Shown here: piece after piece, positions 1 to 64,000 of the stretch
Numbering within the stretch: position 1 is the stretch's first letter
Layout of the letters: every line of letters begins with the position of its first letter
Assembly: GCF_964355755.1 (NCBI RefSeq)
Contig: NC_092673.1
Location: 11,256,948-11,320,947 of the forward strand
Source: Antedon mediterranea
Lineage: Eukaryota > Animalia > Echinodermata
Direction of reading: 5' to 3'
Length of the DNA stretch: 64,000 bases
Translations under genes and position numbers: made by a program
The notes under the pieces: generated by a model
Databases searched by the model: none
Seen by the model: the letters and a program-made list of their open reading frames with translations, nothing else
Told to the model about the DNA's origin: nothing

Positions 1-129
1 GTATGGGTCTTTCAGATCTATCAAGGCCGCCCAGTCTTCTCATCTTGGCCCCAACAGGATGGATGAGACTGTCTCCACCTAAACCTGTGGGCCGAAAGAA
101 CTGCTAGTCTAGACTCATAAGGTTCAGTA

Positions 130-1200
130 TGGGTCGCCATCGCCTGTTTTTGTCTCAGTTAGGAAGACGGTAGACTCGTGTCCTGAGACAGCGCATTGTA
201 TGTCGACTTGTTCCACTGCCACTTTTTGGGCAAAAAAGGAAGACCGTGCAGATGCACACAACTCTTTTGTGGCTCTGGCGGTATCCTTGTCGAGCGAGCT
301 TCGCGCTTACTAGGCTCGTACTGTTAATTAACATAATGCAATAGCTGTGTGTAATTGTGGAGAGAAACCACCTGCTCTCCAGCAAATCATCTTAGGCGAA
401 CCCCCCATTTGTCTGACCTTCGGAGGGTACAGACTCCACCAGCATGTCACCAGTACCTGCAATCTCTGTTACTTTGCAATCTTGGTGTTGAACGTGCAGC
501 CCTGTCTGATCTGCCTCGTGCAGGATACAGATTGTGGGCGTGAAAAGTCTGAAATTTAGACAGACTTGTGGTGGCGGGCATGGGAGCGAGCACAGTGGCA
601 CCATCGGCGTGGGACCAAAAGCTATAATGGTTGCACTCTCTTTTTCTAGCAACCTCATCAGCAGCCAACAGGATACATGTGTACAAGGTGGCCTGCTGCT
701 TCTGCTTAACTCATACCGTAAGCAGTGTAGCCTTGATTTGTAGGTCCATGTGTTCTCCTTCAAGCTATACACTACTAGGGTGAACCTAGGTGCGTCAACT
801 AGTAGTGCTGTCTGTGAAATCATTGTGGTTGCATCAAAGGCATACCAGTAGCTCAACACTGTGCGTACCTGCATTACTCAACAGGTAAATGCAGAAGTGC
901 AATCTTGTTAGAAGGAAGGCATAAAGGCTCGCGATCAAAAGATTAAGCCTGTTAACTGAATCGACAATCCAGGAGAATGACTGGATAAATTGGGGCCTTC
1001 CTGAGCGGTGTATGTACAGCAAGTGAACAACACAAGCAACGCAGGAATGATAATTATTATTCTAACCTGCAAAAACCTACCCGTCGCCCAGCAGAAGATA
1101 GGGTCGTCATTGTCGTAACCTGTAACAAGCCATGATCAATGACAAGGGAAGGCAATACCGATAAGTACGGCCTGAAGGGAGGAATATTTTGGAGAGGATA
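130..1200 (-). mobile_element. Heavily decayed DIRS-like (tyrosine recombinase) retroelement remnant
   Basis: GC-richer block. Minus-strand frames give SRWFLSTITHSY and ARATKELCASARSSFFAQKVAVEQV, resembling the DIRS YR motifs SRWI..I..AY and RAHELR..ASSWA..V.LEQI, plus LYAFLL resembling the YAFPP motif. Many frameshifts; boundaries approximate. Confidence 0.4.
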
Positions 1201-1261
1201 ACGAGGCTTCAATTTGCCTCAAGAGAGCTCTCAACACTGTTGAAATGGCCTCTTTTTGCCC

Positions 1262-1480
1262 GATTTCTGTTTTCTTGACTTACTTTTCAACTCGAAATTA
1301 CGTTATACGAGCACGTCAAAAGTGACAGGCTACGCACGTGTAAATTTTAAAAAAATAAATGTTTTTAAACATTTCAACATTTTTAAACATGTTCAGTAAT
1401 TTCGGTCAGTTGGTAGGTTGGTCGGTCGGTCGGTAAACACTAATGAGCACGCGACTGCAGCCATCTATATGGCCTTGCAT
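1262..1480 (+). mobile_element. Helentron/HINE-like fragment
   Basis: 1285-1343 is the reverse complement of the internal core of family B (cacttttgacgtgctcgtataa..gttgaaa). It is followed by a (GGTC)n microsatellite and a gccat-ctat-atggc hairpin ending in CTTG. Confidence 0.5.
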
Positions 1481-1639
1481 TATTCCCACCTCTGTGCATA
1501 GTATATATTTAAGAAAAACATATGGTTTTTTTATAAATTGCAAAAAAATACTAATTGAGATAATTGTGTAATTATTTTTGTGGTGGGTGATAAGTAAAGG
1601 GTTAGTCTACAGTTAGGTATAAAAAAAAAAAAATTTGCA

Positions 1640-4600
1640 TATTGATGACGTCATGTGACGTCATTACAGGTATTTTGGATTTCGTGTTTTTTATCGAATC
1701 AATGATAAAAACTATATTTTCTATAAGAAATTCTTATTGAATACGTTTTTCCAACTGGATATTGATGAAGATACGTATAACAAATAAAAATATATTTAAA
1801 AAATGAATTATTTTTATTGTTTTATAAAAATTATGCACAAATCAAAGTTTTTGGGCAAAATCGTGAAAATAATGACATTTTCCAAAAATTCACTGTAGTA
1901 CAAAAACTAACTATTGTTTCAATTTTTGTGTGTTGTGTGTGTTTGTGTTGTGATAAACATGATGTTGCCCTATTGGGGCGGATAAATTTGTGTTACTTTC
2001 AAAATGGCCGCCATGACGTTATTATGTGACATCATTACAGATATTTTGGTTTTCGTGTTTTTTATCGAATCAATGATAAAAACTATATTTTCTATAAGAA
2101 ATTCTTATGAAATACGTTTTTCCAACTGGATATTGATGTCGATACGTATAACAAATAAAAATATAAAACAAATTGAATTATTTTCATTGTTTTATTCAAA
2201 TTATGCACAAATCAAAGTTATTATGTGACATCATGGTTTTTTGGTTTTCTCTTACTCATCATCCTCTTTAGAATAGTCCAATTTTGGGTGGTAGGCCCTG
2301 AAACAATCTTTATCGGCATGCAAACCTGGGTTACTTGGGCAATCTTTGCAAATCCACACTGTCTTGATCTCTCTTCCAGCACTTGTGCGGTGACCACGAG
2401 CCCAGCACACCCGGCACATTTTGTCTTTCTTGTTTTTTGTGTTGCCGTCTTTACTTTCTCTTTTAACGGGAAAGTGCTTCCCAGTTAGCCTTTGTACTAC
2501 TTCATGACGTGTTACATCTTTGTTCAATCTAGGGCGTGAACACACAAGTACTGTCAAAAGATCTTTGAAATCAGCCAAAAAATCTTTGGTAGATGGCATG
2601 AACTTCCGATGGAGTTTGTGGGCACTTAGAGCACACTGCATGAACATTCTGAGAGCTATTTTCTTATACCACTTGCAAGTTTTGCTTACAATGCTCACGC
2701 TGTGCAGCTGTTGGTCCACCATATCAACTCCTCCCATGTTGTGATTATACGCAATTATACATGATGGCTTGTGAATAAGATTGTTGTCTTTGTCACGTTT
2801 TGTAGTTGGGATCATAGCGGCCCTGCCTTCCGTGGTCAGCATGCACACTTCTTTTGGTTTATTGTTAGATTTGTTTTTTAGCGTTCGGAACTTTACCGCT
2901 AACATGTTTCCCGTTTGCGACTTCATAAAACATGATGTTCCCTTGTCAAGTGCCTTTGTCCCTAGATCACTGGGGTAACCGGAACGCTTTTGGTTGACAG
3001 TGCCACAAAGGTATGTATCGTGATCAAGAAGGTACGTAGCCAGAGCTGGAGATGTATAAAAATTATCAACATAAAGTGTGTGGCCTCGGTCGAGAAAAGG
3101 CTGCTCATGTTTAGGAATACGCTCAGTAACAAGCATTTGAGGATGAGGGTCTTGATGATCTCTGAAAATATTCTCAGCTGAATATACAATAAAATCAAGA
3201 GATACGCCATCGGATGTACATAGTTCATAAAACTTGATTGCAAAACGTGCACGTTTTGTTCGAATGCATTGCTTGAACAGCAGTCTCCCCTTGAACAAAA
3301 GCAAGGATTCATCTACGCAGATTTTTTTTTATGGCGAATAAACACGCTGCATTCGTTCTCGAACCATTCTGATGAGAGGCCTAATTTTGTAGAGCCTGTC
3401 CCTATTGACATCCGTGGGGTCATGTGCAGGGTCTTCATTGTTTGCAAAATGTAGAAATTTCATTATCAGAAAAAAACCTATCTCTGTTCATTATTTGGGC
3501 AAATATAGGTGTTTGTATCAAATCATCAGTGCTCCAATACATTTCTAGCCTAGACTTGTGAATAATACCCATCAGTCCAAACCTAAAAACGTCTTCATTT
3601 CAGGAACGGTAGTGGGAACCCATTGATGATTGATTTTCAGTTTATCACGGTTTGCATTGATGAACTGCTGAGCATATCGATTGGTCTCCTCTACAATATG
3701 CGAAAATATATCATCAGTAAAGTACTGAAAAAAGAACTCCTCAATTGAAGCATTATCACCCATTCTAACTTTGAGTCGTTCCCCATCAGAGAATGGAATT
3801 TGCTTTGGTTGAAAACTATCATTTGGATCAATTTCCCAATTTATCTTTGGGTTCTGATCTCTTGCAGGCCTGCGCCCCTGTCCTCTAGCACGAGGCCGGC
3901 CCCTCTGACCTCCTCTTCCACGTATACCTCCACGAACACGTGGCCCACGTCTGCCTCCTCTATTGCCACCGCGTACACCACGTAGATCTGTATTGCCATC
4001 AAGAACACGTGCACCACGTCTTACTCCACCACGAACACGTGCACCACATCTTCCTCTACCACGACCACGCACAACTGGCACTGGCACTGGCACATCATCA
4101 TCTGATACTGATATACGATCAGAACTCACCGCTTCATCGTCACTGTCTACGCTCGCTTCACCGTCACTGTCCACAGACATATCTACAGTACATCCTGTGA
4201 TCCATGGCCTACGTCAGGTTCATCCACATCTAACGAACAATCAGCACTCATCATAGAATCACTATCATCGGAACTATAGTCAGCAGACGGGAACGATTGA
4301 ATTGAATCATTGACATCAAAGTCATCTTCACTGTCTGAATCAGCAAATATCTGATTCAAAGCTTCACTAACATCATATAGCCTTTGTTGCGCCATTTCGC
4401 TACTCTCAAAACAACTTTCCAAGATAGAAATAACTAGTCAAGCGAAAGAAAACTTTATAGAGGGCGCATGATTTTCAAGACGATAATACAACTATAGAGG
4501 GCCGTTTTTCTTGCTGGAAAATATTTTCAATGACTTGCAAAAATATTCCAATTCATCGAAAAAACATAGAGGGTGCTATATATTATAGGCAAATACGATT

Positions 4601-4696
4601 AAATCAATGTATTGCCCATACCCGGTATCACCGTGTATACGCATTTCAACGACGTTTGTTTATACCCGGTAGTACCGGTTATACGCAGTGAAAGGG
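1640..4696 (-). mobile_element. piggyBac element with one end intact
   Basis: Terminus gcagtgaaaggg followed by TTAA at 4697-4700 (CCC...TTAA rule). Subterminal direct repeats atacccggta..tatacgca at ~4618 and ~4662. ~210-bp direct repeat at 1640-1850 and 2015-2225 downstream of the ORF. The opposite TIR was not found, so the left boundary is approximate. Confidence 0.75.
2252..4395 (-). pseudogene. piggyBac (PGBD4-like) transposase, frameshifted
   Basis: ORF pieces 4183-4395, 3572-4180 and 2252-3304. Acidic N-terminus, FFFQYFTDD..IVEETNRYA, LYVDNFYTSP, YNHNMGGVDMVDQ, KWYKK, and a C-terminal Cys-rich domain (CRVC..CKDC..LH..C). Confidence 0.93.
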
Positions 4697-4859
4697 TTAA
4701 TGAAATAGATTGATATTTGTAGTCAACTGCTCTTAATATACCAATTATGAATTTTTTGTACTACACCTTGCCTTTAGCTCTTCTTGATTTGTGTTTATTT
4801 TGGTAATTTCCGCAAATAACGAATATCTCTCTCTCGAAGTGCAATATCAATAATCATGA

Positions 4860-5385
4860 AACTTTGGCGGTCATGTTGTGCCACAATTCTCTGTTTATTG
4901 CCATGTTCAGCAACATGTAACAACTCAGTCTTTGGTATTATTGCCTCTATTCCGAATCCATTCAGCTATGCTGGCCAACCAAGTGACTCTTTTACTCCCC
5001 CTGCTCCTTCTTCCTTCTATCTTTCCAGTTAATGCCACGTTCTCCAGACCTCTCTTCCTCAACACATGTCCCATGAATCTCATCTGTCTAATCCTAATAT
5101 CCTTCAGTAGTTTCCTGCACACTCTAGCTCTTATCAATACATCTTCGTTACTAACTCTATCTGTCCATGGAATTCTCATCATTCTCCTTAGAAACCACAT
5201 CTCACAGCTTTCCAATCTTTTTCTGAGGTCATTTGTGATTGACCAGGCCTCACTTCCATACTTCAGCACAGGATAGATGTAGCAGTTTAATACACGCAAC
5301 CTGGTTTCCATACTCATCGCACAGTTCTTTAAGATATTCTTCATTTCTCCAAATTCGGATTTCGCAAGGACTATGTGTGTAGTCA
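4860..5385 (-). mobile_element. RTE-clade LINE, 3' fragment
   Basis: LNCYIYPVLKYGSEAWSI..LESCEMWFLRRMMRIPWTDRVSNEDVL..GHVLRK..GKIEGRRSRG, the typical RTE C-terminus. Confidence 0.88.
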
Positions 5386-5649
5386 CTGCACTCCCAATCT
5401 ACCCTCATGCATGCATGCATATACATCTGTATATTAAAAGACAATCTTGAAATAGAAAAGATCGCTAAATTCTTGTGTGAGTGTAATTGTGATTTATTGA
5501 CCATGAATGATAGTCATAAGAAATTTCAAAGATGCGATGTGATGGTTATTGAAACAAACTATATTTTTATTATGATGGTTATGCCTGTGTTATGTCTTCA
5601 ATTGACAGACTAGGAAAAGGCAGTCTAATTTTCACAGAGTGAATTATCA

Positions 5650-6345
5650 ATTGATTTGCTTGAAAAATGTATACTGAAATTCGTGTCTGGATGGCCAAAA
5701 ACTTTTTAAAACTAATGATGATAAGACTGAGTACATTCATTTTGGTTCGCAACAACAATTAGAGAAAATTCCATCTAGGAGGGTTTCCCTTGGTAACTTT
5801 TGTACTAAAAATACTACACAAGTTAGAAATCTTGGTGTAATTCTGGATGCTAATATGACCATGACGGCTCATATTTCTAAAATTACGTCTGCATCGTCAT
5901 ATCATTTAAGAAATATTCGAGGCATCAGAAAATACTTAAATTGTGCAGCTGCTGAGCAACTTGTACATGCATTTGTTAGTTCGCGTCTCGATATGTGTAA
6001 CTTCTTGTTATTTGGTCTTCCACATAAACAACTGCATAGGCTTTAGCTTATACAAAATGCGGCTGCACAAGTTTCACCTTAAAAGAGTTACATTGGCTGC
6101 CTATTAAACATAGAATTGTTTAAAAAATATTGTTAATTGTTTTCAAAGTTATTAATGGAATTGCTCCAGAGTATGTGACTGATATACTGGGCTTATACTC
6201 TCCTAAATGTAATTTACGATCCAATAATAAGTTGCTTTTATTTCAACCGAAATCTCACCACTCGTTTGGAGATCGTGCTTTTTCTATTAATGCTCTGCAT
6301 CTGTGGAATGACATTCCTGAATGGATTAGGCATTGCCACACAATT
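5650..6345 (+). mobile_element. L2/CR1-group LINE, 3' part, left piece
   Basis: DDKTEYIHFG, VRNLGVILD, HAFVSSRLDMCN, LHWLPI, GDRAFS..LWNDIP..IRHCHTI. Interrupted at 6345. Confidence 0.85.
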
Positions 6346-6525
6346 GTGACCCAATCTGGCAAAACCCTCTCTTTGTCGGCAATTCAAAATTCACGTGATC
6401 AGTCAAAATACGTCCAAATCGACTACCCTGGCAGTTTACATGTTTTTGCATTTTCAAAATATTTCACTATTTAAGAATACGTCTACCTGATTTAAACTCC
6501 CAAAATTTAATTAAAATTATGAAAA

Positions 6526-7325
6526 ACTAGAGGGTGAGCTCGCTTCGCTCGCTCCCCCTCTAGGAAGTGTCGACGATGGTTCTCGGAATGATAAAAATGT
6601 TCTCCTTGTACGTTTTCTGTCGGTTACCATTATTGAAAATGCTTGACATTCGTAAAACTAAACTACTCTGTTTCACAGTGTTTTAGATGATTAATAACAT
6701 TTTAAAGTATAGTGTTTATTGTTTTGTAGGGCCCTTTGGGGAGGCGGAATTCATTTGAGGAAGGTGCTTATTCGAGGGATATATGTTAATTTTTTTAGTT
6801 TTAATAATATGGTAACATTTACAATCAAATGAAATCCTCTAATAGATATGAAAAGTAGTAAAAAAGAATAACAAATGCTTGGTAAATTGTAGATAACAGT
6901 GCGATGAATTTTACTACAAATAGTATAATGATTATTATTCAAAGTGATGTTTTATTGGAGAGGCGTTTATTCAAATAAATACTATCCTAATAATTATTAA
7001 TACATTAGGCCTATTTAATTTAAACATCTTTTGAAACTAACTGCCGTGACAGAGTGGGCCCAAGAAAGAAGACATTACGGCTTGCAACATGGGCAGACAT
7101 CTCGGTCCTAACAGGACACAGATAGCCTACAGTTATTCCTGTCAGCTAATACTCAATCAACTATCGGGATTTCACACAAAATGTCTTATCAAATATCCCT
7201 ATGTAATTTTATAATACTATTTCCTACAATATATTCCGATTCTTTATGGCGTATATTTAATTTGATCTTCATTAATTTGCAGTATAATTTTTATTTTGTA
7301 ACTACTGTACCTTCACACACGCGCT
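6526..7325 (-). mobile_element. Helitron/Helentron-like non-autonomous element, 3' part (family E, copy 1)
   Basis: Begins actag-agggtgagctcgcttcgctcgctccccctctag (CTAG end plus GC hairpin). ~800 bp homologous, in inverted orientation, to 39255-40141. Confidence 0.7.
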
Positions 7326-8582
7326 GTCCGTTCCTAAAATAAACAAAAAACTGAAATGGCTATGCAATTTAAGTTCCAGTCCTACTATAGTATCAGTTTT
7401 TGTTCTTCCTTCTTCCAAAGGGACACTGTATTGATTGATGGAAAGTGCCTGTTTCCAGTTACCTTTAGGGTCAAATCTATTATTTTAACTGCTCCCTTGT
7501 GTAAGAGAGAAAATAGTTGAAACCAGGTTGTTGCAAGATGAACCTGGAAATTACTTTGACCCGGGAAGAATTGAAATTGAGTTGAAAATCTACTGTTGAA
7601 ATCATAAATTGTGTTAAAAAACTCATTATATCTTCCTAAGATAGAAATATGGAAAAATAACGTCGATGTGAAAATTAATGTTATCAAATCTACGTTACGC
7701 GGTACATCTGAGATAGATAAGGTAGGTATCCAAGGCGGAGATTTGTACCAAAGTTTTTGCATTGTGCTCGCCTATGTCAGAATTAACCATAATTTATATA
7801 TAGAAGAGAGTTTTAAAAACATGTATTTTCCTCAAGCCTAACAATTTATTCACGATCTACGCTAAAATTTTGCTTAAATTCAGTTGAAAGTTGCTGAGTT
7901 TGACGACATTTTGATCGCCAGTTCACTGCACAATGTTGAAAGGTCACACATCAAAATAAAGCTCATCCATTTGACATTCCAAATATGGAAGTTTTAGGGC
8001 GGAGTTTAAAGAAGAAGCCAATGAAAACTTTGATTTACTATGACATAATTTCAGAAAATTCGGTTCTTTAAAGTTTCTGCAACAGCGAACTGCGTGTGTT
8101 GCTATGGCGCATCATCGCAATAACAAACGTTATTGGTCAACGCGCTAGATGTTATACGCTCTACGCGCGGAAATAAAAAGTTGTTTACATTTTTGTGAGG
8201 TTATTTTCATTTTACACACATTATGTCGTAAATTGGAATAAAAACGATTTTAATATTCAAAGTAAAGTGTTCTGCAATAGCTGTAGCCTGTATTTCTTTA
8301 TTCCATAGTAAAATAGAAAAGTCAAAAACAATTCACGTCATAAATTCAATTCAATTGTATTTTCTATATTTTTTTCGGCTAGGCCTTAATTTTAATATGG
8401 TTGTAGGCCTACTACTACTGGGCCTAGCTTTATTGTCAATAAATAGTTTTCTTTATACATTTTATATATCCAATCGGCTCTTAATTATTTATTTAATTTA
8501 TTGTCCAGTCCTTTCATATTAAATGTTTTTTTTAAATCATTGGATTCAATTCCAAACATTACAGCGAATCTTCCACGTTATA

Positions 8583-8932
8583 AACAAGCACGAATGTGCA
8601 ATACTCGGGGTACAGCGAGAGAAGCTGTAATGACGTCATAAGACCGGATGTAACGTCACATACACATCAATAACCGCGCTACCAAATACGGCTATACGAT
8701 ACCATCTTCGAGACGTCATATGGCTGCATCCGGTATGAAATTAAAAAATCCGGCTCTCTATAGCTTTGAGGACATGTCCCTGTAGTATGTTCATGCTAAA
8801 TCCGAGCTCAATACTACAACGAATAAGGGAGGAGTAGTACTTTATAAATTGCACTTTTTGCTCAATAGTGTCCGGATGGAAGAAGAAGAGGAAAGGATGA
8901 GAGAGTCCTAGACTCAGGTACCCCGACTAATA
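8583..8932 (-). mobile_element. Short Helentron/HINE-like element (family D, copy 1)
   Basis: aacaag end, gcac-gaat-gtgc hairpin, sub-TIR tcggggtac paired with gtaccccga at the other end, and a purine-rich tract before that end. Confidence 0.6.
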
Positions 8933-8998
8933 AAACGATATATACTCTATATCATTTTACGTATACAGTATATTTCACCATAAAGTTAAAGAAAAATA

Positions 8999-9069
8999 GG
9001 TTTCGCCAGGGCTCGAACCGGGACCTTCTGCGAGTTAAGCAGACTTGACAACCACTACACTACGAAACC
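8999..9069 (-). pseudogene. tRNA-Val-derived copy 1
   Basis: GGTTTCGTAGTGTAGTGGTTGTCAAGTCTGCTTAACTCGCAGAAGGTCCCGGTTCGAGCCCTGGCGAAACC. A box, B box, AAC anticodon and downstream T-run present; T-arm and D-arm have mismatches. Confidence 0.75.
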
Positions 9070-9281
9070 TCTTACACCAAAAATGTGGGTTACACAAAGT
9101 GTTTTAATCCATTTAAATTACAAATAAATTATTATGTAATAAGCACAAAGCAAGATAAACATGTGTAAAAGTGATAATTACCGATTACACAAAATAAATA
9201 TTTTTTAAAATAATAAAAATAAGATTTACTGTATAACATATTACCTTATCAGTACTTTTTACCATAAAGTTGAAAAAAAAA

Positions 9282-9352
9282 GGTTTCGCCGGGCTCGAAC
9301 CGGGGACCTTCTGCGTGTTAAGCAGACGTGATAACCACTACGCCAAGAAGCC
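9282..9352 (-). pseudogene. tRNA-Val(AAC)-derived copy 2
   Basis: GGCTTCTTGGCGTAGTGGTTATCACGTCTGCTTAACACGCAGAAGGTCCCCGGTTCGAGCCCGGCGAAACC followed by a T-run. Intact anticodon arm but mismatched acceptor stem. Confidence 0.78.
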
Positions 9353-9503
9353 GCATATAACTACATAACGCTGTGGTGTGTGTCACACATTGTGGTTTCT
9401 TAATTAAACAAATTAATTAACAAAAAAGCACGAATGTGCAATACTCGGGGTACAGAGAAAGAAGCTGTATACAGACGTATACAGTTAAAGTTAAAGAAAA
9501 ATA

Positions 9504-9574
9504 GGTTTCGCCAGGGCTCTAACCGGGACCTTCTGCGTGTTAAGCAGACTTGACAATCACTACACTACGAAACC
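9504..9574 (-). pseudogene. tRNA-Val(AAC)-derived copy 3 (duplicate of copy 1)
   Basis: Near-identical to 8999-9069. B box mutated (GGTTAGAG). Confidence 0.75.
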
Positions 9575-9791
9575 CACTTACACTAAAAATGTGGGTTACA
9601 GAAAGTTTTTTAATCCATTTAAATTACAAATAAATATGGTAATAAGCACAAATAAAAATAAACATGTGTAAAAGTGATAATTACCGATTACACAAAATAA
9701 GTATTTAAAAAAATAATAAAAATAAGATACACTGTGTATAATTATCATATTGCGTATACAGTACTTTTCACCATAAAGTTTAAAAAAAAAA

Positions 9792-9863
9792 GGTTTCGTT
9801 CGGGCTCGAACCAGGTACCTTCTGCGTGTTAAGCAAACGTGATAACCACTACGCCAAGAAGCC
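9792..9863 (-). pseudogene. tRNA-Val(AAC)-derived copy 4 (duplicate of copy 2)
   Basis: Near-identical to 9282-9352 with extra substitutions; T-run downstream. Confidence 0.75.
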
Positions 9864-10508
9864 GCATATAACCATATAACTACATAACGCTGTGGTGTGT
9901 GTCACACATTGTGGCTTCTTAATTAAACAAATTAATTAACAAAAAATTAAAAATCCGGCTCTATAGCTTTGAGGACATGTCCCTGTAGTATATTCATGCC
10001 AAATCCCAGCTCAATACTACAACTAATAATGGAAGAGTAGTACTTTAAAAATCGCACTTTTTACTCAATAGTGTCCAGATGGTGGAGGAGAAAATGAGTA
10101 AGTCCTAGACTTGGGTACCCCGAGTAAAAAAACAAATGTATTAAATCGCCAATACAATGTTAGTAGCTAGCAAGCTGTGAATCTGCAAGGCGCCAAACTT
10201 GTCTAGGCTAATTTACTACGAACGCCAGCCCCACTGTCGATGCACCACTGCCATACACGGCCTGATGAACACCCATCAGTAGGTCTTACAGGCGATGACG
10301 GCGAAAATCTGAATAGGCCTAGGCATGCTTGGTTTTTCGCTGTTGATATCGTAAACACCTCCGAAACCAGTTAAAATAAGCTTGACGTTATAATGCTGCT
10401 TTTCAATAGTGCAAAATAGTTAATTCGAGTGACTAAATAGGTTAAAACGGCGTCTGAAATCAGTCAAATTGACTATGATGTGCACGCTGCTATAATATCG
10501 CACACACT

Positions 10509-11619
10509 CAGTGGCGGATCTAGGGGGGGTGAATAGGGTGGCTAGCCACCCCCCTTAATTCTCAAAAAAAAAAAGAAGAGCAACCTACTCGCGATTGACC
10601 ATCGCTAGACGTGGATTAATCTTTTAATTAAGAAGAGTAGGCCTAGCTAGGCCCTACTAGAGCTAGGGTTAGCATTAATTGTGTACTGTAGATAGGTCTA
10701 CACAGTGAAAGAGCTAAGAGTTTAATTACTATTATGAATTCAAGAGTTTAAAAAGAAAACACGATTTACAATCTTCGGAAAATACCCATTTTCAAAACAC
10801 GCACTCCTAAAACTACAAGCATCACGTTGTCTAGCTCGCTCCTCGTGTGAATGATGACGTAATCACTCTCCGAAAATACACCATTTTCCATTGCAGTTAA
10901 TTTCCGTCGCCCTGGTCCGTGTGTGCAAGCGTTAGCGTGGTATATTTACACCCCTGAGTGGAGTCTAATATCGGGAACTTTTTACTTTTTTCTCGCGCAT
11001 GAAGGTTTTTTGTATAATATTATGGTATGCAGTATAAACGATAAAAATAAACAAGAAACATGGTGTTCTTTTATTATTTTATAGGCATAAAATAAACATG
11101 AAATGTCATGTACGTACGTACTGTATGTGGCGTATTTGGCGTTTTTTGATTTGTGTTATAGACACGGCGATTACTGCAATCATTGTATACCAAATTACAT
11201 TGAGTTATTCACCCGGCTGTAGGGTATATATCTCTGAGGTTAACAGACCACCAAAACACGGCACGTACACAACACACCCGACAACACATGGACTATCAAG
11301 ACATTTTCGGAGTACCGCATTACCAAATGTTCATTTTGTTTGAAAGTTTGTCGATCAAAGTTTATTATTAGTTCGTCGAAAAAGATCCGTACAGTATTTA
11401 GGAAGGATTTATTAAAATTTACATTTATATGTAATATTTGTTATTAAGTGTGATGGAAACAGTTTTTCTAGCCTATTAAACAGTGTGTAAGCATCTATTT
11501 TTTCAAAAATTTTCGGAGCCTCTGGAGGGGGACACCCCCTCCCAAACCCTCCCCCGCTCGGTACGCACCGAGCGGGGGAGAGTGGCCACCCCCTTCTTCA
11601 GATCCTAGATTCGCCACTG
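10509..11619. mobile_element. hAT-like non-autonomous element with 6-bp TSD
   Basis: TIRs cagtggcggatctag / ctagattcgccactg; CACACT on both flanks. Confidence 0.75.
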
Positions 11620-11913
11620 CACACTTCCTGGTATGACGTCATTGTGCCTTAGACCAAAATACCGCGTTGCTACGGAGTGAGTTTTCAGCGCGTATCAAAA
11701 AGAATTTCATTGCAAACTTCAAACGCGATTTTCTCGTAAATTAATTGAATGATTTGTAAGTTTTTAAAATGTAATAACTTTTTATTAAAATATTTACTCA
11801 ATTTTTATAAAATAAACACCACTACAAAGCTTATGATTCAAATAATCCAAATATATAAAAAAATACAAAATGAATATTTCTGACAAAAGTAGGGTTTTGC
11901 CAGATCGGGTCAC

Positions 11914-12072
11914 AATTAATTCTTTTAAAAAATCATTAAAATCATACCTTTTTGCTGAGGCATATAGTATTAATGAAGCATAAACAAACAGTGTTGTGAT
12001 TAGCGCCTTGAGCACTTTTAGTGGAAATGTGCGCTATATAAATTGTTATATTATTATATTATATTATTATTA
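11914..12072 (+). mobile_element. L2/CR1-group LINE, 3' part, right piece and tail
   Basis: Continues the frame as INSFKKSLKSYLFAEAY, then gcgccttgagc..gcgctatataaat and an ATT-rich tail. Confidence 0.82.
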
Positions 12073-12129
12073 ATCAGACATGAAAAAGCAATAACCCAAG
12101 AAAGCATTTTTTAGTTCTCAATCGCATAA

Positions 12130-12288
12130 AGCCGATTTTCCACTAGGCGAATTTGTTCGCGCGAATCGAAGGCGTCAGCTAATACGCATGCGTAAAGAAG
12201 GATTTGGAAGATGTAAACATGAATACACATGCGTACAAGCTGGCGCTTTCGATTCGCGCGAACAAATTCGCCTAGTGGAAAATCGGCT
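12130..12288. mobile_element. Palindromic MITE (PIF/Harbinger-like)
   Basis: ~42-bp perfect TIRs agccgattttccactaggcgaatttgttcgcgcgaatcgaa; TAA/TTA flanks. Confidence 0.8.
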
Positions 12289-12807
12289 TTATGGCAAAGA
12301 AGACCAGAGTAAAGTTTAGTTAGAAACTTACCAAAGCATTTTTCTTAAACTTTTTCTAGTTCTAGTTGTCCCATGACCTAGATGATCGTAGGGGTGTAGC
12401 AGATGAGATACAGTAGTAGTACTCATCATGATACAATACATAGGCATAAGTTATATCTCCCAGTGGCATATCTTTTGTGGTGACAAGGACATCATTTTTT
12501 TAGGCACATTGGTTCCCCAATCCCTTTTTTTCGGACTGACACTTCCATTTCTTTACTTTTCTATAAAGTTTAAATTTCAACCAGCCTTTTTATTGGCAGA
12601 AAAATGAAATAGTCCAATCAGTAATTCTTTTGCATAGCAAACTAACTGGTAAGCAAATTAAAAATATCTAAATCCATTTGATGGATGGGCTTTCTATTCT
12701 AATATGATATAAAGGTCTACTTTGAGTGTATAAAACATAGTAATAATTGTGCTACTCTATCAAATATTTTACATTGCATAATTATATTCATACAAAGCAA
12801 TTTTTAC

Positions 12808-12966
12808 CTCTGTTATTTCCCATGTTACACTGATGACCCAGCATAGTCCGTAATGTCTTAACATCATGGCTTTCATGACCCATCCAAAGAAATGACAAAC
12901 TACAAACCAGTCTATCTGATGATGTAGTCGATCTAAGCTAAAATCAGAGCAGTTGGTTGCATAATC
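12808..12966 (-). CDS. PTDSS1: PTDSS1 coding exon 5 (159 nt)
   Basis: tttgttAG acceptor and GTAAAA donor. Reads DYATNCSDFSLDRLHHQIDWFVVCHFFGWVMKAMMLRHYGLCWVISVTWEITE, versus human EYAVNC...[30 protein letters not shown]. Confidence 0.94.
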
Positions 12967-13589
12967 CTAACAAAAAACAAACAAAACTTCATAATTATAA
13001 ATTAAATATGAAATTATATTACAGTGGAATCTCCCAAAACCGACTGCCCAGAAATATTCAGCTCAGACTCACAGCGTTAAGGTAGAGTTATATAGCGGCT
13101 TACATATTTTGTGTCTGAACTAGGCCCCAGATTAGCGTTAGGCAGCGGCTGTTACGCCTCTTCAGTGGCATTAATAACCCTAGCACGAGACGGTAGACTT
13201 AATAACAGTAATCAAGTAATGCATCAGTGATTTTAACCTTAACCAATGAAAATACACCACCCCAATTAGCAGGCCAACAACATACCTTTACTATAGATAG
13301 ACTGTATGTCAATATATTTTCAGGTTTTAAATATTAATGAACACTACAGTCTGCGTCGACGATATGAATTCAATCCATTTACTTGCGTACAATAGGTTTT
13401 AACTGTGCCCTCAACCATTCATGAAATGTACAACATTCCATGGTATGATCAAATAAGGTTGCCATGGAGGTGCTACACTGTGATTGACAAGTCAGTTTAT
13501 CGTTAACCTGCGAGGCGACGATTGCTTTGTTGTGTATCTAAATGTGGTAGACTTTTTTAAACACTTGCTCGATCAAATCAAAACATGCG

Positions 13590-14665
13590 AGTCATTTCAT
13601 TTTATTTCATTTCATTATTTATTTGGTCTATTAAAGTATATACAATACAAAACAAAAAAAACTGAAATTGGGGAGACCAGGGTCAACCTAAGTGAACTTA
13701 ATCACTGTAGCTGAGCCGGTTGACCCAACCCCAAAGTCAGTTTACACATAAAAGACATAAAGACAAAATACAGTTACAGCGAATCAAAATGAATATGAAC
13801 TTTTCTAATGAAGGCTGATGGGCTTTCTAGGACTGCAGCATCTGTCAACGGTCTGGGAAGCTGGTCCCAGACACGGGGTAACCTGATTGCTATAGAATGG
13901 AAAAAAGCCTGTGTCCTTGATGCTTGATGTCTGAAGCACAAGCGATCATTGTGATGAGTATTTATTAAAATACAGTCAGGAACTGTGCTGCAGTACAGAA
14001 ACCCCACCAGAACCTTAAAACAAAATATAATAAGAAATTTATCTCTTCTAACAGACAAAGATGAAACTGAAAGCAAATTTAACCTCTCCTCATAGCACAT
14101 CTGTCCGCGATGCTGTTTGAGAGCAAGACGAGTTGCTCTCCTATGGACCCCCTCAAGCTGATCTGACAAAGACTTCGTCCATGGAAACCAAGCAGGTTGC
14201 GCATACTCCAGACCTGGCAAAACAAGACTTTTGTACAAAGACAAAAATGCACTGGTCGAAGCATGTCCAGCCACACTCCAAACAAAGCCCAACATACGTT
14301 TAGCTTTGGAAACAATGACATGGACATGGTCATCCCAGGTCAATTTTGAGTTAAAAGTAACACCAAGGTATTTAAAAGATGTCACCGGACTAATATGAGA
14401 GCCAAACAAAACATGCAGGACATTCGTCTTCATAACATTGAAAGGCATGCGATTTGCTTGGCTCCACAGACCAAGTCGGTCCAGATCAGCTTGAAGGTTT
14501 AGAGAATCCTGAGGAGAGTTAATTGCATTATAAATAAGAGTATCATCGGCAAAAATAGCAGTTTTACATTTAAGTGAACAAATAATATCGTTAATAAAAA
14601 AGTTAAAAAGAATGGGACCGAGTACACTGCCTTGAGGTACCCCACTGGTTACCTCCACCCAGTCA
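13590..14665 (-). mobile_element. 5'-truncated CR1-group LINE
   Basis: SGVPQGSVLGPILFNFFINDI..FADDT..LQADLDRL..FKYLGV..YKSLVLP.LEY..YEERL. 3' tail of (ATGAA)n-like repeats at ~13590-13620. Confidence 0.9.
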
Positions 14666-14789
14666 TGTCGAATTATGCAAAAGACAGTGTTGATTGTTGA
14701 CAAATTGTAGTCACAAACAAACAGATGATAGAATGCAGATCCATGAACAATGGGCGGGAGTGAAATTAAGTGTCTCATGATAATGATGT

Positions 14790-15610
14790 GTTGTTTATAA
14801 CACCTAAATAAATTCCTGTCATTTGATTGGATGAATGTGGGTCCCATGGAGTGCAATAGTACGCACTATTAAACGATCGTTTAATAGTACATTTTTTCGT
14901 GTACGGAAAAAAAAATCTTTTCGCGTTTGGACAATATTTTGTTTATACTATTGCTTTTGAAATACAACAGCGCCACCTATTTTGTACTTTCGCGAAGATT
15001 TAATGTTATGATGACTGGTTTTTTCGCGATGGAAGTACATTTCTGAAGAGATATATTATGTATTAATTTAGATCAAAAAGGCATTTAAATTAGCTTTAGA
15101 TCGTGTGTAGGATTTTGATTAATTAATGGGAACATCTCTACAAGACATGGAAAACGTCACAACAAACTAGCGCGTACTTTACAGTACAATATTTTACTCA
15201 CTACAATATTCACCGGATTATAATGGTTCAATCTTCAAAATTCTGAACGGGATTTACGCCTCATGCACCATTTTAAAATGTAGTTCGCACAATTACCATG
15301 CACAATACGTGTGTAATCTATGTTTTATCGATTTCAATGTAGATTTAGCTATAATTTAATACCAAAATCCATAAAATTTTTCCATAAACGGTGATTCAAA
15401 ATTGGTTTTGTCACCAAAATTGATCTTTCGTTACGAAAAACCTATTTATAGAAGACGATTTTCACAGGAATCTATTTAGATGTTAAAACAAATAATGAAT
15501 GTTTTATATTCGATAATAAATAAATAATAAATCAAATAATATACCCTTTCATCATTCACCTCGTGCCATTATTTGTACCATTACACTAATAAACATTCAT
15601 TTTTTGTATA
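14790..15610. mobile_element. Unclassified non-coding repeat, possibly Crypton-like
   Basis: 24-bp perfect palindrome actattaaacgatcgtttaatagt near 14864. End sequences resemble recalled non-autonomous Crypton-type repeats; single copy in the window, so weak support. Confidence 0.25.
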
Positions 15611-15613
15611 TCA

Positions 15614-15673
15614 GGGCTAAAAAAAAATTTTTTTGTTTGCTGTCCATTTTTTTTTCGGTAGGTGGGGGCAGGT

Positions 15674-15707
<34 letters not shown>

Positions 15708-16863
15708 GTTAATTTCTCTGTTAATTGTACGCGAATTTGAGAGTAACAAAACACACTGAATAAAACAACGAGCTCAAACATCTATTCATAATTTGTTTCA
15801 CACCTTAATTCTGTTTTGGGCGCGTTGGGCCCCGTGACTAAACTAGTCTAGGCTAGGCCTACTACACAGTAGGTCGTTGTTAGCAGGCCTAATTAAATAT
15901 TTTAGAATTTAGTGTACCGTATATTTCGGTGTATAAGTCGCACCTGTGTATAAGACGCACCCCTAACTGAGAATAAAATATAGGTATTTTGTATATCGTC
16001 GATGTATAAGACGCACTTTATATTTCATCAAAACAATGTTTTTTCTCACCTATGCTCGCCCGCGCCCAGCCTCAACAAGAAGGGAAGTCCCCCATTCCGT
16101 CAGTTCTTTCTAACTTAATTCATGAGTTTCCCACCCGCAACATCGAGTGCATGACCGCACGTGTGTGTGGGCTAGCCTCGCTCGATCCTTTTATCGAGAG
16201 GGCGCACGTTTCACGGACAATCGTATTCGATTAGTATCTATGTATCCTAGAAGTGTGTTAGCTAGGTCTATGCTATAATCAACTGGAGAATATACTAGTC
16301 GAATACTGTTACACCATGTGTAACATGCGATCGTGCGTATAACTATAATACCATTCCAATCGTAAACGTTTACAAATGAAATTTTATCGGAGCACCTAAA
16401 ACAGCTCCATAATGAACATTTTTTTTCATCATATTTAGTACAAAATCACGCTAACATGCATTGAAAACTAGCAGGTTGCTGTTACGTTAGTACACTGTAG
16501 CTAGGCTAGGCCTACTCTTTAGTACTAGGCCTTACCTTAAAAAGCCCAGGCTTAGCCAATGAGGTGGCGATATCTGTGTGGCGAGGCATTTATGTTCGGT
16601 GTACAAGACGCACCCTTAATTTAGAGGTTAAATTTGCGTGTCAAAAGTGCGATTATACACCGAAATAAACGGAACATTATTATTTTAATTGTTTCATCCT
16701 CGCACACTCGATTAACACCTTTTCAGCCAAAAAAACTCATAAAAAAACTTTTTTTTAAAGCGCCCTCAACGAAAAAAAAAACTTTTTTCTTATCTCCGCC
16801 CTAATTTTTGGCGAAATTAGGGGCGGCGGATGACAGCAAACAAACTATTTTCTTTTTTAGGCC
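15614..16863. mobile_element. Harbinger-like non-autonomous element with a nested MITE
   Basis: Imperfect TIRs gggctaaaa..tttgtttgctgtc / gacagcaaacaaa..ttttaggcc; TCA on both flanks. Confidence 0.6.
15917..16672. mobile_element. Tc1/mariner (Tc2/pogo-like) MITE
   Basis: TA-ccgtatatttcggtgtataagtcgcac ... gtgcgattatacaccgaaataaacgg, with repeated tataagacgcac subterminal motifs. Confidence 0.8.
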
Positions 16864-17751
16864 TCATTATACTGGCACCAGTAAGAGGATCAGTTTAATG
16901 GAACCTGTGACAGTGTCATATAATATGTTCTATTAGAATAAATGTAAATATGTATATTTCAAAAAATTTGATACCAAATTTAAGTTACTACAACCAGTAC
17001 TTTACAGAGATATGAAGATGCCCTGGTATGTGGGTCAAAGGTCAGAAATGGCATTTTAATCATTTTTTACTAAAATGCCCCATTAGACTGAATATGAATT
17101 CTGAACATTTTGAGACCAAAATTGACTTGCTGGAACCAGTGGTTGATCATATTACATAGGGAACTTTGAGAAAGCTACAAGTTTGTTAAAATAACGCATT
17201 GCGTATGATACTTAATTATCACGATATAATAGTGCATCAGCTATGTGTGTTTAGTTTTATCAGTCTTGGTTTATTATCCTTCAAAGGAAAACATCAGAAA
17301 ATCTATTTATGGTTTCTCACTAAACCACTCAATAAATGCAAACTGCTGGGGATTTTTACTTCAAGAGATTTAATGTACACGTATTACCAGTTTGTGGTCA
17401 GTAAAATTGATGTTTTTAATCAAATATTCTACGAGAATGTCTTATGTGCGGGAAAGACTAGTTCAGAAAATGAAACAGTCTACTGTGGGTATCCAATCAT
17501 TGATTAACACTTATACATGCACACGGTAATTTAGTAATATAAAGTGGAGAAATGAATTCCCCTTAGTAAGGAAAATGGTCAATTTTTTAATGTTGGTACG
17601 TCTTGTTGGCCTTTTTGCACGACTGCCACGCAAAGTCAAATAAAACAATGTGGTCTATCAAACAGAAATATAAATTAGCTTCAAACAATTGAATACTAAA
17701 TAATCCAGATTTTAATAATAGGGATAACTCAAAAATTCAATTTTCAATGTA

Positions 17752-18657
17752 CCGTATTTTCCGGAGTATAGGTCGACCCCAAGACTAGTATAAGTCGACC
17801 CCCAACTTTGGCCTAGAATATCGTTGATTTTGGTATGACCTGAATATAAGTCGACCCCCAAAATCGGCTAATAACACAACTTACTTTAAAGTTCAAAGAG
17901 GGCTAGAAATTCATGAAATGTGGTTGTTTGTTTATATTATTAAAGTGTAGGCCTAATCAATATCGGACGGACGTAATGACGACGACTTCGTCGCCGTCTT
18001 CACCAGCCTATAATAAATGACAGCGATGTAGCGTTACTTGCCATCAGCGATGTTTTTCGCGTCACTCGAATAAATTAAAACGAGTTTTCCGTTAGGAGGC
18101 TTATTAATTGTACAGGCGAGTAGTTGTAAATCACGTTATCTGTAAATGTACACGCGCCCGACTAAGTAGAATTTGTTTTATGATTAGAAGACATGCGCAG
18201 TAATTGTAATTACGAACAAACAAACAAACTGCGCATGTGTATAGATGAAAATATCGCGCAATAACAAACATGCTGCATGGACATTCCGACGTCTGTGGTG
18301 TGTTACGATGTTTTTGCGAGAGTGAATAAAGAAAACTATTTATTCTTAATTATCTTAAAAGCGTAATATTAACATCAAAATGAGTCATTGTGATATATTA
18401 ATATTTTATTGACCAGTACTTGTTGGAGTTGTATTATTTTGTACAATGTAGGTATTAAATTGAAAACTTCTGTGAGTGATTGATGATAGGCCACTGACCT
18501 TGCTGGGCTGGGCCTTGACAGCAGCTGACGGCTTTTGAACATATTTTTTCGGCCTGATTTTTTTTTTTAAATCGCATGGTCGGAGTATAAGTCGACCCCC
18601 CGATTTTGCAATTAAAATTTTCCCATAAAGTCTCGACCTATAATCCGGAAAATACGG
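17752..18657. mobile_element. Tc1/mariner (Tc2/pogo-like) MITE, second family
   Basis: TA-ccgtattttccggagtataggtcga ... tcgacctataatccggaaaatacgg, with repeated tataagtcgacccc. Confidence 0.8.
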
Positions 18658-18666
18658 CATAATAAT

Positions 18667-20584
18667 CAGGCCCGTAGCCAGGGGGGTTTTTTGGGGTTCG
18701 GGCGAACCCCCCCTTTTGCGCGAACCCCCCTTTTACCAGCGAACCCCCCTTGAAAAACAAAGGCCCCACTTCCAAAATCGTGCAATTAATTATCAATTAT
18801 AGCAGATTTTTTGGTCATTTTACTTCTATTGACTATGTTTAAATCGATCGAATATACAGATTGTCCGATGTCAAAGTCACTGCTGAGCGTGAGATCGAGA
18901 GATTGTTGAGAGATGATGGTTATAAATATGACAGAAAAATGGACTGACCAATCGCGTGCTTCGGCCGGGCTTTTCGGAACGCACAAGATCACGTTCAGTT
19001 CAGTTCAATCTTTTTGGGGATTTTTATTTTTTTCCTGAAAATATTTTTCATTAAACCAAAGAATTTCACTGTTTAAACTTGAATAAAAATGGTGCTGAGT
19101 TAAATTGGTACGTGTACGTAGGCCTACCGTATATTTCGGTGTATAAGACGCACTTTTGACACGCAAATTTGACCTCTAAATGTAACCCTAATTAATTTAA
19201 TTACCTACTAATACTTAAATTAATTAAAAATAGTGTAGGCCTACTACTCTGCAATGTAGGCCTAGCTAGTTACTCACTCCTGTCTAACCACAGTGTGGTA
19301 ACAAGTTTATTGAATTTTTAGTTAAGGTAAATTGTCATCCTCGACTGTATTAATTAATATTACAGTACGCATTAGATATTCTACCCAGGCCTAGTAATAC
19401 TCTCTGAACTCGCGGGTGTGTATTCTAGCAGCATGCAGCATCATCACAGCGCAATACATTTATGGAAGAGTCCATTAATTACGGTGGTGTCACATTTTAT
19501 TTACACAATAACTATTTCCCTTGATCACGGTGGTTTATTTTTATTACATCTCTATGTCAACAATCACATAATTTTATAATCATGTTACAGTCAATAGTTC
19601 GTATGTCAAGCGATATCTAAAAGAGTGTGTTGTTATTGTGTTACGTAGCTTCCCCTAATCTTATAGTGTATATGGCCAACAGTGCTGGCCACCAGGCAAG
19701 GAGCACATGGTTAGTGCTCTCTCCTCATATTGCTGTAGGCCTAATGCATGCATGGAAATAGGAAAGATTTTCATATAGGCCTACCCAACATGATATTCCT
19801 GGTTCATTATCAGCCCAAAAAACTGAACATCATTTGGATTGATTTTATAATGGTCATACACACAATAAGAAGGTATATATTTAAATAATATGAAATTAAA
19901 GTTACTTAAATAGACATAGGCTAGCCCTACCCACACAGTGCATCGTAACTGAAACAATATGGGGATTTCCCTTTTCATTGAACGTTCAGTTGAAGTAGAG
20001 ACTGATTACGATGTAATAAAGGCAATCAAACAAAATTATATCATTTGATTCTAATATGTCTCAAATATCGTTGTTTTATTATTAAAATACCATTGTTTTG
20101 ATTGTAAAATGTTTAAATTTCGGCCTAGAAATAAGTGCGTCTTATGCATCGACTACATAAAAAATACTAATATTTCAGTCTCCTTTATGGGTGCGTCTTA
20201 TACACAGGTGCGACTTGTACACCGAAATATACGGTACTATTTGTTTTTTATGTTTATAGGATAAGAAATTACTTAAGGGCCTAATATAATATACTTTTTT
20301 GCAACAATAAAGCTGTTATTCATGATCAGTACTACTAACTTCCATACTATACTATATAATTTCTCTGCATAACCCAGATTTTAGTAGGTAAAAAATGTCT
20401 CTGTAAGCTTATTAAAACAACCGAAATTGCTCTGAGAGCCAAAGCTTCCAGGGGGCTTCGCCCCCTGGACCCCGACCGGGGGCCCTTGGCGGCCCCCTGG
20501 CCCCCAGCCTACAGTTGCTCGCTGCGCTCGCAAAATACTTGGTGTCAAGAAAACCCCCTCTGATGCATTCTGGCTACGGGCCTG
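18667..20584. mobile_element. hAT-like non-autonomous element with 8-bp TSD
   Basis: TIRs caggcccgtagccag / ctggctacgggcctg; flanks ataataat / ataataac. Confidence 0.82.
19127..20234. mobile_element. Tc2/pogo-like MITE nested in the hAT element
   Basis: TA-ccgtatatttcggtgtataag ... cttgtacaccgaaatatacgg-TA. Same family ends as 15917-16672, opposite orientation. Confidence 0.82.
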
Positions 20585-20739
20585 ATAATAACTGAATCAA
20601 AATAAAGAGTATTTAAAGTATATAATAATTAATATGCAACAAAAATTATGTTTATAAAATTATATTTTTAACTTCAAAGATTTATTGAAATTTCATGAAT
20701 GTGTTTGAATTGCGGTAACAAAAATCCGCTGGTACTTAC

Positions 20740-20858
20740 TTTTTCAAATGGCTTGTATGTTTGTAGATCAGGAAAAACAAATCGAATCATTTTCATCACT
20801 GCAGTATAGTTTTGGAACAGCATGAAGACAAGTAGTAATAAATACATCACACTCACTC
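20740..20858 (-). CDS. PTDSS1: PTDSS1 coding exon 4 (119 nt)
   Basis: ccaacAG acceptor and GTAAGT donor. Reads (G)VSVMYLLLLVFMLFQNYTAVMKMIRFVFPDLQTYKPFEK, versus human GLSVLYFLFLVFLLFLNF. Phases 1 and 0 fit the neighbouring exons. Confidence 0.88.
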
Positions 20859-21097
20859 CTGTTGGCAAGCAAAAGAAGCAATTCAATTATTATTACTTCT
20901 ATAAACTACCGTACTGTATCATTCTAACCGATAAAATAGAAAATGGTGAGAATAATTTTGATAGCACCTACATATACAGCTAAAGAAGCATTATGGAGAT
21001 CTAGGTTGGTATACAATTGCTAGTTAAAAGTAAATACTATACAATCAATTAAAAAATGTTAGTGATGGTAGGTGGCCTCAGTTACTACTTGTTACAC

Positions 21098-21421
21098 ATA
21101 CAGGATTACACTATAGTATTATACATACAGGATTACACTATAGTATTATACATACAGGATTACACTATAGTATTATACATACAGGATTACACTATAGTAT
21201 TATACATACAGGATTACACTATAGTATTATACATACAGGATTACACTATAGTATTATACATACAGGATTACACTATAGTATTATACATACAGGATTACAC
21301 TATAGTATTATACATACAGGATTACACTATAGTATTATACATACAGGATTACACTATAGTATTATACATACAGGATTACACTATAGTATTATACATACAG
21401 GATTACACTATAGTATTATAC
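21098..21421. repeat. 27-bp minisatellite, 12 identical units
   Basis: Unit atacaggattacactatagtattatac, giving the (IQDYTIVLY)12 ORF. Confidence 0.97.
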
Positions 21422-22750
21422 ATAATGAAAATAAAATAAAATGGAAAATTTGTTTAAGCACAATTTAAACCATGAATTTTGTATTAATTATTCAAATGGT
21501 CTTTCTTCTGATATTAAACTACCATACCCATCTTGAGCACAGTGATAATAAATATTATTTAGTTTAGCACTTTAGTACTTGTAAACAATTAGTATTTTAA
21601 ACATTACAATTGGACATACACAACAACAATATTTTAATTAGGCCAGCTTGAGTACAGCATCATAATGTTGAAGACAAGTCGATTTTCTTAAAAAATAATA
21701 TTTTGATAGATTTATTTAATATATGTTTATAAAAACGTATTGCTTAGTGATAAATGGAACATTCCAATCTCTCTCCCACAAGTGTCTATTCTCTCAGGCG
21801 TCGTAATAACACAAAGGCAAGTACTGTATACTCATAACAGAAATTTGATCCATTTTTTTCAATCAAGCTGAAGCTGACATTTTTTAAATTTTGTAAACTC
21901 CGCCAGGTCATGCTCAAACCCTAAGGCAGTCTGGGAGAAGAGAGCCTATGAAAACATTTGCTGATAATACAATTGGTCGCAACCATTAGATCCTTGCAAA
22001 TCGTCTGTTCCAGAAATCTTTAAACAATTTAACAACTTTGGAATTGACCCAAGCAAATCAAAGAAACGGAAAGTTGATGCCTCATTTTTGTCAGAAGGAA
22101 ATTTGTGAGAATTTAGAACAGTTGGCTTAGACAGGTTCCATTTCCAAAAAACGGCCTAGAAAACGAATCAAGAAGCATTTTTGGGTAGAAGCTGGGATCC
22201 ACTTGATTTAGGATATTTTGACCTCGCTGATTACGAATATGGCGGATCCAAGCGAAATTTGGCCATCTAAGCCCTTAATTTGCATAATTAAAAATGGCGG
22301 CCATTTTTTATAATTACCCTGTATCTTGAGAACCACTAGTCACAGATAATTAATTTTGGTCTCAAAATGTTTTAAATATATGTTTTTATATTCACTTTAA
22401 TAACACATTTTCTAAAAAAATGGATGCAAGTCTTATTTCTGACATTTTGACCTTTGACCTTGATTTATCGTATCTCAGTCAATAATCGGAGAGACACGAA
22501 ATAGGGCTCAAATTGTTCAGAAACTATACATTCATATTTATTATAATGAAATGTTTTTACAAAAAATGACCTTTGAACTATTAGTCAAATATAATAATAT
22601 AATAATAATATAACTTTGAAAATTGTGGTCTTATGAATTTTTTTTTCTTTTTAAATTGTTTAAAACATGTGTGTTTCTATCCAGTCTAATGGCACATTTT
22701 GTACAAGAATGGCCGATAGTATGGTTATTGACCTTTAAACTACAGCATAG

Positions 22751-24170
22751 CAGAGGTCCCAACTTGGGAAAGTCCATTCGCAGGAGATTTTGTCGTGAAC
22801 CACATTCAATTCGTCGGGGCGTCGAAAGTCAACGCGCGGGGAATCAAAAATCAACACGCGTGTCGTTTACGTCTCCTAATTAACTAAATATGTTACATAT
22901 ACAGTATATACCATATTTAGACATAAGTTGGTTTAATTTTTACATAGGTTTATCCATCATTCTTTTTACATTCTTATTTTTTTTATGGACATATCCTCAG
23001 TACAAAGAATTTAAAAAATATATACTGTATTTTAACTAAAATTCAGTATATAAAATAATTTAACTTAATTACATAATGTACAATATTTACACATGATAGT
23101 ATTGCCCAATAGAATTTACTCATTTTGTTTAGGCACAGGCCTAGCATAGGGCTACTATACTAGGCCCTAGCTAGCTACCATTTTAAAACCCAAAAACAAT
23201 CGAAATAAACTATTCCGAATCCGTCTTATGCTACATTACGCGAGTTAACATATTATTTAGTTTTATTTTATCCATACGTAATTACACTGGCATTAAAGAT
23301 ATAACATTAAAATGTAGGCCGTTTATGAGCTATTTCGCCGATTTCTTATCGCTGGGAAATTCCCCACCATCGACATCGATCGATCGAGGAGTAGGCCTAG
23401 GCTAGAATAGAATAGAGGCCTAGCGTGCATGCCGGAACGGGTGGATTATTGCAATATAAATAACAAGTTTGAACAAAAGAGCTTACGACAATCTTAGGTA
23501 AATTTTTATTAAACGTAGGCCTACTTGCTTGGCGAATCCATATGCCTTTTAAATCATTTGAACATGTTCGTATTATCGGATCGTACAGTAAAACCAAATA
23601 AAACACCCTCTCAACAACCTCGTGCGATGTGCGATCTGTTGTTCTTTGCAGCGGATCAACATTGGTAGAGTCCATTAATTATGAGGGTGTTTAAAAATGT
23701 AATAACTATTAAAAACGTGTCTCAACCACTGTGTAATCAAAGCGTTTAATTAGTTAAAACTTGAATCCTCCCAAAATTGATAATCGCGTATTCCGGTTAC
23801 CACGTGATTGATTCACGGTTGGTTGCACGCTTCTTTTTTTTTCTACGTCCGGCGTGTAGTACCGTGCATGTTTATATTATTGTTACGGTTTAACAAAGGC
23901 GGTGCATACAAATAAAAATACAATAATAGACCACGGAGACTGCATGAATAGACATTGTTTCAACATCCTGCCTCACTTTTGTATTGACTATTGTTGACCT
24001 GGGCTGAGCCTGGGTGTAACCGTAAATCAATTTGGCCAAAAATATGGGGAAATTTGAAAATGCGGTAAAAAAATCAAAATGCGGTAGAAAACGTCGAGAT
24101 AGCGGTAGCGCGGTAGATGGGTACTAAAAGCGGTAGACTACCGCGAGTAGCGGTAGACTTGGGACCCCTG
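22751..24170. mobile_element. hAT-like non-autonomous element with 6-bp TSD
   Basis: TIRs cagaggtcccaa / ttgggacccctg; GCATAG on both flanks; clustered gcggta subterminal repeats at 24060-24160. Confidence 0.72.
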
Positions 24171-24246
24171 GCATAGGCCTACTGTATACTAAATATAATA
24201 TAATTGCATAACTATGAAATTATTTATACACAATAATAATTAGTAA

Positions 24247-25829
24247 AACTAGACATGAAACTCGTCACTTTGACGAGTTAGTTATCCGCTCGACAAACGC
24301 CACGTGCACGTCATACGTTAGAATATTGCACACAGAAAAATATTAAGGCATTATGACCTGAACTGAAGAATATGATATGTTATTTCTGAATTCTGTTATT
24401 TTGTGTCATATACATAGTATACACAGTACAATCTGTATACATATCACAAACAGTGTAAAATAGGTGAAATTACGGGACCCGTATTTTATTGTAATTTTTA
24501 ACATCTTGACGGCTTCAAAATGAAATGCAAAAGTAGAAATTTCAGAATGAAATTATCTCAGCAACAACATATTAACGTGTAGAAGAAATTTGAATACGTG
24601 AAATATTGATGCGCGCTCTTTTAAATGTAATGAAATATAACGCAAAAGATGAAAATACGACTTTTTTTATATAACTGGCCATATGATGACATCACAACAT
24701 TCGATTGGCACAATTTTCACATGATTTTGTATCTACAATACAATAGCTTCCTGAAAACGTTTTAATCGTGATTATCACATTTTATTCTTACGAGCTATAA
24801 CAGATTAAAATTTACTGTAAAGATAAAATTAATGACCAAAGTAATTTAAATTTTTAGGCATGATGACGTTAAAAAAATTAAAAAATTTTAAATTCATGCA
24901 AAAGATAGTTAATTGACCTAGAATATATTAAAATCGGGGTGAAAATGGACAACGAATAAGTGGAGATGCGCTCTATTAAATGTGATGAGCTATGACGAAA
25001 GAGACAAAAATCCTATATTTTATATTCGCGTGGCCATACGATGACGTCACAATGTCCGGTTAGCCATATTAATGTATGATCCGATATCTACAACTCATCA
25101 ACTTCCAGAATATGTAATTAAAAAAAAGTTCCCCATGTAGTTTAGAATCTATGAATGTTTAAAAATAGGCATAATTTTGACGAATTTTTGAACTTTTTCA
25201 CCAAAAACGCGTGCAAATTATCTAATTCGACGTGCTCGTATGACGTAATTTTAAGTCGAAATTGTTTAAAATTTGGTAACGTTACTAGAAAAGGCTGAAA
25301 AAACATAAATCACGCGAAAAAAATATGTTTTTAACGCTACGTGTGCACCGCGTGCGTAAAAATTTTCGCGCGCGTGGGAATTTTTGACATGCTCAAAATG
25401 ACATGAAACGCATAGAAAGTTGATTAGAAGTTGATTTTTCGCTTTCTAAAATTTTAAACGCGCGTGCGCGCGTAACTTCTTGTGCAACATGCTATTTTTA
25501 ATCCATAGAAAGTTTGCGCTTGATATGACTTAAATTTTCACAAAGTGTCAAAACAAAATTATGTTTGGTTTTTAGTCTATGATCAATCATTGAAATTCAT
25601 AAAATCGCGCGTAAGTCACGTTGCGCAACTCTGACGTCATTCAAAAATAGGAGGTGCACAAGTTCACGTAAATTTCGATATGTTGACAAAGTTACGATAT
25701 GTTCTGTTTGCAAGTTTTAGAGAAACACGACGCACAAAAATGACAGAAAGAAAGAAGTATAATACAGGAAAAAAATTTGATGAAACAGGACGATTACAAG
25801 GAGTTATCCGCTACTAAGCGGATAACTAA
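24247..25829 (-). mobile_element. Non-autonomous Helentron/HINE, family A' (solo copy)
   Basis: aaCTAG end, hairpin aactcgtca-ctt-tgacgagtt, sub-TIR tagttatccgct, far end gttatccgct-acta-agcggataactaa. Sits in an A-run with no TSD. Confidence 0.85.
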
Positions 25830-26019
25830 TTATAAAATTCACTGCCATCAAATATGATGTGTTATGATTTATATAGATTTAAAAAAAAATTTGAACACGC
25901 AAGTTACATTTGTTGAAATTTGAAATTACCTGCCATCAATATGATGGAGTATGATTATAGATTTTTTTTAATGTGAACATGTCAGCTACATTTGGAAATT
26001 ACCTGCCATCAATATGATG

Positions 26020-26695
26020 GATTATGATTATAGATTTAATTATATGTATGTTGGAGTGCAAATAATAGAGGGTGGAATCATCAGCATAAAGATCAAGAGT
26101 GCCATGTTCTGGAACAGTGGCAAGATCATTGATGTAAATTGTGAATAACAAGGGTCCAAGAATGGACCCCTGAGGTATACCGTGTGTTATGGTTACAAAA
26201 TTAGAATAAGTGTTTTTGAATTTAACTGTTTGAGTGCGGTTAGTTAGATATGATGTGAACCACTCGATGCCAGATGAGGATACACCACACCGAGTCAGTT
26301 TTCTAAGCATGATCTTGTGGTTGACCGTGTCAAAAGCTTTTCTTAAATCTATGAAAACTGACCCGGTGAGGCAACCCCCATTCATAGCATCGAGCCAGTT
26401 GTCACATGTGTTAGTAAGTGCTGTAGTGGAAGAGAAGTGTTTCCTAAAGCCTGATTGGTTATCTGAGAGAATGTTCTGTGCTGTAAGATAGTCATAGAGA
26501 GGATTGGTAAAACGGATATAGGTCGATAATTGTTGAGTTCGTCCTTGGCCCCACTTTTGTATATGGGAAAAACTTTGCAACTATGGCAATTTTTAGGTCA
26601 TTTGGAAAAATACCAGATGAAAGTAAAAGATTACAGATATATGTCACAGAAGGCGTAATAACAGGGGCTGCCAACTTGAGCAATTTGATAGGGTA
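26020..26695 (-). mobile_element. CR1/L2-group LINE RT fragment
   Basis: NQSGFRKHFSSTTAL..FIDLRKAFDTVNH..GIPQGSILGPLLFTIYINDL..LYADDSTLY; frameshifted upstream part. Confidence 0.9.
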
Positions 26696-28369
26696 ACTGC
26701 AAAAAACTGCAATTGCAAAATAACAACAGACGTGCATGTTAAACTTTAAGAATCGTAAATTAATTTAATTTATATTTTTAGCGGATGTTCTGACGTCACC
26801 ATATGGCCACCTCAAATTTTAAAAATAGAATTGTTTTCGCTTTAAAGAAAGATTTTTGCAGATGTTTGGTCTCGTTGAGAACAAGGCTGTTTACGAGCAG
26901 CTTACCGAGCCTTAACAAGTTAGTATTGTAGAAATTACAAATAATCCACCTCTTGATTCAGATTGTCTTTCAATGATGTTAAGCCTAGCATGTGGATTGC
27001 ATTATTCCAATGCATTTTATTAGCAATAGTTATACTTCGCACTTTTTAGGCTGATCATACACCTCAACTGTATATAACAGTTTTTTAAAGATATTTCAGG
27101 TACTGAAATCAGCTTCCATCAATTTATGCCTTGACATTTTCATATATTTTAATGTATCATTTATTTTGTAGACTTGAATAGTTTTATTATTAATAATATA
27201 TACTGACTTTAAATGCAATAGTTTCATTATATGCATCTAAATACTTTAATACTGTATGGACATGTATAAAGATTGCATTTATTGGTGCCAACTACTGTTT
27301 TTTTTCAGTACATTTGGTGCTATAACCATCTTCACTAGACTTTACAATATCTTAAATTTTATATATTCTTTATTCAATTTAATCATATGCAATAATTACT
27401 ACTTTATAGTTATCCAGTATGTAGAATGTATTTAGTATAATAAATGTTTTTCTTCTTAAAATATTGATGTGATTTATTTGAATTCCTGTCATATAGGTAA
27501 AACATGATATATTGTAGAGGAATACATGCATTATTGATGGTTAATTAATCATGGGGAAAATATCCCGTAACATTTTTTTGGGATATGACGCTAAACGTAT
27601 AAAGTATAATTTTATATGTAGCATAGGATAAGTTTTCAATTTTATCAAATAAGGGAGCGTGCCCAAATGTTTTTACTCCGTTAATAGACTTTTAAATGCG
27701 ATAATAATATGCAAAACGTTAATGAGTTGGGCGGTCTGTACTCAGCAGAGCGTATCATGGTTAATACTGTACAATGAAATTGAATTTACTATCTAACGCG
27801 TACAACGGAAGAACAACGTCCGTTGTTTTCGTCCGTTAAACGCCGACCTAACAGATCGTTTTTATATTCGTTAAACGCTCATTTAACGGACCCTTGTACT
27901 GACAATATCACACCACACATTACAGAGTTCTTCAATACAATAATATCTAATAATAATATGAAGATCGACGCCAATTGCTGTAGAAAGGGCCTTGAAACTG
28001 CAGATGATGTGGTAAACCGTCATTTCGACAGCAACAAAATGCTGTTAAAACAACCTTACCCAACATTAAATTATCAGCATCTACAATTCCACAATTTTTG
28101 TTGAACATTTTCAACTTATAGAACATTCCTATAATATACTAATTTTTTGTTTAGCATGCTTGACGTTAATTCTTTTTTTATTTTTTACCCCGTACACTTG
28201 ACCAAAAAAAAAAATGGCGAAATTGTAAACACGGATAAAACCCCGACTGTCATATCGATAGTATCAGCATGTATAGCCTTTATGGACGATGGTATGGACC
28301 AAACAATATAGAAACCGGTCGCCGTCTATCTAGAGCTAAAACATTTACTGACTGTAGCTGCCGCGCGAG

Positions 28370-28795
28370 TTAAGTGTGTCCAAAAACAGAGGAGGAAACT
28401 TTGGGCGATATGACGTCACGTTATTAGCAAGCACATGGTTTTTTATCACCGCGAAGCGATGTACAACACGCACCACAGTGTTTTTGGCCAGCCTCCGTCA
28501 TGCTGCTGCAAGGGTGTCATGTTTATTACAAAATACTAAAAAAACTGTGTACATTAACAATTATTGTATTACGTAAATAAATCATTACTTTAACTATCGC
28601 TGACCTCGAGTGTGTCCAAAAACAGAGGATGAAACTTTGGGCGATATCACGTCACGTTATTAGCAAGCACATGGTTTTTTATCACCGCGATGCGATGTAC
28701 ACACGCACCACGGTGTTTTTGGCAGCCTCCGTGATGCTGCTGCAAGGGTGTCATGTTTATTACAAAATACAAAAAAAAACTGTGTACATTAACAA
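28370..28795. repeat. Direct duplication of ~190 bp
   Basis: agtgtgtccaaaaacagagga...ctgtgtacattaacaat at ~28373 and ~28609. Confidence 0.9.
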
Positions 28796-28974
28796 TCTAT
28801 TTAGGCCTAAATGGTGTAATAGGCAAAACACTTACCGGTATACACAGTATATACTGTATATAAAATAAATATATAAAAACAATGTGCAATTGCCTTCTTG
28901 CAGTAGGGAGGCGTCGCAAAAAAGGGAATTCCCCTACTTGCTCTCAACCAAGCGCGAATTTCATATTCAGTGCG

Positions 28975-29585
28975 TTGTTCCGTTAAACGCCGAGTTAACG
29001 GACGATAGATGACAGATACTGTAGAGTATGCATCATTCGAATACCCATCATTCCCGGAGTTTACTGAGTTTTTGTGTCCGTTTAAACGCCGAGCTAACGG
29101 ACGATAGTATTAAATGACAGCATAATATAGAGTATAGCATCATTCCACAGGTTACTGAGTTTTTGTGTCCGTTAATAAACGCCGAGCTAACGGACGATAG
29201 TATTAAATGACAGATAGAGTATAGCATCATTCCACAATTTACTGAGTTTTTGTGTCCGTTAAACACCGAGCTAACGGACGATAGTATTAAATGACAGATA
29301 GAGTATAGCATCATTCCACAATTTACTGAGTTTTTGTGTCCGTTAAACGCCGATCTAACGGACGATAGTATTGAATTACAGTAGAGTAGCATCATTCCAC
29401 AATCTACTGAGTTTTTGTGTCCGTTAAACGCCGATCTAACGGACGATAGTATTGAATGACAGCATACAGATAGCATTATTCCACAGTTACTGAGTGTTTG
29501 TGTCCGTTAAACGCCGAGCTAACGGACGATAGTATTGAATGACAGTAGGCCTATATAGAGTAGCATCATTCCACAGTACTGAGGC
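28975..29585. repeat. Minisatellite, 7 units of ~81-98 bp, each with a hairpin
   Basis: Unit contains gtccgtta-aacgccgagc-taacggac. A related motif occurs near the host element end at ~27830. Confidence 0.92.
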
Positions 29586-29656
29586 TTTATGTCATATACA
29601 AATAACAATAAATCTGGGGAAAAGGCAGAATCCCAGAAAGATACAGGATCTTTGGT

Positions 29657-30726
29657 GGGTGTCACGAAACCTAAGACCACGAAAGCTAAGACCCCCTAAG
29701 ACCTAAGATCACGAAAGCTAAGACCCAAGACCTAAGATTACAAATATTTATCTTTCGCACCTGCCTTGTATTTTAACTCCCAACATTTATTCTGAATACC
29801 ACACCTTAGAATTGGCACTTTCATGAAAAAGAATCACATAAAAAGTAACAAATACATTTTTAAATTGATGATTTTACAGACGTTTTTCTCGCACACAAAA
29901 TGACTAGCCTACAGTACAGTAGGCCTACCCCATGTTCAATGTTTTTGTTTCTATGGAACGTCAAAAGAGCAAAAATTATATAGAGGGCTGAAAACTCTGT
30001 GGAGTCCATCTACAGTGTGGATGGAACAATGTAAAATTAAAATTGTAATGATAATAGTATAATCATGCAAGTACGAGGAAATAAATACTGGCAAATAAAT
30101 TTTAATTAAAAAATCATGATAAGTTTTTTTGTTTCGTTTTCTTTCTGTTTTTATACTTGTACTATTATTGTTGCTCTTTTGGCGCTCCATAGAAACAAAA
30201 ACATTGAGCATGGGGAGCTCGAGGAGTTACATTACAGTATACACAGAAACACATCTGTAAAATCATAAATTTAAAGGATTTATTTATTTGTTATTATGTG
30301 TTTCTCCTTCTGAAAGTACTTAAAGTCCTAATTTTAAAGTGTGGTGTTCAGGATAAAGTTAGTCAACAAATTTGGAGTCAAAATACAAGAAAGGCAGGTG
30401 CGTAAGAAAAACATCTTCTGAACCAACACAATGGAGTAAATATACAAACAAACACCCCGTCAAGTTTGTTTGTTGTAAAGAAAAAATATACATTTACTCA
30501 AAGGGCGAAAATAATGTGAGTTTATCTATGTTTTGCGGTGGTATTAAATTATATTTATGGTAATAAATGAAACCTACTGTGTTTAAAATTATGTATGGAT
30601 AAACAAGTATTGTTTTTAAGCTGTAGTATATCTTAGAATTTGTAATCTTAGGTCTTGGGTCTTAGCTTTCGTGATCTTAGGTCTTAGGGGGTCTTAGCTT
30701 TCGTGGTCTTAGGTTTCGTGACACCC
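29657..30726. mobile_element. Mutator/Foldback-like element with 10-bp TSD
   Basis: ~90-bp perfect TIRs built from ctaaga repeats (gggtgtcacgaaacctaagacc...); GATCTTTGGT duplicated on both flanks. Confidence 0.88.
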
Positions 30727-31085
30727 GATCTTTGGTTGCTTATGCAGATTGCAATCAGCACATTTTTTTCCGTGAGAAGAATTCCTGGCGTTAAATAAAG
30801 TGTACCTTTCGAAATCCATGTTCTTCACAGTCTGAACTGATACAGTAAATTATTTTTAAAAATGTTGTCTGAAGTGCAAATCTATATTTGATTGTTTAAT
30901 TAATGAAAAAGAGTTGAAACCGTCACAAAATGGCTCAGTCAAAGCAAAATTATTTAACAATTTTAACGAGAGGAGGAGCTTATCTTTCTAGGCTTTCTTT
31001 GTTATTAATTGTTTAATAGTATGTACAGTAATCTAAACAATAGCTACGCGATTGTCTGGCGGTGTACTTTTAACGAATCGTTCAT

Positions 31086-32877
31086 TATGGAAAGCCAAAC
31101 CCGCCAAAAATACATAATACATACCATCCACCAATAATTAATTCGTACAAAATTCAAACCATCCAATATTATCTCATGCAGTTCAATGAAAACTTAAACC
31201 ATTCACCTAGTATCTACACCATCCAATACAATGTGTGACCATCTACCACTAGCCCAAACGACAGTACGCCGAACAAACTACCCATAACACAAACCATCTA
31301 AAGAATGTTGAGCCCAGGCAGCAATAATTGAATTAATCTAACGTTAATACAAGTATATATTAGCCAACTCATTTATCAACATTTCATGTTGTTCATGAAC
31401 ATTTCAAACAAAGCATCTTAATTATAGTTCATCGAATTCTAATTCTAATACATTGCCTGTTTTATACACCGTTCGTCTGTTCAACAGTTTAAACAACTGT
31501 TTTGCACACGATACGCCCGTTCGTGAGTTCAAACCATGATATTTGAAGCATCGACTTTCCAAACAGCGATTTTTCGCACCGAACGTATTTTCTTGAGTTA
31601 AAGTGGTTGCATTTCAATCACTTACTTTTGAAAAGGGGGTTTTTTTCCGTAGTGTGTAATATTAAATCAACCACAACCACAACCGTAAGATGAGAACATT
31701 TTAGGAACAATGGACATGTTAATTGTAACAGGCCCACAAGCTAAATTATATTATTTCATTCTGTTTTTTTTTTTCATTATTTAAGTTTGTGATAATGTGT
31801 GTAACCAGGGAGATGTAAAATAAATTTATAAATTAGTTTACATCTCCCTGTGTGTGTAACGTAGGCCTAGGCCTAAGTAAGTGTCATACAGTCGTAAAGT
31901 TGACATTCACCCCCCCGCCCCTCAATATTAAATCGGCGCCAACAGTTACAATTTAACAATAAAACAATAAATGTGCGAACAACTACCGTTTAAAACTTGT
32001 CGAGTGGAATATCTACACTTTACATGCGTAAATGCGAATGATGTACAAAACTGACTATGGAAAGTATGAAAATTAAAAAATAGTATATCAACTGACATAT
32101 ACGTAAGCAGAGCCAAAAACTAACGTTTGAAAAGTTGTCGAATGAAATGTTATCACATGAAATCACGAACAAGCGAACGGTGTGTAATACTGGCCAATCG
32201 AAAGTAGGTGATTGAAATGCAACCACTTTAACTCAAGAAAATACGTTCGGTGCGAAAAATCGCCGTTTGGAAAGTCGATGCTTCAAATATCATGGTTTGA
32301 ACACGAACAAGCGAACGGTGTGTAATACTGGCCAATCGAAAGTAAGTGATTGAAATGCAACCACTTTAACTCAAGAAAATACGTTCGGTGCGAAAAATCG
32401 CCATTTGGAAAGTCGATGCTTCAAATATCATGGTTTGAACTCACGAACGGGCGTATCGTGTGCAAAACAGTTGTTTAAACTGTTGAACAGACGAACGGTG
32501 TATAAAACAGGCAATGTATTAGAATTAGAATTCGATGAACTATAATTAAGATGCTTTGTTTGAAATGTTCATGAACTACATGAAATGTTGATAAATGAGT
32601 TGGCTAATATATACTTGTATTAACGTTAGATTAATTCAATTATTGCTGCCTGGGCTCAACATTCTTTAGATGGTTTGTGTTATGGGTAGTTTGTTCGGCG
32701 TACTGTCGTTTGGGCTAGTGGTAGATGGTCACACATTGTATTGGATGGTGTAGATACTAGGTGAATGGTTTAAGTTTTCATTGAACTGCATGAGATAATA
32801 TTGGATGGTTTGAATTTTATACGAATTATTGGTGGATGGTATGTATTATGTATTTTTGGCGGGTTTGGCTTTCCATA
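31086..32877. mobile_element. Long-TIR non-autonomous element, IS3EU-like
   Basis: ~545-bp near-perfect inverted arms; TAT...ATA termini; GTTCAT 6-bp TSD; ~140-bp tandem duplication at the inner right arm. Confidence 0.8.
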
Positions 32878-33504
32878 GTTCATGGCCTAGCTCTCTGTAT
32901 TCGCGTCAATATCATGTTACATCCAGGGATAAAAAATGCGGTTTTTTTTTTCAGGTGAAAGTCGGCTATTAGAAATTTAGACACGTGTCGCCCGACGTAC
33001 CAGGCTAAAAAATACCATGAATCGGATCGTAAATAGTATGCTTAGACCTATATATTTTTACTTTACCGTGTAGGCCTAGGCCTATATATATTTTTATTTT
33101 ACGGTAGGCCTAGGATACAGTATAATACATGATTATTTTAATAAATATAATTATAACATAACACTAGATTTAATTCGTCACTATGACGAATTATAGGTTA
33201 TATGCATTGATTTAAATAAAGATAATTGATTTTTAAAAGATATATTGATTGATTGATTTTCTCAGAATCTTTAATTATTTATAATATATGATAGGACCTT
33301 GCTAACGCGAACACCATAGCCGCTATCACAATCCGATCAAAGATCCATATGCGTATAATGTCAAAAACCACATTTGTTGTTACATAATAATAAAGACATA
33401 AGTTAATTTTTATCTAGATTTCATTATAAATCATGTGTATAATCTATACACTAAGAAATAAATTTGAACAAGCAATACGGATAATAAAAAAAAAATCTTA
33501 TTTC

Positions 33505-33578
33505 GTTTCCCAAGGTGAGACTCGATCTCGGTACCTTGAATGCCATAGACACGAGCACAGACCATCGAGCCATACACA
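33505..33578 (-). other. tRNA-derived Pol III module in family B (also at ~48531-48604 and ~49948-50020)
   Basis: gtgtaTGGCTCGATGGtctgtgctcgtgtctatggcattcaaggtaccgAGATCGAGTCTcaccttggga followed by a long T-run. Homologous to the family C module. Confidence 0.6.
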
Positions 33579-34350
33579 ACTGACTAAACGTTGTAGAAAA
33601 ATTCCTCCGTGTATTTACTATGCAGTAACCACTTTGGTGCAAATAGATTATTACATACCGCAATGAATTATAATTTTTTACTATGATGACATCTTTAAAA
33701 TGTAAACAAATGAAGCACTGTCAAACTATATACTTTTAACTTTAATATATGAACTTTTGAAGGAAGAAAGTTAATGTTAAGTTTGTTATTTTGGCCTAAG
33801 AAAATGTCATAATTTGTTTGATTGTCGAAATTATTTTTTTTAAATTTAATATGCAATTAATGATGACTTAATCAACTTTAGAAAGATTGTAAAACAGAAA
33901 TCGGGCAAAAAGAGTGCGCATTAACGTTTAACGCGCAGTGCGCATGCAAAAATCTGCGCACTCATGGCAATTTTTTAAACGCTTAAAATTGCCTGAAACG
34001 TACTCTAATTACAGCGAAAATAAATTTTGACAATTTTGAAAATTTTAAGCGCGCGTACGCAAGCGTTATATGCGCTACGCACGTAATTGTATTGCCATAT
34101 GATGAAATGTGACCTGAAATTTATGAGTACCAAATTTTGTTTAATTGTGATTCATGCTTGTGAAGATATGATTACAAACGTGATTTCGTAAAATCGCGCG
34201 TAGACCGCGTAATTTTTGATTGCTCATCGTGAAAATATAACCACATCGATTCCTGGCCATAAGGAATATACTCTGAAAACTTGACTTAGCTAGATGAAAC
34301 TGATGCCAAGATAATTCACGGACAAAATAGTGCTAAGGAAAGAATAAATA

Positions 34351-35942
34351 AACTAGACATGAAACTCGTCACTTTGACGAGTTAGTTATCCGCTCGACAA
34401 ACGCCACGTGCACGTCATACGTTAGAATATTGCACACAGAAAAATATTAAGGCATTATGACCTGAACTGAAGAATATGATATGTTGTTATTTCTGAATTC
34501 TGTTATTTTGTGTCATATACATAGTATACACAGTACAATCTGTATACATATCACAAACAGTGTAAAATAGGTGAAATTACGGGACCCGTATTTTATTGTA
34601 ATTTTTGACATCTTGACGGTTTCTAAATGAAATGCAAAAGTAGAAATTTCAGAATGAAATTATCTCAGCAACAACATATTAACGTGTAGAAGAAATTTGA
34701 ATACGTGAAATATTGATGCGCGCTCTTTTAAATGTAATGAAATATAACGCAAAAGATGAAAATACGACTTTTTGTATTTAACTGGCCATATGATGACGTC
34801 ACAACATTCGATTGGCAAAATTTTCACATGATTTTGTATCTACAATACAATAGCTTCCTGAAAACGTTTTAATCGTGATTATCACATTTTATTCTTACGA
34901 GCTATAACAGATTAAAATTTACTGTAAAGATGAAATTAATGACCAATGTAATTTAAATTTTTAGGCATGATGACGTTAAAAAAATTAAACAAAATTTAAT
35001 TCATGCAAAAGATAGTTGATTGTCCTAGAATATATTAAAATCGGGGTGAAAATGGACAACGAATAAGTGGAGATGCGCTCTATTAAATGTGATGAGCTAT
35101 GACGAAAGAGACAAAAATCCTATATTTTATATTCGCGTGGCCATACGATGATGGCACAATGTCCGGTTAGCCATATTAATGCATGATTCGATATCTACAA
35201 CTCATCAACTTCCAGAATATGTAATTAAAAAAAAGTTCTCCATGTAGTTTAGAATCTATGACTGTTTAAAAATAGGCATAATTTTGACGAATTTTTGAAC
35301 TTTTTCACCAGAAACGCGTGCAAATTATTTAATTCGACGTGCTCGTATGACGTAATTTTAAGTCGAAATTGTTTAAAAGTTGGTAACATTACTATAAAAG
35401 GCTGAAAAAACATAAATCACGCGAAAAAAATATGTTTTTAACGCTACGTGTGAACCGCGTGCGTAAAAAGTTTCGCGCGCGTGGGAATTTTTGACATGCT
35501 CAAAATGACATGAAACGCATAGAAAGTTGATTAGAAGTTGATTTTTCGCACTATAAAATTTTAAACGCGCGTGCGCGCGTAACTTTTTGTGAAACATGCT
35601 ATTTTTAATCCATAGAAAGTTTGCGCTTGATGTGACTTAAATTTTCACAAAGTGTCAAAACAAAATTATGTTTCGTTTTTAGTCTATGATCAATCATTGA
35701 AATTCATAAAATCGCGCGTAAGTCACGTTGCGCAACTCTGACGTCATTCAAAAATAGGAGGTGCACAAGTTCACGTAAATGTCGATATGTTGACAAAGTT
35801 ACGATATGTTCTGTTTACACGTTTTAGAGAAACGCGACGCACAAAAATGACAGAAGGAAAGAAGTATAATACAGAAAAAAAAAAAAAATATGATGAAACA
35901 GGACGATTACAAGGAGTTATCCGCTACTAAGCGGATAACTAA
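34351..35942 (-). mobile_element. Helentron/HINE family A' nested in B0
   Basis: Near-identical to 24247-25829; inserted after gtgctaaggaaagaataaata. Confidence 0.87.
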
Positions 35943-37962
35943 TAAATAAAGATTCTGACAGAATCAAGAGGTTATATGCATGATAATGCATAAACCTAAT
36001 AACATACGAGCCCAAAAAGCTATTAAACGAATTAACAATCGTGTTAACAACCCGTTGTAACAACAATGACCGGACTGCTAATAACCCGTTATTTTGAGTC
36101 ATAGGATTTCACGCAACATACCATAACAAGGACTGTTAATAACGCGTTGGAATCATCGTTACGCAACACTGAACGGCATGCCCGGTCTCCCGTTAATTAC
36201 GCGTTAAACAATGGAGTGATCACAACAGCATAGTAGCTAGTAAAGAAGGAGGGCTTGATATGCCTCAATGAACACGCCCAACCCCATGTAAATTAGCTTG
36301 CATATAACGGTAAATCGTTAAACTAGTTGCGTTACAACAAGTTAAACGGAGGAAAAACATTTGGGCACGCTCCCTAAAAGTCATAGAAATTGACGTAAAT
36401 GACGGACCGTTGAAAAAATCTGCATTTAAAAAAAATTCCACCTAATTATATATGCGTAGACAAATTTGACACCTTTCCTGTCTTTTAAATGCGGGTCATT
36501 CCATGCCAACTCAACAAATGGGATGGCTGGGTACCCCTCAGATTTCCTTGAAACTCACATAATATGCAACTATATGTCTCACGAACACACCAAAAATTTC
36601 AGTTGCCAACTCCAAGTCGTTTAAAAGTTATGGCCATTTGAAAATGTGTCGTCGAATTTTTGGTCTTAATAAATTACCTTTTTGTAAAGTTGCATTTTTA
36701 ATTAGCCATATTTTAAAAACTATTAAAGCTAATAAGCTGAATATTGATACACTGACATAATTTTGGTCATAGATTAAAAATATGAAAAAAAAATTGCTGT
36801 ATCTCAATTAATTTTCGAGATTTTGATCCCTAGAAACCCCAATTTATTTTGTCGCAAACAGCTTCGGCAATTTTTACCCCATATTTAAATATGAAAATAC
36901 ATTTTTAAACTGATTTTTTCCTATACATTATTAATATATGGTGTTAAATGTATCAATACAAAAAAGTTCATCATTTTAAAAATTTATCCTAGGGGTACAC
37001 TGCGCGTCAAAAACTCACTCGGGACACAAAATACAAAAAATCATTACTTTTTCATTTTGAACTTTGACCTTGTGGGCAATAATTCCCAAAATTGAAACTC
37101 ATCATATAAGTTCATCAATGCATGATTCAGCTATGTACCAAATACCAGTTTGGTGTCTTTATTCCTTCATGTCTAAATATGACTATTAAATTTGTTTATT
37201 TTTGTTTTGCATTTTGTGTATATTTATAGCAATTTCAATGTAAAATGTGCTTTTCGGAAGATCATAATTTCAGTATTTTATCTCCTAGTGCTATCAATAC
37301 ATTCAATTTTAGACAATTTTAGTAGACTGCTGTGTAGTCATGGATACATGGTACATTCAAATCAAAACTATTTTTCAAGTGACCTACAGTATACAATGTA
37401 ACAATGTAAGGGTTTCATATCATTGAACTAATTCAGATTGCTGAAATTAATTTATAATAACAATACAATAAATTAATAATAATAATAATAATAATATAAT
37501 ATATTTTTTATTTCCCTGCTCCAATTGAAGTTGTAAAGCATAGAAACACATTTACTTTAATAAGGTGATTCATAAACTACAAATCCCCCATAACCCTGCT
37601 CATTACCATACTATTGCAGTTGTGTGCTTTTTTACTTGCTTTGAATATTGTCAATATACAACGTTGTTAATTGAATAACAACATTTTAGGCAGTGAAAAA
37701 AGTTTCATAAATCCAGCCCCTGAGCTATTTGTACTATTTAAAGTAGTGTCTAGTAAAAATTAAGTCTGGGCTATAGTAACTATTTTAGCCAAACTAGACC
37801 ATGGTCTAGCATATTATTTCAACTTTTTACAGCTCTACAATAAGTCATTGAGCTATCGCTGGATGCTCAGTGTACCATGTGCACCAGGTTACTACCGTAA
37901 GTATTGACCATTCAGAAACAGCCTTTCTATAGAGGGCGCATAAAAAACTGAGAGCTCTATGT

Positions 37963-38678
37963 GGGGTATTGCTAAACACTGCAAACCCCGCAAACCTCCA
38001 AAAAAACATAGCAAACCCCACCGAACCAACATAAAAGTGATTGAATCATGTAGTGTACAACCCACTGTGTATATTATTGTTTAAAAAAAATTAAATTTCT
38101 ACTGTTAACAACTTATTTTTGGGGTAAAACAACATTTTTTTGGTCAAAAATGATTGCTAAACCCCGCAAACCTCCAAAAAACTATAGCAAACCCCACCGA
38201 ACCAACATAAAAGTGATTAAATAATGTACTGTACGACCCAGTGGGTATATAAATTATTAAATTTCTACTGTTAACTACTTTTTGGGGGATAAAACATCAT
38301 TTTTTGGTTAAAAATTAGCAATCATTTTTGACCAAAAAATGATGTTTTACCCCAAAAATAAGTAGTTAACAGTAGAAATTTAATATATTTTTTTTACATG
38401 GATATACCTAGTGAGTTGTACACTACATGATTCAATCACTTTTATGTTGGTTCAGTGGGGTTTGCTATATTTTTTTGGAGGTTTGCAGGGTTTAACAATC
38501 ATTTTTTACCAAAAAAATGATGTTTCACCCCAAAAATAATTAGTTAACAGTAAAAATGTAATATTTTTTTACATGGATTTACCCAGTGGGTTGTACACTA
38601 CATGATTCAATCACTTTTATGTTGGTTCGATGGGGTTTGCTATGTTTTTTGGAGGTTTGCGGGGTTTAGCAATACCCC
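37963..38678. mobile_element. Foldback-type palindromic element
   Basis: ggggtattgctaaac ... gtttagcaatacccc. Each arm is two ~180-bp units, with almost no spacer; tctatgt recurs on both flanks. Confidence 0.8.
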
Positions 38679-38777
38679 TCTAGATACCCCTCTATGTGTG
38701 CATAGTTTAAATAGTTTTAGTTTTAAATATTTATTTCGAGTATATATAATATATTATTAAAATTCATGGAAGCTTAC

Positions 38778-38822
38778 CAAATACAATTCTCCATATGGCC
38801 GGATGTGGTCTTGTAAATGGTC
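38778..38822 (-). CDS. PTDSS1: PTDSS1 coding exon 3 (45 nt)
   Basis: ttttcAG acceptor and GTAAGC donor. Reads (G)PFTRPHPAIWRIVF(G), the conserved GPFTRPHPxxWR motif. Confidence 0.93.
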
Positions 38823-39254
38823 CTGAAAAAAAAAATGAAAATAACTAATTAATTTATTAACATTCATAAAATGTTTCTATTTTGTCCCATTGTTTTTGTC
38901 GGTATACATATTACATTTGTTTATAAAAATTTAATATTTAAAATAAATAATACTCACACACAGTTTACAATCTTTTGAATTACAGCTTGTAAACATTATA
39001 CTGTTGTTATTTCTATGACAGAACCATAACCATTTACCTTTTATGAACCTATAAATTATATAGGTCCATCTATATATAAATTATGGTTAATTCTGACATA
39101 GGCGAGCACAATGCAAAAACTTCGGTATAAATCTCCACCTTGGATACCTACCTTATCTATACAGATGTACCGCGAAACGTAGATTTTATAACATTAGTTA
39201 TTAAATTATTAATAATTATTAGGATGGTAGTTTTTTGTTTAGTTTAGAAACAAA

Positions 39255-40141
39255 CCGCGCGCGCATGTGAAGGTACAGTACTTAAAAAATAAAAATTATT
39301 CTGCAAATTAATAAAGATCAAATTAAATATACGCCATAAAGAATCGGAATATATTGTGGGGAATAGTATTATAAAATTACATAGGGAGATTTGATGATAA
39401 GACATTTTGTTTAAAATCGAGTGACATCCCGATAGCTGAGTTTTATTGAGTAAGCTGGCAGGAATAACTGTAGGCTATCTGTGTCCCGTTAGGACCAAGA
39501 TGTCTGCCCATGTTGCAAGCCGTAATGTCTTCTTTCTTGGGCCGAAACGGCCCACTCTGTCACGGCAGTTAGTTTCAAAAGATGTTTAAATTAAATAATG
39601 TATTAATAATTATTAGGATGGTATTTATTTGAATAAACGCCTCTCCAATAAAACATCACTTTGAATAATAATCCCCCCCTCCAACCCAACTATCTAATAA
39701 ACGTCCATCCACATTTATAATAACACAATTATACTATTTGTAGTAGAATTCATCGCACTGTTATCTACAATTTACCAAGCATTTGTTATTCTTTTTTACC
39801 ACTTTTCATATCTATTAGAGGATTTCATTTGATTATAAATGTTACCATATTATTAAAACTAAAAAATTTAACATCCCCTTGAATAAGCACCTCCCTCAAA
39901 TGAACTCCGCCTCCCCACCTCCGCCTTATAAGGGCGCTACCAAACAATAAACACTATACTTTAAAATGTTGTTAATCATTTAAGACACTGTGAAACAAGA
40001 GTAGTTTAGTTGGGTTACGAATGTCAAGCATTTTCAATAATGGTAACCGACAGAAAACGTACAAGGAGAACATTATCATTCCGAGAACCATTGTCTACAC
40101 TTCTTAGAGGGGGAGCAAGCGAAGCGAGCTCACCCTCTAGT
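39255..40141 (+). mobile_element. Helitron/Helentron-like element (family E, copy 2)
   Basis: Reverse complement of 6526-7325. Ends gagggggagcaagcgaagcgagctcaccctCTAGt, ~45 bp from the exon 2 donor. Confidence 0.7.
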
Positions 40142-40184
40142 GTAAGTAATTAAGTAAGTAATATTTATTGCTTGTACTACTTAC

Positions 40185-40279
40185 CATTAGGAAATGTTAA
40201 GAGACTGATTAGCAGAAAGAAAAATGCCACACAACAAAGTCCATTCCAAATGTTCTGTTCTGAATTTTCTTCACTGGTT
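40185..40279 (-). CDS. PTDSS1: PTDSS1 coding exon 2 (95 nt)
   Basis: tatacAG acceptor and GTAAGT donor. Reads (R)TSEENSEQNIWNGLCCVAFFFLLISLLTFPN(G), versus human [26 protein letters not shown]. Phase fits exons 1 and 3. Not in the ORF track. Confidence 0.92.
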
Positions 40280-41169
40280 CTGTATAAAACAGTAAATCAA
40301 TTGTTATTGATGTTATATCATACATAGGCTACACGTATTGTACCTTACATACTTAAGTCCAAGGTACAGCCATGAATTTTAAATATAATATAGATCTGGT
40401 TAAATGAACATTAACAAATATGTGTAACAGAAATTATGACCAACACAAATTTTCACTTAAAATTGCCAAAAACTACTACAGTATAAAATCTAGATATACT
40501 TTTTTCAGTAGTTTAACCAACTAGATGGTTCTCTAATAGTAATACTCAAATTCAAATGTACGCAATGCTTAGTTGGGTCTATAATATAGAAATAAATAGA
40601 CTAAAATTAGCACCCTGAGAATTACTTCTGAAAGAGAAACTAGTCAAACATTAGGGTTGTTAATTTATATATAGATGCAGGATTTAAACAATTTTAAATT
40701 GTGAGGACTTTAATACGCAAATCAAAACAAAATTAATGAACAGGAAAATAATGTAGATGAAGTAGGTATATGAATATGGTATAATCCTTAAACGAATGTA
40801 AATGTTATGCATGATTTAAAATAGGGAAATTGCGCAATTTAATGACATTTCATTCTTTTACCTGCATTTTTTATATATGCATACAGATTTCAATGACCTT
40901 TGGTTTTATCAAATACTGAAAATACCATGCGTAATTTGAATAGTGATTCATTTTGACACAAAAATTTCAAATTGCATTTGCTCAAATCACATAACAGAAA
41001 TACATTCAAATTTTCTGCGCAATTTGAATATCGCAGAAAATCCTCATCATTTTTTAAATTACATACATTCATACAAATCACACATAAAAGAAATAAATTT
41101 AATTAATTAAAATAATATAAAATCTAATAAACTCAGTTCATTCGGTTTTGTAAATTTACTGCACCAAGC

Positions 41170-41622
41170 TGATAATAATAATTGTCAGGAAAGGTCGGTA
41201 TGACAGTGCAACTAACGCCATGCGATCTTTGCACTGGCTTCCAATGTCTTATAGATGTCAATTCAAAATAGTGTGTCTTGTATGGCGTTCGCTTAAAGGC
41301 TCCACTCCAAGTTACCCGAGAGATATTCTTACTGTGCGGAATGTTTCTCGCAGTACTCGTTCAAGCACCAGCATTGTTAACCTGACAATCCCACGAACTA
41401 AACGAAAGACATTTGCTGACCGTTCGTTTGCCGTAGCAGGACCCACAATTTGGAACAGATTACCAAGTCACATTAAACACTTAGACGACTATAATCAGTT
41501 TAAAAAACATTTAAAAGCACTATATTTCAAACAATGTTATGATACCGATTGATGTGAAGCACAGCTGATTATAATTAAATGTTGTATAAATGTGCGCTAT
41601 ACAAGAAATAATAATAATAATT
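41170..41622 (+). mobile_element. L2-group LINE, 3' fragment
   Basis: LHWLPMSYRCQFKI..ADRSFAVAGPTIWNRLP..FKKHLK, then gcgctataca and (AAT)n. Confidence 0.85.
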
Positions 41623-41672
41623 TCTTTTGAAATAAGAGGACAACTATAAGAGACTTCAACAATTTCAACGGT

Positions 41673-41792
41673 ATGGAAGTTACTATCTCCAGCAAGCAGC
41701 GACCACGTTTCAGTCCTGCATCCCCGCACATTATGGAAGTTACCATCTCCAGCAAGCAGCGACCACGTGTCAGTCCTGCATCCCCGCACATG
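41673..41792. repeat. 60-bp tandem duplication
   Basis: atggaagttacyatctccagcaagcagcgaccacgtktcagtcctgcatccccgcacat, two copies. Confidence 0.9.
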
Positions 41793-42639
41793 ATGATTGT
41801 GGTTTTTTTTCCCTCAAAAACAGATTATTTCAGTCTGTATTACAATATATGTAATGTTATATCTTCAAAAGATTTTTAGAAAACCATGTGACTATTTAGA
41901 ATTAGGTTATCATTTTTAATAAAGGATTTATGATGATGATGATTTGCACATTTGTAGAATTTCATTTGCACATTTACGTAAAATATAATGGACTCATAAA
42001 ATAGATTTTGCGATGCACCTGTGACGTCACAGCAAGCGCTGGCGGCGATATCCTTAATCTCCCTACATGTACATACAGGTTTTTATATGGCGCCTTGTAA
42101 ATGTTATACAATTTTTAAGCAAATTACTCGACTCCATACTCTACATAGGCATAGTTGGACAGAAAGATGGCTGGTGTACACTCCATGTGACTGGGTAGTT
42201 GGGTTTGGAGGCTATAATTCTAGGCCTCTACTGCAGTTTCGCACCACACTGTTATATCTTCGATTTCTCATCTAAATTTTTTCCGACAGTCACACCCACA
42301 TCATACAATTTTGGGCCATTATGTAACATGTTCACATGATTTAGCCACCATTAAAGTATCCTTTTCACAATAAAAAATGCCTTGAATACTTTGATCTAAC
42401 TGGGGCCATTTCAGAATCAGAAAATTGCCAGAAATCAATGTATGTTTTATTTTCCGTCTTTATTTTAAACTATAGAGAGTGGTTTTAAAGAACCATATGC
42501 TGTACATATATCAAAACGGCGAGGAGATGAGTTCGTACATATAACATTTTATTTTTGTTAAACAATGCTGTTCACAATCATAAACCATATAGGCACATTT
42601 CAATTTATGGTGCGAGTTTTGAAAATTATTGACATTAAT

Positions 42640-43148
42640 TAATTAATTAATTACTGTACGACAAATTTTATTTTTTTAAGCTTTCTAAGAATCGCGCGCG
42701 CAAAAACGTGTTTTTGCGCAGTAATTTTTTAAAACACGCAAACGGCCTAATTCATGCTCTAAATTGATCAAAACTTAATTTTGAGCTTTTTAAATTTTTA
42801 ACGCGCGATTTCACACCCTACGTGCGTGTGCGTTTTTATTTGCTAATATTTTTACTCTTGATCTGAAGTTCAATTAATTTCATTAATTTGTGATAATGAA
42901 TTATGGAGATATGATTGATAATGTGATTTCACAAAATGGCGTATAAATGACGTCACGGTTAAGTGATCACGCTGAAAAGCTTATTAGGATTAAGTTACAG
43001 TATTTGAAAGATATTGTGAAATTTTGGTAATCATTGACTTTAAACTTTTTGAGATAATTGTTACACAAAATAGTGTACAGAAACAATAATAACTTTAAAG
43101 ATTTCATACAACAATAGGTGATCATTTTATTCTAAATGATCACCTAAT
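42640..43148 (-). mobile_element. Helentron-like terminal fragment
   Basis: Ends taggtgatcattt-tattct-aaatgatcaccta in an AAT run; body resembles the distal part of families A/B/C. Confidence 0.6.
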
Positions 43149-43548
43149 AATAATAATCAATCGGGAGAAAAATGGCAAAGGGTTTCCTACTTTCTAGGAT
43201 TTTTTATCAGATAATCTATATTGTTTTGACAACACTTGTAACATGACCACAGTCCTGATTTTGTCATTTTTCCTCTAACTGTAATATTATTAATAATAAT
43301 AATTTATTGGAAACTTACTTTTACAACAGTGGTACACTTCGATTATAAAGGTGCATTAAAATATTAATAATTATTAATGAAATATTAATTTAACCTCTAT
43401 TATATTACGCCAGTTGGAAAAACTGCCTTTCAAAATTAAAAATAAATATTTCTTTTTTCTTTATAGTTTCTACATTTTGGGGAAAATAAAGCATACATTC
43501 TGGCAATTAATTGTTAAAATATAAGATGGCAAATATTTTGCAGTCTAG

Positions 43549-44021
43549 GGGTGGATTGCTATAAAACAGTCTTAACTGATGGTCTTAACTCCCCGATTAA
43601 AGCCGGCTTTATCAGATAGACGGTCTTACTAAAGCCACCCCTGTTAGACTATTGCTATAAACAGTTTTAGATAAGACCGTGTAAAGTAACAAATTGAGGG
43701 CGTACTTTGCACGTAAAATACCAAATAAGGTAATGTTCGTCACACTTGTTCAATTCACAATCATAACAGTACTCTATCAGTAAATCTATTCTAGGCCTAA
43801 AATAATATTTTTTTTAAATGATAAATAATATGTAAAAGCAACAAAAAGAGAGGTTTCAGACTGTTTTTTAAGATTCCTTCGAGTAGGCTTTAATTTTAAA
43901 GACCGCTTACAGGTTAGACCGCGGTATAGCAATGGTCTATAACAAAGACTACTTGCTACGTCACGAATTATAGTCGGCTAAGCGCTAAGACCATTTATAG
44001 ACCGCTTATAGCAATCCGCCC
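43549..44021. mobile_element. MITE (Harbinger-like)
   Basis: TIRs gggtggattgctataa / ttatagcaatccgccc. Confidence 0.65.
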
Positions 44022-44059
44022 AAGTATGTTGACAGCAGAGAGATGTAATAAATCAACGG

Positions 44060-44393
44060 ATGTGCTCCAGCCTACATATGTGACATCATTACTCCGTCAA
44101 CCAACTCTTCGCTTCGTTCATCCAGCAGACTTCTTCTTAAACCTGGACCCCGTTCCAGAACTCGGTTTTACGGTGATCGTGCTTTCGCTGTCGCAGCCCC
44201 AAAACTCTGGAACACTCTACCCCTCGAAATACGCTCATCAAAATCTGTTATCACATTTAAAACTAAACTCAAAACTCATCTCTTCAGAGAAGCATAATCG
44301 CACGCTACTACTTGCACAGATCTTGGAAACACAGCGCTTTGAAACCTTTGTCTCTTGCGCTTTATAAATGTTATTTATTATTATTATTATTAA
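44060..44393 (+). mobile_element. L2-group LINE, 3' fragment
   Basis: YGDRAFAVAAPKLWNTLPLEIRSSKSVITFKTKLKTHLFREA, then gcgctttataaat and (ATT)n. Confidence 0.85.
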
Positions 44394-44431
44394 TAAGCGG
44401 AAGGCTAGTGGGCGTACTCCAGACTGAAAAG

Positions 44432-44793
44432 TGATTCCAACAGAAGGGGGAACCAACAAGATGGCGGCCATAAATGTGTTCAAAAACATTATTTAATATA
44501 AAAAATAACAGGTAATACATTAAGACCACATAAATTACAACACATATTCTATCAAATTAAATATATTGTTAATCGCAATGGAATGAATAATTTCTTGGTA
44601 ATAAATTTAGCATTTTTATATACGAGGATCATATAGAATGCGTACGCGTTTATACACTTAACACGATGCATATCGTTCTTTGCTCAACACAGGCGCATAC
44701 TGTAGCAGCAGTGCGTATTGATTGCGCGCGTAGGGCATGTCTGATTGGTCCATTGCAGCCGCCATCTTGCTGGTTCCCTCTCCATGGAGAATC
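44432..44793. mobile_element. MITE with YY1-like motifs in its inverted repeats
   Basis: gggaaccaacaagatggcggc / gccgccatcttgctggttccc. Confidence 0.55.
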
Positions 44794-45114
44794 ATCATTT
44801 GAACTGCAATAACATTATCGGCTATTATATCACTGGTTGACTGAAGTGACAGCGAGTTCAATTCAGTCATCGTTTAAAATGTTTAATAGAAAAGTATTGT
44901 TATTTAAAAAAATTTACTTCATAAGTGGTCCAATCGTAATAGACATGTTACATAATAATATTATGCTTTGAGTGTGAAAATTTTTAATTTAGGTGAGAAA
45001 TCGAAGATATAACAGTGTGGTGCGAAACTGTAGTAGCGGCCCTCTTATGCTACTGTATTTTGCCTAGACTAGAGGGCCTAGCCTAGGGCCAGGCCTCTAC
45101 AGTACCGTACGTAC

Positions 45115-45287
45115 CGAGTAAATGCGAAAAACACAGTTGCGAAAAAAGCACCAAATAACAGAGTAAGCGTATGAGGCTTGTAAAAAAAGTCGAGAGTTAT
45201 ATCATCCACTTCTTGTTCATTTATAAGACGAAAATGATCACTAATCTCTGATGATGTTCGTCTGTGTCCCGTCCTAGATCGACCCAT
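45115..45287 (-). CDS. PTDSS1: Phosphatidylserine synthase 1, coding exon 1
   Basis: Translates [58 protein letters not shown], matching the PTDSS1 N-terminus ([27 protein letters not shown]...FAFTR). Followed by a GTACGT donor in phase 2. Confidence 0.93.
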
Positions 45288-46532
45288 CCTGTTTTTTTTT
45301 TTAAAGAACGTTAATTAAACGTATAACACAAGAATCTCGTGTTCGTCCGATGCCGCCCATTCAACAAAGCCAGCTCTCACAATATCGCGATCGTACAGTA
45401 ACGGTTTCTGCCATGCTGTAGTACAGGGTTAAAACCACAGAGGTGTTATAAAGCGAAGGCTAGAGGGCGTACTCCAGTTTGAATAGTCAGAGCCATAACA
45501 TAAAGAGTTGCGACTTTTAATTAATTCCTATGTAGAGTAGGCCTATATGGGCAGTGAGTCCTTTGTTTTTAAAATGTATAACGTTCAAAAAGGCTTTAAC
45601 TATCGAATTTAATATCAAAATAATCAATTTGTTTAAAGGTTTTTGTTAAAATAATAATAACATTATAAAATTACTGCAAACATGATTTAAAAAATATCTT
45701 TAAAAACAGCGCAATAAGTCCCATTTGACTGTCAATCTAGACCGATTTTATAATACTGAATTCGCTGTCATATAATCATTGAATTATTATTAAAACAGTC
45801 CATATAATAGAAAAGTTTTTGTTTGTAATACTAATAGGATACAATTTGTTCACACTTGAAGAATCTAGGCTTGATGAAGTGACCCCCGCCCCCAGACTTG
45901 ACCTTAGCTATAAAATAAACTAAAGTGACAGAAATTGAGTCTGTTTAGTATAATAAAGTAATATTATTTAGACATCATTTTTATTTAAATTATTTAATAA
46001 GCACATCATCTTTTACAGATTTAGTATTTTTTATTTTTCAATTGCACAATTATGGCATATCAAAGTATGAATTCTTGTTGTATTTTACTTCAAAAATACA
46101 AAAGTTATTCACTTCTGTTTCAAAAAAATAATATTTATTCACGTATAAAAAGAGAAAAGAAACGTTTAATTACAACCCCAAAACCACTGTCTGACAGACA
46201 ATTTAATTATTTTTTGCTTTAAAAATTACATTTTTTGATGTAAATAATTGTTTATTTCGTGAATAACTATTATGTGACAATAAAATGACACATTCAAAAA
46301 CAAATTTGAAATAAAAAATATTTTTCAGGGGACAATATCCCTTTAAAACTGTTATGTCAACAAGCGAGCAGCGTTTTTTGTAAGAAATATTTCTTGTTTA
46401 TTATATATACCGTAAATCTTCTAATTGTGACCCTGGGTTAGTAATCTTTGATTTTTTTTTTAGGGTGGGTTACTATTGTAACCCCAGAAGTTAAGGTCAC
46501 GCTATAGAGGGCGTTCATAGAATGTAATATTA

Positions 46533-48183
46533 GCTCTGCTAACTTTTCTGGCTGTTTACTTTCTTTTTGATTTAGCTTTTCGCTTTTTTTTTGTATCTCC
46601 ATTGAGATCCAGCAACTGATACCAACAGCATTGTCATTTTTTCAGTAATTTGCCTTTGGATTTATATATATATATAAAAAAAGCGAAAAGCTAAATCAAA
46701 ACGATAAAGTAAACCGCCAGAAAAGTTAGCAGAGTTTCGGGCAACACTAGCCCTTCATGTGCAAGTGAGGGAATTTGGATAAAGTCATAGCATAAGAGTT
46801 GGCAAGTGCTGCCTGGGTGGACAGGAATAAAAGAAATATAACAATCAGCGCCATGAGCAATGAATGTTGGAATGGTGCTATATAAATCGAACGATTGATT
46901 GATTGATTGAAACAGCGTGTTAAATGGTAGGTGGAGACTGAATAAGAGTAGAAAACAAAGAAGGTAGGCCCCTATAGCTTGGTAGATATATAAACAATTT
47001 TGGAATGGAACTAAAAAAAGCTAAAATGGTGGTTAATATTGAAACTTAAATTTTGGTAGTCCCTGGTCAATGGAATAATTTTACCGATCTGGGAGTATTG
47101 TTCCTAATGTTAAGTCCAAAAGGTTTTGTGGGTTTAAGTAGTAATTCCCAGTGGTTTTCTTTGCCTTTGCGAGTTTTGTCGCTCCATTTGACATCGTGGT
47201 CTATTGCAATAACTCTGAAATTTGCAATAGAGTGACCAGCTGAATTAAAATGTTCGGCTACAGGTTCATCAAGCTTTAATGTTTCGATAGCTGATCTGTG
47301 TTGTGTCATTCTCATACGGAGAGTGTTTTTTGTTTCTCCGACGTACTGTTTGCCACAAATATTACAGTATATGAGATAAATGACGTTTTTGGTTAGACAA
47401 TTAATTGATTGTCTTATCCGAAAAATGCGGCCAGTTTGGTTACTCTCAATTTTTTCAGTAGAATCAACCAATGAACAAGTTTTGCAAGATTTTCCGCAAA
47501 GGTGACTGCCCACATTTTGGCTGTCATGAGAGTTAATTTCACTCTTAAATTTGGATCTGACTAATATGTCACGAAGGTTGGAAGGTCTACGAAATGCAAT
47601 AATGGGTGGTTCCGGAAAAACCGCCCTGAGACGTTCTGTGAACTGTAGAATGGGCATATGTTTCTCAATAATAGCCCGTAATGGAGGCAACCTAGGGTGA
47701 TAGGTTGTGACCAATGGCACTCTGGTCGAATTTTTTGGCTGACGTGGTTTGTACGTCAGTGTTTGACATCGAGGAATATCTTTTGCTTTCTTTATAGCAG
47801 TTTCGATATATTCCTTCTTGTAATTTCTATTCCGGAGATGTCCGGTTAGTTCTTCGGTACGATTCTGAAAATCTAAATCTGAAGAACAGATACGTCTGAT
47901 ACGTAATGCTTGACTGTACGGTATGTTTTTAGTACAGTGTCGGGGGTGACAACTGCTAGGGAGCAGGTACATATTTTTATCCGTGGGTTTACGGAATAGG
48001 TCAGTTTTGAGTGTACCATTTTTTATGGTCACTATAGTGTCCAAAAAAATCAACGCTACTAGTGGAATTGGTAGCTGTAAATTTTATAGTTGGGTGGACT
48101 AAATTAATATTGAGAAGAAAAGATTCCAAATTATCTTCACCATGGGTCCAGATCATGAAGATGTCGTCAATGTATCTAAACCA
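46533..48183 (-). mobile_element. Penelope-like element (Neptune-type), 3' portion: RT C-terminus, GIY-YIG endonuclease and 3' region
   Basis: WFRYIDDIFMIWTHG, (frameshift) FLDT..TDLFRKPTD..YL..SCHP..KNIPYSQALRIRRICS, a CGKSCKTC linker, and NVIYLIYCNICGKQYVGET..R..QH. Inverted terminal segment at 46533-46590 versus 46676-46734. Confidence 0.93.
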
Positions 48184-51016
48184 AACTAGATTTAATTCGT
48201 CACTATGACGAATTATAGGTTATATGCATTGATAATTAAAATAAAGATAATTTATTTTTAAAAGATATTTTGATTCATTGATTTTCTCAGATTCTTTAAA
48301 TAATATATAATATATGATAGGACCTTGCTAACGCGAATACAATAGCCGGTATCACAATCCGATCAAAGATCCCTCTGCGTATAATGTCATAAACCACATT
48401 TGCTGTTACATAATAATAAAGACATAAGTTATTTTTTATCTAGATTTCATTATAAATCATGTGTATAATATATACACTAAGAAATAAATTTGAACAAACA
48501 ATACGGATAATAAAAAAAAAAATTTATTTCGTTTCCCAAGGTGAGACTCGATCTCGGTACCTTGAGTGCCATAGACACGAGCACACACCACCGAGCCATA
48601 CACAACTGACTAAAAATCGTAGAAAAATTCCTCCGTGTATTTACTATGCAGTAACCACTTTGGTGCAGATAGATTATTACATACCGCAATGAATTATAAT
48701 TTTTTACTATGATGACATCTCTAAAAATGTACAAAAATGATGCACTGTCAAACTATATACTTTTAACTTTAATATATGAACTTTTGAAGGAAGAAAGTTA
48801 ATGTTAAGTTTGTTATTTTGGCCTAAGAAAATGTCATAATTTGTTTGATTGTCGAAATGAATTTTTTTTAATTTAATATGAAATTAATTATGGCTTAATC
48901 AACTTTTGTTCCCTTAGTTTAATAATAAATCATACATAAGATACATAAACTTCAAGAAAATTAAATAAAAAATATGTGTTCCCGAGCATTCTGACGATCT
49001 ATATTAATTTTAAAATTTAGCATATTTTCACCATTTTGTTAACTTACACGTGCGTAGCCTGTCACTTTTGACGTGCTCGTATAAGGCAATTACGCGTTGA
49101 AAAGTGAATAAAATATGATGATATTATTAAAGAAAGGTTGTACAACCGAAATCGGACAAAAAGAGTGCGCATTAACGTATAACGCGCAGTGCGCGTGCAA
49201 AAATCTGCGCACTCATGGCAATTTTTTAAACGCTTAAAATTGCCTGAAACGTACTCTAATTTCATCGAAAATAAATTTTGACAATTTTGAACATTTTAAG
49301 CGCGCGTACGCAAGCGTTATATGCGCTACGCACGTAATTGTATTGCCATATGATGAAATATGACCTGAAATTTATGAGTACCAAATTTTGTTTAATTGTG
49401 ATTCATGCTTGTGAAGATATGATTACAAACGTGATTTCGTAAAATCGCGCGTAGACCGCGTAATTTTTGATTACGCATCGTGAAAATATAACCACATCGA
49501 TTCCTGGCCATAAGGAATATCCTCTGAAAAATTGACTTAGATAGATGAAACTGATATCAAGATAATTCACGGACAAAATAGTGCTAAGGAAAGAATAAAT
49601 AAACTAGATTTAATTCGTCACTATGACGAATTATAGGTTATATGCATTGATTTAAATAAAGATAATTGATTTTTAAAAGATATATTGATTGATTGATTTT
49701 CTCAGAATCTTTAATTATTTATAATATATGATAGGACCTTGCTAACGCGAACACCATAGCCGGTATCACAATCCGATCAAAGATCCATATGCGTATAATG
49801 TCATAAACCACATTTGTTGTTACATAATAATAAAGACATAAGTTAATTTTTATCTAGATTTCATTATAAATCATGTGTATAATCTATACACTAAGAAATA
49901 AATTTGAACAAACAATACGGATAATAAAAAAAAAAAATCTTATTTCGTTTCCCAAGGTGAGACTCGATCTCGGTACCTTGAATGCCATAGACACGAGCAC
50001 AGACCACCGAGCCGTACACAACTGACTAAAAGTTGTAGAAAAATTCCTCCGTGTATTTACTATGCAGTAACCACTTTGATGCAAATAGATTATTACATAC
50101 CGAAATGAATTATAATTTTTTACTATGATGACATCTTTAAAATGTATACAAATGATGCACTGTCAAACTACATACTTTTAACTTTAATATATGAATTTTT
50201 GAAGGAAGAAAGTTAATGTTAAGTTTGTTATTTTGGCCTAAGAAAATGTCATAATTTGTTTGATTGTCGAAATTATGTTTTTTTAATTTAATATGCAATT
50301 AATGATGACTTAATCAACTTTTGTTCTCTTAATTTGATAATAAATCATACATATGATACATACACTTCAAGAAAATGAAATAAAAAATAGGTGTTCCCCT
50401 GCATTCTGACGATATATATTAATTTTAAAATTTAGCATATTTTCACCATTTTGTTAACTTATACGTGCGTAGCCCGTCACTTTTGACGTGCTCGTATAAC
50501 GCAATTTCGAGTTGAAACCTGAATCAAATATGATGATATTATTAAAGAAAGGTTATACAACAGTAATCGGACACAAACAGTGTGCATTAACGTTTGATGC
50601 GCAGTGCGCGTGCAAAAATCTGCGCACTCATGGCAATTTTTTAAACGCCTAAAATTGCCTGAAACGTACTCTAATTTCATCGAAAATAAATTCTGACAAT
50701 TTTCAACATTTTAAGCGCGCGTACGCATGCGTTATATGCGCTACGCACGTAATTGTATTGCCATATTATGAAATATGACCTGAAATTTATGAGTACCAAA
50801 TTTTGTTTAATTGTGATTCATGCTTGTGAAGATATGATTACAAACGTGATTTCGTAAAATCGCGCGTAGACCGCGTAATTTTTGATTACGCATCGTGAAA
50901 ATATAACCACATCGATTCCTGGCCATAAGGAATATACTCTGAAAACTTGACTTAGCTAGATAAAACTGATGCCAAGATAATGCATGGACAAAATAGTGCT
51001 AAGGAAAGAATAAATA

Positions 51017-52637
51017 AACTAGAACTTAAACTCGTCACTTGAGGACGAGTTTGGTTATCCGCCAGCAACAAAGCGTATCTTGCGTATTCAAGTACTTCCA
51101 AGTTATGACTTTTCCAAAAAAAGTAGGCTATTCAAAATTAAAACTGCCCTCTCAGTGTAATAACCAACTAAACCCTTTTAATTAATTGTTTTCCCGTGAC
51201 GGGACTCGAACCCGGTACCTCTGATACCAAAGTCGGTTGCATTACACATCGAGCCATATGACCACCTGCTGACGAAAATCCGAAGAAAGAGTCCTCGTTC
51301 ATTCGGTATGTCGTGAACCCCCTCGATGCAAGTTGATTATTACATATCAAACTTAAATCATAAATTTTACTATGATGAAATCTTCAAAAATTTTAAACGC
51401 TGATATTTTATGAAAGTACATACTTTCAAGTTTGATATATTAACATGTAAAGAAAAAAGATAAATGTTATGTTTATTGTTTTGCTCTTTGAATAAGTTTA
51501 TGTTTGTTTGATGATAAATATTTCAAAAATTATATTTAATATGCAAATAATGTAGCCATCAAACACGTTTTAGCATTCAACACTATAATAAATCAGACCT
51601 ATGATTCATACACTGCAAGTAATTAAAATAAAAAATGGGGGTAACCTTGCATTCTGATGAACTGTGTCATTTTTAAAAGTAGACATATTTTGGAACATTT
51701 TCACAATTTGTTGACGTTTTCGTGCGCAACCTGTCATGTTTAACGTGCTCGTAGAACGCCATTTCAAGTTGAAAAGTGAATAAAATAACGTAAAATTGTT
51801 AACAGAAGATTTAAAAACACAAATCGTGTAAAAGAAATGCTCATACCTGTTCCCTGCGCCGTGCGCGCGTAAAAATGTGCGCACCAGTGGCAATTTTTTA
51901 AACGCTTAAAATGACCTGAATCGTGCTCTAATTTAATCAGAAATTGATTTGAAGCATTTTAAAATTTCAAACGCCATTTACGCGCGCACTTTCTAATGTT
52001 ACAAATTGCGATAGCGTTAAAAAAGTTAACTATTGATGTGAAGCAAACGTGGCTGAAAATGACGTTAAAAAATATTCATTTGTTTCGAAGTTATAATCAA
52101 TTTAAGATTTTCAGAAAATCACGCGTAACTTACGCTAAGCGGCTCTGACATCGTCAAAAAGCTTGGCTGGACAACTTCAGTAAAATGTCTATATGTTGAA
52201 CAAGTTACAAAATGTTATGTTAACGCGTTACAGAGAAACAGCGTGCACAAATTAGGAGCATTTTAAAATTTCAAACGCAGTTTACGCGCAGACTTTCTAG
52301 TGTTCAAAAATTTGCTGAAGAGCGAAAAAGTTAGCCATTGATGTGAAGAAAACGTGGCTGAAAATTTCGTTAAAAAATATTTATCGGTTTCGAAGTTATG
52401 ACCGATTTAAGATTTTCAGAAAATCGCGCGTAACTTACGCTACGCGGATCTGACATTGTCAAAAAGCTTCGCAGTACATCTTCAGTTAATTGTCTATATG
52501 TTGACCAAGTTACAAAATGTTATGTTAACACGTTCAAGAGAAAACGCGTACACAAAATCTGAGAAAGAAAGAAGAATAATAAAAAAAAAAAGTAACACTA
52601 CAATAACAAAGGTTATCCGCTTGAGGCGGATAACCAA
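51017..52637 (-). mobile_element. Helentron family C copy C1
   Basis: aaCTAG, hairpin aaactcgtc-acttgag-gacgagttt, sub-TIR ttggttatccgc, far end ggttatccgc-ttgag-gcggataaccaa. Confidence 0.85.
51192..51263 (-). other. tRNA-derived Pol III module in family C (also at 59167-59238)
   Basis: ggtcataTGGCTCGATGTGtaatgcaaccgactttggtatcagaggtaccgGGTTCGAGTCCcgtcacggga: A-box-like, perfect B box, and T-stem-like pairing. Confidence 0.7.
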
Positions 52638-52704
52638 TAAATAAATAAATAAATAAAGATTTTGACAGAATCAAGAGGTTATATGCATATCATGCATATA
52701 ACCT

Positions 52705-54274
52705 AACTAGACATGTAACTCGTCACTTTGACGAGTTTGGTTATCCGCCGCGCAAGTGGTGCAACATTAACATTAAGGGGATAGGTTGAGGACAAAAGGA
52801 AGTGTTCACGTTGGCATTATGACCTGAACTGAAGAATATGATATGTTGTTATTGCTGAATTTTATTATTTAAATTCATATATAGTATATACACAGTATAT
52901 AATCTGTATCCATATCACATACAGTGTAGAATAGGTGAAATTACGGGACCCGCTATTTATTGCAATTTTTAACATGTTGACGGTTTTAAAATGAAACGCG
53001 AAAGTAGCAATTCCGAAAGGAAATTATCTCAGCAACAACGTATTAGCGTGTAGAAGAAATTTGAATACGTGAAATATTGATGCGCGCTCTTTTAAATGTA
53101 ATGAATTATGACGCAAAAGATGAAAATACGACCTTTTTTATTTAACTGGCCATATGATGACGTCACAACATCCGATTTGCAACATTTTTACATAATTTCG
53201 TATCTACAATCCAATAGCTTCCAGAAAAAATTTTAATCGTGATTATCACATTTTATTCTTACGAGCTATAACAGATTAAAATTTACTGTAAAGATGAAAT
53301 TAATGCCACACGTGATTTAAATTTTTAGGCATGATGACGTTAAAAAAATTAAAATATTTTTAACTCATGCGAAAGATACTTGATTGACCTAGACAAAATC
53401 AAAATCGGGGTGAAAATGGAAAACGGATAAGTGGAGATGCGCTCTATTCAATGTGATGAGCTATGACGAAAGATACAAAAATCCTAAATTTTATATTCGC
53501 ATGGCCATACGATGACGTCATAATGTCCGGTTAGCCATATTAATACCTGATCCGATATCTACAACTCATCTACTTCCAGAATATGCCATCCACAAAAAGT
53601 TGACCGTCTAGTTTAGAAATTACGACTGTTTAAAAAAAGGCATATTTTAAACGAATTTTTTAACCTTTTCATAAAAAACGCGCGCAAATTGTCCAATTCG
53701 ACGTGCTCGTATGACGTATCTTTAAGTCGAAATTGTTTAAAATTTGGTAAAATTACTAGAAAAGGCTGGAAAAATATAAATCACGCGAAAAAAGTACGTT
53801 TTCAATACTACGTGCGCACCGCACACGTAAAAATGTGCGCACGCGTGGGAATTTTTGACATGCTTAAAACGACATGAAACGCGTAGAAAGTTGATTATAA
53901 ATTAATTTTGCGCATTTTGAAATTTTAAATGCGCGTGCGCGCGTAACTTTGTGTAAAACACGCAATTTTTTTTCAACAGAAAGTTAGCGCATGATATAAA
54001 TTAAACTTTTGCAAAGTTTCAAGTTGAAATGTTATTTGGTTGTCGAGCTATGTTAAATACGACAAAATCGTTAAATCGCGCGTAAGTCACGTTGCGCAAT
54101 TGTAAACGTCATGAAAAGCTTCGCTTGACGACGTTACGTAAATGTCAATATGTTAAGATAGTTACCGAAATGTTATGTTTGCGAGTTTTAGAGAAAAGCG
54201 TTACACAAAAATCATACAGAATGATTTCGTACAATCACAAGAGGTTATCCTGCAACTTCGTTGCGGATAACCAA
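52705..54274 (-). mobile_element. Helentron family A copy A1
   Basis: aactagacatgtaactcgtcactttgacgagtttggttatccgc ... ggttatcctgcaacttcgttgcggataaccaa. Confidence 0.87.
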
Positions 54275-55797
54275 CTAGACATGTAACTCGTCACTTTGAC
54301 GAGTTTGGTAATCCGCCGCGCAAGTGGTGCAACATTAACATTAAGGGGATAGGTTGAGGACAAAAGGAAGTGTTCACGTTGGCATTATGACCTGAACTGA
54401 AGAATATGATATGTTGTTATTGCTGAATTTTATCTATATATAAATTCATATATAGTATACACAGTATAATCTGTATCCATATCACATACAGTGTAGAATA
54501 TGTGAACTTACGGGACCCGCTATTTATTGCAATTTTTAACATGTTGACGGTTTTAAAATGAAACGGGAAGGTAGCAATTCCGAAAGGAAATTATCTCAGC
54601 CACAACGTATTAGCGTGTAGAAGAAATTTGAATACGTGAAATATTGATGCGCGCTCTTTTAAATGTAATGAATTATGACGCAAAAGATGAAAATACGACC
54701 TTTTTTATTTAACTGGCCATATGATGACGTCACAACATCCGATTGGCAACATTTTTACATAATTTCGTATCTACAATCCAATAGCTTTCAGAAAAAGTTT
54801 TAATCGTGATTATCAAATTTTATTCTTACGAGCTATAACAGATTAAAATTTACTGTAAAGATGAAATTGATGCCACACGTGATTTAAATTTTTAGGCATG
54901 ATGACGTCAAAAAAATTAAAATATTTTTAACTCATGCGAAAGATAGTTGATTGACCTATACAATATCAAAATCGGGGTGAAAATGGAAAACGGATAAGTG
55001 GAGATGCGCTCTATTCAATGTGATGAGCTATGACGAAAGATACAAAAATCCTAAATTTTATATTCGCGTGGCCATACGATGACGTCACAATGTCCGGTTA
55101 GCCATATTAATACCTGATCCGATATCTACAACTCATCTACTTCTAGAAAATGTCATCCACAAAAATTTGACCGTCTAGTTTAGAAATTACGACTGTTTAA
55201 AAAAAGTCATATTTTAAACGAATTTTTTAACCTTTTCATAAAAAACGCGCGCAAATTGGCCAATTCGACGTGCTCGTATGACGTATCTTTAAGTCAAAAT
55301 TGTTTAAAATTTGGTAAAATTACTAGAAAAGGCTGAAAAAACATAAATCACGCGAAAAAATTACGTTTTCAATTCTACGTGCGCACCGCACACGTAAAAA
55401 TGTGCGCACGCCTGGGAATTTTTGACATGCTTAAAACGACATGAAACGCGTAGAAAGTTGATTATAAATTAATTTTGCGCATTTTGAAATTTTAAATGCG
55501 CGTGCACGCGTAACTTTGTGTATAACACGCAATTTTTTTTCAACAGAAAGTTAGCGCATGATATAAATTAAACTTTTGCAAAGTTTCAAGTTGAAATGGT
55601 ATTTGGTTGTCGAGCTATGTTAAATACGACAAAATCGTTAAATCGCGCGTAAGTCACGTTGCGCAATTGTAAACGTCATGAAAAGCTTCGCTTGACGACG
55701 TTACGTAAATGTCAATATGTTAAGATAGTTACCAAAATGTTATGTTTGCGAGTTTTGGAGAAAAGCGTTACACAAAAATCATACAGAAAGAAAGAAG

Positions 55798-57402
55798 AAC
55801 TAGACATGTAACTCGTCACTTTGACGAGTTTGGTTATCCGCCGCGCAAGTGGTGCAACATTAACATTAAGGGGATAGGTTGAGGACAAAAGGAACTGTTC
55901 ACGTTGGCATTATGACCTGAACTGAAGAATATGATATGTTGTTATTGCTGAATTTTATTATTTAAATTCATATATAGTATACACAGTATAATCTGTATCC
56001 ATATCACATACAGTGTAGAATAGGTGAAATTACGGACCCGCTATTTATTGCAATTTTTAACATGTTGACGGTTTTAAAATGAAACGCGAAGGTAGCAATT
56101 CCGAAAGGAAATTATCTCAGCAACAACGTATTAGCGTGTAGAAGAAATTTGAATACGTGAAATATTGATGCGCGCTCTTTTAAATGTAATGAATTATGAC
56201 GCAAAAGATGAAAATACGACCTTTTTTATTTAACTGGCCATATGATGACGTCACAACATCCGATTGGCAACATTTTTACATAATTTCGTATCTACAATCC
56301 AATAGCTTCCAGAAAAAGTTTTAATCGTGATTATCACATTTTATTCTTACGAGCTATAACAGATTAAAATTTACTGTAAAGATGAAATTGATGCCACACG
56401 TGATATAAATTTTTAGGCATGATGACGTCAAAAAAATTAAAATATTTTTAACTCATGCGAAAGATAGTTGATTGACCTAGACAATATCAAAATCGGGGTG
56501 AAAATGGAAAACGGATAAGTGGAGATGCGCTCTATTCAATGTGATGAGCTATGACGAAAGATACAAAAATCCTAAATTTTATATTCGCGTGGCCATACGA
56601 TGACGTCACAATGTCCGGTTAGCCATATTAATACCTGATCCGATATCTACAACTCATCTACTTCCAGAATATGTCATCCACAAAAATTTGACCGTCTAGT
56701 TTAGAAGTTACGACTGTTTAAAAAAAGGCATATTTTAAACGAATTTTTTAACCTTTTCCTAAAAAACGCGCGCAAATTTTCCAATTCGACGTGCTCGTAT
56801 GACGTATCTTTAAGTCGAAATTGTTTAAAATTTGGTAAAATTACTAGAAAAGGCTGGAAAAATATAAATCACAAAAAAAAAATACGTTTTCAATGCTACG
56901 TGCGCACCGCACACGTAAAAATGTGCGCACGCGTGGGAATTTTTGACATGCTTAAAACGACATGAAAAGCGTAGAAAGTTGATTATAAATTAATTTTGCG
57001 CATTTTGAAATTTTAAATGTGCGTGCGCGCGTAACTTTGTGTAAAACACGCAATTTTGTTTCAACAGAAATTTAGCGCATGATATAAATTAAACTTTTGC
57101 AAAGTTTCACTTTAAAATGTTATTTGGTTTTCGACATATGTTAAATACGATAAAATCGTTAAATCGCGCGTACGTCACGTTGCGCAATTGTAAACATCAT
57201 GAAAAGCTTCGCTTGACGACGTTACATAAATGTCAAAATGTTAACATAGTTAACAAAATGTTATGTTTGCGAGTTTTAGAGAAAAGCGTTACACAAAAAT
57301 CATACAGAAAGAAAGAAGAAGAATAAAAAGTTGATGATGATGATGATGATGATTTCGTACAATCACAAGAGGTTATCCTGCAACTTCGTTGCGGATAACC
57401 AA
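55798..57402 (-). mobile_element. Helentron family A copy A3
   Basis: Both family A ends present. Confidence 0.87.
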
Positions 57403-58993
57403 CTAGACATGTAACTCGTCACTTTGACGAGTTTGGTTATCCGCCGCGCAAGTGGTGCAACATTAACATTAAGGGGATAGGTTGAGGACAAAAGGAAGTG
57501 TTCACGTTGGCATTATGACCTGAACTGAAGAATATGATATGTTGTTATTGCTGAATTTTATTATTTAAATTCATATATAGTATACACAGTCTAATCTGTA
57601 TCCATATCACATACAGTGTAGAATAGGTGAAATTACGGGACCCGCTATTTATTGCAATTTTTAACATGTTGACGGTTTTAAAATGAAACGCGAAGGTAGC
57701 AATTCCGAAAGGAAATTATCTCAGCAACAACGTATTAGCGTGTAGAAGAAATTTGAATACGTGAAATATTGATGCGCGCTCTTTTAAATGTAATGAATTA
57801 TGACGCAAAAGATGAAAATACGACCTTTTTCATTTAACTGGCCATATGATGACGTCACAACATCCAATTGGCAACATTTTTACATAATTTCGTATCTACA
57901 ATCCAATAGCTTCCAGAAAAAGTTTTAATCGTGATTATCACATTTTATTCTTACGAGCTATAACAGATTAAAATTTACTGTAAAGATGAAATTACTGCCA
58001 CACGTGATTTTAATTTTTAGGCATGATGACGTCAAAAAAATTAAAATATTTTTAACTCATGCGAAAGATAGTTGATTGACCTAGACAATGTCAAAATCGG
58101 GGTGAAAATTGAAAACGGATAAGTGGATATGCGCTCTATTCAATGTGATGAGCTATGACAAAAGATACAAAAATCCTAAATTTTATATTCGCGTGGCCAT
58201 ACGATGACGTCACAATGTCCGGTTAGCCATATTAATACCTGATCCGATATCTACAACTCATCTACTTCCAGAATATCCCATCCACAAAAAGTTGACCGTC
58301 TAGTTTAGAAATTACGATTGTTTAAAAAAAGGCATTTTTTAAACGAATTTTTTAACCTTTTCATAAAAACGCGCGCAAATTGTCCAATTCGACGTGCTCG
58401 TATGACGTATCTTTAAGTCGAAATTGTTTAAAATTTGGTAAAATTACTAGAAAAGGCTGGAAAAACATAAATCACGCGAAAAAAATACGTTTTCAATGCT
58501 ACGTGCGCACCGCACACGTAAAAATGTGCGCACGTGTGGGAATTTTTGACATGCTTAAAACGACATGAAACGCGTAGAAAGTTGATTATAAATTAATTTT
58601 GCGCATTTTGAAATTTTAAATGCGCGTGCGCGCGTAACTTTGTGTAAAACACGCAATTTTTTTTCAACAGAAAGTTAGCGCATAATATAAATTAAACTTT
58701 TGCAAAGTTTCACTTTAAAATGTTATTTGGTTTTCGACATATGTTAAATACGAGAAAATCGTTAAATCGCGCGTACGTCACGTTGCGCGATTGTAAACAT
58801 CATGAAAAGCTTCGCTTGACGACGTTACATAAATGTCTAAATGTTAACATAGTTAACAAAATGTTATGTTTGCAAGTTTTAGAGAAAAGCGTTACACAAA
58901 AATCATACAGAAAGAAAGAAGATTAAGAAAAAGATGATGATGATTTCGTACAATCACAAGAGGTTATCCTGCAACTTCGTTGCGGATAACCAA
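57401..58993 (-). mobile_element. Helentron family A copy A4
   Basis: Both family A ends present; head-to-tail with A3. Confidence 0.87.
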
Positions 58994-60612
58994 CTAGAAC
59001 TTAAACTCGTCACTTGAGGACGAGTTTGGTTATCCGCCAGCAACAAAGCGTATCTTGCGTATTCAAGTACTTCCAAGTTATGACTTTTCCAAAAAAAGTA
59101 GGCTATTCAAAATTAAAACTGCCCTCTCAGTGTAATAACCAACTAAACCCTTTTAATTAATTGTTTTCCCGTGACGGGACTCGAACCCGGTACCTCTGAT
59201 ACCAAAGTCGGTTGCATTACACATCGAGCCATATGACCACCTGCTGACGAAAATCCGAAGAAAGAGTCCTCGTTCATTCGGTATGTCGTGAACCCCCTCG
59301 ATGCAAGTTGATTATTACATATCAAACTTAAATCATAAATTTTACTATGATGAAATCTTCACAAATTTTAAACGCTGATATTTTATGAAAGTACATACTT
59401 TCAAGTTTTATATATTAACATGTAAAGAAAAAAGATAAATGTTATGTTTATTGTTTTGCTCTTTGAATAAGTTTATGTTTGTTTGATGATAAATATTTCA
59501 AAAATTATATTTAATATGCAAATAATGTAGCCATCAAACACGTTTTAGCATTCAACACTATAATAAATCAGACCTATGATTCATACACTGCAAGAAATTA
59601 AAATAAAAAATGGGGGTAACCTTGCATTCTGATGAACTGTGTCATTTTTAAAAGTAGACATATTTTGGAACATTTTCACAATTTGTTGACGTTTTCGTGC
59701 GCAACCTGTCATGTTTAACGTGCTCGTAGAACGCCATTTCAAGTTGAAAAGTGAATAAAATAACGTAAAATTGTTAACAGAAGATTTAAAAACACAAATC
59801 GTGTAAAAGAAATGCTCATACCTGTTCCCTGCGCCGTGCGCGCGTAAAAATGTGCGCACCAGTGGCAATTTTTTAAACGCTTAAAATGACCTGAATCGTG
59901 CTCTAATTTAATCAGAAATTGATTTGAAGCATTTTAAAATTTCAAACGCCATTTACGCGCGCACTTTCTAATGTTACAAATTGCGATAGCGTTAAAAAAG
60001 TTAACTATTGATGTGAAGCAAACGTGGCTGAAAATGACGTTAAAAAATATTCATTTGTTTCGAAGTTATAACCAATTTAAGATTTTCAGAAAATCACGCG
60101 TAACTTACGCTACGCGGCTCTGACATCGTCAAAAAGCTTGGCTGGACAACTTCAGTAAAATGTCTATATGTTGAACAAGTTACAAAATGTTATGTTAACG
60201 CGTTACAGAGAAACAGCGTGCACAAATTAGGAGCATTTTAAAATTTCAAACGCAGTTTACGCGCAGACTTTCTAGAGTTCAAAAATTTGCTGAAGAGCGA
60301 AAAAGTTAGCCATTGATGTGAAGAAAACGTGGCTGAAAATTTCGTTAAAAAATATTTATCGGTTTCGAAGTTATGACCGATTTAAGATTTTCAGAAAATC
60401 GCGCGTAACTTACGCTACGCGGATCTGACATTGTCAAAAAGCTTCGCAGTACATCTTCAGTTAATTGTCTATATGTTGACCAAGTTACAAAATGTTATGT
60501 TAACACGTTCAAGAGAAAACGCGTACACAAAATCTGAGAAAGAAAGAAGAATAATAAAAAAAAAAAGTAACACTACAATAACAAAGGTTATCCGCTTGAG
60601 GCGGATAACCAA
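58992..60612 (-). mobile_element. Helentron family C copy C2
   Basis: Near-identical to C1. Confidence 0.87.
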
Positions 60613-62221
60613 CTAGACATGTAACTCGTCACTTTGACGAGTTTGGTTATCCGCAGCGCAAGTGGTGCAACATTAACTTAAGGGGATAGGTTGAGGACAA
60701 AAGGAAGTGTTCACGTCGGCATTATGACCTGAACTGAAGAATATGATATGTTGTTATTGCTGAATTTTATTATTTATATTCATATATAGTATACACAGTA
60801 TAACCTGTATCCATATCACATACAGTGTAGAATAGGTGAAATTACGGGACCCGCTATTTATTGCAATTTTTAACATGTTGACGGTTTTAAAATGAAACGC
60901 GAAGGTAGCAATTCCGAAAGGAAATTATCTCAGCAACAACGTATTAGCGTGTAGAAGAAATTTGAATACGTGAAATATTGATGCGCGCTCTTTTAAATGT
61001 AATGAATTATGACGCAAAAGATGAAAATACGACCTTTTTCATTTAACTGGCCATATGATGACGTCACAACATCCGATTGGCAACATTTTTACATAATTTC
61101 GTATCTACAATCCAATAGCTTACAGAAAAAGTTTTAATCGTGATTATCACATTTTATTCTTACGAGCTATAACAGATTAAAATTTTCTGTAAAGATGAAA
61201 TTGATGCCACACGTGATTTAAATTTTTAGGCATGATGACGTCAAAAAAATTAAAATATTTTTAACTCATGCGAAAGATAGTTGATTGACCTAGACAATAT
61301 CAAAATCGGGGTGAAAATGGAAAACGGATAAGTGGAAATGCGCTCTATTCAATGTGATGAGCTATGACGAAAGATACAAAAATACTAAATTTTATATTCG
61401 CGTGGCCATACGATGACGTCACAATGTCCGGTTAGCCATATTAATACCTGATCCGATATCTACAACTCATCTACTTCCAGAATATGTCATCCACAAAAAT
61501 TTGACCGTCTAGTTTAGAAATTACGACTGTTTAAAAAAAGGCATATTTTAAACGAATTTTTTAACCTTTTCATAAAAAACGCGCGCAAATTGTCCAATTC
61601 GACGTGCTCGTATGACGTATCTTTAAGTCGAAATTGTTTAAAATTTGGTAAAATTACTAGAAAAGGCTGGAAAAACATAAATCACGCGAAAAAAATACGT
61701 TTTCAATGCTACGTGCGCACCGCACACGTAGAAATGTGCGCACGCGTGGGAATTTTTGACATGCTTAAAACGACATGAAACGCGTAGAAAGTTGATTATA
61801 AATAAATTTTGCGCATTTTGAAATTTTAAATGTGCGTGCGCGCGTAACTTTGTGTAAAACACGCAATTTTTTTTCAACAGAAATTTAGCGCATGATATAA
61901 ATTAAACTTTTTCAAAGTTTCACTTTAAAATGTTATTTGGTTTTCGACATATGTTAAATACGATAAAATCGTTAAATCGCGCGTACGTCACGTTGCGCAA
62001 TTGTAAACATCATGAAAAGCTTCGCTTGACGACGTTACATAAATGTCAAAATGTTAACATAGTTAACAAAATGTTATGTTTGCGAGTTTTAGAGAAAAGC
62101 GTTACACAAAAATCATACAGAAAGAAAGAAGAAGAATAAAAAGTTGATGATGATGATGATGATGATGATGATTTCGTACAATCACAAGAGGTTATCCTGC
62201 AACTTCGTTGCGGATAACCAA
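60611..62221 (-). mobile_element. Helentron family A copy A5
   Basis: Both family A ends present. Confidence 0.87.
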
Positions 62222-62286
62222 AAATAAAAAGATGATGATTTCGTACAATCACAAGAGGTTATCCTGCAACTTCGTTGCGGATAACC

Positions 62287-63890
62287 AACTAGACATGTAA
62301 CTCGTCACTTTGACGAGTTTGGTTATCCGCCGCGCAAGTGGTGCAACATTAACATTAAGGGGATAGGTTGAGGACAAAAGGAAGTGTTCACGTTGGCATT
62401 ATGACCTGAACTGAAGAATATGATATGTTGTTATTGCTGAATTTTATTATTTAAATTCATATATAGTATACACAGTATAATCTGTATCCATATCACATAC
62501 AGTGACATACAGTGTAGAATAGGTGAAATTACGGGACCCGCTATTTATTGCAATTTTTAACATGTTGACGGTTTTAAAATGAAACGCGAAGGTAGCAATT
62601 CCGAAAGGAAATTATCTCAGCAACAACGTATTAGCGTGTAGAAGAAATTTTAATACGTGAAATATTGATGAGCGCTCTTTTAAATGTAATGAATTATGAC
62701 GCAAAAGATGAAAATACGACCTTTTTTATTTAACTGGCCATATGATGACGTCACAACATCCGATGGGCAACATTTTTACATAATTTCGTATCTACAATCC
62801 AATAGCTTCCAGAAAAAGTTTTAATCGTGATTATCACATTTTATTCTTACGAGCTATAACAGATTAAAATTTACTGTAAAGATGAAATTGATGCCACACG
62901 TGATTTAAATTTTTAGGCATGATGACGTCAAAAAAATTAAAATATTTTTAACTCATGCAAAAGATAGTTGATTGACCTAGACAATATCAAAATCTGGGTG
63001 AAAATGGAAAACGAATAAGTGGAGATGCGCTCTATTCAATGTGATGAGCTATGACGAAAGATACAAAAATCCTAAATTTTATATTCGCGTGGCTATACGA
63101 TGACGTCACAATGTCCGGTTAGCCATATTAATACCTGATCCGATACCTACAACTCATCTACTTCCAGAATATGTCATCCACAAAAAGTTGACCGTCTAGT
63201 TTAGAAATTACGACTGTTTAAAAAAAGGCATATTTTAAACGAATTTTTTAACCTTTTCATTAAAAACGCGCGCAAATTGTCCAATTCGACGTGCTCGTAT
63301 GACGTATCTTTAAGTCGAAATTGTTTAAAATTTGGTAAAATTATTAGAAAAGGCTGGAAAAACATAAATCACGCGAAAAAAATACGTTTTCAATGCTACG
63401 TGCGCACCGCACACGTAAAAATGTGCGCACGCGTGGGAATTTTTGACATGCTTAAAACGACATGAAACGCGTAGAAAGTTGATTATAAATTAATTTTGCG
63501 CATTTTGAATATTTAAATGCGCGTGCGCGCGTAACTTTGTGTAAAACACGCAATTTTTTTTCAACAGAAAGTTAGCGCATGAAATAAATTAAACTTTTGC
63601 AAAGTTTCACTTTAAAATGTTATTTGGTTTTCGACATATGTTAAATACGAGAAAATCGTTAAATCGCGCGTACGTCACGTTGCGCAATTGTAAACATCAT
63701 GAAAAGCTTCGCTTGACGACGTTACATAAATGTCAAAATGTTAACATAGTTAACAAAATGTTATGTTTGCAAGTTTTAGAGAAAAGCGTTACACAAAAAT
63801 CATACAGAAAGAAAGAAGATTAAGAAAAAGATGTTGATGATTTCGTACAATCACAAGAGGTTATCCTGCAACTTCGTTGCGGATAACCAA
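62287..63890 (-). mobile_element. Helentron family A copy A6
   Basis: Both family A ends present; followed by the B1 remainder. Confidence 0.87.
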
Positions 63891-63944
63891 TAAAGATTTT
63901 GACAGAATCAAGAGGTTATATGCATGATAATGCATATAACCTAA

Positions 63945-64000
63945 CAAGTGGTTTATTTGGTTGGAGGGACAGAAAATTGGCCTCAAATTGTCCCATAAAT
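63945..64000 (-). mobile_element. Same Penelope element, RT segment upstream of the insertion
   Basis: Reads FMGQFEANFLSLQPNKPLV and joins in frame to WFRYIDD at 48183. Confidence 0.88.

What the first reader, a model, noticed from the sequence alone, without database searches (positions are those of the whole stretch)
34330..51020. The same site in family B was hit three times by three different families
Seen: the sequence after gtgctaaggaaagaataaata(a) is interrupted by A' at 34351 (in B0), by B at 49602 (in B1) and by C at 51017 (in B2). The inserted elements differ and B0 lies ~14 kb from the others, so these look like independent events at one position. Inference: a site-specific hotspot, not just AT preference.
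Basis: seen in the sequence. Interest (0 to 1): 0.75.

Follow-up and report, generated by a model that had tools for sequence, protein, structure and literature searches.

The report
Rolling-circle transposons share a landing tract
Thirteen small non-coding transposons with the end structure of the rolling-circle Helentron type lie in this window, ten of them inside or against one another, and every nested insertion falls in the T-rich tract just behind an earlier copy's front hairpin, which likely acts as a reusable landing zone rather than a strict target sequence.

Summary
In detail: three distinct B copies (94.8-96.6% identical) are broken at the same base by A', B and C. All are non-autonomous Helentron-type (HINE/HLE2) elements on the minus strand, and the site is the (TTTA)n tract 54-69 nt behind B's 5' hairpin. 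It is not special to B. A copy of A is broken in the matching tract, and contigs of one public sample show five further junction types in that tract of C/A/A'-type hosts. It is not a strict target either: 3 of 13 copies sit in unrelated DNA. Plain TT preference is excluded (P about 1e-6). A steep preference for T-rich tracts explains part of it; fitted models leave a 21-33-fold excess, but on 6-7 sites, with a zone drawn after the fact. No target duplication is made, so the site survives and was likely re-hit, giving two four-element head-to-tail arrays. T-rich preference and self-insertion near the 5' end are published in outline. This scan's unreviewed notes report the same habit twice elsewhere in this genome and in several other genomes.

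The parts
33164..35999 (-). B0: HINE-type element (own length 1246 nt, internal deletion), interrupted at 34352/35943, 57 nt from its 5' end; sits in a short (ATAAC)n run of host DNA
34353..35942 (-). A'2: complete element in B0's tract
   Evidence: empty form seen in contigs
34330..34352 (-). 3' flank of the target in B0 (pyrimidine run plus 2.5 TTTA units); tract had 4 units
48186..63944 (-). B1: outermost host (own length 1472 nt), interrupted at 49603/63891, 54 nt from its 5' end, by the array B2-A1-A2-A6; itself inserted in a Penelope-like reverse transcriptase frame
49581..49603 (-). 3' flank of the target in B1; tract had 3 units
49604..52706 (-). B2 (own length 1484 nt), interrupted at 51018/52638, 69 nt from its 5' end
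50996..51018 (-). 3' flank of the target in B2; tract had 7 units
51019..52637 (-). C1: complete element in B2's tract, 99.6% identical to C2; its own tract (52579-52586) is the place where contigs show nested element ends
52707..54274 (-). A1: complete element, tract deleted, not interrupted
54275..62288 (-). A2 (own length 1592 nt), interrupted at 55799/62222, 67 nt from its 5' end, by the array A3-A4-C2-A5
55800..57402 (-). A3, complete
57403..58993 (-). A4, complete, weaker tract variant
58994..60612 (-). C2, complete, between A4 and A5
60613..62221 (-). A5, complete
62289..63890 (-). A6, complete, weaker tract variant
24249..25829 (-). A'1: solitary copy in unrelated AT-rich DNA (shows that the tract is not required)

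Best explanation
Three distinct B copies, and one A copy, are each interrupted in the T-rich tract 54-69 nt behind their 5' hairpin by complete Helentron-type elements facing the same way, and these are likely separate rolling-circle insertions into a hot zone that every such element carries. Shown: the end anatomy (5'-TT, subterminal repeat folded into a hairpin, tract; 3' subterminal repeat, hairpin, CTAG), no target duplication, and the same insertion base counted from the 3' flank although the B tracts have 3, 4 and 7 units. Inferred: an autonomous partner's RepHel (perhaps with its endonuclease) nicks before a T and judges the target mainly by the T/pyrimidine-rich DNA on the 3' side. Because nothing is duplicated or lost, that 3' flank survives and can be hit again, which would give the two head-to-tail arrays of four. 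Inferred, least secure: nearness to the resident's 5' hairpin, which the enzyme is expected to bind, adds roughly a twenty-fold boost on top of composition.
For: Anatomy: 13 of 13 read 5'-TT...CTAG-3' followed by T; hairpins fold at both ends in the 4 elements folded; none of the 15 ORFs of 120 aa or more lies inside an element. No duplication: contigs join 34350/34352 to 35941, i.e. empty B tracts; split A2 adds up to the length of intact A3's tract; the frame of the Penelope-like RT on the two sides of B1 fits a net gain of two T only. Separate hosts: B0/B1/B2 differ at 40-74 sites, with private changes within 50 nt left of the site and in the right pieces; C1/C2 differ at 6 of 1618, fewer than any two hosts. 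Excess: 4 of 4 occupied internal sites lie in the 40-90 nt zone, which holds 189 of 5372 TT steps (P 1.5e-6) and 10 of 40 strong tracts (P 0.002); composition models fitted to 7 or 6 sites leave a 21-33-fold excess (likelihood-ratio p 0.0003-0.005). Register: P 0.036 for three hits at one register. Beyond the window: of 12 joint rows shown (of 20) table 5c, 7 join positions 52579-52586 to an element's CTAG end (5 distinct junctions), 1 joins a B 5' end to one, and 4 are not clean element ends; one search shows a B end in a variant B tract. Published parallels: Helraiser's AT-rich preference is strongest on the 3' flank and it shows no local hopping (PMC4778049, passages); HINEs prefer T-rich targets without target modification (PMC4067079, passages and section 16).
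Against: The zone is also the T-richest part of the elements: 85 of 169 steps with 11 or more A in 15 nt lie in it, so the steepest composition null gives P 0.064-0.076, and the three-feature model gives P 0.029-0.037 for all nested hits in the zone. The zone was drawn after seeing the data, n is 6-7, and the window was picked for its nest. Six copies with strong tracts (A3, A5, C1, C2, A'1, A'2) are unhit here. The contig tables are cut to the best-supported rows (15 of 167 joints and 24 of 1959 loose ends; 12 of 20 and 24 of 166), so single-copy insertions elsewhere would be hidden. The runs are one sample that may be the window's source. The six head-to-tail joints fit insertion at a resident's 5' end, or arrival of a ready-made block, as well as re-use of the 3' flank. 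No autonomous partner was seen (no genome held).
Confidence: 0.6

Rival explanations
1. Composition alone: the enzyme has a steep preference for long T/pyrimidine tracts, the tract behind the 5' hairpin is simply the best one in each element, and the hairpin plays no part.
For: All four hit sites have 11 A in the 15-nt flank, among the top steps of their hosts, and A2's is the top purine step. Per-step P 0.064-0.076 under the steepest thresholds. A1 (tract deleted) and A4/A6 (weaker tract) are unhit. T-rich preference is published (PMC4067079, PMC7492417 passages; PMC4778049).
Against: The three solitary copies sit in flanks with only 7-9 A of 15, so the preference is not that steep. Thirty other strong tracts in the elements and 124 in the other 43.8 kb are unhit. 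C's other strong tracts (51463, 51634) give no element-end joint among the rows shown.
Confidence: 0.25
2. Few events, copied: one or a few composite elements or ready-made arrays were moved as blocks, or B copies exchanged sequence, so that the junctions are not all independent.
For: B copies look mosaic: B2 has no private change in alignment columns 1-400 and B1 none in 1001-1200. The last 33 columns before the site are identical in all three. Some contig junctions have several times the depth of the weakest contigs. Read-through and composite movement are proposed for Helitrons (PMC5148889 section 16; PMC3288121 passages).
Against: The three inserts are different families with both of their own ends intact and exact. 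Hosts carry private changes on both sides of the site. Four junction types in the window and at least six more in contigs cannot come from one event. With about 6% variable columns, 33 invariant ones are unremarkable (about 0.13, my arithmetic).
Confidence: 0.09
3. Strict sequence-specific targeting of the B motif, as site-specific elements do with rDNA or small RNA genes.
For: Same base in three B copies; 5, 3, 3 and 3 contigs in four runs carry non-C element ends at that base, of which two can be the window's own.
Against: 3 of 13 copies lie in unrelated DNA. A and C tracts differ in sequence and are hit over an 8-nt span. A variant B tract is hit 3 letters further on.
Confidence: 0.04
4. 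Assembly artefact from mis-joined repeats.
For: No contig spans the whole nest.
Against: All copies differ from each other. The nesting is balanced to the base. The host RT frame fits across the 15.8-kb insert. Contigs hold the same kinds of junction.
Confidence: 0.02

Closest known systems
HINE / DINE-1, non-autonomous Helentrons (PMC4067079 passages and section 16; PMC2374699 passages; oyster Cg_HINE, PMC7492417 passages)
   Same: 5' subTIR plus inverted repeat, microsatellite behind it, 3' subTIR and stem-loop, no ORF, no target duplication, T-rich targets.
   Different: The passages read do not describe the element's own microsatellite as an insertion hot zone. The tract here is (TTTA)n or TTC-rich, not GTCY. 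Ends read 5'-TT and CTAG-3'.
Helitron2 / HLE2 (PMC3627910 and PMC11417382, passages)
   Same: Asymmetric terminal inverted repeats, hairpins at both ends, 5' T.
   Different: No transposase here to place on the tree. T|T targets fit only under one of the possible boundary conventions.
Self-inserting FoHeli of Fusarium oxysporum (PMC5148889, passages and section 16)
   Same: Self-insertion close to the 5' end (duplicated 5' pieces under 200 bp), tandem insertions.
   Different: There it is inferred from stacked 5' ends. Here whole nests are preserved, across four or more families, at base resolution.
Nested maize Helitrons (PMC3288121, passages) and Helraiser target choice (PMC4778049, passages)
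   Same: Helitrons insert near or into each other; A|T target with the AT-rich preference strongest on the 3' flank.
   Different: Canonical Helitron1 ends; no fixed zone inside the resident element in the passages read.
MINE-1 of Lepidoptera, said to disrupt (GAAA)n microsatellites (Coates et al. 2010; only the title was seen, in the reference list of PMC4067079; paper not held)
   Same: DINE-1-like element tied to a purine/pyrimidine microsatellite.
   Different: Cannot be compared in detail; text not read.

Membership tests
HINE / HLE2 non-autonomous element | 5' subterminal inverted repeat at the very end, pairing with a nearby inverted repeat to form a hairpin | tested here: met
   12-14 bp repeat in all families; hairpins of -11.4 to -13.3 kcal/mol in A4, C1, A'2, B1
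HINE / HLE2 non-autonomous element | 3' subterminal repeat just upstream of a 3' stem-loop | tested here: met
   9-10 bp stems in 13 of 13 ends; folds
HINE / HLE2 non-autonomous element | Short variable microsatellite behind the 5' inverted repeat | tested here: met
   (TTTA)3-7 in B, TTC/TCA runs in A, T-run in C and A'; deleted in A1
HINE / HLE2 non-autonomous element | No coding capacity | tested here: met
   none of 15 ORFs of 120 aa or more lies in an element
HINE / HLE2 non-autonomous element | No target-site duplication | tested here: met
   empty B forms in contigs, A2 versus A3, RT frame around B1
HINE / HLE2 non-autonomous element | Insertion between T and T | tested here: inconclusive
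   13 of 13 are followed by T and begin with TT. If both T belong to the element, 5 of 7 non-tandem targets are A|T, 1 G|T, 1 T|T; if one T sits at each end, 6 of 7 are T|T and B0 is T|G. The boundary cannot be fixed.
HINE / HLE2 non-autonomous element | Autonomous RepHel(-endonuclease) partner with the same ends | not testable with these tools
   no genome held; no such ORF in the window
Strictly site-specific transposon (R2- or Dada-like; definition recalled, from no call) | Nearly all copies at one target sequence | tested here: not met
   3 of 13 in unrelated flanks; unrelated flanks also before element ends in contigs (loose ends before 51017, 51027, 52703)

The most novel reading that the evidence does not exclude
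Helentron transposase homes on resident elements: it is recruited by the resident's 5' hairpin and inserts into the T-rich tract 50-70 nt behind it. The microsatellite that HINEs conserve would then be a self-made, regenerating safe-haven target shared by all families of the lineage, and a route by which satellite-like arrays grow by insertion.
Probability: 0.35. Interest if true: 0.65.

Novelty: new variant of a known kind. Interest (0 to 1): 0.42.

Why it matters
How Helentrons choose targets is untested; Thomas et al. 2014 (section 16) call for biochemistry. This locus gives a sharp prediction: a fixed register set by the 3' flank, and extra use of a tract next to a 5' hairpin. If it holds, it explains why HINEs keep a microsatellite at that position, how they pile up harmlessly, and why such nests get mistaken for satellites. 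If composition alone explains it, it is a tidy but ordinary nest.

Tried and rejected
Sequence look-up in earlier notes found nothing, nor did the look-up near this place. B and C carry a stretch that looked tRNA-derived by eye (recalled box motifs); ARAGORN lists no tRNA there and Rfam gave only 4 chance-level hits in 48100-54400, so it is not claimed. I looked by eye for an older HINE around B0's flanks and found no matching 3' end. Two contig joints enter an element end past its CTAG (34300 to 33171; 50835 to 52721; each seen in one run only) and were not counted as insertions. Searches used right ends of B0 and B1 that were 1 nt short; one search repeats the model with corrected ends and gives nearly the same values (the tract counts were not re-run). 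The order of insertion within the arrays could not be read from A-copy identities (96.4-98.6%). Two papers were not held. Eight literature searches listed no paper whose title or abstract start describes this hot zone; one search returned almost only unrelated papers, most subscription journals are not covered, and no supplements were opened, so absence from print is not shown.

Full report
Observation. Each copy is followed by two A and the CTAG end of an element: A' (34353), B (49604), C (51019). A self-comparison and junction listing (ends corrected) resolve 13 elements of 1.2-1.6 kb: three B, six A, two A', two C. B0 (33164-35999) holds A'2. B1 (48186-63944) holds a row of four: B2, A1, A2, A6. 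B2 holds C1. A2 holds a second row of four: A3, A4, C2, A5. Three copies (A'1, B0, B1) sit in other DNA, four start at an internal site of a host, and six abut another element's end. All 13 face the same way.

What the elements are. On the minus strand all 13 read 5'-TT...CTAG-3' followed by T. The 5' end is a 12-14 bp repeat that folds back on a nearby inverted copy; a T-rich microsatellite follows; the 3' end has the second repeat, a 9-10 bp stem-loop and CTAG. No ORF of 120 aa lies inside. This is the published anatomy of HINE/DINE-1 and Helitron2 elements (passages of PMC4067079, PMC2374699, PMC7492417, PMC3627910, PMC11417382). The families are relatives: A/A' 83%, B/C 68-70% over 370-800 nt, and A, A' and C share the core of the terminal repeat. 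The window is animal-like DNA with retrotransposon and DDE transposase remnants; earlier notes call the genome a feather star (not tested here).

Are the events separate? B0, B1 and B2 differ at 40-74 positions, with private changes within 50 nt left of the site and in the right-hand pieces. C1 and C2 differ at 6 of 1618, so C1 likely arrived after the B copies diverged. Each insert has both of its own ends. Against full independence, the B copies look mosaic along their length, and each row of four could have arrived in one to four steps.

No duplication, fixed register. Contigs of public runs join 34350 or 34352 to 35941, which are empty B tracts of four and five units and one variant. A2's two halves add up to the length of A3's tract. 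B1 interrupts a Penelope-like reverse transcriptase just before its YIDD motif, and the two sides are in frame if the element brings exactly two T (the Penelope label rests on a weak GIY-YIG hit just under Pfam's cut-off and on recall of the motif). The B tracts had 4, 3 and 7 units, yet all three insertions lie 2.5 units from the same side, the side that becomes the insert's 3' flank (P 0.036 if registers were equal; later slippage of the other side could give the same picture). Helraiser's AT-rich preference is strongest on that flank (PMC4778049, passages).

More than AT preference? The zone 40-90 nt from a 5' end holds 189 of 5372 TT steps in the elements, and 4 of 4 occupied internal sites are in it (P 1.5e-6). 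It holds 10 of 40 strong tracts (P 0.002). Counted per step, however, it holds half of the strongest steps (85 of 169; P 0.064). Models fitted to flank composition over all 41,635 candidate steps of the window leave a 26-33-fold excess with 7 sites and 21-26-fold with B2 dropped (p 0.0003-0.005). The solitary copies sit in flanks with only 7-9 A of 15, which argues against a very steep preference. These numbers are soft: small n, a zone drawn after the fact, and a window chosen for its nest.

Beyond the window. One search listed 12 runs; five were laid (X1, X9-X12). X9-X12 are one sample and may be the window's source. In one search (50560-52790), 7 of the 12 rows shown in table 5c (20 in all) join 52579-52586, the tract of C, to an element's CTAG end. 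They make five distinct junctions, three with ends not present in the window; in two the bridging letters resemble A or A' tracts, so the host is likely A or A'. One row joins a B 5' end to such an end, and four are not clean element ends. Of 9 rows in table 5, one repeats a tract junction and eight do not land on an element end. The commonest tract junction has about 5-13% of the depth of C-body contigs in the three runs where it is listed (depth is not a copy number, and one amplified event could give it). At B's own site, 5, 3, 3 and 3 contigs continue into B- or A-type ends; two may be the window's own. One search shows a B end in a variant B tract, three letters further on. Loose ends also show element ends in unrelated flanks. 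Hidden rows mean that rare insertions elsewhere are not excluded.

Mechanism. Most likely an autonomous Helentron's RepHel, with or without its endonuclease, inserts these elements before a T, reading T/pyrimidine-rich DNA on the 3' side (inferred; the enzyme's role in target choice is only hypothesised in PMC4067079 section 16). Every element carries such a tract behind its 5' hairpin. Insertion leaves the 3' flank intact, so the site can be re-used, giving head-to-tail rows. Weak support for re-use: 2 of 4 tract sites carry rows and 0 of 3 solitary copies have a partner (not significant). Insertion at a resident's 5' end would give the same joint. The excess over composition suggests, but does not show, recruitment by the resident's hairpin. 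Local hopping was not seen for Helraiser but is untested for this group.

Comparison and verdict. The elements are new HINE-type families. T-rich targeting, tandem insertion and self-insertion near the 5' end are published in outline (PMC5148889 section 16; PMC3288121 passages). I found no description of a cross-family hot zone in the element's own microsatellite in eight searches, within the limits given under Tried and rejected. Unreviewed notes of this scan describe the same habit on two other pieces of this genome and in several other genomes; they are leads, not evidence, and I had reached this reading before opening them. Verdict: real hotspot, shared by related families, not strictly site-specific; new variant of a known kind; interest 0.42.

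Noticed in passing
window 47067-48185 and 63945-64000 (-): Penelope-like retroelement frame (weak GIY-YIG hit; RT motif YIDD) split by the 15.8-kb nest; it also has a frameshift or stop near 48084-48100.
   Followed up: partly
contigs laid on 52579-52711: At least three further element ends (variants of the CTAG end) that are not in the window: more HINE subfamilies exist in this genome.
   Followed up: no
window 33498-33600, 48524-48620, 49940-50040, 51182-51270: B and C share a stretch that looks tRNA-derived by eye on the minus strand; not called by ARAGORN or, where scanned (48100-54400), by Rfam.
   Followed up: partly
window 33155/36047: Contigs join these positions with 9 other letters between (two runs): B0's flank is likely a low-copy repeat or has an allele without the locus; not a clean empty site.
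   Followed up: no
window 8997-9863 (-): Four tRNA-Val(AAC) genes in a tandem cluster.
   Followed up: no
window 31086-32877 and 29657-30726: Two long inverted-repeat (foldback/MITE-like) elements; the first has 546-bp arms at 98%.
   Followed up: no
window 2252-3328 (-): piggyBac-like DDE_Tnp_1_7 transposase remnant with zinc finger.
   Followed up: no
window 16295 (+) and 8148 (-): Two more CTAG-plus-hairpin ends that may belong to older HINE-like families; partners not sought.
   Followed up: no
window 51953-52556 and 59928-60531: C carries a 305-bp internal tandem duplication, like the central repeats of HINEs.
   Followed up: no
run X1 (organism A): A second coded organism holds A'- and B-like sequence, so these families extend beyond one species label.
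   Followed up: no

What the first reader, a model, noticed from the sequence alone, without database searches (positions are those of the whole stretch)
48184..63944. Self-targeting stack of ten Helentron-like elements with all ends accounted for
Seen: the region parses as B1[ B2[ C1 ] A1 A2[ A3 A4 C2 A5 ] A6 ]. All ten copies have the same orientation, and all left and right termini pair up. Only two junction types occur: (i) flush head-to-tail, sharing AA at a previous element's end (ccAA|ctag, cctAA|ctag), and (ii) insertion into the A-rich microsatellite ~55-70 bp inside that same end. Known: Helentrons/DINE-1-like elements have sub-TIRs and a 3' hairpin, insert at TT, and Helitrons can form tandem arrays. 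Inference: a mixture of three families plus nesting cannot come from simple rolling-circle concatemers of one element. It suggests the Rep/helicase is recruited to existing 5' termini, so each insertion creates a new landing pad and the array grows itself.
Basis: partly seen in the sequence, partly recalled or inferred. Interest (0 to 1): 0.85.

Follow-up and report, generated by a model that had tools for sequence, protein, structure and literature searches.

The report
Rolling-circle transposons stacking into own heads
Ten non-coding rolling-circle transposons of three families sit one inside or directly against another, all facing the same way, likely because new copies tend to land at the front end of copies already there; self-insertion is known for this group, but the bias here appears unusually strong.

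Summary
The parse is right. Ten non-autonomous Helentron-type (HINE/HLE2) elements (6 A, 2 B, 2 C; minus strand) tile 48186-63944 without a gap, inside a Penelope-like retroelement whose frame continues across the stack. Six junctions are flush; three lie in the host's microsatellite 54-69 nt from its 5' end. A second nest (33164-35999) uses the same B nucleotide. Copies differ by 0.4-5%, A copies with 9-19 private substitutions, which argues against one concatemer, recent duplication or misassembly. Public run contigs hold these and further junction types at high depth; in one skim about 20-40% of A ends sit in another A's microsatellite (low counts; composites could inflate this). So targeting of the 5' zone looks real and not confined to this locus. 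That the transposase is recruited to 5' termini is inferred only: flush junctions are symmetric, and a T-rich target regenerated at each insertion remains a serious rival. Nesting, doubled 5' ends and adjacency of unrelated Helitrons are in print (Fusarium, maize, frog); I found no paper measuring this bias. No genome, long reads or autonomous partner were available. Interest 0.42.

The parts
48186..49603 (-). B1 body with 3' end (hairpin + CTAG); founder of the stack, inserted in a Penelope-like element
63891..63944 (-). B1 5' end (54 nt: TT, sub-TIR hairpin, start of microsatellite)
49604..51018 (-). B2 body with 3' end, inserted in the B1 microsatellite
52638..52706 (-). B2 5' end (69 nt)
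51019..52637 (-). C1, complete, in the B2 microsatellite; internal 305-bp repeat x2
52707..54274 (-). A1, complete, microsatellite-deleted type; flush against the B2 5' end
54275..55799 (-). A2 body with 3' end; flush against the A1 5' end
62222..62288 (-). A2 5' end (67 nt)
55800..57402 (-). A3, complete, 3' end in the A2 microsatellite
57403..58993 (-). A4, complete, flush
58994..60612 (-). C2, complete, flush on both sides; 6 substitutions from C1
60613..62221 (-). A5, complete, flush against the C2 5' end
62289..63890 (-). A6, complete, flush against the A2 5' end
47067..48185 (-). Host Penelope-like retroelement, downstream part (YIDD motif region to GIY-YIG domain; one frameshift)
   Evidence: (GIY-YIG E 1.7e-4, just under the curated cut-off); the name Penelope-like is from my own knowledge of the RT + GIY-YIG architecture
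63945..64000 (-). Host retroelement, upstream part; open frame that continues into 48185 and below
33164..35999 (-). Second nest: B0 (33164-34352 + 35943-35999, internally deleted) carrying Ay (34353-35942) at the same B nucleotide as B2 and C1
24249..25829 (-). Ax, lone copy of the Ay subfamily (about 83% to A1-A6)

Best explanation
Ten non-coding Helentron-type transposons of three families lie nested or flush in one orientation, likely built by separate insertions that a transposase supplied in trans would aim at the front (5') end of copies already present. Shown: the terminal anatomy, the exact tiling, the two junction types, the second nest, the distinctness of the copies, and the same kinds of junction at high depth in public runs. 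Inferred: each copy arrived singly at a T^T step with no duplication; the zone used is the 5' boundary itself and the pyrimidine-rich microsatellite just behind the 5' hairpin. Inferred mechanism: the HUH transposase binds and nicks resident 5' ends (its normal start step), leaving a free flank 3'-OH, a protein-linked resident 5' end and locally opened DNA; an incoming strand joined into that nick gives a flush head-to-tail junction like the circle junction, and a cut in the opened T-rich tract gives the nested type. Both fix the orientation, and every new copy brings a new 5' end, so the stack would feed itself. Later read-through copying of nests or double-headed chimeras probably multiplies some junctions.
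For: Tiling and junctions. 10 of the 13 copies in the window have their 3' end in the 5' zone of another copy; none lies elsewhere in an element. Ay hits the same B nucleotide as B2 and C1 at a locus 14 kb away (1 site in about 10,500 TT sites). 60 equally pyrimidine-rich TT tracts in 43.8 kb of non-element DNA and 1-2 further tracts inside each element hold none of these elements. Run X1 (9 contigs laid, 7 shown): A 3' end in an A microsatellite depth 4.57 against 11.4 (A type) or about 21.7 (with the Ax type, inferred from bin sums); A 5' end followed by an orphan A head 7.7 of 22.8. Runs X8/X9 show junctions absent from the window at depths of 1,200-5,800: other registers in the A and B microsatellites, a C-like end in the C microsatellite, a C-like end flush on a B head (12 of 132 rows shown). 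Run X3 holds A as one circularly permuted 1594-nt contig. Order fits growth towards the 5' side: B2 branch 1.8%, A1/A2 share 12 fixed sites against A3-A6, A2 has most private changes (19), A6 groups with copies nested in A2; the young C2 sits at an internal head-to-tail junction. Helraiser transposase cuts only ssDNA, precisely at its ends, and makes head-to-tail junctions (PMC4778049 passages).
Against: Flush junctions are symmetric and do not give the targeted end. The B site is fixed to downstream sequence, not to hairpin distance (54, 57, 69 nt). The age order is weak: B2's three-way branch (1.77%) overlaps A2's (1.2-2.5%) and includes subfamily divergence. X1 shows no exact flush A|A contig apart from record 4 (depth 2.08), so flush junctions may be rarer than in this stack. 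Contig depth is no copy number, counts are low (rough 95% ranges 0.07-0.72), and a few composites copied many times would give the same depths. Founder targets do not clearly mimic the 5' end (6, 3 and 4 of 8 matches; 7% of background sites reach 6). No autonomous partner was seen.
Confidence: 0.55

Rival explanations
1. Sequence-only target, regenerated at each insertion: the integrase (perhaps the Helentron AP-endonuclease) prefers T^T at the start of a pyrimidine-rich tract; the elements happen to carry an ideal tract near their 5' end, and since each insertion leaves T^T at both boundaries, repeated hits at one site give flush stacks (double insertion). No recruitment to termini is needed; orientation follows the strand asymmetry of the tract.
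For: Three insertions in B share the same downstream sequence whatever the distance to the hairpin. HINEs prefer T-rich targets (PMC4067079, PMC7492417 passages); a lepidopteran helitron-like family that disrupts (GAAA)n is known to me only as a title in a reference list. Double insertion is an established route to tandems (PMC5932611 passages). Pyrimidine-rich TT sites lie almost only on the element strand.
Against: 60 comparable tracts outside elements and the internal tracts of the elements are unused, and 0 of 3 founders sit in such a tract by my inspection of the contexts. This model would place later copies between B2's 3' end and the B1 body, whereas B2, apparently the oldest guest, abuts the B1 body; C2 sits at a junction with no pyrimidine tract downstream.
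Confidence: 0.27
2. A few rare nesting events were amplified as units: read-through of 3' ends and chimeras with two 5' ends copy ready-made junctions, so both the stack and the high junction depths come from composite transposition rather than from repeated targeting.
For: 3'-end bypass is shown for Helraiser (PMC4778049); double-5' chimeras are described in Fusarium and maize and a doubled left end in a frog HLE2. The orphan-head junction has nearly the same letters in the window, X1 and X8. A1/A2 differ from A3-A6 only in the 5' fifth of the alignment, and C-body/A-head joints exist, so heads are exchanged.
Against: No block of two or more elements is repeated in the stack; A4 and A6 share no derived site and differ at 31 positions, A3 and A5 at 23. 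At least six different junction registers or partners appear among the rows shown, each needing its own original insertion in the zone.
Confidence: 0.13
3. Unequal crossover, segmental duplication or misassembly made the array from fewer elements.
For: Some informative sites conflict among A copies, as expected from gene conversion or crossover. No long read spanning the stack was available.
Against: Every copy has intact, family-matched ends and A copies carry 9-19 private substitutions; three families are interleaved; crossover between A copies would duplicate the 67-nt A2 head, which occurs once; the junction types occur in independent runs.
Confidence: 0.05

Closest known systems
HINE / DINE-1-like non-autonomous Helentrons (HLE2); PMC4067079, PMC7492417, PMC11417382 (passages)
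   Same: Sub-TIRs, 5' inverted repeat hairpin, microsatellite behind it, central repeats, 3' palindrome, T^T target without duplication, no coding capacity. PMC4067079 suggests that clustering like that of Helitrons 'might be seen' with Helentrons.
   Different: The passages read describe T-rich targets and clusters but no measured preference for the element's own 5' zone; the microsatellite here is (TTTA)/(TTC)/(ATC) on the element strand, not GTCY.
Self-inserted and multi-5'-end FoHeli elements of Fusarium oxysporum; PMC5148889 (section 16 and passages)
   Same: Insertion into or 2 bp from another element's 5' terminus, short duplicated 5' ends (<200 bp), chimera model.
   Different: A handful of cases; here ten copies of three families with all ends kept, base-exact recurrent sites, and a sizeable share of all ends in one skim.
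Maize and bat Helitron1 clusters and nests; PMC3288121 (passages), Yang and Bennetzen 2009 (not held; seen only as cited in PMC12477314 and PMC3288121)
   Same: Insertion near or inside other Helitrons, sometimes directly next to distantly related ones; 17.6% of maize helA with several 5' termini.
   Different: Helitron1 (5' TC, no sub-TIRs); preference described as regional, not as a defined terminal zone.
Rolling-circle Helitron concatemers and double-insertion tandems; PMC11934779, PMC12001565, PMC5932611 (passages)
   Same: Head-to-tail flush junctions in one orientation.
   Different: Those are arrays of one element; this stack mixes three families and includes nesting.

Membership tests
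HINE / non-autonomous Helentron (HLE2) | 12-15 bp sub-terminal inverted repeats, near the 5' end and about 38-60 nt from the 3' end | tested here: met
   12 bp (A), 13 bp (C), 14 bp (B) counting the terminal T(s); the 3' copy spans about 30-45 nt from the end, slightly closer than the published range (read)
HINE / non-autonomous Helentron (HLE2) | Inverted repeat beside the 5' sub-TIR forming a hairpin (DINE-1 type) | tested here: met
   10-13 bp stems starting at nt 3, -11.4 to -12.7 kcal/mol for A1, Ay, B2, C1
HINE / non-autonomous Helentron (HLE2) | Palindrome 8-35 nt from the 3' end | tested here: met
   9-10 bp stem ending 7-11 nt before the end in A1, Ay, B2, C1
HINE / non-autonomous Helentron (HLE2) | Microsatellite behind the 5' hairpin and central repeats | tested here: met
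   Microsatellites in all three families; 305-bp x2 in C, 143-bp diverged repeat in A; none found in B
HINE / non-autonomous Helentron (HLE2) | Insertion at T^T without target duplication | tested here: met
   13 of 13 5' ends start TT; 12 of 13 3' ends are followed by TT, one by TG; host frame kept with the TT counted once. The split of the Ts between element and target is ambiguous: read with both Ts on the element, 5 of 7 non-flush sites are A^T
HINE / non-autonomous Helentron (HLE2) | No coding capacity | tested here: met
   No stop-to-stop frame of 120 aa or more in 48186-63944; no Rfam match
HINE / non-autonomous Helentron (HLE2) | Autonomous Rep/Hel(-EN) partner with the same termini | not testable with these tools
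   No genome held; no Rep/helicase among the 8 window ORFs scanned of 15 listed
Canonical Helitron (HLE1) | 5' TC start, no terminal inverted repeats | tested here: not met
   All 13 start TT and carry sub-TIRs
Canonical Helitron (HLE1) | 3' hairpin and CTRR | tested here: met
   All 13 end in hairpin + CTAG
Rolling-circle concatemer array | Near-identical units of a single element | tested here: not met
   Three families; A copies differ at 23-58 positions

The most novel reading that the evidence does not exclude
HLE2 transposases use the 5' ends of resident copies as integration sites (strand exchange between two start nicks, plus cutting in the opened tract behind the hairpin), so that a large share of all copies in this genome, and in other animals, sit in self-feeding, polarised, multi-family stacks: a built-in safe-haven targeting rule for eukaryotic rolling-circle transposons, and a source of head swapping between families.
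Probability: 0.4. Interest if true: 0.7.

Novelty: new variant of a known kind. Interest (0 to 1): 0.42.

Why it matters
How Helentrons choose and join their target is unknown: the papers read offer only 'T^T in T-rich DNA', and clustering of Helitrons is unexplained. A defined, strand-specific hot zone at the element's own 5' end would turn that into a direct test (hairpin versus microsatellite), explain doubled 5' ends and swapped heads, and give a route from dispersed copies to long arrays. It also matters for annotation, since such stacks break one-element-per-pair-of-ends tools. If the bias proves to be plain T-tract preference or composite copying, this is a tidy but ordinary HINE nest.

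Tried and rejected
Terminal pattern in viral contigs: 0 hits; in metagenome contigs: 5 hits, none with CTAG context or BLAST similarity to the window, taken as chance. No match in phages or Rfam. All 11 runs found are kept as contigs, none as raw or long reads; 5 of 11 were laid, and both lays covered part of the stack only, so the order of the whole stack and the empty site were not checked against reads. X2 appears from its flat contig depths (about 55-80) to be a related genome with few copies, so it was not used for fractions; it holds one flush junction (record 9). X8 loose ends (12 contigs before the 3' end with a microsatellite-like consensus, 19 behind the 5' end with an A-rich mixed consensus) cannot give a fraction, since contigs with unique flanks are probably too short in overlap to be laid. 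The idea that founder sites mimic the 5' end did not hold up. The parse with a 5'-truncated A2 and a duplicated A5 head was considered and rejected: the orphan head completes A2 in register with one mismatch and differs from A5's head. Earlier findings by sequence and by place: nothing. Yang and Bennetzen 2009 is not held. Passages of PMC4224331, PMC13286980, PMC12001565 and PMC13085455 gave no 5'-zone targeting.
Full report
Observation. On the element (minus) strand six 3' ends abut the first TT of another copy and three lie in a host microsatellite 54, 69 and 67 nt from the host's 5' end.

What the elements are. On the minus strand each starts TT, then a 10-13 bp hairpin whose first arm recurs inverted about 30-45 nt before the 3' end, then a T-rich microsatellite; each ends with a 9-10 bp hairpin and CTAG. 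This is the HINE/DINE-1 anatomy described in PMC4067079 (passages), PMC7492417 (passages) and, as HLE2, in PMC11417382 (passages). No frame of 120 aa lies in the stack. The families are distantly related (65-73% over parts). An autonomous partner could not be sought, as no genome is held.

Surroundings. The stack interrupts a retroelement with a YIDD motif and a GIY-YIG domain (Penelope-like by my own knowledge). Translated separately, the right flank leaves one base and the left flank two before the frame resumes, so the site closes in frame with the TT counted once: the outer ends are exact and nothing was duplicated. Two further loci lie in the window: a lone copy Ax (24249-25829) and a nest B0[Ay] (33164-35999) in which Ay, of another subfamily (83% to A1-A6), uses the same B nucleotide as B2 and C1. 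PiggyBac-like and LINE-like remnants and 32-41% GC point to a repeat-rich animal genome (inference).

Separate insertions, not one amplification. A copies differ at 23-58 of about 1,563 positions, with 9-19 private substitutions each; B copies at 45-75; C1 and C2 at 6 of 1,619. No two-element block recurs: A4 and A6 share no derived site. A1 and A2 differ from A3-A6 at 12 fixed sites, all in columns 1331-1475 of 1630, i.e. near the 5' end, so heads have been exchanged between subfamilies. Some sites conflict, so conversion or crossover has played some part.

Is the bias more than chance? 10 of 13 copies have their 3' end in the 5' zone of another copy, on the same strand. A null spreading 12 insertions over all TT sites gave at most 3 in 200,000 runs, but the window was picked for its array. 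The second nest is less affected by that choice: one site among about 10,500, three chances. A pyrimidine-tract preference alone fits poorly: 60 such tracts in 43.8 kb outside the elements and 1-2 more inside each element are free of these elements.

Outside the window. Eleven runs hold the stretch, all as contigs. On B2[C1]A1 (15 of 125 joints and 12 of 132 between-letter rows shown) runs X8/X9 (one sample) show the A2|A3-type junction at depth 5,804 and 1,971, A heads followed by another A's GAT tract (5,000, 4,725; 1,524), B in the B tract four letters further on (1,498), a C-like end in the C tract (2,138) and flush on a B head (1,207), and C-body/A-head joints (660; 1,721), while many other joints shown have depths of 150-1,300 in X8 and 55-320 in X9. 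X3 holds A as a circularly permuted 1594-nt contig, i.e. a head-to-tail join. On the A1|A2 junction the small run X1 (9 contigs laid, 7 shown) gives 4.57 for an A 3' end in an A microsatellite against 11.4 for the A 3' end (about 21.7 with the Ax type, from bin sums), and 5.63 + 2.08 for an A head followed by an orphan head out of 22.8: roughly 0.2-0.4, with ranges from 0.07 to 0.72 if depth is treated as a count. Against my reading: X1 has no exact flush A|A contig besides record 4, contig depth is no copy number, whether X1 is the same species is not shown, and composites copied as units would give such depths too. The variety of registers and partners still requires several original insertions in the zone.

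Which end is targeted? A flush junction belongs to both neighbours, so structure alone does not decide. In the B1 site the order from the B1 body outwards is B2, A1, A2, A6; B2 has a 1.8% branch, A1/A2 carry outgroup-like states at several of the fixed sites, A6 groups with copies nested inside A2: oldest inside, youngest at the 5' side, but the ranges overlap. C2, nearly identical to C1 and matching high-depth contigs without a difference over 162 and 131 nt, sits between A4 and A5, where the only target is a head-to-tail junction. In favour of a sequence-defined target, the B site is constant relative to downstream bases while its distance to the hairpin varies.

Mechanism. Helraiser transposase cuts only ssDNA, precisely at its ends, forms head-to-tail circle junctions and can bypass its 3' end (PMC4778049 passages). 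From this I infer that a nicked resident 5' end offers both reactive groups for joining an incoming strand flush, and opens the adjacent T-rich tract for a T^T cut; both give one orientation and each guest adds a new head. I put this at 0.55, the sequence-only regenerated target at 0.27, composite copying as main cause at 0.13, crossover or misassembly at 0.05. The descriptive claim, stepwise insertion biased to the 5' zone, is the sum of the first two.

What is known. Self-insertion, doubled short 5' ends and a copy 2 bp from another's 5' terminus are reported in Fusarium (PMC5148889, section 16 and passages); nests and 17.6% multi-5' elements in maize (PMC3288121 passages); a doubled left end in a frog HLE2; adjacency of distantly related Helitrons in bat and maize, with the guess that Helentrons do the same; preferential insertion near other Helitrons (Yang and Bennetzen 2009, seen only as cited). 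Eight searches of the held library showed no paper measuring a 5'-zone bias for HLE2; subscription journals and all supplements were not seen, and the Thomas and Pritham 2015 review and Xiong 2016 were not read. One earlier AI finding in another genome reports the same pattern; it is a lead on generality, not evidence.

Verdict. A real, unusually clean stack of known-type elements with a strong, apparently genome-wide bias for their own 5' zone. The behaviour is anticipated in print, its strength and base-exact sites seem not to be; the recruitment mechanism is untested. New variant of a known kind, interest 0.42.

Noticed in passing
window 33164-34352: B0 has a clean internal deletion of about 225 nt (BLAST break at 33879/33880) and sits in a short (ATAAC)n repeat, the one site of 13 with TG after the 3' CTAG.
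   Followed up: partly
window 1282-1460: Fragment 89% like the B interior, in the opposite orientation, followed by a (GGTC)n microsatellite; possibly a further HINE-like family.
   Followed up: no
window 2252-4213 (-): PiggyBac-like transposase remnant in two frames (PF13843 E 5.9e-33, PF13842).
   Followed up: partly
window 13774-14865, 25999-26580, 4925-5398, 5678-6046, 41154-41552: LINE-like reverse transcriptase remnants (PF00078 for the first two; the others by eye only).
   Followed up: partly
window 31086-32877: Foldback-like element with 546-nt inverted arms at 98% and a 138-bp internal tandem.
   Followed up: no
window 6526-7804 and 39069-40141: Two inverted copies of another interspersed repeat (84-94%).
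   Followed up: no
window 21092-21424, 28975-29593, 37983-38673, 29657-30726: 27-bp minisatellite (12 copies), 84-bp minisatellite, a 175-bp repeat block with inversions, and an element with 89-nt perfect inverted ends.
   Followed up: no
run X9/X8 joints 52585->54221 and 52592->54221: Chimeras with a C body and an A head exist at appreciable depth: head swapping between families.
   Followed up: no
window 54200-54230 (A1): A1 lacks the microsatellite; this type is common (depth 6 in X1, 6,810 in X8) and would be immune to nested insertion.
   Followed up: partly
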